Shown: in pieces, positions 1 through 64,000 of the stretch
How the letters are laid out: each line of letters begins with the position of its first letter
Position numbering within the stretch: position 1 is the stretch's first letter
DNA from: Gekko japonicus
Lineage: Eukaryota
Length of the DNA stretch: 64,000 bases
Reading direction: 5' to 3'
Assembly (NCBI RefSeq): GCF_001447785.1
Contig: NW_015170912.1
Location: 186,001 to 250,000 of the forward strand
Notes under the pieces: model-generated
What the model saw: only the letters and a program-made list of their open reading frames with translations
Databases searched by the model: none
Told to the model about the DNA's origin: nothing
Made by a program: the position numbers and the translations under genes

Positions 1-894
1 GCATCAGTGTAGGCCTCAAAAGCTTTCTGAAATTTGGGTGCAGCCGAGATGGGTTGAATTGTGAGGCAGTTTTAGGCTGCATTCAGACGGGCAGCTAATC
101 CCGCCATTGGCCCGGCTCTAATTTGATCCAATCTTTTTAATCCAGTATTGCATGACCAGACAGTTCCCCCGTGAATCCCCTTACCACGCGCGGACTCTGT
201 GGTGGACTGTCTAGACAGCGTCCACCCGAAGGAGCCGCGCGGTCGGGTTTTTAAAAAAATACTGTCTGCGCATGCGCATCTGAGCCTCAACGTGTACTTG
301 TCTTTCCACGCATGCACGGAATTGAATGGTTAAAGCACCGCCAGTGGTACCTCCCTCTAGGTACCATTTCATTTAACACAGTTCATAAATTTCATGGGCC
401 ATTCAGAAACATGAAATTGTCCGGACCGTTTGAGCAGAGCTCTGTGGCTGTCGTGCGTTTATGCGCGTATCGCTAAGAATTTTTTAAATAGCAGCCGTTC
501 GGGATGGTCTGGAGTCAGACCATCCTGATGGGAGGATTGTGCACTGGAATGATCAGACAGGGGAAAGTCTGCCATTGGCCTGTCGGCAAGCATTAGCCCC
601 AGACTTACTTACTTACTTTATTTATTTATTTATTTGTTTTTTACCCCACCCTCCCAGCAAGGCCTGCTCAGGGCGGCTTACACAACAGTATAAAAATACA
701 ATATAATAATACAGTATACAAAATAAAATCCAATCACTTTCACTGGTATCTTTAAAGTACAGTTCCCTAGCGGGGCTGAACAGGCTGAACACGGAAGCAG
801 CACCTTTCCCAGATGTTGCTGTCTGGTCGTTCCCTTTAGATCCGCCAGGCACTTGTGCCTGGGGTGGATCTAAAGACCCGTCTGATCGCGACCT

Positions 895-1170
895 CAGTTT
901 ATCAAATGCTTCCTGGGAAGCTGCTGTCCAGTCTACATTTTCAAGCAGTCTTTTTATAGAGGTCTCTGAGGGGCGCAAGCTCCCAAAAGGATTGGGCCTG
1001 TTGATGGGTTTCTAGGCCATTGAAAAATAGCTTCTAACTTTGCATGGTTAGGCTTAGTGTGGTCTCTTCCAACCTTGTGTCCCAAATAAACCACCTCCCC
1101 TTGTCCAAAATGGCACTTTGGGGCTTTGACTGAGCCCAACCTTATGGATGTATTCCAAAACAATACTCAC
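895..1170 (-). mobile_element. Degenerate Gypsy RT/connection-domain remnant
   Basis: Broken translation KAPKCHFGQGEVVYLGHKVG...KLEAIFQWP...LGAC / VDWTAASQEAFDKL parallels the pol at 12.8-15 kb (KPSKCQ..VIYLGHQIG..AIVNWP..LGAC..WSSECQRAFELL). Confidence 0.7.
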
Positions 1171-1182
1171 CTGTAACAGGTG

Positions 1183-1390
1183 TAGGGTTGCCAATATCCA
1201 GGTGGTGGCTAGAGATCTCCTGGGATTACAACTGATCTCCAGATGACACAAATCAATTCACCTGGAGAAAATGGCTGTTTTGGAAGATGACTGTATGGCA
1301 TTATGCCTCATTGAAGCCCCTCCCCTCCCCAAACCCTGCCCTCCTCAACTCCACCCCCCCCAAAAAAAAAACCAAGGCTGGCAAACCTAT
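1183..1390. mobile_element. Non-autonomous hAT-like element (TAGGGTTGCCA terminus family)
   Basis: TAGGGTTGCCA...TGGCAAACCTA ends; same family as the copies at 17.2, 27.5, 35.3, 46.6 and 57.9 kb. Confidence 0.6.
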
Positions 1391-1456
1391 CCTGGTGTTG
1401 TTCCCAAGTTGAACTATAAAGTTCTATGATATAATGAGTTCTAAAAAACAGTCTTG

Positions 1457-1604
1457 GGCCCCGGTCACACGGAGCATTAGGCACGCTAGACAGACGGAAG
1501 ATTTTCCGGGCACGATCTCACCGCCACATCTGGGAAGCGTAGAGCTCCCGTGGCGAACCCGAGGCTTCCCGCGGAAGATGCGCAGTAAAAAACTAGTACC
1601 TCCA
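1457..1604. mobile_element. Left half of a Harbinger-like MITE (same family as 20264-20640)
   Basis: GGCCCCGGTCACACGG terminus; the sequence parallels 20264-20420 up to the central CTAGTACCTCCA. Confidence 0.6.
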
Positions 1605-2142
1605 GAAGGTGGGTAGGGCTGAGTCATTGTCAACACTTTCAATTACCATGTCAGATTACACAGGGAAGCCACTGAAATTCACAAACATAAACATAATTTC
1701 AACAGGGAAGAAGAGAGTTTAAAAATAAATAGGACATGGCTTCCTGTCCTGAAAAACACAAAAGGCTCTACATCAGACAATAGCACTACAGATAAGATTA
1801 GAATTTCAAACAACCTCCTCAGGAAGCAGGAAACCTCCTCAGGAAACAAAAGAACCTCCTCAGGAAAGCTCATCCATTAGAATGTCCATAGCCTGGGGAA
1901 CTCCTACAAGACAATGACTCAGCCCTACCCACCTTCTGGAGTAGATATAAATTTACTGCCTACCATTTTCTTCTCACCTTGACACAGAGAGTACTCCATC
2001 TTTCTGTGTTATACCTCTGAGGATGCCAGTCACAGTTACTGGTGAAATGTCAGGTTCTACAATGCCAAGACCACGGCCACACATCCCAGAAAATCTACAG
2101 CAACTAATGAACTCCAGTCGTGAAAGCCTTCGATAACTTATA
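1600..2142 (+). mobile_element. Penelope-like element 3' fragment (GIY-YIG C-terminus plus pLTR)
   Basis: Translation NYHVRLHREATEIHKHKHNFNREEESLKINRTWLPVL; hammerhead motif at 2013-2055; 32-bp inverted copy 1600-1631 / 1910-1941; three AACCTCCTCAGGAA units at 1812-1866. Confidence 0.75.
2013..2055 (+). ncRNA. Minimal type I hammerhead ribozyme motif (Penelope-associated)
   Basis: ACCT-CTGAGGA-T-GCCAGT[cacagtt]ACTGGT-GAAA-TGTC-AGGT: stem I ACCT/AGGT, 6-bp stem II with one G-U, core boxes CUGANGA and GAAA, GUC cleavage triplet. Confidence 0.65.
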
Positions 2143-2172
2143 TTAATATTGTTTGAACACACAAACACACCT

Positions 2173-2300
2173 AGCTGCCTTATATTGAATCAGTCCATCA
2201 AGGTCGATATTGTCTATTCAGACTGGCAGAGGCTCTCCAGAATCTCTCACAGAGGGTTTTTTTCTCATCACCTACCACCTGATCTTTTTTTTTAAGCTGG
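2173..2300 (-). mobile_element. 3' part of a tRNA-derived SINE with CR1-like tail
   Basis: AGCTGCCTTATATTGAATCAG...CAGACTGGCAG, shared with the copies at 52233-52620. Confidence 0.55.
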
Positions 2301-2389
2301 CGACAGAGACCCTCTTTACCCTACTTGAAGTGTAGTTTCTTGGTATACCAGAGGGGGCGAGAGAGTATTCTTCTCTACCTGGAAAGAAA

Positions 2390-3157
2390 CGTAAAATCAG
2401 GGGTGGCGAACACGCGGCTCTAGAGCCGCATGCGGCTCCCGGCCAAAATGCATGCGGCCCCGGGGCCTGCCAGCGATATCCACGCCCGAGCCGAGCTGGG
2501 CGAGAGAGGAGGGGGCGGGCTGCTGGGGCTCGCGCTCGCGCTGGTGAAACTGACTGTGTGAGTGAGTGCGCGCTCGCACGCGCGTCGATCCATGCTGCTT
2601 CTAACGGTCTCCTTTCAAGCCGTGGGGTGGAAGAGCAGCGGCGGCAGCTCTGAGCGGCCGCTGAAAACAGGCCTGGCCCCAGGCGCTTTCCCTAGCTGAG
2701 GAAGCCGGCGAGGGGGTCTTCGGGCGCGTGAGGGGTGGAAAGGGCGGGCTACCGTGGGGATTTTTGAATGCCGCTGGCCTCCCCTTTCTCTGTTTCCTCT
2801 CCTTCCTTCCTCTTTCTCTCACTTTTCCTTTTCCTATCTGTTTTCTCTCTATCACTGTCTCCCTCCCTCCCTTCCCTTTTTGTTTTTCTTTCTTTCGCTG
2901 TCTTTTCTCTCTCCTCCCTCCCCTTCTCTCACTTTCTTCCCCCTTTCCTGTTTTCTCTCTTTCTCCTCTCTTTAATCCCTTTGTCTGTTTTCCCCCCTTT
3001 CTCTCTCCGCTTCCCAAACTTTCTTCTCTTTTCTCCCCCGCCCCGCCCCGCCCTGCCCTGCCCTTCCCTCTCCGCTTTCCATGCGGCCCCCCCCATGCCC
3101 TGGGCTGCGCTCCCCTCCCACGGCCGCCCCCTCCTGAGCATCTGCGCTTCGTCAGCC
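2390..3157. promoter_or_regulatory. CpG island followed by a CT-rich low-complexity tract, abutting an assembly gap
   Basis: High CpG density at 2400-2750 and 3040-3157, GC boxes, pyrimidine tract 2780-3035. The ORFs here are low-complexity. Confidence 0.5.
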
Positions 3158-3675
3158 NNNNNNNNNNNNNNNNNNNNNNNNNNNNNNNNNNNNNNNNNNN
3201 NNNNNNNNNNNNNNNNNNNNNNNNNNNNNNNNNNNNNNNNNNNNNNNNNNNNNNNNNNNNNNNNNNNNNNNNNNNNNNNNNNNNNNNNNNNNNNNNNNNN
3301 NNNNNNNNNNNNNNNNNNNNNNNNNNNNNNNNNNNNNNNNNNNNNNNNNNNNNNNNNNNNNNNNNNNNNNNNNNNNNNNNNNNNNNNNNNNNNNNNNNNN
3401 NNNNNNNNNNNNNNNNNNNNNNNNNNNNNNNNNNNNNNNNNNNNNNNNNNNNNNNNNNNNNNNNNNNNNNNNNNNNNNNNNNNNNNNNNNNNNNNNNNNN
3501 NNNNNNNNNNNNNNNNNNNNNNNNNNNNNNNNNNNNNNNNNNNNNNNNNNNNNNNNNNNNNNNNNNNNNNNNNNNNNNNNNNNNNNNNNNNNNNNNNNNN
3601 NNNNNNNNNNNNNNNNNNNNNNNNNNNNNNNNNNNNNNNNNNNNNNNNNNNNNNNNNNNNNNNNNNNNNNNNNNN
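3158..3675. other. Assembly gap
   Basis: N run. Confidence 1.
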
Positions 3676-3930
3676 CAAGCCTGGCACCAGCCCTGCCTGT
3701 CAGCCTTCCCTTATTTTAAAATGCCTCGCCCTCTTTCTCTAGTTTTGCATTATGCAGCCATGGACTTTCATCCAGAACAAAACATGTGCCTGTGAGAAGA
3801 ATGGGGGGACAGGCCTGTAACTTGAGTGCAGGGGGGAACTCAGCTGGGGTCCAGAAAGACAAGCAGGCAAGAAGACTCTGTTTAATTAAGGAAGCTGCTG
3901 ACAGCCTGCAAGCCCTGGACTGACGATAAG

Positions 3931-4114
3931 CAATGCTCCCTCTAAGCTGCGAAGTCCTGTGAGCAAAAATTCTCCTTTGTGAGCAGGTGATTTGGCTGCT
4001 GCATAAATTAGTGTGCTCTGGAGCCCTCCTGCCTGAGCTAAGACAAAAAGCTGTGAGCCAGAGGCTAAAAAACTGTGACCTAACTCAGACTATCTCAGCT
4101 TAGAGGGAACACTG
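3931..4114. mobile_element. hAT-like MITE (CAGTGTTCCCTCTAAG TIR family)
   Basis: CAATGCTCCCTCTAAGCTG...CAGCTTAGAGGGAACACTG termini. Confidence 0.7.
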
Positions 4115-4127
4115 ACAATACAGACAT

Positions 4128-4357
4128 CAGAAGAGCCCTGCTGGATCAGACTAGTGAGGGTCTGTCTAGTCCAGCATAATTTCTCACACAGTGGCCAACC
4201 AGTTCACCTGGAGGTCCAATAACAGGGCAGAGAGGCCAAGGCCTTCCCCTGATGTTGCCTCCTGGCTCTGGGATTCAGAGGATTGGTGCTTCTGAATGTG
4301 GAGGTTCCCCTCAGTCACCATGGCTAGTAGTCACTGATAAATCTCTATGAATCTGTC
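4128..4357 (-). mobile_element. CR1 LINE 3' end fragment
   Basis: AGAAGAGCCCTGCTGGATCAGAC...TCTAGTCCAGCAT matches the CR1 3' UTR in reverse. Confidence 0.65.
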
Positions 4358-5707
4358 CAGGGCTTTTTTTGTAGAAAAAGCCCAGCAGGAACTTTCTGAA
4401 TTGTTGCATCAGGGGCGGCGTGTTTCCAGGAGTGTAGCCTTAGGACCGGGCTGTTGCCCAGTAGTTTCTCTGAAATTAAGCGCTGTTGAACTGGATGAAA
4501 TGGTTTTTTCCCCCCCTAGGGATAGGCTGCATCCAGGATGTGGGGTACAGTTGCCAGCTGTGGGGTACAGTTGTGAGTGTTTGTCTGTTTTGGCAGGTCA
4601 CTGCGTGGTGTGGCTCTCTGACTCTCACAGTTTAAAATTTTGGCTCTTTTTGTCGAACTTGTTCGCCACCCCTGCGTAAAATAGTTGAATAAAGTTGTTA
4701 TTTAGTTGCTGAGATCTTGTGGTTCAGACTTGTTTGTGAGATACTGAATACTGCTATGACTAAAAGCACACACTAACTTCCCCACACCTTTCTGCCCCAG
4801 ATTGTAATACACTGTGTTTCTTTCTCCCACTCAAAATGAACAGCCAACAACACAATCTGAGGGGAGTTTCTTTGGCAACAGACCTGCCCCATTTGTTTCT
4901 TTTAAACGGGTTTCCATCTATTTTGCACAAAAGGTTCAGATTTCTATCACCTGGCCTTTAAATATGGGCTCACTTGCAGCTCACAATATGGATCCCTTTT
5001 TGATAGGTTATGCACAGACATATACTAGCTGGAACATAAATATCTGCTAATACTAAGGTCAAATGATTTGGCATGAGTAAAGACAGACTCCCAACAGGAG
5101 TACTTTTTATAGACACACTATATTTGGAGACAAAGTCGGCAGGCTGACGTTGATGTCATTCAAATTACTTTTTAGGAAACCAACCACAGGAAATATATTC
5201 CCTATTGTTCAAAAGCCCAGATTTACAGTTTGCATTTTTCCAGAGTGGCTTGAAAGAAACAACCTGGCAAAGGTGCTATCATACCTATGTATTTTGGAAA
5301 AATATTCTAAGGCTGAGCCCTGTACGCCTTTCCTTTTCTGCAAGCCCATCTGGACTTATTTCTGAGTAAATATGAGAAGATCAGGCTACACATTGAACAA
5401 AACTTTTTCCATCAACAGAAAAATCATTTCAGCACAGAGGAAAAGAATATTTGACACATTCTGCTCAACTGAATTCATTTGTACAGAAATGTGTAACCCG
5501 AACTCTTTTTTAAAAGCCATGAGAAACATGAATAGATAATGCACGACACCTTCCTATTCTAACATGATAGCAATTTGACTGTAATGTTAAACTTTATTAT
5601 AACCTGCCAACTAAAAGAATTCCATAGGCAACATATTGCTGAAGAGGTTACAGAGGAAGCATTGCGCCCCCTGCAGCCTTAGAAAAGAAATGTATTTTTT
5701 CAGATTA

Positions 5708-5940
5708 AAAGGTAAAGGTAAAGGTTCCCTTGCTCGAAAGCCAGTCGAATCCGACTCTAGGGTTGCAGTGCTCATCTCCATTTCAAAGCCGAAGAGCCAG
5801 CGCTGTCTGAAGACATTTCCGTGGTCATGTGGCCAGCATGACTAAACACCAAGGCGCACGGAACGCTGTTACCTTCCCACTGAAGTGGTACCTATTTATC
5901 TACTTGCAATTTCTTGCTTTCGAACTGCTAGGTTGGCAGG
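5708..5940 (-). mobile_element. Sauria SINE, 5'-truncated
   Basis: (AAAGGT)n tail and Sauria SINE body; AGATTA direct repeats on both sides. Confidence 0.85.
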
Positions 5941-7482
5941 AGATTACTTCATCATAAATACAAAATAGTTAAGTGTCTTTAAAATTATTTCACTTTATCT
6001 TGATAAAATTATATTCCTTTTACAGATCTGTACAATAAGACTAGAAATGCACCTCATATACAATAAGATTATAAGCTTGGATCCACTGGGCCATTTCCAT
6101 GGATGGAATGATTTTTGACAGCAGAGCACAAATTTTTCATTCAAGGGGCATTTTGTGCTTCAGTAAGAGGGGGGAGGTGAGAAAGTCACACTCTATGGGG
6201 AATTGTTCTGCCCACAAAATACTCTGGCGAATCCAAACCTCTGCCTACAAGGGACCCAGAGTATATGTTCTAATAGTTCTGTCTTCCCGCCCCCCCCAAC
6301 CACATATAGGTTATCCAAAGTTGATAAGTTAACGCAGTTCGGTAGAAAATACATTAAACATGTACCAATACAGATGGATGCTGACTTTTGTTTTAGAGTA
6401 GAGACTCAATGCCCAGGGTTCCCCCCCGGAATTTCTAGGAGAAACCACATATTGAAAGGGTGCTACTAAATCCTTGCCTGTACCTGGTAATAGAATAGAT
6501 ATTGTAATTGTAGAGAGAATGGACAGGAAAGAACATTTGGCCCTTTATTAACAAGGAAAAGACTGCACAGATAGCATCATCTGGCTTTCTGTTCAGGCCT
6601 GACTTTCTAACCCAGGGCTTCAACTGCTGTGACTGGGTGTCAAGTGATATGTCACTCTGTCAGATCACACAGAGAGGCAGTGGCTCTTCCCGGATTAGGA
6701 CTCTGCCACATGGCCCCTGTGAAAAGATTTCTAAGAAGTGTCAGCACTGACTGTCCACTACTTAAACCTTATGCTAAAAGGTCTTAGACATCTCAGTCAA
6801 AAGGTATTGTTGTAAATACGGGGACAAAGCTGGTAAATTCTGGCCAGTGGGATTTTAATGGAGGTGAGCTGGTCTCAGATAAATAAATGGGTCGACTAAA
6901 GCTCTTCCATGGAAATATGACAGCCATTCCATACTGCTCCTTAAATACTAAAATATGGGGAGGAAATCTTAGTTGGCTAATGAGGTCAAATATGTCACTG
7001 CTCCTGTGCAGTATTGCCTTTCAAAGTAAGTGCTTCTGATGTTCTATTAAAAACAAGTATCTCTCAACAGTTAGAATACTTATTGGCCTGTGATTCCTTT
7101 TTTAAATATAGCAATGGAACCTTCCTATTGTATTTTACATCCCCCTGAATTTACTACTGGTTTGATAAGGGATATGAAATTATTCTAGTGTCTTGTAGAA
7201 ACTGCACGTCCAAAGCTACTGAAGTGCGTAAGAGAGACTGTGCTGTAAATCCAGAAGTCTGTGGTTCAGATCTGATCCCTGCCATGAATTCACTAAGTAA
7301 TTTTAAGTGAGACACTCCCACCCCACCCTCAGACAAAACATCTGCAATGTGGGGATGTTGCTGGCACCGTTGTACAGATTACTGAAACAGTGGTTTGGAT
7401 CTTGCCTAAAAGTTCTGTACCTAACCTAAATGGGGGATTTCCACCAATTCCCCTTCCCACAGTTCTCCAACTCCATCCAAAC

Positions 7483-7909
7483 CAGAGGTCATTTCGGGGG
7501 GGATCGCGGGGGATCGCAGTTCCCCCGGGTGAGGTACGGGGGGCAGGGCACATGACGAAGCCCCGCCCCCTGCTTCCGGCTGCCCCGCTTCCGGCCCTCA
7601 TTCAGCCAGGAGGAGGCAGGAGAAGAGGGAGGGTAAGTTGCTTCCTCCCTGCCTCTCCCCACCCCTGCCTGCCTGGGACCAGGGAGGGCCTTTGCGGGGC
7701 TTCCTTGCACTCCTGCCGGCCTTGCAGGTCCACCGCCGGGCCCCTCATGGAGCTCGGCAATGGAGCTGCAAGGCCGGCGGCGGCCGGGACAGTTGGGGGC
7801 GGGGTGTGTGGCCTTATGACACTCTTCCGGTGATGTCAGGGGGTGTGGCATATGCTAATGAGTTATGCTAATGAGTTCCCTTAGCTCTTTTTCTACGAAA
7901 CGACCCCTG
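7483..7909 (-). mobile_element. hAT MITE with 8-bp TSD
   Basis: Imperfect TIRs CAGAGGTCATTTCG / CGAAACGACCCCTG; TSD ATCCAAAC on both sides; highly similar inverted copy at 50970-51376. Confidence 0.85.
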
Positions 7910-8299
7910 ATCCAAACTATTCCTGCGGGTTTCTTGTCCCCCAGGACCGACATTTCAGGGAAATTTGGGGCTGCAGTAGGAGAGGGAGGGGAAGTCATGC
8001 TGCAGAATGAAATTCTTTTCATCTACAGAAATTTTAGGTGGGCAGGACCCAGGCGATTGTAACAAATGGAACGCTTGGATAGTGTGGGTTGGCAACTAGT
8101 TTTTACAAAGGGGCATGATTTGATTTGAAAAAAGGGGCGAGGACCAGCATATTTTATTCCTGCAGGGTGTTGTACAGTTGATGTCTCCCAACAAGGCTCC
8201 AGTACTGGAAGTGGGCCTAGTAGAGAGAAAAGCACACCGGGGGGGGGGGGACCTTACAAAGGGTAAAACCCACAGGCAGAGCCAGGATAGAGCATACCT

Positions 8300-8578
8300 C
8301 CCAGTTTGGTGTAGTGGTTAAGTGCGCGGACTCTACTCTGGGAGAACCGGGTTTGATTCCCCACTCCTCCACTTGCACCTGGCTGGATGACCTTGGGCAA
8401 GCCGTAGTTCTGATAAGAGCTGTTCTTGAATAAGAGCAGTTTCTGTCAGAGCTCTCTCAGCCTCACCTACCTCACAGGGTGTCTGTTGTGAGGAGGGGAA
8501 GGGAAAGGAGTTTGTAAGCCGCTCTGAGACACCTTTGGGTAGTGAAGGGCAGGGTATAAATCCAATCTCTTCTTCTTC
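8300..8578 (+). mobile_element. tRNA-derived SINE (Squam3-like)
   Basis: A-box-like TGGTGTAGTGG, B-box-like GGTTTGATTCC, (TTC)n tail; nearly identical to 53318-53601. Confidence 0.8.
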
Positions 8579-8830
8579 CCACACCTACACAGCCCTTTGG
8601 TTCATTAAACTGAAGTCTGTATGGGGGAAGAGCCTATTTTTCTATCCACATTGGGTAGAAAAGAGTCAGAGAGCCTTTTGTTTGCATCTGAGGGCCAAAG
8701 AAAATCAAGTCAGGTATACAGTAGTGAAGGGATCTCTGGGATTAGTGCATATTCTGGCAGCCAAACAGGGAACCTAAAGAGGCAGAGGAAGCCCTCAGAT
8801 CTTCACCAACTCTACAGAGCTATATAAATT

Positions 8831-9104
8831 TGTTGTGTATGCTGGCCGCCACCGGGGGCCAGCGTTCTACCTGAGCTTGAGTTCTAAGGGACAATAGGGA
8901 CTAGGCTCCTAGTCCCTCCACTGGGGAACCAATGGGAACCATGGCGGGAGATTCAAACCCACCAATGGTGACCAGGGGTGTGTCCCCAGGTGTGTATATA
9001 GTTGGCCTGCCGGCCGTTTGTCTGCATGTTCAGTCTGTACTAATAAAGTGTGCTATGCACCACGTCGTAGTATGTCGTTCCTCCATGCGGCAACCCACTA
9101 CACA
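8831..9104 (+). mobile_element. Probable solo LTR
   Basis: TGTTGTG...CACTACA(CA) ends, TATA at ~8995, AATAAA at 9042. No clean TSD. Confidence 0.45.
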
Positions 9105-9475
9105 ATAAAATTCATCATATTCTCTGCCACTATGATCCATGAAATCTATCCTTGATGACAAAGAATTTGCTAAATTAGGTCTGGGCAAAATGCACCAGCC
9201 TGTTGGTGAGTCCAAATGTGAGATTCATTATATGGCACTACAAGCAGAAATCAAATCCTCTTCAGAAAGACTCCATCCATGTCTCTGATGATTCCAGTAG
9301 TACAGACGGATAGGTCAAATTTTATTAAATATAGAAAAAGTTATGCTTGAAGGGCTTCACCATGAGTTTAACAAGCTCATAAAACTGAGGCGTTCCTCAC
9401 TGTTTGTTTCATTTCACTTTCAGGTACCAGTTTGGAATCCCCCTTTTGGTCTGTATGTTTAATGGTACAATTCTT

Positions 9476-10229
9476 TTTTTTTTTATAACTTTATTTTCAT
9501 TTTCATAAAATACAACAATCCACAATCCATACGTCTTTCTTATTGCTATGGAGCCCTATCCACGTGCATTAATCCAATCCTGTATGTTTAATGGTACAAT
9601 TCTTTTTTTTTTTATAACTTTATTTTCATTTTCATAAAATACAACAATCCACAATCCATACGTCTTTCTTATTAAGGAGCCCTATCCACGTGCATTAATC
9701 CAATCATATATGAAGGATAAGGCTTAATTTGTCCATCTCTGCCAAATCAAGTATTTTATGTATTAATTCTTCTTGTTTAGGGATATACTCTTGATTCCAA
9801 AACCTAGCTAACAGCATTCTTGCAAAAGTGAGTATATATATGATCATATATTTATCTTTTAACTTGTAATTAACCGGCAACATATTCAATAGTACAATTT
9901 TCGGAGTCAGATCAATTTTAACACTAGTTATTCCCAAGATTATTCTTTGTATCATCTTCCAATAGTCCTGTACTTTTGTACATCGCCACCACATATGAAA
10001 GAAAGTACCGACATTATTATTGCATTTCCAGCAGTTTCTGGGGAGAGACGGGTTACATTTAGCTAACCTTTCTGGAGACCAGTACCATCTGTGGTATACT
10101 TTATATATATTTTCCTTATAATTCGTACTTCTTGTGTAGTTTAACGCTTTCCAGGTTTTTTTCCAGCCTTCTACCGTTATGTTATGCCCAATATCTTTTA
10201 CCCAGCTTTCCATTACCTTATTAGGGTAA
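9476..10229 (-). mobile_element. 5'-truncated L1 (ORF2 C-terminal cysteine-rich domain) with duplicated 3' junction
   Basis: ORF HRWYWSPERL...CWKCNNNVGTFFHMWWRC; polyA (T run); 16-bp TSD TAATGGTACAATTCTT at 9460, 9589 and 10230. Confidence 0.85.
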
Positions 10230-11029
10230 TAATGGTACAATTCTTATTGTTTTTGGTTGTATAACTACAGGGGTGATGTTTAAAGATATATCAAAGACCA
10301 CATCTGATTTTTCTTGTTGCACCTATATCCATGCTTTTTCATGAAAAGGATAGTCACATCAACTGGTGCTCAAATACACTACAATATTTGCAGTTTCATC
10401 TTTTGTATTCAATTTAATCTCTCATCTTTTTTATCACAGACAAAATGTCTGTGAAGGTACTAGAAATCTTGAATCCCATATCTCTTTGCTCCTCTTCAAA
10501 ACCCAAAATGATGCTTCCTTTGTACCTACTGGATACTTCCATAACAATTTTGTAACAAGTTTTTATAGCACCACAATGACAACAATTTTTATTTTTGATT
10601 GATCGTGACAAGCAACGGCACAACTCTTTTCTCCAGTTATTTTAATGCCTTTAGTTTTCAGGATGTGTACAAAAAAACTTGAACTTTTAGAGCAAATTGA
10701 CCTTTTTTAAAAAAAATAAGTCCTGAGTCTTTTTTTATAAGTTTATTTGTACGTTTTCCAGAAGTCCTGAGTCTTGATGGTGTCCCTAAAGCTCATATAT
10801 GAAATTGTTTCTCCTTTAACTAAAACATGTGACTGTTTCTCTAAAATCAGGTTTCTTACCAGAAGATTCAAATGCTGCCAAATATAAAGATTACTTTTAA
10901 AAAGAGATCTATAAGGAATTCAGGAAGTCACAGACAAATCAACCCAGTTTCTGCAATAGATAACACATATGGAATGCAAAAAGGGGTGTGTGTGTTAAGG
11001 TTAATGTTAAAGAGCTCCACCAACACCAA

Positions 11030-11420
11030 ATAGCATTAATGTTGTTTAATGCTCATAAATGTATTGAATCAGGGCTGAACAATAAGGTATGCAAGTTTGC
11101 TGATAATACCAAATCAGTCAGGATAGTAAAATCTAAAACGAATTGTGAGGACCAAAAGGGTGACTGGTCAGTGCAGATACAAATGTGATGGAATATAAGT
11201 AAGACCAAAACAAATCTCTTGTTCTCTTTCTTGTGTGTATGTCCATGTTCATGTGTGCATGCACAACTGCACATATTAAATTTGTTCTAGGTTGGTTGTT
11301 AACTACAAAGGAAAAAGATCTTGCGGGCGTAGTGAAAATCTCACTGAAGACATTAAGTCTACTGTTATTTTTTTGTAAGGCAATTAGGAATGACTAGGAA
11401 AGAGGCTCAGAATAAAACAA
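11030..11420 (+). mobile_element. Old CR1 ORF2 fragment
   Basis: LFN...ESGLNNKVCKFADNTK (RT FADD motif) and a GAAAAAGATCTTG..GT CR1 motif. Confidence 0.55.
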
Positions 11421-11774
11421 TAGCATAATATTATATTATCATATATTCTAACAGCTAACTTTACCCCAATCTGCAGATAGTTAAATCCAAAGAACAAGGC
11501 CAGATGAAGAGAAAGGATGTTTTTCTACAAACCTGGGGGAACCACTAGGTTTGCAAGGGGAAAAGACCTACCAAAAATTGATAGGAGGCTTTCAATCCCC
11601 CTGCAAAAATACTCTCAGCACCTCACAGAACTGCTATTGGGCTGAGGTGGTGAGGCAGAAACACCGAGGGTGAAAGAGCAGGCAGGGTGGTGGTGGAGAG
11701 AAATGCCACCACCAGCACCACCACCACGAGCCTAACCATCAGTTTCTCTCCTCACCAGCCTCTGAAACACCCTC

Positions 11775-11775
<1 letters not shown>

Positions 11776-11813
<38 letters not shown>
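11776..11813. repeat. (CTG)12 microsatellite
   Basis: Perfect trinucleotide run. Confidence 0.95.
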
Positions 11814-11814
<1 letters not shown>

Positions 11815-11963
11815 GTGCTGGGTGCTGGGCAGCCTTGTCCCATTGCTGGGTTGCAAGAGAATGGTACAGGCTCCTGCGAGAAATCAGATGGCAACAGGAC
11901 TGTCTGGAGGTGAAGTCTCCTCTCCTGCATCCTTACCCACTCCAGAGGGTCCTGTGAGGCCGC

Positions 11964-12631
11964 TGTATGAGTCTGGGGTCAGCCTCCCCTGTCGTTTCAC
12001 CTTGAGGGTGAGCTAATTCAGACCTCCAGACAAGTAGCGAGATCCTCTCCTCTCGAGTAGGTCTCCTGTCCCTGGGTTCTCCTCCCGGGATGAAAGGAAG
12101 CTCTCACTGATTGCACCGTCCCACACACTTGCTTTCTCCAAAAGTCAACATATCTTTATTTAAGAGGAGCAAAGATAAAAAAAACACAGCTCCAGAGATA
12201 AAAACACCAGGATAAATAATAATATTCACAAAGACTTAAAACACTGAGGCAATGTGCTGAGTGGCTGAAGGAGTAGTTCTCAAGCCGCTAGAATGGAGAC
12301 GGTCCTGAGCAGAGTGCTGGGAAGTTAGTTATTCTCAACAGAAGGCTGGCAAGGCTACAAGCAGGAGAAAGGAGAATGAAAAGTCTTTTATCAAAGAGCC
12401 ACCTTGGTGGAAGAAAACTTGCTTTTCTCTCCTGAACTGTTGTCTCTGTTCCACTGCCGGCTTGGTCAGTAACGGTGCCTCAATTAGCTACAGCTGCTGC
12501 TTGAACAATTGCCAAGTTTTTGCTTGAACAACTGCCAAGTTTTCTTATATCCTCCCTACAAGGCCCGGATGGTATTTCGCTTCAGAGCCTTAAGGGGGAC
12601 ACACCACAATACCAAATAATACTTCCATACA
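11964..12631 (-). repeat. 3' LTR of the Gmr1-like element (668 bp)
   Basis: 6-bp inverted ends TGTATG/CATACA; G7 PPT adjacent (plus-strand C run 12632-12638); TATA-like element ~12545; AATAAA (plus-strand TTTATT 12155); 23-bp tandem duplication at 12498-12543 in U3. Confidence 0.85.
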
Positions 12632-12804
12632 CCCCCCCACGCAGAAAGCGAGTGACTTAGGTCATTCGCCTTTCTGCGATCAGAACAATGCCTTTGCTGC
12701 ATATATTAAAATCATCTAACAACATACATACAAACCCGCAGTTACATATACATATTCAACTGTAGCCCATAACCTCAAAATCAGCAAAGATGCTCAGCCA
12801 TTTA

Positions 12805-15800
12805 CTATAAATCAGCATGACACCGTGAAAGGGAATCTGCTAGAGTGTTATCCCTCCCTCTAATATGGGTAACTTCGAAAGACATATCTTGCAGAGATAG
12901 TGCCCACCTCAAGATTCTAGAGTTGGTATCCTTCATTCTGTGTATGAATGTTATTGGGCTATGATCTGTCTCTAGACAAAAATGTGTTCCCCTGAGATAT
13001 GTCTTCAATTTGTTTAGCCCCCACACTACCCCCAGAGCTTCTTGCTCCACGACACTATACTTTTGCTCTCTAGGGAGTAACTTTCGACTCAGATAGATCA
13101 CTGGATGGAAACATCCATCGGACTCTTTTTGCATCAGGACGGCCCCTATGCCCGTTCTGCTAGCATCGGTCCTGACCAAGAAAGGCTTAGTATAGTCAGG
13201 TGGCCTAAGGATAGGTGCTTGAACAAGTTTCTCTTTTAGAAGTTCAAAAGCCCGTTGACATTCTGATGACCATGGTACTTTTGCGGGAACGTTTTTCTTA
13301 CATAGGTCAGTTAAGACCGCTGCTAGTCCACTAAAATTAGGGATGAATCTTCTATAAAACCCACAGGCCCCTAGGAAACTCAAAATCTGCTTCTTTGTCA
13401 TGGGAGTGGGCCAGTTAACGATTGCATCTATCTTTACCGCATGTGGTGAAATTTTCCCACCCCCTATTTGGTGGCCCAGGTATATAACAGAAGAGTTGGC
13501 AACTTGACACTTTGATGGCTTTATGGTCAAACCGGCATCTTGAATTCTCTGAAGCACAGTTCTCAGATGTTGTAGATGTTCCTGCCAGTTTGAACTGATG
13601 ACTGCAATATCGTCCTGATATGCTACTGCGTAGTCCAGTCCTCGAAGTATCTTATCCATCAGCCTTTGGAAAGCTTTGCTAGCTGACTTCACTCCAAATG
13701 GGAGTACATTAAAACAATACTGACCCATAAAACAAGAGAAGGAACTTCTTTCTTTAGCTCTCTCTGTAAGTGGCACTTGCCAGTATCCTGAAGTGAGGTC
13801 AAAAGTGGAGATGTATGTTGCACTAGCCAGTCTTTCTATCACTTCCTCAATGTATGGTGAAGGGTACTGGTCCATCTTACTTATCTTGTTGAGTTTTCTA
13901 TAATCAACACACATGCGATATTGAGTTGGGTCATCTTCATTCAACTTCTTCTTGGTAACAATGACAAGATTGCTAGACCACTCAGAAGTGCATGGCTCTA
14001 TTACTCCCATTTGTAGCATTTTTTCTATTTCTGTCTTGATTATTTCCCTCATAGGCCCCCTCACAGGATACGGATTGGACTTAACTGGTGGATGGTCTCC
14101 TGTGTCTATATCATGGACAACTAGGGAGGTTCTTCCAGGACAGTTGGTAAATGTGCTTTCAAATTTTTTCAACAGCTCCCTTAGTTGTTCTTGCTGTTGG
14201 CATGACAGGGCCTCATTGATGGGGATCTCAGACATTCCAGTTGGCCTTTCTGCTTCTGCAAGAAGATCAGGAACATCAAAGTCCTCTTCTGGCCAGGCCT
14301 CAATTGACATTTGCTGCATTTGACGGGCAACAAATTTTTTTAAGCGGTTAATGTGGGCTACTAGAAGGCCTCTCTCTGGATCTTTAATCTCATAGTTTCC
14401 ATCTCCAAGGCTCTGCATAACTTCGAAAGGTCCCGTCCAATGTACATCTAACTTTCCCACACTCCCAGGGTTCAACAATAGGGCCCACTCTCCCGTCTTC
14501 AGGGTTCTAGATTTAGTTGTTTTGTCAAAATTTGTTTTTTGTTTTTCCCTGGTTTCTGTGAGGGCTTGCTGAGCAGTCTGTTGTATACTTTGTAAAGTCT
14601 GCTGTAGATTGGTGAAATATTCTGATGTCGACTGTGGTACTTCAGGAGCCCAGACTCCTTCCCAGCTTGCCCTCAGTAACTCAATGATTCCTGGCAGTTT
14701 CCTGCCAAACACAAGTTCATTGGGCGTGAAGCCGCCAAGCGAAGGATGCACAGCATCTCTGTACGCACTAACCACAAATGGAACCGCCTCATCCCAATTT
14801 CCGTGATGTTCCAAGCAGAAGGCTTTTAGCATCCGTGTCAGAGTTCCTCCCCACTTTTCTATCTGCCCATGAGATTGTGGGTGATAGGCTACACTGAGTT
14901 GTTGAGTCACTCCTGCCAAATCGTAGAGTTTTTGCATAAGGTTATTTAGATGATCTATCACTGACAATAACTCTCGGAAAACCAAAATTTGCAAAAAACT
15001 CTAACAATGTTCTAGCGACATTTGTTGCAGTAACAGTCCTTAGTGGAATAGCTGCTGGAAAACAAGTTGCCCGGTCTATGATAACAAGAATGAATTTCTT
15101 TCCTGACCTTGTAGGGGGGAAGGGTCCCTGAATGTCCATCTGTATTTCTGCAAAAGGTACTTGCACGATTGGGATCCTTCCTAGTGGCACCTTTACATGA
15201 TCAGATGAGTATCCTACCTTCTGGCATACTTCGCAGGAATTAACATAATCTTTAATGTCTTTACTTATTCCAGGCCAATAAAACGCCGCAGTCACCTTGG
15301 CAAGGGTTCTTTTGAACCCAAGATGCCCAGACAATGGCAGGTCATGGGCAGATCGTAAAACTTCTCCCCTGAAGAGTTTAGGGACCACTAATTGCTTCAC
15401 TGACTGTGACATGGCTGTCTTTCCTTTTGGTAGGTATTCTCTATAAAGGAAACCATTATGCCAATAAATCCTACTGTTTCCAGGTTTCTCCAATGAGGGA
15501 CTCATTTTTCCAGCTGCCTCTCTACATGACTGTAAATCTGGCGATGTCTCTAACAATTCCTTAAAGACTTTAGAATCAGTTTTCATGGATAGCGTCCCAC
15601 TTCCAGTTATAGGAGGAAATTGAACATCATGAGCTAGAGGCTGTAAGACTCCTCCCCCTGTTCCTTGCTCTTCCTCTTCCTCTTCCTGCTGTTGGACTCC
15701 CAGTGGGGGGCTTTCTTTCTGCTGTCCTATTGGCAGCATCTTTCTAGCTCTTGCTGTACTCCTGGTCAGTACTGGAAACTGGTTAATGCAACCTTTTGCT

Positions 15801-16270
15801 TTTAGCATTTTAAAATAAACATCCATCCCAAGTAAAAAGGCGGGATCATCTCCCTGATGTACCAATAATGGGATGGTGTCGGTCCAATTCTCTATAGTAA
15901 CCTTAGCATAGGTAACAGGTTGCTCTTTGGGCTGGGCATCATACGTACGAATATCTACTTTCCCATCTGGTTGTAACCCTAATTCCTGGAAGGTAGTTTC
16001 ACAAATGGATGACATGTCCGCCCCACTATCCCATGTAGCTTTGAGGAGGGCCCTATCTTGTATTCTCACATAAACTGTCCTTTTTTGAGAACACCACTCC
16101 GCTTGTTCTTGACTAATGTAGCATGAAATGGACCTTTTAGGGACAGAAGTCAGATTTATGCGATTTATTCTGGCTCCATTTCTTAGGCCCTGACTCTGTT
16201 GTTGGTTATTAAATTGTACTTCTCTAGCAGGCCAATTTTTACCCCGCCCAGAGTTTTGCATACATACCAT
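12805..16270 (-). pseudogene. Gypsy pol polyprotein PR-INT-RT-RH, frameshifted in the integrase core (~14945-14960)
   Basis: Two long ORFs (14942-16270 and 12805-14994) join at SDR../NNLMQ; otherwise no stops. Confidence 0.88.
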
Positions 16271-17170
16271 CAGAGTCTGATGTACTTCTTTGGCTGGAGC
16301 AGCTGATGCTGTATCTTGAAGCTATATTTGTTGTTGATCTTGACTTGCTGACGACGTTACTGCTTGAGTTGTAATTAGTTGAACATTTGGTTGCTGTGAT
16401 ACATTTTTCTCCACTAGTCTCGGGCATTGATTTCGAATGTGGCCTCGTTGCTTACAGAAGTAACAGACTGGTGGCGCTGATGTATAGCTGGTAGACCCTC
16501 TATGTTCCTGAATACGATCTCTTACTTGATTTGGATGGCGTTGCCTAAAAGTTGGAGCTGGTTGTCTTTGCTGATATTCCCCAGTCCTTGGATACCTTGG
16601 AATCCGATGTGACTGGTCTCCCATAGGCTTGGCACAGGGCATCTCCATCAGGCGGCCTTCTGCAGGTATTGCAAAAGCTGGGCAACCCTCAATGGTTGGT
16701 GCCAGTGTCCTCCTTCCACCATAGGGGTGCAACAAGCTAGTGAGGGGGCTGGGCAGACAAGGCTGGGTGGACAGACTGGAGGTGCCCTGGCTAGGAAGCT
16801 GGGCAGGGCTGGTGGGAGGGCAGGCTGGGGAAAACAGGCCATGAAAGACACCCCCCCATGCAGCTGCAGACAGGTCCCATGGGCCAGGGACAATTCACCA
16901 GCAGCCAGGATCCAAGGAGAGAAATGAGTTGGGGTAGGGGAGAGAGAAAGCAAGAAATAGTGATGGGATGGGGAGGAAGAGAGAGAGAGAAAGAGACAAT
17001 AGATGTGGGGGGATGGAGAAAGAGAAAAACAGAGGGAGACAAAGTAAGAGAAGGAGTGGGGGAAGAGAAGAAGAGTAAGACAGAAAAGGGGTGGTGAGAG
17101 AGGGGAATAAGCAAAGGTGGGGGGATGGGAGGGCTACTTCTGCACTTGTATATTCTAATAGCCAAGTTGG

Positions 17171-17560
17171 TAGGGTTGCCAGCCCCTGGGTGGGAGTGGG
17201 GGAATCTTACGATTTGGTGGACTCCTGCCCATCGCTGGCCAGCTGGGGGAAGCTCCACTCCCAACAACCACGACCCAGCGTGACATCCCCAATGTGATGA
17301 CATCGCTCGGAAAAGATGTCATCACGCTGGGGACATCGTGTAGTGATGCTCTGGTATTTTGGGCAAAACTCTATGATAACCATAAAGTTTTGCCCAAAAT
17401 ACCACAGCGTCACTGCACAATGTTCCTGGAGTGATTATGTCAGTTCTGTGTGACATCTTCACATCGGGGACATCACGCATGCTGGCATTACCCCACCCCC
17501 CACTCCTGGAGAGCTCCCTTCCACCCACTGCTGGTGTAAGGTAAGGACCTGGCAACCCTA
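17171..17560. mobile_element. hAT MITE with perfect 8-bp TSD
   Basis: TIR TAGGGTTGCCAG / CTGGCAACCCTA; TSD CAAGTTGG; internally palindromic. Confidence 0.9.
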
Positions 17561-18348
17561 CAAGTTGGCCAAATCTGAGGGTACTTAAAACAGGAGAATG
17601 GACCTCTGAACGGGCAAGACAAATCTTTCTACAAACCTGAAAAACACCCTAGGTTTCCAGAAAAATCTGAAACCTAAAAAAATGGCATGTTTTTTTTTAA
17701 AAAATACACCAAAATGATAAAAGGAACATGTATAGAAATATTGATTTCTAAAGGTTTCATGTCTTCCCCTGGAATGTCCCTTGCTGATACCCTGCTGGGT
17801 TGATTTCCTATTGAAGCCATATGGCCTCGATAGCCCTGCCATATAACCCTCCATTCTTCACACTTCCATGCTGGCAGAAGACCAGATGGCCCTAGCAAAC
17901 AGGCAAAGACACACGTACCGCTATGGGGTGGTTGGAATTTGGGGACCACATGACTGCAGGTGTGGCCTTCAAGAGTACTGACCATTCAGATGTTGTCCCC
18001 ATGGCAACCCAACAATTGGACACTCCCATGTCTACTCCAATTGGCCCCTGGCCAGGGCTAATTGGGGGACTGGGATTGCCCTATATCTGTTCATTCCCAA
18101 TGAGAGGAACTCTCTCTCTCTTCTGTTCCTGTTATCTCTGCTACTCTGTGTGCTGTCCACCTGAAATGCTGTCCTGCCATGTGGTCTCTGGCAGAGACAA
18201 AGAACTGCTTTGGAGCTGAGCACATGGCTGCATGCTTGCAAAGATGGACTTCTTGCTCCAAACCTCTTGGGGCTACTGGATTATTACAAATGGACTATTC
18301 TGGACTGATAACTGTTCCTGACTTGGTAAATATGCATCTCTAATGTGT

Positions 18349-18581
18349 CCTGCCAAACCTAGCAGTTCGAAAGCAAGAAATTGCAAGTAGATAAATAGGT
18401 ACCACTTCGGTGGGAAGGTAACAGCGTTCCGTGCGCCTTGGTGTTTAGTCATGCCGGCCACATGACCACGGAAACGTCTTCAGACAGCGCTGGCTCTTCG
18501 GCTTTGAAACGGAGATGAGCACCGCAACCCTAGAGTCGGACTCGACTGGCTTTCAAGCAAGGGAACCTTTACCTTTACCTT
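18349..18581 (+). mobile_element. Sauria SINE, 5'-truncated
   Basis: (ACCTTT)n tail; TSD TAATGTGT. Confidence 0.85.
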
Positions 18582-20263
18582 TAATGTGTAGTTAAGGCAA
18601 AACATTGCCTAGCCTTTGTTATTTTTAAATCCTTCTAGTCTGTGCTAAGTTCTATACTGAATAAACTTATTCTGGTTTTCTAGCTTGTCTGGTTTGATAT
18701 GTAACTGAATCCCAAGCCTAGATCTTGTAGCCTAACCCGCTGACCATATACACTACCTAGGTAAAAGTTTGCACCTCTGAGTAGAGTTGCTAATGTGTAA
18801 AACCCACATGCCAACTGAGATTCTGGGATCTCTAACCTCAGGCTGGTGAGGGATTAAGTAGAGATCCTGGTGGCTATAGTGTTCTGAAATCCAGAGAGCC
18901 TACCTTTCTGGGTTATTGTGTAATGTATTGAGCCAGTGTAGAGTTTTCCCCCTCATCCCTGGACTGGCCTGGGGGGGCAGAATCTATACAGAACACTTGT
19001 AGCTTTATTTAGCTTCCCTCAGTGGATATTGCTAGGCAACCACAAGAGGCTTGGATTCTCTCAGTAAAAGGCAGGGGGAGGGTGCCTTTTTCAGAGATAT
19101 TTTGGGCTTTGAGGGAGGACTTATTGGGGCAAAGCCTGGCAGGAACCACCAGACAACTTGCTACCACCCAACTTTCATGACTTACCTAGGCCTGACTGCT
19201 TGCTACTGTTCAGCAGCAGCCCCGGCACAAACATCACTGTGGTGTAGCGGTTAGAGCTTCAGACTAGGACCTTGAATTCCCATTATGCTGTGGAAACTCA
19301 CTGGCTGATCCTGAACCAGCTCCACATGCTCAGCCTAATATACCTTACAGGCAGTGGGGAATTGCCATTGAGAGCACCTGGATGGCTCCTGGTGGGCCAA
19401 TGGCCTCCCACCCATACCCGGGCTGGCCAGCTCTCTGACGGAAGGGCTGAACCTGACCCACCCAAGCCCCATACAAGGTGGCAGAGATGGCTCTCAGCCA
19501 GCCTGAGGCAAGGTAGGGAGACAGAGCCCGGGTCCCCAGGCCCCAAGAAGCAAGGCAGCGGAGGAGGTGGCGACACCCGACTCAGACTGCTTGAGGCAAG
19601 GCAGATGTTGGTACACCACCAACCCTCATGCAACCCAGACTCTGGCACCCAGCCCAGTCAAGCCCTGTGCAAGGCAATACAGATGGTGGCACCTGGGCCA
19701 AACTCTGCACTAGGTGAGGCAGACAGTAGTGCCCAGCCTGGTCAAGTCCCACATGAGGCAAGGCAGACCATGCCCACCTGGCTGAGCCCTGCATGATGCA
19801 AGGCAGACAGAGGCGTCTGGCTGAGCTCTGCACAAGGTGAGGTAAGGTGAAGAAGATGGCCTGTGCGAGGTGAGGCCAGGCAGACAGCACTGTCCAGCAC
19901 AGCCAAGCACCATGTGAGTGAGGCAGATAGCAGTGCCTGGCCCAGCCAAGCTCCATGCAAGGACTATAGTTTTCCTAGGTAGAGGGTGCCAGGGTAGAGA
20001 AAGTTGGAAAAGAGAGGATGGACAGGAGATAAAGATAGGTTGGTTGTTGGCAGATGGGAATGAGAGAAGGAGGCAGGAAAGGGGGAGAGGGGAAATAAGA
20101 TTTACTCTGCAGATCCTTTCAGGTTAACACTAGTAAATCTATATCACCAGCAATTATTCAGAAAGATTCACCGTGATATTGTAAAAGAATTCATTGACGT
20201 ACTGATATATATTTTTGCATTTTGGAGTATACTCCAAAATCAGCATTTTCATTCACTATATTT

Positions 20264-20640
20264 GGCCCCGTTCACACAGAGCATTTGCCGCGCTAAAGAG
20301 ACGGATGATAGGCGGATTTTCCAGGTGCGATCACACTGCAACATCTGGGAAGCGTAGTGCTCCCGTGGCTAACCCGTGGCGTCCCGCCGACGATGCGCGT
20401 TGAAAAACTAGTACCTCCAAGGTACTAGTAAACGTTTGCCATGGGCTGCCTCCAGACGCCCGTGGTGTGATCGCGCCGGCGCGCGGCATTCCCCTCCGGT
20501 CCCTTGTTTACCTGCTGGCACCTAGGGAAGGACCGGTGGTGTGCCACCGGCGTGTCTGATCGCGTAATCGTGGATCTAACTGCACCAGGGCAATTAGCCA
20601 CGCCTCCCCCCCACAATATCCGGCCCGTGTGACCGGGGCC
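20264..20640. mobile_element. PIF/Harbinger-like MITE
   Basis: TIRs GGCCCCGTTCACAC / GTGTGACCGGGGCC; central inverted repeat CTAGTACC-TCCAA-GGTACTAG; CpG-rich, suggesting it is young. Confidence 0.75.
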
Positions 20641-21446
20641 ATTTATATCCTTTCTTCAGTAGAAAGGTAGAACCACAGTATATAACGGTATAAGCATTTA
20701 GTGCTTACCTTACTATTAAACAAATGTAATAACAGCAAAAAGCTATTTACAAAAGATCCACATTAAATGACCAATTTATATCCAACGGAATCAATTTAAA
20801 AGAACTTCCAACAAATCCTGAAAGAATGTTGGATATGATTACTTTGTTAATTTTTTTAAATTGAAGGGCTCCCCCAGCTGGTTCTGGCATTATACTTTCT
20901 GTTCCTAAAAAAGGAGAATGGAAACTCTGGATTCTGAAGTACTAGCTCTCAATCCAGTCCAATTATGAATTCATTGGGTGGTCTTGTGTACAATAATATA
21001 TTTTACCCTTCATTACTTCACTGGTACAAGAGGAATAGTAATGTTTTGCCTCATATGAGGTATTGAAAAGATTATGGGGACATATTATTCTCCTCATTGA
21101 ACCCTGGGGATAGCCTATAAATGAAAACAAATAAATGATTGACTGAGTCAGTAATAAAGGTCTCCATTGGGGAATATTAACGTTATATTACAGTGCCTTG
21201 ATGACTGGATATCAAATCTAGATTAAAACTTTCTGCTTTTTGGTCACCATTCATCTCCTGAATAAGTCAATTAATTTAAGAAGGAATAAATAGGTTAAAG
21301 GTAAAGCACCTAATGTCAACATATCAAAGAAATTCCTGCCACTGAAAAAGAAAGGGAACCTAATTTCTACATAATATTGGGAGGCTGCAGGGGGCTGGTC
21401 CTGTCACAAAACTTTGGAATTTAATTTCTACAGAATACTGGGAGGC

Positions 21447-22037
21447 TCCTGGGATCCAAGATCACTACAGACAGTGACTGCAGCCATTAAATTACAAGAT
21501 GCCTGCTCCTTGGGAGGAAAGTGATGGCAAACCTAGACAGCATAATAAAAAGTAGAGCCATCACCCTGCCAACAAAAGTCCTTATGGTCAAAGCAATGGT
21601 ATTCCCAGTAGTCATGTATGGCTGCGAGAGTTGGACCATAAGGAAAGCCAAGTGCCGAAGAACAGATGCTTTCGAATTATGGTGCTGGAGAAGACTCTTG
21701 AGAGTCCCTTGGACTGCAAAGGAGATCAAATCAGTCAATCCTAAAAGAAATCAATCCTGACTGTTCCCTAGAAGGCCAGATACTGAAGCTGAAGCTCAAA
21801 TACTTTAGCCACCAACATGAGAAAGGAGCACTCACTGGAGAAGACCCTGATGCTGGGAAAGACTGAAGGTCAAAGAAGAAGGGGACGACAAAGGATGAGA
21901 TGGTTAGACAGTGTTATTGATGCAACAAACATGAGATTAAGCAAACTCCAGAGGACGACGGAAGACAGGAGGGCCTGGTGTGATGTAGTCCATGGGGTCG
22001 TGAAGAGTCGGACTTGACTGCGACTGAACAACAACAC
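21447..22037 (+). mobile_element. BovB (RTE) LINE 3' fragment
   Basis: NLDSIIKSRAITLPTKV...MYGCESWTI...LEKTLMLGKTEGQRRRGRQRMRWLD; (CAA)n tail. Confidence 0.92.
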
Positions 22038-22161
22038 CTGAACCAAGCATACCCCTATAACTGAGGCAGTTCCTTTGAATGGGCACTCCCTGCATATGCA
22101 AAAACAATGCCTTTGGGGCTCTTCTAAAGCATGATGGAGGCAGAGGAAAGCTGCAGGCAGC

Positions 22162-22696
22162 TGTCATGGCTCAGGTGGGGTGTCACCTGATGCTGCCACC
22201 ACTCTGGTTCCAGGCTCCCTTGAGAAGGCCCAGAGCACCCTCCCAAGACCTCCAGACCTCCCTTTTGGCTGAATAACAGGCGTGAGGACCAGGCAGAGTG
22301 AACAATGAAAATAGTTTATTTTATAAGAGGTCAAACAAAAAAGGTGCAGAATTATAACAGTAAGTGGGTGGAAAGAAAAGAAATCAAATGCCCTAATGCG
22401 TCTAAATATATACTGTCCCAGCTCACTATTCCAAGTGACACTAGACTACTCACCCTTCCCTCAGGATGAGGGTCTCTTCCCCACAGCAGCCTCTCCTGGC
22501 CCTGTTCCCTGGGAAGAAGAACAGCTTTTCCTGCTGCACCAGATCTTTTATTCCAAGTCCTCCTCTTTTCCTATTGGTCAGTTTTGGCCCCAAAACCTCT
22601 CAGGGGCTTCTGGGAGTTGTAGGTCCAGCCTCACCCACTGCTAACCAGGCTCCCTGGGCCTAGTAGGCCTCTGGTGGCACAGCCCAGATCATGACA
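22162..22696 (-). mobile_element. Solo LTR (Gypsy-type) with 5-bp TSD
   Basis: TGTCATG...CATGACA ends; GCAGC TSD; minus-strand AATAAA at 22315-22320. Confidence 0.8.
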
Positions 22697-23651
22697 GCAG
22701 CTCTTTACTTTGCTATTTGGTTTTGCTTTCACAGAATGGAGGTATTTGCTTCCTGCATAGTGACAGGGAAAGGTTGTTAGCCCCAGGGATTCAGGAAGGT
22801 TCTTGTCTATTGGCCAAACTCAGGGTGCACATGCCAGTGACATGCCTGTCTGGAATGAGCTCAGCGCTTTGCTAGTCAGTTAGCTGGTACAAAGTGACCC
22901 AGTGCTCTCTTTTTTGTGCCCCATTCAAGACCCTGTGGATTTTATCCCCAGTATTTATGATCTAGGAAATGTATAGGTGGGAGTATGGCACCTCTGGCCA
23001 CAGCATTAGGGTTCCCTAGACTAGTCGATTACAAAACTGCTATTTTGCTCATTGACTAGCTTTTCCTGTCCCAACATTTGACTTAACCTGAGAAAGGATT
23101 AACTTACAAAAATTTACTTTGGATGCAGTTTCCTCCCCTGCGAGTGGAGTATTTAAAAAACAGAATATGCTACAAGTCTACTTTCTTGTACTCCCTGTGC
23201 CAAGATCATAGTTAGATCTTCCTATTCAGGTGCCCAACTTGGTGATTTCTTCCAATTCCCATTTCTTCCTTTCCCAAGATTCCTATCTCAGAACACTCCT
23301 TTATTATTGCCAGTGGCTTCACTGGAAGAGGACCTTTCTGAATTGTGATTACAGCGTGGGCAATGCTAACAAAGTCAAGCTTTTCAGCACCCAAGAACAT
23401 TGATTGAACATATGCACTGAAAGGTATTTATTTACAGACTTGGCCAGACTGGTGTAGTAAGAGTACAACCAGCCTGGGCACACAGGCGCAAACATGCCTT
23501 GCGTTGCCAATGAAATAAGAAAAGACGGACAAACTAGAGGCTGAGCATCAGACAGACAGAAAGAATAAATGTGCTTTTTTCTCATGCAAAGGGAGAAAAA
23601 ATTAGATGCAAACTTTACATTTAAAACTGCATTGTTCCCCCTTTTAATCTG

Positions 23652-23807
23652 NNNNNNNNNNNNNNNNNNNNNNNNNNNNNNNNNNNNNNNNNNNNNNNNN
23701 NNNNNNNNNNNNNNNNNNNNNNNNNNNNNNNNNNNNNNNNNNNNNNNNNNNNNNNNNNNNNNNNNNNNNNNNNNNNNNNNNNNNNNNNNNNNNNNNNNNN
23801 NNNNNNN
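23652..23807. other. Assembly gap
   Basis: N run. Confidence 1.
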
Positions 23808-24564
23808 ATCCAAGGGGACAGGGAAGTCAGTGTGGGCGGCTCTGAGGAAGGCCCTCCTTCTACAGCTGCAGCTCAGCGGATTAGGAAGCTTCATCCACAA
23901 GGCTACATTACACAAGTAGCCTTTGAACAAAAGTCATGGATACTATTAATGATATGGTAATCCTTAATCGAGCTACCTCCCAGTAGTGATTATACTGACA
24001 TGGGAAGAATATCTAAGTCGTCGAAGCAGCCCATAACAACACTGCGCTATTGTTCACCCCAAGCTTGACCACAACTAACTTTTACCAGCATCTCTAACGT
24101 CACTTTCCCCCCCTCACTACCACCACCCTGATCCTAGATCTTTTAAGATTTGCTTCTTTTTTTTAGCAAGTTCCCACACACATTTAGTGTCGTCTCAAAA
24201 TTCATGCTGCCAAACGCATCAAGAGACCATTTCTGTCCGATACCAAAGACCACACAAAGGTTAGTTCTGTAGGTCTCAGTGAAGATGTTTTAATTGGCTG
24301 ACAAAAGGCACCAGGGCTCGTTTGACTTGCAAATGGGGGTGTCTCTTGGTGTTCAGATGACACAGGCAGAATTAGAAACATTTGGCTTCAGCTTATATCT
24401 ATACCAAGTATCCTCCAGTTAACATTTTTAGCATAATTTAGTTTAATTGAGTAATTTAATTATTATACGGCATAGTGTGTAGAATAGCCAGGAGATCCCA
24501 AAACTGTCTGGCAGCTGCAAGTTCTAGCTCTTAGCATTGTGCTACTGGTGAGCTAGACTTGTTT

Positions 24565-24700
24565 TTAGGGGCTAAGACAGCTGTAAGAGAACTGTGATTG
24601 GCCCAAAGTCACCCAGGTGGCTTCATGTGGAGGAGTGGGAAATTGAGCCTGGTTCTCCACATTAGGATCTGCTGTTCTTAACCACTACACCAAACTGGCT
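24565..24700 (-). mobile_element. Squam3-like SINE fragment
   Basis: Ends TTAACCACTACACCAAACTGGCT, the reverse of the tRNA-like head. Confidence 0.65.
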
Positions 24701-24871
24701 GCTCTACATTTAAGGACAATATGCCACCTCTCAAGTTTACACCTGTTCATTGCATAGCTTGCACCCGTTCACTAGTGGTCCTGACCCTTTTGGCTGCTGC
24801 TGTGGTACCATCTCTCCCAGCTGCCCTTTTTGTACCAGGGACTGTGATCCTAGCCAATCAGGGATCACATT

Positions 24872-26105
24872 TGTCAGCTATGTTGCCATGGGGGTTGGGG
24901 AGCTCGGTCTGTGTCTGGTTAATTGCTACTGCATTCCTTTCTGTGCTTTTCCTGCTTTGCGCCGAAATGCTTATCTATACAGATGTGCAGGAGGGAGATG
25001 TATTGTCTGGGTTTTTCCTAGGTGCTGTGGGAGAGTGTTGGTTCTCAGCTTTAGCTACCTGTCTCCAAGCTTTATCCCGCGTGCAGGAGGGTGCCTAATT
25101 GGCCAGTGCGCTGGGGGGGGGGGTTGCATACGAATACCCTATATCCTATTATACCCATGGGGCCGCCGCCATTCTTAGCAGTGCTTATGTTACTGCATCT
25201 ATAGCTCTGCAATAAAAGCATTACCATTCCTGAATGCGTGTACTTTGTTGTTGGCTGTGGGTTCTGACATTCTGTTAAGAATCCTCCATTCTCTATCTCC
25301 GCGCATCTCTCCGAAATCGAGATGAGTGACGGAGAGGAAAAACCAATTCCTGAGAAGGACGACTCCGGGGGGGGGGTCCCAACCCCTACCACGACCGGTG
25401 AGGGGACCCCCACGACCCTGTCGATTGTGCCGGTGACTACCACGCTGCTGGTAACTGCAGTTGACGCAGGAGCCGTTCCTAAGACGACATCGACCCTGGT
25501 GTTTCTGACCCCGACAGGGCCGAGGCAGCTGCCCGGCCATGGTTACCGGCAAAGCTCCAACTGGAGCCAGTTTCACCCGGACTCTACTGCAAAGATTTAT
25601 ATGCTCACGCAGGGGCCACCGAGAGACAGCCGATTTGACCGGGGATTTTCCACTGTAGGGAGGTTTCCCCCCTTTGGGGCCCCATTTGAGACGTTGCCCG
25701 GGGCATGGGTGACAGAGAGGACGAAGGCGAGAAGTGGCCATGTGTCCCCGGAGGAGGAACTGGAACTGGCCCAGAGGATGGAGGTGGCAGATCGAGAGAG
25801 AAGGCAACTGCAGCGGACTTTGGAGAACATCATCCAGGCAATCCCACAGCAGGTAATCCAAGCCATCAGGGAGGAGAGGGAGGCCCAACTGGCGGTCCCA
25901 GCAGGGCAGGTTGCCCCTCCGGCCCCGCCGCCGCAGCTGCCCCGGCCTGATGACGCCCCACAACCGGGCCTGCCCGATGTACCAGTTCCAGCGCCACGTC
26001 CTGGCAGTCTGAGAGAACGGACGATACCCCGCCTGAAAGACCGCATTGAAGGCACCTTTGATGGGAACCCGGAGGAACTCTCCTACTTCATGGAGAGTTT
26101 CCTTC
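24872..26105 (+). mobile_element. Tf1/sushi-type Gypsy retrotransposon: 5' LTR (24872-25269), self-priming PBS and truncated gag
   Basis: TGTCAG...CTGACA LTR with TATA ~25140-25153 and AATAAA at 25211. PBS 25272-25282 is complementary to 25171-25181. gag ORF from 25322 has a coiled coil and the FDGNPEELSYF capsid-start motif. Confidence 0.85.
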
Positions 26106-26230
26106 CCTGGCAAATGGCTGTATGGGCTAGATGGTTGTCTGGGGAAAGTTCAGAAAAAACAAGAGAGAGACGAGGGAGCAGGAGATATGAAACTGACATT
26201 AAAGATTTCCAGTCAACAAGGACACACTGA
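25322..26230 (+). pseudogene. Truncated gag ORF (N-terminal ~260 aa) reading into flanking DNA
   Basis: ATG ~50 nt after the LTR; RLKDRIEGTFDGNPEELSYFMESF resembles the start of the sushi-class Gag capsid; composition changes abruptly at ~26105. Confidence 0.7.
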
Positions 26231-28294
26231 TCTTGCAGATAGGTGTTTTTTTTTCTGTTTCCACCTATCATAATTTCCACCAATAATTGTTTCAGTGACT
26301 TAGGAAGTGGGCATTCTTCATTTGGGGAGGGGGCTGTGGCTTAGTGTGCATTTTTCATAAGCTGTGCCTTTCCCCAAGCTCCCTCTTCATCTGAACAAAG
26401 TTTGCCCTACAGGGCAAATAGTGGGCTGATTTACATTAGGAAATTAAGCACAGGACAGAGAGGAAGGGTTAAGCACCAGAGCCCTAGTAAAGATTTCCTA
26501 CCTACACTGGTTTCTATTTGTCGAAGTTTAACAAAGTTTAATATCTTCTTTCATTTGGCCCTTGGGCAAAAAAACCCAAACACAATGTGCATTCTTTATA
26601 CTAAACATATTACAGAGAAATATTTTCTATTGAAACACACAAGATTCTCTTCAATCCACTATATTTAGGGTACTGATTTTTATAACAACTTTCTCAATGA
26701 ATATCGTGACAAAAGACATAATTTTTATCTACATATATGCAGCAAAGAACAGAACATGAAGCCAATAATAAAGACACTATGACAAAGTTCTTTTAGCTTT
26801 ATAGTAGGTTATAGTCATCATAGAAAATTAAGTATCTCAAAACTAATAGTAGAGAAACATATTTTCTTTCCCAATTTAAAAAAAATCATGTTATTGCTTC
26901 TTACAGTCCTTCTGAAAGAGTTTCATGAGCTTCTTCCTACAGATTTTTGAAAAAGAACAATGCTGTCTCTTGCCACTGTGTCACCTTACTTTATTAAACA
27001 TCAGAGCGTTTTGCTGGCTTTAAAAAGTCCTATTCTAAACTACATTTGATTATACCTATCCACTTAATGCTTTTGTCTTCACTATCAGAGGCTTTAATTT
27101 TATTAAAACAGTTTAAATAGGATTTGGGCATATGATGCCATTATCAATAGAAGCCTTGACTACTTTGTTACTGTCGCTGATCATTTCTTTTGGTTTCTGA
27201 CTTAGCAGATATCCTGCACATGTCAGGAGCTCACACAGAGGTCTCAACCTCTCATTTTTCTCATAAGACAGCCACATTCACACAAGTATGAGTATCTGTG
27301 AGCCAGGTGAACATTCAGTGTTAAATCATACCCACAGCACAAGAGTCATACATATGGGAAACATGTGAAGATTAGTTCCAGTATAATAGAAGAATATGCT
27401 GCCTAATTACTTAATGGATTGCCATTTCTAAATTCTGTCTGTATTCTGACATTTTATCAAGCAGATAAAACATACAAGCACGATAGGGTTGCCAGTTCCG
27501 CCTTGCCCACTGGCAGGAGATTGGGGGGGGGGTAGGGCTGTCAATTCCAGGTTGGAAAATACCTGGAGTTTTGGGGATGGATCCCGGGGAGATCAGGAAC
27601 CTCAGTGGGGTACAATGCCAGTCCACCCTCCAAAGTATCCATTTTCTCCAGGGAACATTTTCTCCCAATATCCAGCCATCAGCACCCCATTCTCACCCAT
27701 CTTCGAGTTGGAATTATTTGGCACCGGGGAAAGTTTGGTCTTAATGGATGTCAGCAGTTTCACTCCACATTTCTGGATGTCTGATCAATCCATCGTGCTC
27801 TCAAGCCATTTGGGAAGCCTGATTGCACACTTCTATCTTCGTGCTATTTTAAGAATTCAGTTAGTGATGTGCATATAAGTGGATCTTTGCCCCAGGGTTG
27901 TGAATCACCGCTTGTACATTTCTGCACCCAAACATTCTGTCAGGATCGGGAGCCCCCAGGTGAGTTATTTTTCAGTGAAAAATCCCCCCCAACCCCTCTC
28001 TCCTGTTTCTTGGGGTTGGAAAGATGGTGAAAATAGTCCCTAGTTAGGTTCCTATATCTGGAGACAACCTGGGGAGGCTGGCATCCCTAATTCAGGGAGA
28101 CTTGGGTAAAGCTGGAAAAATTTAAAAATCCAGGCAGCCTTGCTTCTGAGAAAACTTGGGCTGAACATCTGCCCCAAAAGGGCTTTCTGGGCATGGACCT
28201 TGGCTAAAGTGTGTGTGTTTGTGTGTGTGTATGTTAACTAGACTACAGAGATCAGTTCCCCTGGAAAAAATGAATGCTTTGGAAGGTGGACTGA

Positions 28295-28654
28295 TGTCAG
28301 GTAGCCCTGTCATAGGTCTGGAATGTGGAGGGGCGCCCTCCCGTTTTCTGTCTCAGTTCTCCCTGGCTCACCAACTGTTTGCTATCTTATGCTTGACCTT
28401 GTAGATGCTCCAGCTGCACTTTTAGTCAGCTGGGAAAGTTAACGGCTTTTGCTTTGCCTACTTGCTTTGTCCACGTGCGTGATATGTATCCATTGGCTCA
28501 TACAGGGGGATGTTTGATTCTAGTATAAGTCAGAGGCCCTAGTATTGGCGGCCATTCCTGACACAAGCTGTACACGTGTCTCTAGTACTGGATTTACCAA
28601 TAAACAGTTATCTTCTCATGAAGCCCTGTGTTGTGTAACCTAAGGACCCTGACA
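28295..28654 (+). mobile_element. Solo LTR nested in a hAT-like repeat
   Basis: TGTCAGG...CCTGACA ends; ACTGA/ACTGT TSD; TATAAG ~28524; AATAAA at 28599. The host repeat GGAAGGTGGACTG|TATGGCATT resumes afterwards. Confidence 0.75.
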
Positions 28655-29539
28655 ACTGTATGGCATTTTACCACACTGAGATCCCTGTCCTCCCCAGACT
28701 CCACCCCCAAATCTCCAGGATTTTCCCAGCCTGGAGCTGGCAACCCTACTCCTCGTCTCATTTTTCCCCATGCAAAATATTTTCTGCTTCAGAGTTGCTG
28801 TTTGAGAGCATCCCATGATTGACACATGAGTAAATGTACTGAAGTCAATAGGGCTACTGTCATGTAAGTATGCATTCCAAGAAAGAGAGGCAGAGCACAG
28901 GAGGCTGAGAGGGGCTGCAGTACTTGGCAAAGGGACCATGGAGTTGTCCAAATGGAGTGGTTCTTTGAAGGAGTGCTTCTGCACATTTATTTTATTTATT
29001 TATTTATTTAACTTTCAACTTGCTACCCCCCCAAACCCCCCCCCGGGGGTCTCTGAGCGGCTACAGTTAACCATTATCCCTTACCTAGGGCCACATGTAT
29101 GCTGGGGTGGGGACTGTCCTAACAGCACCCAGTGGAGGGACGTTCTGGATCGGCTCGTCGGCTCGTCGACACAGCTTCTTCTGGCTTCTACCTCTTTCTG
29201 TCCCTCCATGTCACAAGTGTGAAAGACAATTTTTAAAAAGGATGCCACCTGGCCACCCACTCCATGGTTACCGTGCAGCAATAATTTGAATGGTCAACCA
29301 CGGAGTGAGCGTGCGGTGAGGCAGGTTAAGGGTGGCATGTTTGGACAAACCTCTCCGAAACAAATAACACCGGATAAAATAGAGGCATGACCAGACCATG
29401 CCAAGCCTGTCATCTGACCGCAGCCTCAAAGTGCCATCCTATGTACCCTTCTAAGCCCACTGACTTCAATGGGCACAAACGGGTGAAATTCTACTTTGGA
29501 TTACAGTGTGATTGATTAATTGCTACCTGTGATAGATTC

Positions 29540-29968
29540 ACACACCAGAGCAAAGCTCTCTGAAGGTGCCACCCTACATCATGTAAAATTGACAACCACC
29601 TGTTCACATTCGTTCTCTGTGGCGGCTCCTACACTGTGGAACAGTCTGCCTGAGGCTGTTAGGAAGGTCCCCACATGTCTACACAAAATGGGCAAAACAG
29701 AATTATTCAGGAAGGAATTCTTGTAGAGGGAGCAGATCAACTCAGGAGGTGAACTCTATACGTTTTCCCCCCTTCCTTTCCTTCAGTCCCATCCCCACTG
29801 CATTTTGTTGTTACTCTAGGAATTTCTGCTGTTAGATTCAAATGTTTTCATACAAATGTTACGATATTTTGTAATCAGTTTACTGATTGACTGAATAGTT
29901 CTATTGTACTTGTAATCTGCCTTGAGTCCCAGTGAGAAAGGCAGACTATAAATTAAAATAAATAAAAT
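29540..29968 (+). mobile_element. L2 LINE 3' end
   Basis: SFSVAAPTLWNSLPEAVR motif, followed by a UTR and (AAAT)n tail. Confidence 0.65.
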
Positions 29969-32018
29969 ATAATGTATACACATTATTTGGTTTTCCCATC
30001 TACCTTTACCATGGAAGATACATCACAGAATTATGTATGCAGTAATAAACAGCTGTTTTGTCACCGCTGCAGTTATTCTCACACTATTTATGACAACATG
30101 AAGAAAAATCAATCCAGGTGTTTTATAGCCAGTGCAAGAGTTTACATCCTCATTACAGACCAGTTCCAAAAACTGTTGCAATGGGAAAATGTTCTGCATG
30201 TTGAAATACTTTGCTTAGCTCTGGAATACCATTTAAGCAGTCTGTGGATGAAGCCAATCACGTTTCTCTCAGCCTTTCCAAACTATTAAACACAGAAACA
30301 GAACTTTTAACCTTTCAGTAACCTGAACTTGCTCTCACACGTTATTCTGAAGGCTCCTCAGTAAAATAAAATTGACTGACATGTGACAAATTAAAACTGT
30401 CAAAGTGCAACCTGCAGATCAAACATGGCTCTGAAGAGGGAAGATTTGACATTTCCATCTTCATCAAGAGGGGATTCTGTCAAGTAGCCGCCCAAATTCT
30501 TCGTCAGTAATCTGCACGCCAAACTTGGAACAGACAGCAGTTAGCTGCAGTCACTCATGGAGTTCACATTTGGGTCAGCAGTACCCACAATACCCCAAGC
30601 ATATGGCTGCCATTAACTCTTTGTTACTGCTCCGGGCCCTAAGATCAAGAGCAGCACGTGAATATCAGAGGTTAATCAGGGTTTTGATCGCTCCAGCTTT
30701 CTCGGAGAAAGAAATTCTGCCACAGAAATCCCTCCATTGGGGGCACACAGAAATAGAAATACCAGCATACTGAAATGGTGTGTGATTGTCTAGCTATGAA
30801 AAGTTATTCATTACACTAAAACACTGGTATTGCTGAAACTAGTTAACTCTGAAAGGCCTTTCATTTGAACTGTTTAGCATGAAAGAAAATGCAGGGGCAG
30901 AGTGGCTTTTTGGAGGGAGGTTGGAAAAAAGCTTCTTTTGCAAAGGGTTTTCATAATGGCCTTCAAGACATTTTGCATACAAATATTTTTAAAAGCGGCA
31001 GCGTTTATTCACTGGCGAGAAAGAGTTTTCGTCAAAACATAATCCACAAAATACTGGCATAAATAGGAATGATTTAAGCAATAATGATGAACAAGGCGTT
31101 CATTCACCATTTTGCAGAGCTCATAGGCACAGCTGGGTTTTTGGGAGGTGGGGACAGGCTTCCCTTTCGGCAAGGCAGTGAAAGGGTTTGCTTGTATAGC
31201 CATTATTTGCGGGGGGAGGTCCCCATCCCACTTGCCTGCTTTATACAAATGAACGATTTGTACCAAACTTCTTTTCATCTTTAGGGCTGTTATGGACAAC
31301 AGTAATAATGATATATTTAGCTGCATGTTTGCAGAAGGAATTTTCGACTTCGTATTTTTCGGTTTACAATTATTTGCTCTGTTTCGTTTCCACCCCCATG
31401 AAGGCTATGTTACAGTGGGGAAGAGACAGTGTTACTTCCTCCAGTCATGTTTTTGTTGTTGTTGTTAATTGGTTATTTTATTTATATTATACATTTGAAA
31501 CACAATTTTTGACTGAGTACGGTGGTTCTCAAACTATGGGTCTCACAAGATGGGTTGCAAGGCCAGGAGGGGGCGGGAAGAGGAATGGGATGAGAGGAGG
31601 CTCTGGGAAGCTCAATGGCAAATTTAGATTTACTTCCACATAGTATATGAAATGGCCACAAAGCACAGTTTGTTGCTCAATTATGCCCTCTCTCGTTTGT
31701 GTGTGTGTGAGGGGGGTTCTAGACAGCCAGAGTGGTGTAGTGGTTAGAACATCATACAGAACTAAGAGATGCAAGTTCCATACTCTGCCACAGAAGCTTT
31801 CTGGGAGGTTCTGGGCCAATCACAAGTGCTCAGCTTAAGGTACAACAGCATAGGGTTGTTGTGAGGATAGGAGGAAGATGTGAGCTGCTTTTGGGTCCCC
31901 ACTGGGAAGAAAGGCACAGTATTTTTAGTGTTTATGTATTATAAATTTGTTCAGTGTTAACTGTTTTATGTTGATCAGGGGCAATATAACATGAATTATT
32001 CCTGGGTCCTATTTCAAA

Positions 32019-32375
32019 GGAGCTGCGGTGGCTCAAGTGGTTAAGACACTGAACTGCAGGCTGTGGAAGGTCAGTAGTTCAGCGGTTCAAGACCCGGGTG
32101 CCGCAAGACAGGGTGAGCTCCTGTCTCTAGTTCCAGCTCCTGCCAACCTAGCAGTTCGAAAGCAAGAAATTGCAAGTAGATAAATAGGGACCACTTCGGT
32201 GGGAAGGTAACAGCGTTCCGTGCGCCTTGGTGTTTGTTTAGTCATGCCGGCCACATGACCACGGAAACGTCTTCAGACAGCGCTGGCTCTTCGGCTTTGA
32301 AATGGAGATGAGCACCGCAACCCTAGAGTCGGATTCGACTGGCTTTCGAGCAAGGGAACCTTTACCTTTACCTTA
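32019..32375 (+). mobile_element. Full-length Sauria SINE
   Basis: tRNA-like head GGAGCTGCGGTGGCTCAAGTGG...GGTTCAAGACC; (ACCTTT)n tail; 11-bp TSD CCTATTTCAAA. Confidence 0.9.
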
Positions 32376-32539
32376 CCTATTTCAAAAAGCTTGAGAATCA
32401 CTGGCTTTTCAGAAGTTAAAAAATAAAATAACAGTAAATAAAATATTAACATGTTTAAACCTTTTAAAAAAGCAGACATATAAAAGCTAACAAAAATACA
32501 GTGGAGACAAAAAAAAATGGCGCCCTGGTCCTATACTGT

Positions 32540-32716
32540 GGTAGTATGCACCACTAGTGGGATCAACAGTGGGATGGCTTCTAATGTCCTGGCCCCACTG
32601 GTGGACCTCCTGATGGCACTGGTATTTCTGGCCACTGTGGGATACAGAGTGTTGGACTGGATGGGCCTTTGGCCTGATCCAACATTGGCATCTCTTATGT
32701 TCTTATGTTCTTATGT
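32540..32716 (+). mobile_element. CR1 3' end
   Basis: TGGACTGGATGGGCC...CTGATCCAACA...(TTCTTATG)n; reverse match to 38993-39226. Confidence 0.7.
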
Positions 32717-32733
32717 AGTGTGTGGCCAGCTGT

Positions 32734-32872
32734 NNNNNNNNNNNNNNNNNNNNNNNNNNNNNNNNNNNNNNNNNNNNNNNNNNNNNNNNNNNNNNNNNNN
32801 NNNNNNNNNNNNNNNNNNNNNNNNNNNNNNNNNNNNNNNNNNNNNNNNNNNNNNNNNNNNNNNNNNNNNNNN
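32734..32872. other. Assembly gap
   Basis: N run. Confidence 1.
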
Positions 32873-33099
32873 GGAACTCTCAAGATGGAAATGAAGTTTT
32901 CAATCTGTATACTGAAAAATCATGAACTTTTAAACATTTTTAAAAGAATGTTGCTGAAGAGGTTCCAGAACTCCGTTCCAGTGCATTCTTCCAGAAAAAA
33001 AGCCAACCAAAATGGTTAGGTAGACAGGCTCTAGAAATATATAAAGAAACTGAAACTAAAAATTAATATATATATTTTAATCCCCCTAAGGGGAGTTTT

Positions 33100-34899
33100 T
33101 TATTGTTTTTTTTTACAAACTACAAACTATAACTGAAAATATAGGGAGGGGGACTACATCTAAGGAGAAACAAAAATAACACACACCTAACTAAAAACCC
33201 AAGAGTAGGAGATCAATACATCAGCTTGTCTCAATGCTATTTTAGAAAGCTAATAATGCAATGAACATAGTCGGTTATGCTAGGTTAATTATTGTTTAAC
33301 CATCCCTTTAACTGTTTAAAGAAATCCCCTGAGCATCCCAAAGTTATTTCAACATTTTTTCAGGCACAAATCAGAGTCCTTCAGCCCTTATTTATTCTTA
33401 TATTTTCTAATCCTCAGTTTACATGAACTTCTGGGGGCAGCCGCCCCCTTTTCAGAGAGGGAGTCCTCATCCGAAGACACCGAGCCTAACTCGCCATCAG
33501 ATTTGCTTTCTTCTTCCTTTTTGTCCTCAGCTGGTTCCCCAAGCTGTGTTCGCAGAAAGCCACGTGCTTTAAAAACAGAGTCAATCTTTTTTTTTTAATC
33601 GTGGAGTTTGAAAATGACACATTCTGGAATTAGCCATCTGTAATTGATGCCATTTGTTTGTAAGAAAAGGATTAATTCTTTATAGTTCTTTTTCTTCTGT
33701 CTTATGTCAAACGGAATGTCTTTTAAAATCCTATGTTGTTGTCCCCAATTTTCAAGGGTGTTCCTGTATTTGCTTTCAAGATAGCATCTCTCACATGTCT
33801 CTTCGAGAATCTGACTACTATTTCCCCAGGCAGATTATTTTTCTTGACGTATGAGGAATAGGACCTGTAGACCACATCCATCTCGCTGTAGAGGTATTCT
33901 GCTGTCCAATCTGTCATTGGGGCTATTGCTTCACTCAGCCATTGCTTCAGATTCTCTCCTCTAATTTCCAGGACCCCTTGAAACCATAGGACCAAATTTG
34001 CTTTCTCCATTTGCAGCTGTAAAAGTTTTGACTCTTCTATAGCTTGCTTCATTTCCAGCGTTTGCACCTTTTTCTTAACTTTTTTAGTATTGGCGTCGAT
34101 TTCCTTCACCTTCTCTCCCATTTGCTCTGTTGCTTTTAAAGATTGAGTAAATTGTAACTGCTGTGAAGCCAAGCTCTGACCAATTGTTGACAGTTGTTGT
34201 TTGATACTAGTCATCTCATCCAGCAGAGGGTGCAAGGAATCAGCCAACAGTTTTGAGAGCTCAGTAGTCTCTTCCGTTCGAGGACTACCCACTAGTTTCG
34301 GTTTCAACAGCTTTTCTTTCTCCGGTTTCTTCCCCACCATCTTTTTGGATTTGTTTACTTTTCAACAAGTTGCTAAAGTCTCTGATATTCGCCCAAACGC
34401 TTATCTGCACTCTGGTAAGTCTCTTAAAACAGATTTAAATGCTTATTTTTCCGCTCCCCCCTTTTTTTGTTTGCATTTTGTCTATGCGTTTGGGAGGGAC
34501 CTCTCCCCCGCTCACTTTCTTGTCGCTCTTTAAGGAGGGGGCAGCTTTCTTTTTAAATCTTCATGCTTGCTTCAACCCGACTCACAGTTCGTTGTTGGCC
34601 AACCGGCCTCATTTGGCATCGTTTTTTTCCACCCAATCTCCAACCTTGTCCCAGTCAGCAGCACTCGTACCATGCGGTCACTCAGCGGCAGGACCTTTGG
34701 GGTGGAGGAGCACCTCAATTCTCTGGCATCATGCCATCGAAGAGGTCACCCCTCAAAAGCCCCCTAGCTAGGAGCCTTTTACCAAGGCTCCGGGGGGGTC
34801 GCGACCCGTTGCGCCCCCTCCTACATGCTGGTGTGCAGTTTGCATCCCCGGGGCATCTGGGAAATGGGTCTGCCTGTGTGTCGCCATAAACCAGAAGCC
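33100..34899 (-). mobile_element. L1-type 5'UTR plus ORF1 (no ORF2)
   Basis: ORF 33723-34340: coiled coil, then NLVLWFQGVLE..ENL..DVVYR..PGEIVVRF..RDAIL (ORF1p RRM-like). The 5' end GGCTTCTGGTTTATGGCG carries a YY1-like ATGGCG. Confidence 0.75.
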
Positions 34900-36436
34900 A
34901 ACAATTGTTATTATTAAACAACTAGGAGTAAGGCTCGTTTTGGGAAGAAATACAACGAGTTCTAGATGGAAGCTCCAGGTGAGTGTCCCGGCTGTGGCTG
35001 GTGGGGCGGCAGAGGGAAGGGAAAAATAGAGGGAGGCAAGCCATATTTATTTCCTTCTGCTTAGCTATAAGGCAGGTCTTAAGTCATTCTGCTGCCCCAA
35101 GTAGGTAGTATGGGAGGACAGCCTCATGGTAACAGGTATGGTTCCCTCCACCACTGACTTATGTTGATTTGGGGTTATGCAATGGCAGCTAAAGTAGAAA
35201 AGCACCTCCTCCTATGCCATGTCTTCTGGGTTCCAAGGGTCTGGAAAGTGGTTCCATAGCCAGTTACAGGGCTGCCAACTCTGGGTTGGGAAATACCTGT
35301 AGATTTGAGGGGTAGAGCCTGGGGAGGGCAGGGTTTGGGGTGTGGAGGGACCTCAGCAGGGTATAATTCCATAGGGTCCATTGCCCAAAGCAGCCATTTT
35401 CTTCGAGAGAAGTGATCTTGGAGATCTCCAGGTGCTGCCTGGAGGCTGGCAATACTAAGTGGAGGGCCAGATCTGTAGAATTGAGGGGTAGAGCCTGGGG
35501 AGGGCAGGGTTTGGGGTGCAGAGGGTATAATTCCATAGAGTCTATTGCCCAAAGCAGTCATTTTCTCCAGGAGAACTATATGCTATAGCGCTATAACGGA
35601 ACAGCAATATATCAACGCCATTGAAATATCTGGAGTGTTTTGTTATAGTGCTATAGCGCTAAAAAGTGAACGTTAAAAAAAAGCCGGAGATCGCTCACAC
35701 GGGCGAAAAGCGGTGGGGGAAAAGCGGTGCAGTCTGAAATGGCAAACCGCTTCAGATCCAGCTCTTTACTGGAAGGAATAGGCCATGTGTGAAATGGCAG
35801 CCCTATACCGGTTTACTCCATGATGGATCAAAAACAGCTTCAAAACGGGTTAAAAAGGGTAATGTGAAATTCCTCACAATTATATATAAGGAGAGATTAC
35901 TACTTAATTACTATTTAAGTAGTAACAACAATAATTAACATTTGGTTACTATTTGTTACACTTCATTACTATTCAAATTTATTTTAAAAGTACTATTAAA
36001 ATTAGTTTTAACTTTTGTTTTTAGTCTGGTTTCCTCATTTACATACTTCTAGAGCCTGTCTACTTAACCCTTTTGGTTATCTAACCTGCTTCTATGGGTT
36101 GGATTTTGTTGTTCTTCCTTCCCTTCATATGCTGAGTGTACATAGTCTTTACATACACACACACACACACACACACATTAGAGATGTACTGTATATCTTG
36201 AGAATAAATGTTGTGTAGGGGTTAGAGTGCCAGACTGGAATTTGAGAAACCCATGGTTCCAATCCCCACTGTGTCATGGAAGCTTGCTGGGTGCTCTTGG
36301 GCCACTCACATTCTTTCGGCCTCACCTACCTCACAGGATTATTCTTGTGAGGATAAAATGGGAGAGGGAAGAATGATGTTGTAAGCCATTTTGGGTCCCC
36401 ATGGGGAAGAAAAACAGGGCATAAATGTAGGTATGT

Positions 36437-36625
36437 AAAGTGCCATCAAGTAGCAGCCAACTTATGGTGACCCTGTAGGGTTCTCAAGGCAAGAGACTTG
36501 CAGAGGTGCCTCTGCGTAGTGACCCTGGAGTCCCTTGGAGGTCTCCCATCCAAATAGTAACCAGGGCCAACTCTCCTTAGCTTCTGAGATCTGAGGAGAT
36601 CAGGCTAGCCTGGGCCATCAAGGGC
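36437..36625 (-). mobile_element. 5S rRNA-derived SINE with RTE-like tail
   Basis: Reverse strand reads GATCTCCTCAGATCTCAGAAGCTAAGGAGAGTTGGCCCTGGTTACTATTTGGATGGGAGACC (5S-like), followed by TCTTGCCTTGAGAACCC. Confidence 0.7.
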
Positions 36626-36846
36626 AGGGCAGGGCAGTGCATAAATATCTAAATAAGATGATAAAACACTCTTAGCAACTGTTGTGGGGGAAGGGTTGTT
36701 GGGCCAATGTACAGAATCAGCACAGGAAGCATTGGGAACGGGGCTGCCAACTCTGACTTGGGGAATTCCTGGAGTTCCAGGGATGGAGCCTGAGGAGGGT
36801 GGAGTTTTGGAAAGGGAGGGAGCTCACCTTGGATGTGTTACTATAG

Positions 36847-36998
36847 GGCTGCGATCACACACACAGAATAACCCACACTCAATCCACTTTCAATGCACTT
36901 TCCAACTGGATTTTGCCAGTTCACACAGTAAAATCCATTTAGAGAAGTGCACTGAAAGTGGATTGAAAGTGGTTTATTAAGTGTGTGTGATCGCAGCC
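36847..36998. mobile_element. Palindromic Harbinger-like MITE with TAG TSD
   Basis: TIR GGCTGCGATCACACACAC / GTGTGTGTGATCGCAGCC; TAG on both sides; nearly the whole element is self-complementary. Confidence 0.85.
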
Positions 36999-37243
36999 TA
37001 GTAGATCCCACCCACCAAGATCTCATTTTATCCAAGGATATGATCTCTGTAGTTGTAATTGCGGGTGAACTTCAGGCCCCACGTGGAAGTTGGCAACTCT
37101 GACTGGGAAACAGTGGCAGCAGTCACAGTCTGGGGCAGCCAGCCCCCCGCTTATCTATGTGGGGTGCATTGTCCTTTCCTTGCATCTTCATTTATAAGAG
37201 TGCAGGCTTGTCTCTGGAGTTTTACAGGTGGAATACCTGTAAG

Positions 37244-37448
37244 CAGTGTTCCCTCTAAGCTGAGTTAGTGTGAGCTAGCTCATTTTTTTTAGCCTCCAGC
37301 TCACACATTTTTGTCATAGCTCAGGAAGGATGGCTCCAGAGCAAACTCATTTATGCAGCAGCCAAATCAGCTGCTCACAACTTTAATGCCAGTAGCTCAG
37401 AAAGTAGAATTTTTGCTCACAAGACTCCACAGCTTAGAGGGACCATTG
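37244..37448. mobile_element. hAT MITE with 8-bp TSD
   Basis: CAGTGTTCCCTCTAAGCTG / CAGCTTAGAGGGACCATTG termini; TSD CCTGTAAG. Confidence 0.85.
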
Positions 37449-37936
37449 CCTGTAAGGAGTCTGAGCAGATCAGTGCTGCAACACTGTTCTTTCTCTCCCT
37501 TGCTGTCCATGTAAGATGCTCTTTCTCTAGAGTTCCCATCCCTCAAACCCACCCATGTGTGTTCTAAGTGTGCACAACAGGAGGCATGATGTAGTCCTTC
37601 CTATGTACCCTGTCATTTGAATTATGGGTGTCATGGACTGGGCTTTATATTGCCCTTTGGACAGCTGTAGTTTGATGCAAATTTGGGGCTTGAAGGTGTG
37701 GTGGGAGGCAGGGGTCATCTGTATTTTCACTCTGCATATGCTGCATAAGAATTGTAAAGGTTATGCAGGATTAATGTAACATTTTGACAGTGCTGTGGGG
37801 TGTCCCCAGGGTTGTGGAGACTGAAGGGACCATCTAAGCTCTGCTCTACCACCAACACACTCCTGGTGCCATTCATTTCTAGAGCAGTGCTGCTGGAGCA
37901 ATATCTGCATGTCTAGGCACTGAAGTGTCTCTAGAC

Positions 37937-38251
37937 CAGGGGTGGCCAAACTTGCTTAATGTAAGAGCCACACAGAATAAACATCAGATGTTTGAGAGCC
38001 GCAAGACATTAACAAATATTACACGTTTTTACTGGGAAATATGCAGATTTGCTTGTTATTATTAACATTAAATGAGGCTGCCAAAAATAATAACAAAAGG
38101 GGTAAAAACAGATATTGATAATGATATTTATTTGTCCAATGAAAATTTGTTTGCTAATGATATTTAGCTTCCCCGGCTGCCCTGCCGGGAGCCGCACAAC
38201 ATGTGTGAAAGAGCCGCATGTGGCTCCCGAGCCACAGTTTGGCCACCCCTG
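37937..38251. mobile_element. hAT-Charlie/Buster-like MITE
   Basis: TIR CAGGGGTGGCCAAACT / AGTTTGGCCACCCCTG; TSD CTCTAGAC (NTCTAGAN target). Confidence 0.9.
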
Positions 38252-38992
38252 CTCTAGACAGACCAGTGTGTCTTCAGGCTTTGCCAGCACAGTGCTTAGC
38301 AGCCACCTAAATCTGCTCAGAGGCAAAGGCTTAAAGTGATGCTGCTTGTTTCAGTTCAAAAAGAAATCTGGGGGGGAAACCCACAGGGTTTTACTCAAGG
38401 GTATAAACCAAGGGAAGGGCATGTATTCATATGAGAAGAGATGCTGCTGATGTGCTCCAGGATCACTCCTTTCCAGATTTATTTCTGGGAATTTTCTTTT
38501 GCCTCACTTCTAGAGGTGTTAAATTTCTGGAAATGTTGAAGCCATGGCCGAAAAAGAAGCAGCCCCCTCTTCTTGGAAAAACAGAGTTTTTGAAGGAAAT
38601 TGAAATATATGCAATAATTTCCTATCAAACCCATTTTTCTGCTTAACATAAAATGTATCATGTGTAACTTAGCACATAAAATAGCATTAACTTGTATGTG
38701 TATGGAATTTAATAGGATAAATGCTTCAGGGTCAACAGCCTGTTTTTTTTTTTTTTATTCTAAGGTGATCTGAGCACAGATCTGAACGTCTGGAACGTTT
38801 CATTGGCAGGATAACAAGTTTAGAAGGCAGTGAAATGCTTTCTAAAACAGAACGTATAGCACTTCGGGATGTATAGCATGAAAGTCAAGTCTTTCCCCCC
38901 TTTTCAATGGAAATATTCTGGGGTGGGTTTTTTTGCAGGGGGGGTTGACATAAAATGAAAATGCAAAAATGTAGGAATACTTAATGAACATA

Positions 38993-39226
38993 ATAAGAAC
39001 ATAAGAGACGCCAATGTTGGATGAGGCCAAAGGCCCATCCAGTCCAACACTCTGTGTCACACAGTGGCCAAAAATACCAGTGCCATCAGGAGGTCCACCA
39101 GTGGGGCCAAGACATTAGAAGCCCTCCCACTGTTGACCCCCCCAAGCACCAAGATGACAGAGCATCACTTGCCCCAGAGCCCCTATCTATACCTTGTGGC
39201 TAATAGCCACTGATGGACCTCTGCTC
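38993..39226 (-). mobile_element. CR1 3' end
   Basis: (CATAAGAA)n tail and GCCCATCCAGTCCAACA. Confidence 0.7.
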
Positions 39227-41074
39227 TAATGGACTCACTAACTGAAATGACTCCGTTTATGTTTACTGTTTCAGCCACGAACCACAAACAAATTTCAAAC
39301 AATTAAATGCAAAACGTTAGGAGAGAATGGCCACCACCAGAAATAATTATAAATATACTTTGTTAAAATAATCAATATTGACTTTTTCCTATTGAAATAT
39401 AAGATTTCAGTTCTATTATAAATTTCTCTGGATAGAATCGAATGCCTCACTACAATGAATGGTATGCTACATAGCTGGACACTGAAAACCCAAACTGAAA
39501 CCGGCAATTAAGTTCGCCGGGTGGCCATGAACAAGTCAATGTCTCTCATTCTAACCCACATGACAGGGAGGGTTGCCATACAGACGAGGTAAATATTGCA
39601 AGGTACAGAAAAATGCTAGAAAAATGATGTACGAGTACTGCTTTTGGCTCAATAAATGGCATGAAAGGTAAATCCGTCAGCCTTTAAGGAGCCACAAGAC
39701 AATTTGTTGTGGGCAGCAATCATGCGCACACTTCCCTGGAAGAAAGCTCCATTGAACACAATGAGTTGGATCTAGTGGGAAGGGTTTCCATCAGCAAAAT
39801 GGGACTTTATTGCCTCTCTCATCTTGCTACAGCCCAAAGGGTTTCCCAGAAATGCTGCTTGTGGGGGATGGGGGGGGGGGGCAGGAACAGCATGTGGGGC
39901 GGGGATCTGCAGTGGAAGGAGGGAAACCAGAAAAATCCCCCCAGTTGTGTTTCTTGAAATCTACCACTGGATCCAATCCAATGGGACACCTCCAAATATG
40001 CAGGCACAGGACTGGTCTGCCACAAGGTTACCCTCTCTATAAATTAATGATGCTATTTGTTAAACTTAATTTGCCAATTTTCTCCAGTTATCTGAATCCA
40101 CCATATGTCCCTGTTTTTGCTCAATATCAGCATAATGTTGGATGACTCAGAAAGGAGAACAGGCGTCCTAATACTTTAATATGTATGCAGAACAGGGAAT
40201 CTGAGCTCCTGCCAAGTCTTTCTCTTTCATATAATTATTAAATTACAGGTGTCCTATCCATCATTGCTTCTCATCAGCTCATATAAAGAATACTGCTATT
40301 TATTCAATCCGTTGGTTAGCTAAACGTTTGAGATAACACACACGAACACACACAAGGAAGTTCCTCTAGCTGAGATTGTACCACTAACATGTCAGTCTGT
40401 GCCTCTTAACTAAGTCTAAGAAATGATTGTTCTGCCATCTAGTGGTGAAAGGTTTTTTCAATATTAGCAAAGCTGGCTCTTAAATACGGAATACCAAAGG
40501 TTGCTTATGAAGCTTATGGCTGTGATAAATTATAATAACACCTAGTAGTGATGAAACAACCGTATATCAATAAAAGGAAGATAAATTAATCAGATGATTA
40601 ATAAAAGTCACAACAGAGTGCCACTATTAGTGCCAGTACAGAGCATAAGCACTACTAATGAAATAACTAAAAAGTTGGGGGAGGGGGTTCATCCAAGAGC
40701 TTTTACTTCTATGAGGATAAACATTTATTCATTTAGTTTATTTATACCCCACTTCTGTCCCCAATGGGGATCCAAAGTGGCTTACAACATTCTTCCCTTC
40801 TCCATTTTATCCTCAAAACAACCCTGTGAGGTTAGGTTGAGAGTGTGTGACTGGGTCAAGGTCACCCAGCAAGTTTCCATGGCAAAGTAGGGATTCAAAT
40901 GTGGGTTTCCCGGATCTTAGCCCAACACTCTAGCCTTCTACCATGCAGGCTTGCCTATCATACAATAAGCAACAGTATTTAGCTTAGCAATCAGAAAGAG
41001 CAGGCCGTGATGGTTCACCAAGTCCAAATAAGATGAAGAGGGAGGGGAAAAAATCAGCCATCAACAATAGATCC

Positions 41075-41743
41075 GTGAGATGGTATCTCACGCCTGTAAA
41101 ATTGGCGCACATATATACAAATACTTCACCACTGTGTTGGAAGCGATGTGGTCAGAAAGCATCATACATACACACATGGTGGGATTGTCCGGTTGTTGCT
41201 CAATATTGGAAATACATTATCCAGAATATCCAAGCTTTAACAGGTTACAACTTACCATATGACCCGGCATTGATTTTGCTTCATCTTTGGCCTGCAGATG
41301 GTGTACCTGAAATTAAGAAAAAGCTAATTAATGTTCTGTTAATAAATAGCTGCTAAAGTGTTATTAGCAAGCAAATGGAAAGCAGACTCCACTCCAACGA
41401 TGCAACAATGGTTGCACAAAGTCTGGGATTTTTTCTTACAAGAGAAAATCTCGTTCTGGACAAATAATAAAGATGCTGAACAACAGCTGCTTAACCCCAT
41501 GGACAAATGGTACCCTGTATTAGAGAAAATGAACATAGACAAATTTGACTGGGAACAAATAAGAAAACCAAAATATGAAGGGCTATTGTTCGGCTGATGG
41601 TGTAATCTATTGGTAACTAAGCTAATGTAAGTCCATCCAGTATCCATTTATCTTATATAGATACTGGGTATGTTGTTAAGAGTTCATGTGTCTTCTGTAC
41701 TGATTTCTTTTATAATATGTTAATAACATTTTATTTTTAAAAA
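41075..41743 (+). mobile_element. 5'-truncated L1 (ORF2 C-terminus and 3'UTR)
   Basis: RWYLTPVKL...CWKRCGQKASYIHTWWDC; 15-bp TSD ATCAACAATAGATCC at 41060 and 41744. Confidence 0.85.
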
Positions 41744-42989
41744 ATCAACAATAGATCCAGATGAGTATTGTAATACAGGATGCTAAAGATGACCCTTCCC
41801 ATCTTATTCATTAAAATATATATTTATTTATTCCAAATACTTATATGCCCATCTTTCTCCTGAGCAACTCAGGACCCCTTCTATACCCCTATTAGTCCTG
41901 GTTAGATTTGCCACCTTTTTTGGCCCTGATCCCGTGCCTCTTTAGCACCACATTGACATAGAAATCTGTTTATCTTCATGCCAAGCAAAGTTTCACCTGC
42001 TTAGTTCCTCCATGTTTAGCTGCCATTAAAGGCAGATCAGGAAAGTGTCAACTTCATTTATAACCTAGTACAGGTACCTCTATATCAGATCTCCTCAATG
42101 GGATGGGTAACCTTGCTGCTTCCAGCCAAAAGCAAAACAAAAGATCTGAAGCTCCATAGAGAGAAGTAAACAAAATATGTATTAAATATTCATTGCACTT
42201 TTCATGCAAGATCAGAGCTAAAACTAATAATGCCATGTTAAGCAGACAATTGACTTCAATGACATATAAATGTCTAGATTCCGGTACTTGGGAGCATTGT
42301 AATTCATGCCTTCACAGTCAGTTCAGCTTCACTATAGGCTTGCTAGGAAGGTGGCCAATACACAGAGGAAATTGTGATGAAACAAGACTGCCAGCTTGGC
42401 TTTGATAGTAGTGGGATGAAATCTGGGAGGGATGCAAGGTGAATGCTACTGCAGAAGTCACAACATGTGGAGGTCCTGTACTATTTCAACACAGCACTCC
42501 CTGTGAGAGCAGATTACATTACTGATGCTTAGAACCTTGGCTGTAGTGCTGAAGTCACAAGTGTGGCTGCTATGCTTCAAATAAGCAACATAAAGTTCCT
42601 TTGGCAACAGATTTCAGGTGTCAAACTGGTTGCTTTAAAATAGATGTGCAGAACATAACCCACCCCACTTAATGAAGATTGTGTAGGAAGTCAAGATCTG
42701 GTGCTTCTGAACAATGTTGAAGCAGCACTTATTTTATCCCCCCCTCTGGTACATATACCAATGCAGACAGTCCACAGGGCCATCCAATCATGCACACAAT
42801 CTCCCTGCATTTTGAAATGGGAGGAAATTAAGCAAATGAAGCAACCAAACATTCTGCGGAGAGCACTCATTTTTAAAGGTGTAATAAAGACCTTCAAAAA
42901 TCATGTTGATATATTTACAGGTGTCATTCAAAAGACTACCTGTGGGACAAATCTCCACTCACTATTTAGAGTAAATTAGTTAGTGTCAG

Positions 42990-43479
42990 GAATCTCACTC
43001 CCAGTCGTTGTGGGGACGGTTTTCTCCTCTTCTTCGCTCATCTCAGCGGGAGAGATGCGTGAAGGAGGGAAAGGTAGATTCCTAACAGAATGTCAGGACC
43101 CACAGTCAAACAACGGAGCACACACTTCCAAGAAGGTTATACTTTATTGTTAGAACTATGGTTGCAGGAACATGTTCACTGTTAGGAATAACTAATACAT
43201 TGGCAAGCATCAAGAGGTATAGTGCATTCAAACTAACCCCCCCTCCCACCGGTGGGCCAATCGGTCTGACTCCCGTGGACGGGAAGGAAACCCCAGAACA
43301 GTTAGAGCCTGGGAAACGAAACTAGTCCCACGGTTAATTAATGGGGAGGCACTACATAGGCAAGACTACAAGGTCAGAGATAATGAAGGAAGAAGCAGGG
43401 AAAGGAATGTGGCATCCACTGGTACACAGGTCATGCATGCGAACCTGCAGCTATAAACAATATGGCAGCCTAGCTGACA
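42990..43479 (-). mobile_element. Second Tf1/sushi-type element: LTR (43091-43479), self-priming PBS and first gag codons
   Basis: TGTCAG/CTGACA ends. On the minus strand the LTR starts TGTCAGCTAGGCTGCCAT (vs TGTCAGCTATGTTGCCAT at 24872). gag starts MSEEEEKTVPTTTGSE at 43041 (vs MSDGEEKP..PTTTGEG). Confidence 0.85.
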
Positions 43480-46037
43480 GGCATTTTAGACCCACAAATA
43501 ATTTCTTTGCTGCCACAATTATCCTCTCCTTTTTGTAGCCACAATTCCAATAGCAGAATATCAAAAGAGAAAGAGAGAGTAAAAGAGAGCAATTCTAAAC
43601 ACAAGCTGCATCCACATAATGAGGGCTTTCTGTATTGCTTTCAACATGGTGAAAGATAAGGGGAGAAGAAATTACTGTGACGGGAGAAAAAGTCGAACAA
43701 AGAAGGGCAACACTGTCTACATATATCTGGGAGAGAGTTTGTTTTAATTCTGCTCTTCCAACGCAGAGGGTAGAAAGCAGTGACAGTAAAAAGGGGGCTG
43801 AGAATGATATGAGTCTCTTTCGAAATTTGCTGGGGGGGATAGTATTACTGTGAACCTGTTATAAGGTTATTCCAGGCCACTTGCCTGGCAACAGAAGTAG
43901 AATCCTGTTGCTACAAGCCCTGCCCAGGCAGCATGCTTTTCAGGCCAGTCAGGCAGCAGAAGGCCTCAGGTTTTGGCTTTGTACCCATTCAGATGAAGTC
44001 AGCCTGCTTCATAAGGCCAATTCTAAAATACAAGTTAGAGATCTACAGGGCAGCTCAATGGAAGTAAAGTCAGATAAATAAGCATCCCTGCCTCTAGGAA
44101 ATGAAGCCCCTCCCCTTCAGTCACCTCCATCCCTGAAAAGGGATGACCAGGTACCATGAGGAATATGCCTCCTGTACTTTTAACAATTGTGGAGAACAGA
44201 AGGTATTACCTCTGCATGACATGTGGTAGCTGCATTTCCTACAGAGCTATTCCCTAATGTAGAAATGTTGGCCATGATCAAATTGCTAAAAGTAACCACA
44301 TGCAATAGACTTCAATATCTGTGTACCATTTCAGTATCTACAACTTTCCTCAGCTCTGCATCACCTATCCAAATTCCCCCTCCTGTACAACTTTTAAAGC
44401 ACAGAAGCTAGTTCTCTGCTTGGTTAATTCCTCACATCTATCTCCATCCTTTCTCCAAGGACAGTTTCTGGCAGTGGTGGTTGGTGGTGGAGGGAAAGCA
44501 AACTCTGTAGCTGTTTCCCCTTGAGCTGGTGGCTAGAGTCAGGGCAGCCTTTGTAAAAATGTCTGATATTATGACAGACTTGAATAAACAGAAAAGAAAC
44601 AAAATCACGTCTAGGGGTGGGGCTGTTAATGAAGAATTTAAGGAAGAACACTTAAAAAGTGAGGCTATGTCTTCTGATTCAGCAAAAGCATATTTATGTT
44701 TACATTTTATTTCCCATGAGGTAAAGTCCTATGGAGAATTCAATGTAACATAAACAGATATAATGTATAGTGTGTACAGTTAGGCAAGATTGGCAATTAT
44801 TTGGGACCTGACCCCAAAGATGTTTGGAGGATGGGGATGGACAATATTTCTAGATGTTTTCCCCCACTAACATAAGCACAGGGCTCTAACTACTAAACTA
44901 GTTTTCCATGGCACCTTTTCAAAATAGACTTACACAATCTGTCCCATTCTTTATCTGCATATCTGTAGTCTGCCAGCTTTGTGTTGAATTTTTGATGTTG
45001 AGTGATATATATAAATAGACATATATTGGCTCTTTTTCTTTTATTAGAGTACCAGAGTATTGAGTGAGAAGGCTTGCAGTGAATGTGAATGAGGCGTTTA
45101 CAGAGTCAACCGTTAACCCTAAGAGCAGGCGTCTTCTGTTTTCAGTAATGATGTGGTCATCACAGTAATTGATAGGGATCCTATGTTTATGTGAAAGTAA
45201 TTGTATCTCTGTTATACACTAGTCCTTTTTCTGAAGAAGAAACTCGAAATGATTATTAAATCTGGAGTCTTCGTCTTGGATCAATTCCTGGACCTGGGAC
45301 TGGCATTTTTTGAACTGGAAAAAAATGGTGTTTGAAGTTGTTACATAGTGGAATGTTGATGTGTCTCAAATGTATGGAAGTGTGCCCTTCAAATGCTAAA
45401 TAGTTTTATATAGAATTTCATATTTCTGTAATTGTATGGTGATGACTCTTGGATGGTATATAGAGATATAATATGACAAGTGTGATCCTGTAATGTCATA
45501 TTGAAAAATACACTTATGATTTTGAGAAAATAATATACAGAATACTTAGTTTTACAGATCTTTATTAGTGACTACTTCTGATGGATTATGGGTGGAGCTG
45601 GGAGGCAAATCAATAGCGAAACCTCTCTGCTGAGCTAGCTTGGCTGACACTGCGCTTGCAAGAATGTGGATTTATTGGTGAGACCAGCAAAATACTGAAT
45701 GCTTGGCATCAGGATCCCTATGCGGGTCTTGTTTGAAGCGTTCAAAGTGAAAACTGTAACAACTTTTAGAGCACAACTTACTGGGTGTACTGTGGACTGG
45801 AGCAGTTGCTATTTTTGCTGCATCTGGATCAAGCTGTAGTTTAGCAAGTGAAACTTTTCCCGACATAGAGGTAAAATGCATCTCTGTATGTCAGACTGCT
45901 GTTAAAGGCACAGGAACATACTGTGCGCAGTATGACTTACTCCCAAGTAAGTGAGTGTATAACTTTATTACTGCAGTAATACTCTGTCTTTCTCCCTGAT
46001 GGGAACAGCAGTAAGTCTCTGCAGCAACATCTTAAAT

Positions 46038-46424
46038 CAGGGGTGTCAAACATAAGGCCCGGGAGCCCATCCAGGACTCTTATGCGGCCTGTGAGCAACT
46101 GATGCAAGGAAGGGAGCTGGGGGGGGGGATGGGCAGAGCCACTCCTTTATGGCTTTAGCACAGCAGAACAACCTCACCTGCAGCAGTCAATCATCGTGGG
46201 AGCATCTGCCCAGCACTGCACTGCAGCCTCTCTGGTCCACCTCTGTGGGTTTTCCTCTGCACCCCCTCCCACCCCAGGGGGTCTGGCAGTGAGGACACAC
46301 CAATTCGGAGCTTACCAGCTGGTGTCCTTTATACAGTTTCTATCTCCAGTACCTGGCATTATGTTTTATGGCACACATGGCCCGGACCGACAAAGAGACA
46401 TTTATGTCAGATCCAGCACCCCTG
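46038..46424. mobile_element. hAT-Charlie-like MITE
   Basis: CAGGGGTGTC...GCACCCCTG ends; TSD TCTTAAAT / TTTTAAAT. Confidence 0.7.
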
Positions 46425-46953
46425 TTTTAAATATTTGCTACCCTATACAGGCCTGTTTCTATGCATATTTTATTGGCTGTATGTCCCTTAGGGCTTAGTC
46501 CCCTGTAAGTGTGCATAAGATTGCACCCTTAAAAGCCCACTTGACTGTCTCTCATACTAGGGTTGCCAGCTGCAGGTTGGAAAACACCTAGAGATTTGGT
46601 GGGTGGAGCCTGAGGAAGGTGGGGTTTGGGGAGGGGAGGGACTTCAAATGGGGTATAATGCCACAGTGACCATTTTCTCCAGGTGAACTGATACCTGTCA
46701 CCTGGAGATCAGTTGTAATCACAGATCTCCAGCCACCACCTGGAGGTTGGCAAGCCCCACACATTACAATGAATGCTATATGTAGATTGCATGGCCAACT
46801 TTTCAACTGAGTAACAGCCACTTAATGTGCAGATATGAGCAGTCAATGCTGATTTCTGTACAACAAGTGTCTGTTAAAGACATGAGAGCAAGGCAGATCA
46901 TTTCTTCTGGTCATTTAGCAATCCCATATGTGTGTGTGGGGGGGTTAATGCAA

Positions 46954-47300
46954 GAGGGACTGTGGTGGCTCAGAGGTTAAGATGCTGAGCTGCAGACCAG
47001 GAGGTCTGTAGTTCGGCAGTTCGAGACCCGAGTGCCACATGACGGAGTGAGCTCCCGTCTCTGGCCCCAGCTCCTGTCAACCTAGCAGTTCGAAAGCAAG
47101 AAATCGTAAGTAGATAAATAGGTACCGCTTCGGTGGGAAGGTAACAGCGTTCCGTGCGCCTCAGCATTAGTCATGCCGGCCACATGACCACGGAAAGGTC
47201 TTTGGAGAGTGCTGTTCTTCAGCTTGGAAATGGAGATGAGCACCGCAACCCTAGAGTCAGATTCGACTGGCTTTCGAGCAAGGGAAACCTTTACCTTTAC
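46954..47300 (+). mobile_element. Full-length Sauria SINE
   Basis: tRNA-like head, (ACCTTT) tail, TSD TTAATGCAA. Confidence 0.88.
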
Positions 47301-48640
47301 TTAATGCAAAAGAAAACAATGAAAATAGTCCTTTTCAGAAATTTTATGTGCGTACAATGAAAGCACATGTGTATATGCGTGGGCTGTTGGAGGATGGACC
47401 ACGTTGTCAAGTTCCCCACCTGACCTATGCACATTTCACTGGGAAGTATGCAGAGACAAGGGGTGCAGGAGTGTATTTTATGACACCCACAAACCTGGTC
47501 ATGTCAGCCAGTGTCGTACACCACTGGACACATTGCACATTTTGGCTCTGCACTTTCTGCCGCCAAGTCTTGTGCTCCTCCAGCCTCCTTCCCTCCTAAA
47601 ATGACACCTGTGTTCCTGTCACATGCAAAGGATGACCTTGTAAGACTCCACCAGGATGTCCTCATGACATCTACGAACAGAGGGAAACTGTCGCCGTCTG
47701 AAAGAATCTTGTTCGGCTGAACTTTAAAGCCACAGTGCTACACTTGCAAGAACATCTAGGGCTCTACCCCCCAAATTCTAATCCTAGGATCAGTAGCTTA
47801 AATGTGTGCACATTTTTGAATTCCCTTTTGTGCAACCACATAAGCCAATTCAATTTCTGAGGCAAAAACATAGGTCTGCACCTGAAAAGAGACACAGGTC
47901 AGTGGTAAAACACATGGACGAAAGTCCTAAATTGAATTCCTAGTATCCTCCACTTAAAGGATTTCATCAGCGGAGCTGGGAAAGGAGAGCGCCTGCTAGC
48001 CAGAACAGGAAATAGTTGGTAAGAAGACGGGACAATGATTTCATGATATCAGCCATGCAGCATACACCTTGACTTAGAAATAAGTTAAATGGCATCTCAT
48101 TCACACAGAATTCACACATGCCATTTAAAGAGTTCTTCACTCCCCCCTTGTGCACATTTGCAAAACAGAAAGGCAGTTTTAATTGCACGTTTCTAAACTC
48201 TCTAATATCAATGCAGGAAGGCCGATTTACAATCACTTTCAAAACTCCTTGCAATTTACAATCCATACGCAATGTCAGTCTAAGTTAATGGCACATTCCC
48301 AAATAAGTGTGCATGGGATCGCAGTTGGAAATCTCTCCCTCCATCTTAGATGTACAGGGGGTCTGATTGTCATTAACCAAAATCAGGGAAGTCATCCTCT
48401 GCACATGCTCACATGCTTTCATGATAAGGAAAGAAGGACACCTCCCCCCTTTTTTTTCATTTCTGTTGGTTTGGCATTTGTTTGAGACATGGAAGTCTAG
48501 TCAGGAAGAGAAATGGTGGCAACCTGAATGAGAGTCACACTTACTAGGATTAAATCCTGTTTAGTTCAACAAGGTTTACTTATTGAGTTTAGGATAATAG
48601 TCACGTAGGGACAGGTAAGTGTCTTATCTCCACTTATCTC

Positions 48641-48830
48641 GATAGGCCAGGCTTGCCCGATCTCCGAAGCTAAGCAGAGTTGGTTCTGGTTAGTAGTATT
48701 TGTATGGGAGACCTCCCAGGAATACCAATGTCACTATGCAGAGGCACGCAATGGCAAACCACTTGCTAGTCTCTTGCCTTGAGAACCCCATGGGGTCGCC
48801 ATAAATCAGCTGTGACCTGACGGCGCTTTC
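48641..48830 (+). mobile_element. 5S rRNA-derived SINE with RTE/BovB-like tail
   Basis: CCCGATCTCCGAAGCTAAGCAGAGTTGG..TGGTTAGTA..TATGGGAGACCTCCCAGGAATACC matches the 5S A/IE/C box region; tail GCAATGGCAAACCAC..GGGGTCGCCATAA. Confidence 0.75.
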
Positions 48831-49029
48831 TACCCCCACCAAGTACCTACCACAGCCAGACTCGCTGAGATGTGCCTTTATTGTAATGTGATGGAGACCA
48901 GAGCGGCATACTAAATACCGCTGGCCTCGGACTGGGAAAATCCTGGATCCAAATCCAGGTTCACCCTCGATGCAGCTCACCTTTAGTTGAGTCACTACCC
49001 CAACGGACCTTGCAGGGTTTTTTGTTAAT

Positions 49030-49607
49030 GATAAAGTAGGCGGGCCAGGTCCCGGCCCCCCCCCCCCGGTTCCTGGGCACAAAAGGGCGGGATAGAAGCG
49101 TCTTCGCGCCCACAAAGAAAAAGCGCTCTACTTGGGCGCCCTGGCTCTGCTATGAGCACCGCCGCCGCCGGGGGCTTTTTCTACGCGGACTTCCTCGCCC
49201 GAGGCAAAGGGTTAAGCGTCCCCAGTGCCACCCTGTGCTATTAATACCGCGAGCACATGCCGTGACATCGCATTCCCCAACAGGGCGCGCAGATAACTTT
49301 AATTTGCCCTTGCCAGCGTCCCTGGCTGGAGTCCCGTCCCGTCGAGGAAGCGCAGCATGGCGGGTTTGCCCCGGTGCCCTTTCCTGAGGAGGGGTCCCGA
49401 CCAATGTCGACGCGGATCAGCCCCCGGCGAGCCCTTCCTCTTATCGCGAGACCCGGAGGGGTTATAAATAGGCTCCAGAGGCGGGGGGGCCCGCCAGGCT
49501 GAGCGCGGTGCGGTCGGCCTTTGGGGGGGCTTTGCTGGGTGGGGAGGTGCCTGGCGTGGGCGCGCTGAAGGTGAGGCAGAGACGGTGTCGATTGGGGTTG
49601 CTCCAGC
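49030..49607 (+). promoter_or_regulatory. SLC25A4 CpG-rich promoter and 5'UTR: GC box, CCAAT, TATA
   Basis: CpG-dense region; GGGCGG at 49085-49090; CCAAT at 49401-49405; TATAAATA at 49463-49470, ~140 nt upstream of the ATG. Confidence 0.8.
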
Positions 49608-55467
<5,860 letters not shown>

Positions 55468-55779
55468 GAGATTCAAATGGCTCAGTAGGGTCATTCTCTG
55501 TTTTGTAACTTATGTTCATGTGGTTTAATCAGCAACTAAATATTTCCTAGGGAAATGGAGATGGCTATTGTAGGTCAAATCCAGTTCAGAAATCAGGTTG
55601 ATGCATTGTAAGATAGGCAATGGTTGCCCATTAGATCAATTACAAATTTTGTATGGAAAATTTAAGTGCCCTGTGTATATACATATATTTGACAAATCTC
55701 ATTAATATATTCCTATGTTTTAAAGTGCATTTCTTGAAGACTGCTTGTTGCACCATACCTAAACTAAAAATGTGAATTC

Positions 55780-55785
55780 AATAAA
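55780..55785 (+). terminator. Probable SLC25A4 polyadenylation signal
   Basis: First AATAAA ~310 nt after the stop codon, followed by a T-rich downstream stretch. Confidence 0.7.
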
Positions 55786-55964
55786 TATTAAGTCAAAAAT
55801 CCAATTTCCCCCCTTCTTCCTATAATGATATTTTTTTTGTACAGGCAATTTAGAGGACTGTAGCATTTTGAACACGAAGAAATTTCACATTTAAACAAAA
55901 ACAGCCAAAAAAGCTCAACTTTAGAAACATGCTGATGGCTTTGGAACTATCTGAAATCAATGTT

Positions 55965-57517
55965 GAAAGAGATCTTGGGGTTATAAGCAGATAGCTCAAT
56001 GAAAATGTCAGCCCATTTCACAGCAGTGAAAAGGGCAAATTCCATGCTGGGGATTAGTAGGAAAGCGATTAGGAATAAATGGGCAAATATTGTAATGCCC
56101 TTGTACAGAGCCATGAAGCTGCCTCATTTTGAATACTTTGTACAGATCTTGTTGCTGTATCTCAAAAAGAACATTGCAGAGCTGGAAAAAATATAGAAGA
56201 AGGCAACCAAGATGATCCAAGAGGTTGGAGCGCTTTTTGCTATGAGGAAAGGCCAGAGAGTCTGGGATTTCTAAGTTTAGAGAGAAGAAGGCTAGGGAGG
56301 GGACATGATAAAGGTTTATAAAATTATGCAGGGGGTGGAGAAAGTGGACAAAGGGAGATTTTTCTCCCTTTCCCATAATACTAGAACTCAGAGCACCCAA
56401 TGAAGTTGATGGGCGGTAGTTTGTGACAGAAAAAAGCCCTTATTTTCTCAATGAGTAATTAAATTATGGAATTCTCTGCCAGTGAAGGTAGTGATGGCCA
56501 TGTGCATAGATGGTTTTAAAAGGGGATTAAGCAGATTCATGGAGGATAGGCCTATTAGTGCCTATTAGGCATGGCTAGTAAGGGGAGCCACCATGTAAAC
56601 ATCTGAATACCAGTACTAGAAGCCAAAAAAGGAGGGGGGGAAGCCAGTGTACAATGCAGGAAACAAAAAAGAATAACACACAAGCAAGTAAGCAAGTATA
56701 TAATGATCAAATAAGCATAACAGCAAGTATAATATAAATCAAATAAACATAACAAGTATGATATAAATCAATAGGCCAAAGTGCAATAATAAATCATAAT
56801 AGAAGCAAGTCACAGTCTTTCCATGTGTCTACTCCAGCATAGAAGCAATATCAAAGTCCAAATTGGAGTGCAATTCATCAAATTTTCTGAGCCATAAAAA
56901 GCCGACGCGTAATCCAGATGCCTGTTGCCGCATTTCGATTAATTCTTATTCAAGCATGGCTGTAATGGGACCCAGTCTCAAAAGCTGGCATACCCCCACC
57001 TGGACCAGGGGGCTGGCAACTCTATGCAAAAAGTGTAACCAGCCCCCCATAAAAGCTCTCCATTACAGCCATGCTTGAATAAGAATTAATCGAAATGCGG
57101 CAACAGGCATCCGGATTACGCGGCGGCTTTTTATGGCTCAGAAAATTTGATGAATTGCACTCCAATTTGGACTTTGATATTGCTTCTATGCTGGAGTAGA
57201 CACATGGAAAGACTGTGACTTGCTTCTATTATGATTTATTATTGCACTTTGGCCTATTGATTTATATCATACTTGTTATGTTTATTTGATTTATATTATA
57301 CTTGCTGTTATGCTTATTTGATCATTATATACTTGCTTACTTGCTTGTGCGTTATTATTTTTTGCCAGTGGTGTTCTTTTTTGTTTCCTACCAGTACTAG
57401 AAGACAACATCAGGGGGGGAGGTCTTGGCCTCTGTGCTCTGACTGCTGGCCCTCCAGTGCAACAGGATGCTGGCCTAGATGGACTGGTCTGATCCATCAG
57501 GGCATTTCTTATGTTCT
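55965..57517 (+). mobile_element. CR1 LINE 3' fragment interrupted by the insertion at 56623-57388
   Basis: AVKRANSMLGI..IVMPLYRAM..PHFEYFVQ..ELEK; the 3' UTR resumes at 57404 and ends CTGATCCATCAGGGCATTTCTTATGTTCT. Confidence 0.85.
56623..57388. repeat. TSD-flanked insertion: ~310-bp inverted repeat (56658-56968 / 57060-57389) with a locally templated spacer; possibly Penelope-derived
   Basis: 15-bp direct repeat TACCAGTACTAGAAG at 56608 and 57389; near-identical inverted arms; 56992-57063 is the reverse complement of 57850-57921. Confidence 0.9.
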
Positions 57518-57888
57518 AGAGATGGTCCACAAATTCAATTACTTTTTTGGAGCAGCAAAATGCAGAAGTCAGATTTTCCAACATAAACAGCTATGCTATC
57601 CACAATGGGACTTTGACTCTCTTATAATTCAAATCCTGCTAAAAATGAAAGTTTAATGGCATCCAATGCAGAGATGACTTAAGTCTGGAATAATGGAATG
57701 TAGGCAGCAAGATTTTTTGAGTGCTTGGGGTCTCTGAATTTATTAAACTCCTGGGAACTTTTCAGTAGCTTATGGATGTGATATGTACCAAATTGGAGCA
57801 GCTGGACCCTACGGTAGATTTACTCTATGGAGCTGGACTATTAACATCCATGGAGAGCTTTTATGGGGGGCTGGTTACACTTTTTGCA

Positions 57889-58207
57889 TAGAATTGCCAG
57901 CCCCCTGGTCCAGGTGGGGGTTCCCCCGCTTTTGTAGGCCCCTCCCTGCCTGCAAATGCCCCGGAAAGTGACGTGATGACGTCACCCGAAAGTGACATAA
58001 TCACACCACCAACATCACATGGCAATGCTCTAGTTTTGGGGCAAAACTCTATGGTAAATTTGGGCTCAAAACATAGAGCTTTGCCCAAAAACTAGAGCAT
58101 TGTTGTGTGATGTCGGCAATGTGATGACGTCACTTCTGGGTGACGTCATCACTCACACGTGGCAGAAGATCCCCCTGCTGAGAAGAAGGTAGGATCTGGC
58201 AACCCTA
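57889..58207. mobile_element. hAT MITE (TAGGGTTGCCA family)
   Basis: TAGAATTGCCAG...CTGGCAACCCTA ends; TSD TTTTTGCA / TTGTTGCA; internal TGACGTCA repeats. Confidence 0.8.
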
Positions 58208-58929
58208 TTGTTGCATGATGACACAGAGCTTTTGAAATCCAGAGGTATTCTTCAGAAGCAGCATGAAAACTGCTATTCAAATAGAGTGCTCACTCAGGCT
58301 CTGGGAATGTCTAAAGGTCGTACTGTGACCATTAAACATATTTTGGTTCCTGCAGAATCATCAACATTTATTGCTTTGAACATTAACCACAGCCCTCCAG
58401 ATTAAAGTCCTTCAAGTTTGATCTTGAAGCTTGACTGCACCACACAGATCACTCTGATGCATTTTCTTCTAGGTTTGTAATAAACAGGATGTTTCAAGAA
58501 TTCTGAGCCACACATTGATGGGGGGGGGAGGCATAAGAGCATTCTGCTAAACTAAGTGCCTCTTGAGGCTTAATAATAGCAATGTACAGCACATTCTAGT
58601 CTAAAACAAGATGTGAGCAAATTATGAGCTATTATGCTGATGCACAGCTTTTCAGCTGTCCTAGTTTCTGGGGATCCTTCCCTAATGTCACATTAGAAAG
58701 CTCTTCGCTAATTAGGAACTGTGGGCATTATTAGAAAGGGGTGGGGAAAGAATGTAGAAAAGCGGCAACCAACCATTTTTAACTTCTGAATTTAAAAAAG
58801 GACTTTAATAAAGAATGAAGTCATTTTCCCACCAGCCCTTGCCAGGGGGGGTGGGGAATAAAGACAGATGCAGCTTAGTGTGATACACTGTTATGCTTGG
58901 ACACCATCCACCTAAAGTTAAGCACTTGT

Positions 58930-59158
58930 TGTTGTTCAGTCGCACAGTCGAGTCCGACTCTTTGTGACCCCATGAACAAGATCCCGCCAGGCCCTCCTGT
59001 CTTCCGCTGTCCTCTGAAGTTTGCTCAATTTCATGTTCGTTGCATCAATGACACTGTCTAACCATCTCATCCTTTGCCGTCCCCGTCTTCTTTGACCTTC
59101 AGTCTTTCCCAGCATCAGGGTCTTCTCCAGTGAGTGCTCCCTTCTCATTTGGTGGCCA
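58930..59158 (-). mobile_element. BovB 3' end
   Basis: LEKTLMLGKTEGQRRRGRQRMRWLD; (TTG)n tail; TSD AAGCACTTGT. Confidence 0.9.
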
Positions 59159-59667
59159 AAGCACTTGTAAGACCCATTAAATTAGAAGGAGTTAAGCAAA
59201 CATTCACATTCTCCCACTGAAGTCAGTTGGGAGTCCAGAGAGCTTAACAAGATGCTAGACCTCACTAAAATAACCACATTAGATACTAATATTTTGTTAC
59301 TGATAACAGTAACCATGGGCTAGTAAATGAATGCAGCAGAATTAGGTGATTGAATCTCACAAGGAAGACAGAGGATCCCGTACCCCTTCAGACTGTAGGT
59401 AGGTCATACAATTTTTCACCAGTTCCCCGTGTACAGAAGGGGAAAAAACCCAAGGACATCTGTAAGAGGGGTTCATGCCAAGTCTAGTCCCTGCTACAAA
59501 AGCTTTTTACAAAAAAAAATTTTTTAGATCTTTATACTCTTCTCTCCAGTGAGGATGCAAAGCAGCTTACATCATCCCACCCCCTCCATTTTATCCTCAC
59601 AACAGCCCTGTGAGGCAGGTAAAGCTTTCTCACTTTATTCCACTGTTTATGTCAATGCAAAGTAAAA

Positions 59668-59747
59668 TAGAAATCCATTGGCACCTTAAAGACTAATAGC
59701 ATTTATTCTAGCATGAGCTTTTGCAAGTCAGAGCTCACTTCTTCGGG
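59668..59747 (-). mobile_element. Penelope-like pLTR fragment with decayed hammerhead
   Basis: Reverse strand reads CCGAAGAAGTGAGCTCTGACTTGCAAAAGCTCATG...TAGTCTTTAAGGTGCCA. Confidence 0.5.
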
Positions 59748-60113
59748 TGCAGTGGAGATATGCAGATGCAGCCTCTATAAGAACTATCATAGCTATCTTG
59801 TAATCTTGCATGGTTTAAATGTGAGAGAAGTAAGTAAGCTGTGATAGAAGACCATCGGGTTCCTCTAACAGTGGAAATCTTTGATCATTTTGCTACATAG
59901 ACAGCCAGATTACCAGTTTGAATGCTCGTGACCTTTGCACGACTGCAAATACGTGTTTGGCTCTGTAAGATACCTCCATCAGCTAAAAGGGTGGAAATCT
60001 CACAAAGTAGAAGTTATTTTATTCCAGAGAAAACAGTTTTTAATTGCAACAGTCTGCAGATTTTTACCATTGCTATTATTTCCTTAAAAAGGAAGACTAC
60101 CTTGGTATCTTGG

Positions 60114-60453
60114 TAAAGGTTTTCCTTGCTTGAAAGCTAGTCGAATCCGACTCTAGGGGGCGGTGCTCATCTCCATTTCCAAGCCGAAGACAGTGCTGTT
60201 CGAAGTAGTTTCCGTGGTCACGTGGCTGGCATGACTAAACGTCAAGGTGCACGGAACGCTGTTACCTTCCCACCGAAGTGGTACCTATTTATCTACTTGC
60301 AATTTCTTGCTTTCAAATGGCTAGGTTGGCAGGAAGTGGGCCCAGAGACAGGAGCTCACTTCGTAACGCAGCACTCGGGTCTCAAACTGCCGAACTATAG
60401 ACCTTCCAGTCTGCAGCTCAGCATCTTAACCTTTGAGCCACTGCAGCCCTCCC
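60114..60453 (-). mobile_element. Sauria SINE
   Basis: Reverse complement of 46954-47300. Confidence 0.85.
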
Positions 60454-60900
60454 TTACTAGAAGCATACATTTCATCATTGCTTCCCCCTTTATCTACAAA
60501 ATCAGTATCTGCTTTCCTAATACCCCCAATAACCCGGTTCAAGAAAACTGCCTGTTCTTTTAATTAGCAGAAGATATACGCCAGAGGTGCAGTAAAACTG
60601 AAGTTACAAAAACGAACAGCAAACCAAAGCCCCAGAAGGTGACAGAAAGGGAAATTAATGAATATATTTTTGACTAAATAAATGGCATTTCACAGAAAGG
60701 AAACTTGCTGTGCAGACAACGCAAGGCAAAAACAGTAGCTTTATCTCCCTGCAAGGTGAGCAATGACTTGCTCCAAATGAAAAGCTAAACTGCATGGAAT
60801 TTTTTTTTATTAAATACAACCAAGAAACAATAAATAGCTGAGAGAATCATACCCAAACCTAAAAAACATTCCCAATCAGCCTTGTGTGCTTTGGCTGGTG

Positions 60901-61099
60901 CAATGCTCCCTCTAAGCTGTGGAGTGAGCAAAAATTCTACTTTGTGAGCTACCGGCATTAAAGTTGTGAGCGAGTGATCTGGCTACAGCATACATTAGTT
61001 TGCTCTGGAGCCATCCTTCCTGAGCAAAGACAAAAATGTGTGAGCCAGAGGCTAAAAAACTGTGAGCTAGCTCACACTAGCTCATCTTAGAGGGAACAG
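60901..61099. mobile_element. hAT MITE (CAGTGTTCCCTCTAAG family)
   Basis: Same TIRs and body as 37244-37448. Confidence 0.75.
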
Positions 61100-62236
61100 T
61101 CTCCAAGGTCTCAGACAGAAGACTTCCACAGGAGTTTCTGCCTGATCCTTCGAAATGCAGTTGCCAGGGAATGAACCCAAGACCTTCTGTGAGGCAAATG
61201 CTCTACCATGGAGCCATGGTCCCTGTTCCTTTGGAAGACTTACCAGACACAAAGCATCTAGAGGTCCAGTATGGGCATTTGGGGAACTGCACGGTACAAG
61301 CACGAGGCAAAATCATGGAGGAGCATGGAGTATTTGTGCACAAAGTTTTCACTTCCTAACAATCTGTTGAGTTCACCACCACCACCCTCCTGGGAATGTC
61401 TTCTTTCCTCAGGTCCATCTTGGACTTAACAAGAAGAGGTGTCCATCCAGCACCATTGTGGAGACGATTCTCTTCAATGCCACCTTGTGAGCATTGTGAG
61501 TAAACTTCCAACTTACCACCACACATAAATCTGCTACATTTATGTCTACAAAAAGGGAGCTTCAGCTATCCCCCTGCTATTATGCCCAACTACAACAGAT
61601 GTTTTATCAGTGTAAGAACTGCTGCTGTCTTGGTTGTTCCCAGTTTGATAAAGTCACATCTAAATCCCCCACTGACCTGGTTTCGGAAGCTAGAGTGGTT
61701 CTGTTTTGCTATCCAACCATTTAATTTGAGCAGAGGTTTTGTGCTTTATTGCAGTGATGTGGGAGCAACCAAAATGTAAAGAAGCCCCATGCTGCTGAAA
61801 TATCGTTTAAATCAGACCTTAGATGCCAAGGTTCAGATAGAGGTCTGTGGATAAGGAACCCCAAGGGGCAGCCGCATATGAACAGCTAAGCAATGCTCCC
61901 AGTCCCCTACCCACACACCTCCTTTGGGCCTACCATGGTGGCACTGAGCTGCACTGGACACGGTGTCTCTCCATCGAACCCGGCAGCCATGGGGGTGAGC
62001 ATTGGGGCCCCAGACAAACATGGATGCCACACACCAGGCAGTTAGGTGTGTTGGGGCCCGACTGAGGCAGCTGCCAGGGAACAGGAGCCACTGTGATGGC
62101 CATGGACTAGGTGGCAACACACACCCGGCCAAACCCCTGCAACAGGTGGCAAGCATCACCAGCCTATGTTGCTGACGCTGTGGACCAACTACAGCTTCTG
62201 TGGTCCTATGTATGCTGGGCATCATAGGGTCCCCAG

Positions 62237-62437
62237 CAATGCTCCCTCTAAACTGTGGAGTCTTGGGAGCAAAAATTCAACTTTGTGGGCTACTGACATT
62301 AAAGTTGTCTGCATTTGGCTACTGCAAAAATTATTTTGCTCTGGAGCCATCCTTCCTGAGCTGAGATGAAAATCTGTGAGCTGAAGGCTAAAAAACTGTG
62401 AGCTAGCTCACACTAACTCTGCTTAGAGGGAACACTG
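62237..62437. mobile_element. hAT MITE (CAGTGTTCCCTCTAAG family)
   Basis: CAATGCTCCCTCTAA...TTAGAGGGAACACTG termini. Confidence 0.75.
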
Positions 62438-64000
62438 GCTCCCCAGTCCCTGGGGAGGAGGACACAGAGGGAGGACTTGATGTCTTTGGATGGCAGCGGC
62501 TCTGCCCTGGCAGACAGAGGGGGCAGTGGTGGAGCAGCCACCCCTGGGCCAGGTGTCATGGCTGCTGGTGGCTCAGAGAGGATTCTGGATCCCCGGGCAC
62601 GGGACCCTTGTCTGGCACAGCTCATCCCACCCACCCTTTCCTCCGTGTGGGTGGCAATTGAGTGGGAGTGGCTGAAGAGCGTTGCAAGTGGTGGGAAGCC
62701 TTTTCCAGGGAGCAATGGATGGAGCGGCTGCTGGGGGGCCTGTCTGAGTCCTTCAGGGCCTCTTTCCCATCCTTCTGCTGCGCCTCCGGGGGGGGGGGCC
62801 CTTGCAGGTGGCCACATGGTTGGGGCACCTTTTCCCCATTCCACTACTGTGTAACTATCCTATTAGGGAGGTGACTAGCAGCAGCACAGGTTTGCTCTGT
62901 TCGTTACTAGCGGAGATACGTGTCAACATCTATGAAATAACAATTCCATTCACTGGCTTCCAAATATGATAAATTTAGCAAGGTAGTAGCTTTGCTTTGG
63001 GAACTATGGCTACCAGATTTATCTTCTCCACTCTTATCAGTGCAGGCGATTTGTACAGTACAGAGAGCTAGCACAGAAATGTACCAAGCGGAAGCCGCAG
63101 TTTTAAGAGACCTGAACATAAAGATGAATTACAGTACCATCCCATGCAGGTCTTCTTATGAATCCTACTCACATTTATTCAATGTGGCTTACTCCTAGGA
63201 AAGTGTCTTAGGATTTCACCTGGTATTAATATAGAAGGAACTTGGGAATTTTAATCAATTGGATATAGTTCTACATAATCTTGCCCTTTAATACTCTATG
63301 TCTGTAAGTATGCAAAAAACCCCCCCAAAACTTTGAAACAGCTATATTGGTTAGTGCAAAATTAAAAAACAGGAACAAAATCTGTGTAATACCTTTTATT
63401 AGGATCAACCAAATTGACACAAAGCAGGAGGAGGGGCTTCAACTTTCCCTGCTGCACCATTCTTCTCTATCCGAAAAAAAAGCTCAAGGTGTATGTCGGG
63501 GGTTATCAGCTCGAGGAGAGGGCTGCACATGAGAAAGCTTCTCCTCCACATACACCATGGTCCTTATCTGAATGAGGATCGTACAAAACCTCAGAACTGA
63601 GTTTCCAAGAAGAACTTCCAACCGCTGCATTGTAACCTCAAGTTCCAGTGCTGGCCCAATTAACTCTCCAAAAGGGACTCCTATCCCCCCAAAGCATAAT
63701 TTTGGGGAGATCAGCAAGATGCAGCAATAGACAGAAAATATCCATTTCAACTATGGAAGTACCTTCCATTTATGGAAAATATAGTCCGGATCCGACCCTA
63801 TATTTTAATGTGTATGCCTAACCGTTTCATGCATACACACTGCGGGGGGGGGGGGAAACCACACTGCATGCATACCAAAAATTATAGTCACACGTGCATC
63901 AAATAGCAGAACTGGCTACAACTCCTTGCTGGATGTACACACTGGTAAAATATTTTTTTGCTACTATGCAATATGGTAAGTGATATTCAGCCTCTGGGAT

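What the first reader, a model, noticed from the sequence alone, without database searches (positions are those of the whole stretch)
24872..25282. Self-priming (tRNA-independent) LTR retrotransposon signature
Seen: 2 nt after the LTR end (CTGACA, 25269) there is no TGG-type tRNA PBS but CTGTTAAGAAT (25272-25282). This pairs over 11 bp, with one G-U, with ATTCTTAGCAG (25171-25181), which lies ~20-30 nt after the TATA region, at the predicted transcript 5' end. Established: S. pombe Tf1 primes reverse transcription with the first 11 nt of its own RNA, and vertebrate Tf1/sushi elements are proposed to do the same. Inference: a squamate self-priming family.
Basis: partly seen in the sequence, partly recalled or inferred. 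Interest (0 to 1): 0.7.

Follow-up and report, generated by a model that had tools for sequence, protein, structure and literature searches.

The report
Self-priming gypsy retrotransposon family in gecko
This is the broken front end of an abundant gecko jumping gene whose primer site pairs with a stretch of its own terminal repeat, so it likely starts copying itself with its own RNA instead of a host tRNA, a trick already described for its probable group (Tf1/sushi).

Summary
The LTR (24872-25269) is followed after 2 nt by 11 bases that pair with 25171-25181; 8 of 1000 shuffles match this anywhere in the LTR, 1 of 1000 near that spot. A second, diverged copy in the window (minus strand, LTR 43479-43091), not mentioned in the finding, keeps a perfect 11-bp duplex through a compensatory change and folds into the same 112-nt hairpin (z -3.6 and -5.9). 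In both copies the primer starts 31-32 nt after a TATA, on an initiator motif. Public reads show a high-copy family in which the G-U is almost private to this copy. The copy is cut off inside gag at 26093, so no pol tree was possible. Gag relatives are gecko gene models; their capsid-start motif matches published tuatara and Anolis chromoviruses by eye, and the tuatara element shows the same priming geometry. The transcription start was not demonstrated: RNA reads showed no start pile-up. Verdict: a real, well-supported self-priming signature in a gecko family that very probably belongs to the Tf1/sushi (V-clade) group, where self-priming is already proposed for vertebrates. New member of a known kind.

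The parts
24872..25269 (+). 5' LTR of copy A, 398 nt, TGTCAG...CTGACA
   Evidence: ends marked by loose read ends with many different flanks
25098..25146 (+). Predicted U3 promoter: reversed CCAAT box (ATTGG, 25098), G-run (25113-25123), weak TATA (25140)
   Evidence: all three shared with copy B; function inferred
25169..25175 (+). Initiator-like motif (YYANWYY, consensus recalled) with its A at 25171, the predicted transcription start
   Evidence: match in both copies; motif occurs at 1% of positions in the window
25171..25181 (+). Predicted 11-nt self-primer
25182..25271 (+). 90-nt R-U5 loop folding into a long rod; includes the duplex 25187-25191 with 25266-25270 next to the primer duplex, the stem 25199-25206 with 25253-25260, and AATAAA at 25211-25216
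   Evidence: predicted fold; loop alone z -2.1 (A) and -3.0 (B)
25272..25282 (+). Primer-binding site, no TGG, complementary to 25171-25181
25322..26093 (+). 5' part of gag (Thr-rich start, gecko-restricted block, predicted coiled coil, Pro-rich linker, first residues of the capsid domain at 26057-26092); the element is cut off at 26093, with no pol and no 3' LTR
   Evidence: (loose ends behind 26093 in 10 contigs; depth falls to flank level)
43091..43479 (-). LTR of copy B, 389 nt, same family, diverged (about 54% identity in U3, 74% in R-U5)
43179..43189 (-). Predicted self-primer of copy B (ATTCCTAACAG)
43078..43088 (-). Primer-binding site of copy B (CTGTTAGGAAT), 11 of 11 Watson-Crick pairs with its own primer
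42976..43041 (-). Stub of gag in copy B (21 codons to a stop); likeness to copy A fades within it

Best explanation
This is a 3'-truncated copy (5' LTR, primer site, part of gag) of a high-copy gecko LTR retrotransposon, probably a Tf1/sushi-type chromovirus, whose RNA is predicted to start at 25171, fold its first 11 bases onto the primer site, and would use them as the primer for reverse transcription in place of a tRNA. Shown: the complementarity, its conservation with one compensatory change in a second copy, the LTR ends, the high copy number, the truncation. Predicted: the 112-nt fold and the start at 25171. Inferred from Tf1: after packaging, the element's RNase H would cut between bases 11 and 12, leaving a 3' end on the primer site, from which reverse transcriptase would copy the adjacent LTR end and U5-R into minus-strand strong-stop DNA. 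This copy has no pol and no 3' LTR, so it cannot move by itself.
For: (1) 11-bp duplex beyond chance. (2) Copy B keeps the duplex: primer position 5 changes from U-A to C-G on both sides, position 8 from G-U to A-U; B's primer pairs at -13.8 kcal/mol with its own site and -7.2 with A's. (3) Both copies fold from the predicted start into the same 112-nt rod: z -3.58 and -5.87, 0 of 200 shuffles as good for each. Of 44 pairs in A's fold, 29 are unchanged in B, 5 change on one side, 2 on both sides, 7 break and 1 meets a gap. Among nine 112-nt windows along each copy, the one starting at the primer scores lowest, and U3 windows do not fold unusually. (4) Identity between A and B is 35% in the spacer between TATA and primer and 82%, 74% and 92% in primer, R-U5 and primer site; read loose ends at 25151-25152 show the same variable spacer before a constant primer. 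(5) TATA 31 and 32 nt upstream and an initiator match in both copies. (6) Other copies read A at 25178 (719,984 of 720,593 depth in DNA contigs; 788 of 795, 14 of 14 and 343 of 347 RNA reads), so the family duplex is Watson-Crick there. (7) The capsid-start motif of the window's Gag and of two gecko relatives matches by eye the published tuatara and Anolis chromovirus Gags, not the Anolis Gmr1 or SURL Gags in the same file; by eye the tuatara element has a 12-nt primer site 2 nt after its LTR that pairs with LTR sequence about 27 nt after a TATA-like word (my reading, not that paper's claim). (8) Tf1/sushi elements are described as self-priming in fungi and vertebrates.
Against: The start site is not shown: three RNA runs gave no place where many reads begin, both strands were covered about equally, and U3 was covered as deeply as R, so these reads mostly reflect LTRs inside other transcripts. 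Linked covariation rests on two copies; with two primer differences and one primer-site difference, a chance face-to-face match is not negligible (roughly 6-9% by my count, no call). Crossing A's primer onto B's site costs almost nothing (-11.1 against -11.4) because U-G is tolerated. A competing local hairpin between the LTR end and the primer site is nearly as stable (-9.7 and -13.7). The third duplex of the Tf1 'pretzel' is not in the lowest-energy fold; only short candidates exist. Seven pairs of the inner rod break between the copies. No pol was available, and Pfam, PDB-sequence, Atlas and fold searches gave the Gag no family.
Confidence: 0.87

Rival explanations
1. Self-priming is right, but the family is not Tf1/sushi: it is another gypsy (or other LTR) lineage that reached self-priming separately.
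For: No pol in either copy; no family hit for the Gag; the capsid motif starts at residue 246 here against about 79 in the tuatara and 34 in the Anolis chromovirus. Earlier AI notes of this scan report self-priming signatures in BEL/Pao and copia elements (leads only), and TAR copia elements are predicted to self-prime, so the signature alone does not fix the clade.
Against: By-eye motif match to lepidosaur chromovirus capsid and not to Gmr1 or SURL Gags. LTR ends fit the Sushi motifs at 6 of 7 and 6-7 of 7 positions, and AATAAA lies near the LTR end as described for Sushi, although rGmr1 ends are similar. The seven reptile gypsy lineages listed include Chromovirus.
Confidence: 0.07
2. The complementarity is structural, not priming: the primer site closes a leader hairpin (for packaging, translation or poly(A) control), or pairs mainly with the LTR end, and reverse transcription starts from some other RNA.
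For: The LTR-end/primer-site hairpin is nearly as stable as the primer duplex; AATAAA is largely paired in the rod; no start site shown.
Against: In the full fold from 25171 the primer duplex has pair probabilities 0.93-0.95 for 9 of 11 pairs. The two-sided change falls in the primer duplex, not in a shared pair of the local hairpin. Position (2 nt after CA), length (11) and promoter spacing are those of a primer.
Confidence: 0.04
3. The site binds a host tRNA half or fragment (as some copia elements do) and the LTR match is incidental.
For: Half-tRNA priming exists in other LTR elements. No gecko tRNA set could be searched.
Against: No TGG, so no CCA-end priming. The site differs between copies in step with the LTR sequence, which a fixed host tRNA would not cause. 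No match to either version in a partial human tRNA set (mitochondrial tRNAs and a probe table; weak). No Rfam match in 24800-25400.
Confidence: 0.02

Closest known systems
Vertebrate Tf1/sushi group = V-clade chromoviruses (sushi-ichi of pufferfish, Amn-ichi of Anolis, Amn-ni, Amn-san; tuatara chromovirus-1, AC154075)
   Same: Vertebrate, here lepidosaur, host; TG...CA LTR with AATAAA near its end; primer site 2 nt after the LTR, no TGG, complementary to LTR sequence about 30 nt after a TATA-like word; coiled coil, linker, then the same capsid-start motif in Gag (by eye).
   Different: Much shorter LTR and R-U5 (398 nt, 90-nt loop) than the tuatara element (897-nt LTR, loop of several hundred nt by eye); about 170-210 more residues before the capsid motif, including a block found only in gecko records among those looked up; pol and chromodomain not seen.
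Tf1/Tf2 of Schizosaccharomyces pombe (also Tj1, Tosmo1-3, Tcry1)
   Same: First 11 nt of the RNA complementary to the primer site; a second duplex between R and the LTR end next to it. The Tf1 loop is of similar size (recalled, no call).
   Different: In Tf1 the mechanism is shown by experiment; here it is predicted. The third 'pretzel' duplex is not clearly present; the loop forms one long rod. No sequence likeness to Tf1 was tested.
Mammalian sushi-derived genes (PEG10, RTL/Mart family)
   Same: Described as derived from chromovirus/sushi elements; similar Gag layout (recalled, no call).
   Different: Those are single-copy domesticated genes; this is a dispersed repeat with LTRs.

Membership tests
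Self-primed LTR elements (Tf1 mechanism) | Primer site just after the 5' LTR, not complementary to a tRNA 3' end | tested here: met
   no TGG in either copy; internal tRNA fragments only partly screened
Self-primed LTR elements (Tf1 mechanism) | At least 10-11 nt of the primer site complementary to a segment of the 5' LTR | tested here: met
   11 bp in both copies, one two-sided change; criterion as in PMC6317226
Self-primed LTR elements (Tf1 mechanism) | That segment is the 5' end of the transcript | tested here: inconclusive
   TATA spacing, initiator and conservation step fit; RNA reads show no start pile-up
Self-primed LTR elements (Tf1 mechanism) | Three-duplex 'pretzel' around the primer site | tested here: inconclusive
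   central duplex and R/LTR-end duplex present in both copies; third duplex only as short candidates, e.g. 7 bp at RNA positions 64-70 with 130-136 in A and the matching place in B
Self-primed LTR elements (Tf1 mechanism) | RNase H cut between nt 11 and 12 and extension from that end | not testable with these tools
   needs biochemistry
Tf1/sushi group (V-clade chromoviruses, Ty3/gypsy) | RT-RNaseH-integrase groups with sushi-ichi / Amn-ichi | not testable with these tools
   both copies lack pol; no genome held; no linked pol found
Tf1/sushi group (V-clade chromoviruses, Ty3/gypsy) | Pol order PR-RT-RH-IN with C-terminal chromodomain | not testable with these tools
   no pol
Tf1/sushi group (V-clade chromoviruses, Ty3/gypsy) | Chromovirus-type Gag capsid domain | tested here: inconclusive
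   by-eye motif match to tuatara and Anolis chromovirus Gags; no computed hit in Pfam, PDB, Atlas or fold searches; only about 12 capsid residues are in the window
Tf1/sushi group (V-clade chromoviruses, Ty3/gypsy) | Sushi-type LTR ends and AATAAA close to the 3' end | tested here: met
   6 of 7 at the 5' end in both, 6 of 7 (A) and 7 of 7 (B) at the 3' end against the motifs in PMC3601003; weakly discriminating
Gmr1-like gypsy elements | Gmr1-type Gag and PR-IN-RT-RH order | tested here: inconclusive
   Gag unlike the published Anolis Gmr1 Gag by eye; no DNA likeness to the Gmr1-like element in this window; pol order untestable

The most novel reading that the evidence does not exclude
A gecko-restricted, very abundant LTR lineage with an unusually long Gag front end has self-priming although its pol lies outside Tf1/sushi, that is an independent origin in an amniote, and its 112-nt leader is a two-state switch between the primer duplex and an LTR-end/primer-site hairpin of nearly equal energy.
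Probability: 0.07. Interest if true: 0.55.

Novelty: new member of a known kind. Interest (0 to 1): 0.25.

Why it matters
The mechanism is not new: self-priming was shown in fission-yeast Tf1 and is described as 'implicated' or 'predicted' for vertebrate relatives in the papers read. Searches listed no paper on a gecko self-priming family and no experimental test in a vertebrate, but the key papers (Butler 2001, Piskurek 2009) are not held and repeat libraries could not be searched. The modest value is practical: a compact 112-nt structure in a family with thousands of LTRs gives a large natural data set for covariation and an easy target for start-site mapping, which could move vertebrate self-priming from proposal to test. 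It also means this family would escape control by tRNA fragments that act on tRNA-primed elements (inference).

Tried and rejected
No whole genome is held, so copies could not be counted or aligned genome-wide. Word-based protein searches with the single Gag found nothing; the alignment search for longer proteins found 1 of 7998 scored, a chimeric Gekko japonicus gene model without pol. Viral contigs: 47 pattern matches, none confirmed. Metagenome scan for the LTR-end plus primer-site motif: 3 matches, all chance (no further likeness, no upstream complement). Pfam, PDB-sequence and Atlas searches on the Gag and on capsid pieces of two relatives gave no family. An AlphaFold model of relative P0016 (mean pLDDT 60.5; a confident 48-residue helix and three later helices) matched nothing specific (best Z 4.9, generic coiled coils). 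Run search: no RNA holder listed. Laid RNA reads: no start or end pile-ups and no splice inside the LTR among the listed joints. My idea that the primer duplex blocks the poly(A) signal only at the 5' LTR was rejected: AATAAA is equally paired with or without the primer site. The bacterial promoter scan is irrelevant here. Rfam: no match. A target-site duplication cannot be tested without a 3' LTR. A literature search for the capsid motif gave two unrelated papers. PMC13524379 passages did not bear on this. Earlier findings by place and by sequence: none.

Full report
1. Observation. The sequence is as described. The LTR runs from TGTCAG at 24872 to CTGACA at 25269. After TT come 11 bases (25272-25282) whose best partner in the LTR is 25171-25181, 11 pairs with one G-U. 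Such a duplex arises anywhere in 8 of 1000 shuffled LTRs, near that position in 1 of 1000, and in 19 of 1230 stretches of the window. There is no TGG after the LTR. Laid reads confirm both LTR ends by loose ends with unrelated flanks.

2. A second copy. A BLAST of the region against the window found one other hit, 43189-43018 on the minus strand, 75% identical and beginning exactly at the primer. It is a whole diverged LTR (43479-43091, 389 nt) with primer site and a gag stub. Its primer ATTCCTAACAG pairs 11 of 11 with its own site CTGTTAGGAAT. Against copy A, pair 5 changes on both sides (U-A to C-G) and pair 8 on one (G-U to A-U). Identity is 54% in mid U3, 69% around the CCAAT/G-run/TATA block, 35% in the spacer, then 82%, 74% and 92% in primer, R-U5 and primer site. 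Both copies have a weak TATA 31-32 nt upstream and an initiator-like motif (consensus recalled) centred on the first A. With two copies only, the covariation is supportive, not conclusive.

3. Fold. From the predicted start both copies form the same 112-nt rod: the primer duplex, a 5-6 bp duplex between R and the LTR's terminal bases, then an R-U5 stem (z -3.58 and -5.87, 0 of 200 shuffles each). Of 44 pairs in A, 29 are the same in B, 5 change on one side, 2 on both, 7 break, 1 meets a gap; the breaks cluster in the inner stem around AATAAA. Without primer and primer site the loop still scores z -2.1 and -3.0 (6 and 1 of 200 shuffles as good). The third duplex of the Tf1 'pretzel' (definition from PMC10085805) appears only as short candidates outside the best fold. 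A local hairpin between the LTR end and the primer site is almost as stable as the primer duplex, but in the whole fold the primer duplex dominates.

4. The family. Four public runs of one coded organism were laid at 80% likeness. In DNA contigs the LTR has summed depth of 168,000 to 1,306,000 against about 50-60 in the flanks and 3,000 to 31,000 in gag. The tool warns that this is no copy number, but it points to a family of thousands of LTRs, most without the inner part. Position 25178 reads A in nearly all other copies, so the G-U is close to private to this copy. Loose ends at 25151-25152 show several different spacers before the same primer, with both versions of position 5; their partner primer sites are not shown, and 321 further differences were not listed. 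Ten contigs leave this locus behind 26093, where depth falls to flank level: the copy is cut off there. RNA reads (3378, 141 and 1462 laid) cover both strands about equally, cover U3 as deeply as R, and show no pile-up of starts, so the start site is untested.

5. The protein. The frame from Met 25322 gives about 257 codons before the break. A full HMMER search found 38 relatives; 20 of the 38 were looked up and all 20 are Gekko kuhli gene models; a further hit is Gekko japonicus. None carries pol. No library named the family. The supplement of PMC3670739 prints lepidosaur elements. By eye, the last codons in the window and the continuing stretches in relatives P0016 and P0040 follow the capsid-start pattern of the tuatara and Anolis chromovirus Gags and not that of the Anolis Gmr1 or SURL Gags. 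No alignment with those printed sequences was computed. Also by eye, the tuatara element has a 12-nt site 2 nt after its LTR that is complementary to LTR sequence about 27 nt after a TATA-like word. The gecko Gag differs in having its capsid motif at residue 246 rather than about 79 or 34.

6. Mechanism. Shown: complementarity, its conservation, LTR ends, abundance, truncation. Predicted: fold and start. Inferred from Tf1, where the first 11 bases pair with the primer site and RNase H cuts between bases 11 and 12 (PMC7175516): the same cut and extension here. Because plus-strand synthesis would copy the self-primer back into the primer site, primer and site should change together, as seen (inference). 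Confidence 0.87; rivals are another clade (0.07), a purely structural hairpin (0.04) and a tRNA fragment (0.02).

7. Known or new. [quoted passage not shown] The group equals the GyDB fungi/vertebrate cluster (PMC10085805), whose V-clade includes an Anolis element (PMC2774666), and chromoviruses are listed for reptile genomes (PMC3670739). It works like Tf1; it is probably a member of Tf1/sushi, but the defining pol features could not be tested. Earlier AI notes on self-priming BEL/Pao and copia elements were used only as a warning that the signature does not fix the clade; no splice is needed here, since the primer is contiguous.

8. What was read. Passages only: PMC2864245, PMC4340606, PMC6317226, PMC4600332, PMC3601003, PMC7175516, PMC2774666, PMC10085805, PMC3670739, PMC13524379. 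Supplements: PMC3670739 file 3, a term search and part 1 of 7 (62, 66, 69); PMC7428014, a term search of 6 files, one further file too large to read. Not seen: Butler 2001 (not held), Piskurek 2009 and the Levin papers (reference lists and citing text only); they may already describe the lizard case. Repeat libraries were not available.

9. Verdict. Real and well supported, a new member of a known kind. Interest 0.25.

Noticed in passing
window 12630-16620, minus strand (3' LTR probably from about 12630 downwards): A separate gypsy element with Gmr1-like order (zinc knuckle, protease, integrase, RT, RNase H) in two long frames, a purine tract and a probable 3' LTR; its 5' end seems lost. Unrelated to the finding's LTR.
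   Followed up: partly
window 25282 to 25247 (table 5c): A joint that leaves exactly at the last base of the primer site and returns to U5 with 28 other letters between, in one DNA contig set and 18 RNA reads. A junction at that base is where a copy of the self-primer would end, so it may be a trace of aberrant strand transfer; it may also be one rearranged copy.
   Followed up: no
window 25322-26093 and 43041-42976: Both copies in the window keep the 5' LTR and primer site but break off early in gag; whether such stubs are a common class in this family is unknown.
   Followed up: no
window about 25565-25650: A conserved Gag block before the coiled coil, found only in gecko records among those looked up and without any family match.
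   Followed up: partly
proteins P0009 and P0040: Gene models in which this Gag front end is joined to RNA polymerase I subunit RPA1 (Gekko kuhli) or to a coiled-coil protein (Gekko japonicus); probably annotation chimeras, exonisation not excluded.
   Followed up: no
window 24917-24941: Some family copies carry a 25-nt tandem duplication in U3 (joint seen in DNA contigs and in all three RNA runs).
   Followed up: no
window 51537-52178, plus strand: Open frame with two mitochondrial-carrier repeats; a retrocopy or a long exon.
   Followed up: no
window 56664-57364: 305-nt inverted repeat, 99% complementary, 91 nt apart; and a 94-nt exact direct repeat at 9451/9580. Young insertions or assembly artefacts.
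   Followed up: no
window 52548-52619, minus strand: tRNA-Ala-like call inside a repeated unit, probably a tRNA-derived SINE.
   Followed up: no

What the first reader, a model, noticed from the sequence alone, without database searches (positions are those of the whole stretch)
43078..43189. Compensatory change between two self-priming LTR elements in one window
Seen: the related minus-strand element has PBS CTGTTAGGAAT (43078-43088) and R start ATTCCTAACAG (43179-43189), a perfect 11-bp match. Compared with the 24.9-kb element, position 5 changes T>C together with its partner A>G, and position 8 is G-U in one and A-U in the other, although the LTR bodies are otherwise very divergent. Inference: the pairing rather than the sequence is under selection, supporting self-priming. 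The solo LTR at 28295 also has GCCATTCCTGACA after its TATA.
Basis: partly seen in the sequence, partly recalled or inferred. Interest (0 to 1): 0.75.

Follow-up and report, generated by a model that had tools for sequence, protein, structure and literature searches.

The report
Self-priming signature in lizard retrotransposons
Two broken copies of a jumping gene, likely from a gecko-type lizard, each carry 11 bases after their terminal repeat that are complementary to the predicted start of their own RNA, so they likely start copying themselves without a host tRNA, a mechanism already described for a known group of such elements.

Summary
Both elements are truncated front ends: 5' LTR, TT, an 11-nt PBS, then a gag-like ORF. 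Each PBS pairs with a segment 31-32 nt after TATA and 99 nt from the LTR end (shuffles: 1 of 3000 for each). No TGG tRNA site follows either LTR.

The single compensatory change is weak alone (about 9-10% by chance), and the LTRs are relatives (253 of 365 aligned columns identical). Stronger support lies outside the finding. The R-U5-PBS region is predicted to fold as the same long rod in both copies (z -3.6, -5.9). All 24 outer pairs are kept, including a second two-sided change outside the primer duplex.

This matches Tf1/sushi-type self-priming, already reported for vertebrates. Clade membership is not shown: no RT survives, and the gag could not be classified. The start site and family-wide covariation could not be tested. 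The scan noted self-priming signatures before on other DNA (39 notes, at least 13 genomes). Verdict: real, probably a new member of a known kind.

The parts
43091..43479 (-). Element B 5' LTR, 389 bp, TGTCAGC...CCTGACA
43218..43221 (-). TATA motif, 32 nt before the predicted R start of B
43179..43189 (-). Predicted self-primer of B (R +1 to +11); start site inferred, not mapped
43143..43148 (-). AATAAA of B, first three bases predicted paired inside the rod
43090..43173 (-). Predicted inner rod of B: helix 2 (R+17-21 with the LTR end), helix 3 (R+29-36 with U5), inner helices
43078..43088 (-). PBS of B, 2 nt (TT) after the LTR, perfect complement of R +1 to +11
42976..43041 (-). Start of gag-like ORF of B, 21 codons then a stop; the element appears cut off about here
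   Evidence: 12 of 20 identical to the gag-like part of P0002
24872..25269 (+). Element A 5' LTR, 398 bp
   Evidence: very deep coverage in run X1
25140..25143 (+). TATA motif 31 nt before the predicted R start of A (a second TATA lies at -21)
25171..25181 (+). Predicted self-primer of A
25211..25216 (+). AATAAA of A, predicted paired inside the rod
25272..25282 (+). PBS of A, 10 WC pairs plus 1 G-U with R +1 to +11
25322..26097 (+). Truncated gag-like ORF of A (about 258 codons; gag by position, not by a family hit); no pol, no 3' LTR
   Evidence: unique flank resumes at 26098 in runs X1, X10, X16
28295..28654 (+). Solo LTR C, 360 bp, more distant relative; 5-bp flanking repeat matching 4 of 5; no PBS follows; R-like start at 28554
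   Evidence: joints that skip it, e.g. 28292 to 28661

Best explanation
These are two truncated 5' ends of related LTR retrotransposon families, likely of the Ty3/gypsy Tf1/sushi type, whose RNA is predicted to fold so that its first 11 bases pair with the PBS and would then be cut off to prime reverse transcription in place of a tRNA. Shown in sequence: LTR, TT spacer, PBS complementary to the segment after TATA, no TGG site, downstream ORF. Predicted: transcription starts at that A; R-U5 folds into a rod that brings the 5' end onto the PBS, leaving a 5-nt loop after base 11. Inferred from Tf1: RNase H cuts between bases 11 and 12 and RT extends the freed 3' end. The differences between A and B are best read as drift under a constraint to keep the fold, the position-5 change likely passing through a U-G pair.
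For: Complementarity beyond chance at 2 of 2 LTR-PBS junctions. Same geometry in both: TATA at -31/-32, R-U5 99 nt, duplex of 11, the length reported for Tf1 (PMC7175516, passages). No TGG in the 20 nt after either LTR. Sense-strand fold z -3.58 and -5.87, 0 of 200 shuffles each; antisense z -0.99 and -2.15. Of 24 pairs in three outer helices, all are kept, 2 with two-sided and 2 with one-sided changes; slid controls pair 33-48%. With the fold taken from one copy only: B's 24 outer pairs all remain possible in A (1 of 3000 neutral mutants do as well), and 26 of A's 28 in B (20 of 3000); without the primer duplex, 13 of 13 (66 of 3000). Helix 2 fits one of the two extra duplexes described for Tf1/sushi leaders (bioRxiv 2022.12.06.519325, passages). 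Self-priming is reported for the group in vertebrates (PMC6317226, PMC4600332, passages) and chromoviruses occur in reptile genomes (PMC3670739, passages). LTR ends fit the Sushi motifs TGTYANR/CNTNACA: C at both ends, B at the 3' end, the other three ends at 6 of 7 (PMC3601003).
Against: No RT or integrase survives, and the ORF hit no gag family: Pfam, PDB sequences (52, 81), ESM Atlas (49, 79) and folds on a weak model, pTM 0.32 (84, 89, 90), all gave nothing usable. The start site is unmapped; the RNA run showed no pile-up of read ends. Only two junctions were compared. Whole-fold retention is not significant (396 and 614 of 3000), nor are A's outer pairs without the primer duplex (429 of 3000). 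The third duplex, leader against LTR, is no better than shuffled leaders (163 and 498 of 2000). Solo LTR C does not fold better than shuffles (z -0.05). Half-tRNA priming was not tested.
Confidence: 0.8

Rival explanations
1. Self-priming holds, but the position-5 covariation comes from copying, not from two selected changes: plus-strand synthesis copies the RNA primer and rewrites the PBS to match R.
For: In retroviruses the PBS derives from copying the primer (PMC5371799, PMC6088434, passages). About half of Tf1 cDNA keeps a PBS copy at its 3' end (PMC11042837, passage). The only PBS difference lies opposite an R difference. Solo C has C at R+5, and protein P0006 carries the same 8 residues as B's LTR-end/PBS frame, so B's state is likely the older one, and a C-to-U change in R would pass through a tolerated U-G pair.
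Against: In Ty1 and Ty3 the primer sequence is not inherited into the PBS (PMC5371799). A's G-U at position 8 is uncorrected, though it may be private to this copy. The two-sided change in helix 3 cannot come from primer copying.
Confidence: 0.3
2. The duplex is real, but this particular compensation is coincidence between two related sequences.
For: 9-10% chance under random placement; 114 of 500 shuffles reach the observed score; R +1 to +5 also fits an initiator pattern (CCATTCT, TTATTCC, CCATTCC; consensus recalled), which would limit position 5 to a pyrimidine.
Against: All 6 changed columns in the three outer helices keep pairing; cross-pairing B's R with A's PBS is predicted to drop to -7.2 from -11.4 and -13.8 kcal/mol.
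Confidence: 0.15
3. The rod serves RNA processing, hiding AAUAAA in the 5' LTR as the HIV-1 polyA hairpin does, and priming uses a tRNA half or another host RNA.
For: The first three bases of AAUAAA are predicted paired in A and B (unpaired probability 0.00-0.02) and in C (0.03-0.12); HIV-1 precedent (PMC2645353, abstract); copia uses a half-tRNA (PMC5371799).
Against: It does not explain why the best complement of the PBS in each LTR starts 31-32 nt after TATA and spans exactly 11 nt. The same hiding is predicted without the PBS, so the PBS is not needed for it. It may be a second role rather than an alternative.
Confidence: 0.08
4. The PBS-like segment is an echo of the LTR's terminal inverted repeat and pairs with the U5 end as a local hairpin.
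For: In B this hairpin is predicted at -8.8 kcal/mol.
Against: In A it falls to -3.6 while the R duplex stays at -11.4; pair probabilities for the R duplex are 0.61-0.98 in both.
Confidence: 0.04

Closest known systems
Tf1/Tf2 of Schizosaccharomyces pombe (self-primed Ty3/gypsy chromoviruses)
   Same: 11-nt segment at the predicted RNA 5' end complementary to a PBS just after the 5' LTR; extra duplex between PBS-adjacent sequence and R.
   Different: Priming and RNase H cleavage are shown for Tf1 and only inferred here; the third duplex is not supported here; clade not established.
[quoted passage not shown]
   Same: Vertebrate host, predicted self-priming, similar LTR end motifs, T-rich U3 (0.32-0.33 T), AATAAA 56-59 nt from the LTR end.
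   Different: No RT, integrase or chromodomain to compare; the named ORF relatives are gecko gene models only; no sushi sequence was available for direct comparison.
Other self-priming lineages predicted from sequence: plant Tcn1 (gypsy) and TAR/Houba/Osr-1 (copia)
   Same: Defined by the same test, a complement in the LTR to 10 or more bases just after it (PMC6317226).
   Different: Different hosts; TAR shows that the signature alone does not prove Tf1/sushi membership.
HIV-1 polyA hairpin
   Same: AAUAAA predicted inside a stem in R-U5.
   Different: Here it is part of a rod closed by the primer duplex; no functional evidence.

Membership tests
LTR retrotransposon | TG...CA LTR with TATA and poly(A) signal, followed by PBS and ORF | tested here: met
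   high-copy coverage and skip joints
Tf1/sushi group | PBS complementary to the element's own predicted 5' end | tested here: met
   11 of 11 paired in both elements
Tf1/sushi group | No standard tRNA PBS (TGG within 0-5 nt of the LTR) | tested here: met
   half-tRNA priming not tested
Tf1/sushi group | Self-primer begins at the true transcription start | tested here: inconclusive
   TATA spacing fits; RNA run gave no end pile-up and about equal depth on both strands
Tf1/sushi group | Three-duplex 'pretzel' leader | tested here: inconclusive
   central and upstream duplex predicted and conserved; downstream duplex no better than shuffles
Tf1/sushi group | RT/integrase phylogeny within the clade; chromodomain; PR-RT-RH-IN order | not testable with these tools
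   both copies end in gag; no genome held; no full-length relative found
Tf1/sushi group | Gag related to sushi/chromovirus capsid | tested here: inconclusive
   no significant hit; likeness of the FDGNP stretch to PEG10-type gag is recalled only
Tf1/sushi group | LTR end motifs TGTYANR / CNTNACA and 5-bp target duplication | tested here: inconclusive
   3 of 6 ends match fully and 3 at 6 of 7; 5-bp repeat at solo C, 4 of 5; these motifs resemble rGmr1's
Tf1/sushi group | RNase H cleavage after base 11 yields the primer | not testable with these tools
   biochemical step
Gmr1-like gypsy elements | Integrase before RT | not testable with these tools
   no pol; A's ORF has no similarity to the Gmr1-order element in this window

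The most novel reading that the evidence does not exclude
These lizard elements lie outside the Tf1/sushi clade (their gag has no detectable relative in any described family), so they are an independent origin of self-priming in amniotes, in which one R-U5 rod both delivers the primer and hides the 5' poly(A) signal, and the primer rewrites its own binding site in each cycle.
Probability: 0.1. Interest if true: 0.6.

Novelty: new member of a known kind. Interest (0 to 1): 0.25.

Why it matters
Self-priming is proven only in fission yeast and inferred elsewhere. A high-copy amniote lineage with several diverged families would give a natural covariation series for the whole leader fold. It could also show whether a self-primer's sequence is inherited into the PBS, as in retroviruses, or not, as in Ty1 and Ty3. 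The mechanism itself is known, so the gain is incremental unless RT places the lineage outside Tf1/sushi.

Tried and rejected
Genome-wide covariation could not be run: no genome is held. Pattern scans for the U5 end found 0 loci in viral contigs and 0 in metagenomes. Protein-based scans confirmed 0 of 133 and 0 of 11 candidate stretches. The read lay covered A and C only, not B. It listed 40 variant rows and hid 750, none of the listed ones in R or the PBS; loose ends were dominated by a flanking repeat, so the sequence after full-length C-type LTRs was not seen. No RNA holder was listed in the index, which is no evidence either way.

Gag classification failed by every route listed in the Against line; a search for long relatives of P0022's C-terminal stretch scored none of 120 candidates. 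Rfam found 2 tRNA-like matches at 52.4-52.6 kb and nothing on the LTRs. The inner helices of the rod differ in register between A and B under the MAFFT alignment (26 pairs shared of 44 and 40), so their apparent compensations were not counted. The U5-end hairpin was rejected. An idea that the ORF at 33723-34361 belongs to P0002's host gene failed (best E 0.46). Look-ups of earlier findings by place, by sequence and by lizard or vertebrate words were empty. Levin 1995 and Lin and Levin 1998 are not held. No search was aimed at showing that this gecko family is undescribed; repeat libraries were not available.

Full report
Observation. On the minus strand, 43088-43078 is CTGTTAGGAAT and 43189-43179 is ATTCCTAACAG. 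The plus-strand element has ATTCTTAGCAG at 25171-25181 and CTGTTAAGAAT at 25272-25282. LTR A spans 24872-25269, LTR B 43479-43091 and solo LTR C 28295-28654. In A and B the paired segment starts 31 and 32 nt after a TATA motif and 99 nt before the LTR end, the PBS follows a TT spacer, and the segment is the best complement of the PBS in its LTR. A perfect match to B's PBS arose in 1 of 3000 shuffled LTRs, and A's quality of match in 1 of 3000. The window-wide rate is 62 of 37,876 sites, 33 of them in inverted repeats at 57-58 kb.

What the elements are. Both are truncated front ends. A continues for about 258 codons, then unique flank resumes at 26098 in the same and two related species; B gives 21 codons before a stop. 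The only named relatives of A's ORF are gene models from Gekko japonicus and Gekko kuhli; 38 mostly short proteins match in the unnamed library. The host is therefore probably a gecko-type lizard (inference). In run X1, summed depth is 255,000-719,000 over LTR A, 7,900-19,200 over the ORF and about 60-100 over most of the unique flank; the tool warns that this is not a copy number, but it indicates a high-copy family. In the RNA run, LTR A has depth of about 100-300 on each strand and the ORF 2-12, with no pile-up of ends. I call the ORF gag from its position; no family, structure or fold search classified it.

How strong is the compensation? A and B are relatives: 253 of 365 aligned LTR columns match, and 67 of 86 in R12-U5. 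With two R changes and one PBS change placed at random, a Watson-Crick compensation arises in 9-10% of 200,000 trials, and the column shuffle gives 114 of 500. Alone, the finding is suggestive only. Paired columns are also more conserved than others (6 of 48 against 20 of 63, p 0.023), so sequence and pairing are both kept.

The 112-nt R-U5-PBS region is predicted to fold as one rod in both copies (z -3.58 and -5.87; antisense -0.99 and -2.15): primer duplex, 5-nt loop, helix 2 with the LTR end, helix 3 with U5, and inner helices holding AAUAAA. All 24 pairs of the three outer helices are kept, with a second two-sided change in helix 3. That set was chosen from both sequences, so I also took the fold from one copy only. 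B's 24 outer pairs all remain possible in A (1 of 3000 neutral mutants), and 26 of A's 28 in B (20 of 3000). Without the primer duplex the figures are 66 and 429 of 3000, and for the whole fold 614 and 396 of 3000. Without primer and PBS the fold z-scores are -1.53 and -2.66, and C's R-U5 is unremarkable at -0.05. Support is therefore strongest for the primer duplex and moderate for the next two helices.

Mechanism. In Tf1 the first 11 bases pair with the PBS and RNase H cuts between bases 11 and 12 (PMC7175516, passages). A three-duplex leader is required and is shared by other Tf1/sushi elements (bioRxiv 2022.12.06.519325, passages). Two of the three duplexes are predicted here; the leader-side duplex is no better than shuffles. 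Neither PBS region has TGG. I infer the same mechanism, at 0.8. For position 5, solo C and protein P0006 share B's state, and A's R on B's PBS is predicted at -11.1 kcal/mol, against -7.2 for the reverse. A path through a U-G pair is thus nearly free. Whether the second step was selection or primer copying is open: retroviruses inherit the primer sequence into the PBS and Ty1/Ty3 do not (PMC5371799, PMC6088434, passages), while Tf1 cDNA often carries a PBS copy at its 3' end (PMC11042837, passages). A's G-U at position 8 may be private to that copy, since 7 listed positions in its ORF differ from most or all laid sequences; this was not tested.

Comparison with what is known. Self-priming is described for Tf1/sushi elements of yeast and vertebrates and predicted for plant Tcn1 and TAR (PMC6317226, PMC4600332, passages). 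Chromoviruses, Gmr1, Barthez, Cigr2 and Mag lineages occur in reptile genomes (PMC3670739, passages). LTR motifs fit Sushi loosely (PMC3601003, passages). The HIV-1 polyA hairpin was seen as an abstract only (PMC2645353). Butler et al. 2001, Levin 1995 and 1996, Lin and Levin 1997 and 1998 and Atwood-Moore et al. 2006 were seen only as titles or as cited by those papers; that Levin tested the Tf1 duplex by mutation and rescue is recalled. No supplements were read; tables of self-primers in them may bear on how unusual these sequences are. Earlier scan notes report self-priming signatures in BEL/Pao and diatom copia elements (8 of 39 shown, unchecked), a reminder that the signature does not fix the clade.

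Verdict. The feature is real and works like Tf1/sushi self-priming; membership is likely but untested at the defining RT level. The compensatory change is true but weaker evidence than claimed, and the conserved leader fold adds more. New member of a known kind; interest 0.25.

Noticed in passing
window 12805-16894 (-): LTR-type element with zinc knuckle, protease, integrase, then RT and RNase H: the integrase-before-RT order described for Gmr1-like gypsy elements. No LTR pair was found by self-comparison; unrelated to A's ORF.
   Followed up: partly
window 56664-57364: Inverted repeat with 305-nt arms, 99% complementary, around a 91-nt spacer that recurs inverted at 57850-57934; a young foldback insertion or an assembly artefact.
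   Followed up: no
P0006: Predicted protein that reads through an LTR end and PBS in frame, with the same 8 residues as element B's frame: likely a third junction with B's PBS state.
   Followed up: partly
P0002 and P0011: Gene models in which this gag-like sequence is fused to host proteins (CCDC162-like in Gekko japonicus; an RNA polymerase large subunit); exonisation or annotation error.
   Followed up: no
window 28295-28654: Solo LTR C sits inside another high-copy repeat; many contigs and reads skip it at about 28292 to 28661. Its R start contains a copy of its own 7-nt LTR end.
   Followed up: partly
window 25193-25323: Run X16 (another species) has depth 965 in this U5-PBS bin and 0-12 over the rest of LTR A, suggesting related elements that conserve only this part.
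   Followed up: no
window 25211-25216, 43143-43148 and solo C: AAUAAA is predicted partly paired in all three LTRs, in A and B with a GU-rich U5 segment.
   Followed up: partly
window 51537-52178 (+); 52360-52431 and 52548-52619 (-): Mitochondrial-carrier-like coding stretch and two tRNA-like matches, probably SINE heads.
   Followed up: no
window 9451-9673: Two identical 94-nt copies 129 nt apart; possible assembly duplication. N runs lie at 3158-3675, 23652-23807 and 32734-32872.
   Followed up: no

Follow-up and report, generated by a model that had tools for sequence, protein, structure and literature searches.

A probable Penelope-like head-to-head insertion in Gekko japonicus whose centre is an inverted copy of flanking DNA

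The locus and the architecture of the insert

The stretch of DNA analysed here, called the window, is 64,000 nt long, has repeat types that would suit squamate genomic DNA and carries a mitochondrial-carrier gene at 51537-55467 (Pfam Mito_carr PF00153, E 6e-40), which we take to encode an ADP/ATP translocase. About 0.8 kb beyond the AATAAA of this gene (55780) lies a 766-nt insert (56623-57388), the subject of this report. On the minus strand at 52263-52619, two units that Rfam scores as tRNA (47 and 43 bits) follow each other in tandem. They resemble each other at 80%, have related pieces at ~2.2 kb and ~61.1 kb and are probably a tRNA-derived SINE in an intron. Further away, the minus strand at 12805-16321 encodes the pol of an LTR retrotransposon in two long frames free of stops, of 459 and 731 aa, in which domains of protease, integrase, reverse transcriptase (RT) and RNase H are recognised; pieces of the integrase flank the RT/RNase H part on both sides, which may reflect a rearrangement or a mis-assembly. 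At 9451-9712 an L1-like 3' end is duplicated in tandem together with its A-tract (136 nt, 96%), beside a frame (9704-10243) that has no Pfam match and is presumably an ORF2-like C-terminus. A 428-nt sequence that contains a palindrome occurs twice (89%), at 7482-7909 and 50970-51377, the second copy adjoining a CR1-like 3' end. Finally, a perfect 32-nt inverted pair (1600-1631 and 1910-1941) encloses ~280 nt with three short direct repeats, 1454-1604 matches 20261-20419 at 80%, and the region possibly holds another insertion or a local inversion.

The features of the insert and of its surroundings are collected in Table 1. The target is presumably an old CR1-like 3' end, and the insert is enclosed by a 15-mer repeated without a difference (15/15). 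In both CR1-like paralogues compared within the window the position of the 15-mer is single and the two halves of the split repeat run in register (2/2), so that the 15-mer is a true target-site duplication (TSD); the initial annotation, which had described a CR1 3' end split by a 766-bp insert with a 15-bp repeat, was right in this respect. Neither outer end of the insert bears a poly(A). The insert is built of two inverted arms, 56664-56968 and 57060-57364, that align over 305 nt with four mismatches (56671, 56678, 56905 and 56916). As the mismatch at 56671 falls inside a stutter, three clean substitutions remain between the arms, two of them at CpG; the same annotation had counted about three substitutions, two at CpG, whereas its "short indel" turns out to be the 19-nt extra piece of the right arm. 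At 56916 the right arm retains the letter of the repeat family, the arms having changed independently since. The right copy fails to reach the outer end of the left copy by exactly 35 nt. The window contains no second copy of the arm elsewhere. The copy in the insert comprises ~35 nt upstream of a hammerhead-like motif and has no long reading frame; the translation DWVPLQPCLNKN (with its stop) at the inner end was considered as the end of an ORF and dropped as too short. The insert codes for nothing: it is a scar and not a functional unit, and it implies no host function.

Table 1. Features of the insert, its target and the donor of its centre (window coordinates)
Positions	Strand	Feature	Evidence
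55950..56622 (start approximate)	+	CR1-like 3' end, 5' part; insertion target	high family depth; in register with paralogues at ~4.2 kb and ~51.4 kb
56608..56622	+	left TSD copy, 15 nt	single copy in CR1-like paralogues
56623..56657	-	left-only 35-nt tail, family sequence	summed depth 38,894 (X1), 46,670 (X2), bin 56617-56659
56658..56991	-	left copy of element end; element sense on minus strand	arm comparison
56925..56957	-	minimal-hammerhead-like motif, left copy; 4-bp helix I, 3-bp helix II, extra base before G10.1, GAAA; decayed	sequence inspection
56969..56991	-	family sequence absent from right copy	depth 63,150 (X1), 65,769 (X2), bin 56961-57003
56979..56991	+	imperfect homology between inner end of left copy and DNA just past donor (57922-57934)	contains 7-nt exact run
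56992..57063	-	72-nt loop, inverted templated copy of 57850-57921	71/72; single-copy depth at 57047-57063; diagnostic letter of terminal inverted repeat (TIR)
57060..57063	+	CCAT, 4-nt microhomology common to loop and right copy	sequence comparison
57060..57389	+	right copy of element end, without tail	arm comparison
57071..57103	+	hammerhead-like motif, right copy; identical to left	no mismatch between arms here
57355..57373	+	19-nt stutter in right copy: repeated T-tract and 7-mer also in left tail (56643-56649)	arm comparison
57389..57403	+	right TSD copy; first T common to right arm copy	exact repeat
57404..57519	+	remaining CR1-like 3' end	paralogue comparison
57850..57921	+	loop donor: 39 nt unique DNA and first 33 nt of MITE	alignment to loop
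57889..58207	.	palindromic MITE with terminal inverted repeats; 8-bp flanking repeat, 7/8	window comparison

Between the arms lies a loop that is the reverse complement of DNA downstream of the target, and its donor runs from unique DNA into a MITE that we take to be hAT-like. Seven of the seven other pattern-matched TIR copies in the window are uniform; the donor deviates from them at two letters, the loop deviates at one of these two, and this private letter of the donor is found in none of the seven. The loop is therefore derived from this very hAT-like copy, and the single mismatch between loop and donor would most likely have arisen later, in the donor. The two joints differ in quality: the right one is a perfect terminal 4-mer, while the homology at the left one ends in mismatches. 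Beyond this end of the loop lies a 7-nt exact in-register match (56979-56985 against 57928-57934), absent from the initial annotation; such a run is seen at 14 of 12,388 control positions, a count that includes the donor. What had been reported previously, namely a loop of 72 nt with one mismatch joined to the right arm by CCAT, a donor spanning the edge between unique DNA and a hAT element, an origin of the loop at this locus and copying from nearby genomic DNA, is all borne out by the sequence. The stated distance of 0.8 kb is that from the loop; measured from the target in pre-insertion coordinates, the donor lies 447-518 nt away.

Family depth, age and alleles in public runs

Contigs and reads of four of 24 public runs were compared, at 85% likeness, with 55800-57063, that is with the left arm and the loop, a range in which the right junction and the joint of an empty site could not appear. 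Over 56617-57003 the summed contig depth is 21,772-163,145 in run X1 and 17,472-200,728 in run X2, against 66 and 92 in unique flank; summed contig depth is not a copy number and serves to mark an abundant family, which includes both 56623-56657 and 56969-56991. The tail reaches ~0.6-0.7 of the depth of the next bin once the TSD is allowed for, a dip that could be an edge effect. Within the loop, the MITE part has depths of 4,873 (X1) and 3,633 (X2) and the unique part (57047-57063) depths of 79 and 135. This drop to near single-copy level, compared with 17,000-200,000 over the arm, means that the loop is not family sequence; the initial annotation had named a loop lying within the consensus of the arm family as a finding that would speak against its view, and the depths point the other way.

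A 149-nt contig of X2 spans the left junction (56515-56660) with no difference and at full depth (85.5 against 92.2 in the flank). It argues against an assembler error and not for any population frequency, as X2 may be the window's own sample. The loop joints are unbridged among the contigs listed (24 of 21,090 pieces and 15 of 299 joints). In run X19, from organism B, the depth is 0.5-3.6 over 56746-56831 against 10 in the flank, and a 243-nt contig fits 56473-56613 and then diverges, a pattern compatible with an empty site in organism B but not proof of it. Over 56875-57003, X19 holds a related family that covers the motif region only (depth 500-2,000), is nearly absent over the T-rich part and has a fixed different letter at 56896; the motif region thus looks more conserved than the remainder of the repeat. 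Reads of the RNA run X21 fall on both strands of the arm (mean depth per bin 14-34 against 16-45) and are uninformative for this locus.

The divergence of the arms (3/297), of the loop (1/72) and of the TSD (0/15) is consistent with a single age of about 1%. Between X1 and the window the flank differs at 3 of 381 positions and between organism B and the window at 22 of 302, so the divergence within the insert resembles the former and is far below the latter. Several letters common to the two arms are uncommon in the family, the alternative letter appearing in raw RNA reads in 43/43 cases at 56805, 47/48 at 56932, 53/54 at 56939, 29/35 at 56925 and 12/13 at 56671. Taken over 369 nt, the left arm departs from the family majority at six or more sites, five of which are common to the right arm; these differences come from 40 of 254 rows, and the distance to the family is accordingly a lower bound.

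Identity of the repeat and the hammerhead-like motif

Insertions of Penelope-like elements (PLEs) often consist of a copy with an adjacent inverted, 5'-truncated copy and a tail of 30-40 bp, often at one end only (Craig et al., PMC8557442). The same layout, with TSDs of 8-10 bp, is described by Arkhipova et al. (PMC3846280), in whose account the head-to-head form is the commonest arrangement. The insert shares these features, as it combines a head-to-head inverted 5'-truncated copy, a one-sided 35-nt tail, a TSD and no poly(A). According to the legend of Fig. 2 in PMC8557442, Penelope/Poseidon, Naiad and Neptune elements are laid out like the insert. The insert also resembles Pen2a_Av of Adineta vaga, where head-to-head truncated copies, a TSD, a hammerhead-like motif and the absence of poly(A) are combined with a one-sided tail of 31 bp (PMC3846280). 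The insert has no ORF, whereas endonuclease-bearing PLEs encode a telomerase-like RT and a GIY-YIG endonuclease in one frame; their Neptune and Poseidon clades are told apart by RT phylogeny and a linker zinc finger. Since a head-to-head pair within one TSD is the typical layout of PLEs, the hairpin itself is ordinary.

The layout is complemented by the motif near the inner end of each copy. Minimal hammerheads of PLEs have a short helix I, an extra base between positions 9 and 10.1, a G10.1-C11.1 pair and a palindromic 15.2-16.2 pair, and a U3-A8 variant exists among them (Cervera and De la Pena, PMC4209133). The motif displays all four features of this layout once three family-majority letters are counted, and it starts with U3 as in the variant. 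The majority letters at 56939, 56932 and 56925 each restore a lost pair, in helix I, in helix II and at 15.2-16.2. On the other hand, the core of this copy is non-canonical (U3-U8, C16.1 and G17), and no majority change is seen there among 40 of 254 rows. The hammerhead-like remnant proposed in the initial annotation has gained support from the three restored pairs, the departures at core positions 8, 16.1 and 17 of this copy notwithstanding. An alternative register with a GUC triplet can be drawn at 56906-56904. Rfam returned 15 matches near the insert up to E 10, none of them a hammerhead, and over the whole window no hammerhead and two tRNA-like matches. Four stretches folded no better than their shuffles (z -0.03 to 0.79), and a scan of metagenome contigs for the motif gave 0 loci. 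A relaxed hammerhead descriptor, devised after the motif had been seen, matched none of 2000 shuffled arms and one other site of the window (45231-45265), which is regarded as chance.

Judged from layout and motif, the repeat is very probably the end of a Penelope-like element. Two other types of inverted insertion were rejected: an L1 twin-primed inversion, owing to the missing poly(A) and the 305-nt overlap of the arms, and a fold-back DNA transposon or MITE, owing to the 35-nt offset at the left end and the locus-specific loop. A T-rich body resembles the 3' UTR of a LINE, which counts for the view that the repeat is instead an L1/Tx1-type 3' end, or a non-autonomous family, that underwent a complex inversion. 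This view, which also draws on the imperfect core of the hammerhead and on a PLE assignment read from the sequence of a copy without an ORF, is very unlikely: poly(A) is missing at both outer ends, the tail and the motif suit PLEs, and the arms overlap fully, whereas the two pieces of a twin-primed L1 meet at internal breakpoints within ~10 bp (PMC11702581). The Penelope-type origin suggested from the outset is thereby strengthened by tail, layout and motif, and the stand-alone FoSTeS/MMBIR-like event offered beside it becomes the weaker option.

Formation of the inverted joint

The hairpin, the tail and the TSD are already known, and so are local templated fillers in the case of R2, L1 and Pol theta; the unusual part of the insert is a flank-copied loop with a diagnostic hAT-like letter and with microhomology at both joints. 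The centres of published PLE insertions are direct overlaps or short palindromes in the parts of the literature considered here, compared with 72 nt of target-locus DNA in the insert, and the host-DNA spacers of Pen1_Av sit between direct pLTRs and not at an inverted joint (PMC3846280). A search of mostly open-access literature, largely by titles and the beginnings of abstracts and with supplements excluded, turned up no PLE described as having a centre templated by its flank. As such a centre cannot belong to a pre-formed RNA or to a free cDNA, the arms of this copy were likely joined in inverted order at the target itself, and chromosomal DNA up to ~0.5 kb away was likely open for copying when it formed. 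For the inverted repeats of PLEs, self-priming, perhaps on an antisense template, has been proposed (PMC3846280). The three leading explanations considered below all place the joint at the target locus, which is at odds with a hairpin produced beforehand, away from the target, by self-priming.

The reading that we favour, with a confidence just above even for the whole chain of steps, is that what is likely a PLE was reverse transcribed from both nicked ends and that the right cDNA then snapped back onto the flank to which it was attached. An endonuclease would nick the two strands 15 nt apart, the distance preserved in the TSD. Reverse transcription would be primed by both 3' ends close to the end of the element, with slight homology at most. 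One reaction would begin at the outer start and include the tail, the other at the inner start and lack it, and both would copy the RNA of one source copy, as the layout and the biochemistry of a related protein suggest. The cDNAs, whose arms and tail are family sequence, would halt early, and their stops lie 23 nt apart. The right cDNA, which in this reading is the minus strand attached to the downstream flank, would then anneal by its final four bases to a site 447 nt along the strand it belongs to, made accessible by resection, and would be extended by 72-85 nt. Of this step the copy and the microhomology are observed; resection would have to be assumed, and the direction of synthesis is not readable from the sequence. 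Within a further 13 nt the copy would reach the 7-nt match, by which the new end would anneal to the left cDNA before the gap is closed in a Pol-theta-type reaction; the match is in the sequence, whereas the enzymes and the order of events belong to the model. A downstream inverted donor is the product expected from an in-cis snap-back of the right end via a perfect terminal 4-mer.

Several known systems lend plausibility to these steps. Purified PAc, the protein of a Poseidon element from Anolis carolinensis, can cut and extend each of the two strands, has a dimer as its predicted form and starts reverse transcription without primer homology at two sites, one on either side of the tail; hammerhead cleavage is dispensable for insertion (Frangieh et al., PMC11167929). 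Two outward 3' ends in a clean TSD, one with the tail and one without it, follow directly from this biochemistry. Judged by the context of the motif and without an alignment, PAc seemingly represents a family different from that of the insert; the main text of PMC11167929 is silent on how inner ends are joined and leaves the late steps unvalidated. In L1 twin priming, a second reverse transcription from the reciprocal end keeps a discrete TSD of 12-18 bp, and a clean TSD has been argued to reflect a protected second end (PMC11702581); by analogy, the clean 15-bp TSD of the insert would fit such protection. Complex L1 insertions resemble the insert further in that templated genomic DNA occurs and opposite pieces are end-joined, and the RT itself may copy DNA (PMC11702581). 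The pieces of twin-primed L1s, in contrast, barely overlap and end in poly(A), while both arms of the insert span the same 305 nt. At the snap-back 5' junctions of R2/PRINT, the 3' end of the cDNA primes synthesis before the junction forms, mostly on cDNA and at a lower frequency on target DNA close by (PMC11371274), although this engineered, site-specific system makes a single cDNA and differs from the insert by having no second outward 3' end, no tail and no 15-bp TSD. Lastly, Pol-theta end joining leaves inverted copies of nearby DNA with microhomologies of 2-6 bp at integration junctions (PMC5508229). The insert combines the features of such templated insertions, namely an inverted filler from nearby DNA (71/72) and short joint homologies of 4 nt and 7 nt. 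For Pol theta, both the 72 nt of the filler and the 0.45-0.5 kb to its source would be rather long.

The main result against two-ended reverse transcription is the sharing of family-rare letters by both arms, as two reactions would need one unusual source copy, and one template copied twice is simpler. This observation is explained at once if the same element was reverse transcribed a single time, the left cDNA jumping downstream via the 7-nt match, copying 72 nt, folding back via the 4-mer and then copying itself to just short of the tail, with one stutter, before being joined to the far end. Such a course, which is rather unlikely, agrees with the self-priming proposed for inverted PLE junctions (PMC3846280), with the R2 snap-back being commoner on cDNA than on flanking DNA (PMC11371274) and with the 7-mer of the left tail in the stutter. 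It must, however, invade a strand that resection would remove and prime from an end with internal mismatches, its stop has to coincide with the tail-length offset, and the far end must survive ~380 nt of DNA synthesis and then be joined by 1 nt. A history in two steps, with an older solo copy to which loop and right arm were later added by a FoSTeS/MMBIR event, or with an older pair homogenised by hairpin-driven conversion, would explain why the left arm has at least six differences from the family, five of them common to the right arm, whereas only three sites separate the two arms. Among the changes common to both is one CpG decay, the kind of signature left in genomic DNA. This history is nonetheless improbable: the later event would have to land precisely where the inner end of the element faces an undamaged TSD and recreate the usual layout of PLEs by chance, and the loop and the arms are equally young. 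An artefact of assembly or library, such as a fold-back chimera, is exceedingly improbable. Short-read assemblies are troubled by inverted repeats (PMC8557442), the window has three gaps and bridging was found at the left junction only, yet the arms differ at three sites, with the family letter at 56916 in the right one, the TSD is in register with the paralogues, the loop departs from the donor toward the majority letter of the TIRs and the X2 contig crosses the left junction at full depth.

Two-ended reverse transcription followed by snap-back also raises the question as to whether the head-to-head form of PLEs is generally built on the chromosome, by reverse transcription on two strands and repair-type joining of the cDNAs instead of self-priming on a free or antisense template, with flank-copied centres as a recurrent footprint. 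We regard this generalisation as possible but doubtful. A single event is an anecdote, of modest interest as a testable mechanistic hint; as the family is abundant, one can count how often such fillers occur, on which side and in which orientation, and flank-copied centres counted across it would, if the generalisation is true, settle the origin of the inverted repeats of PLEs.
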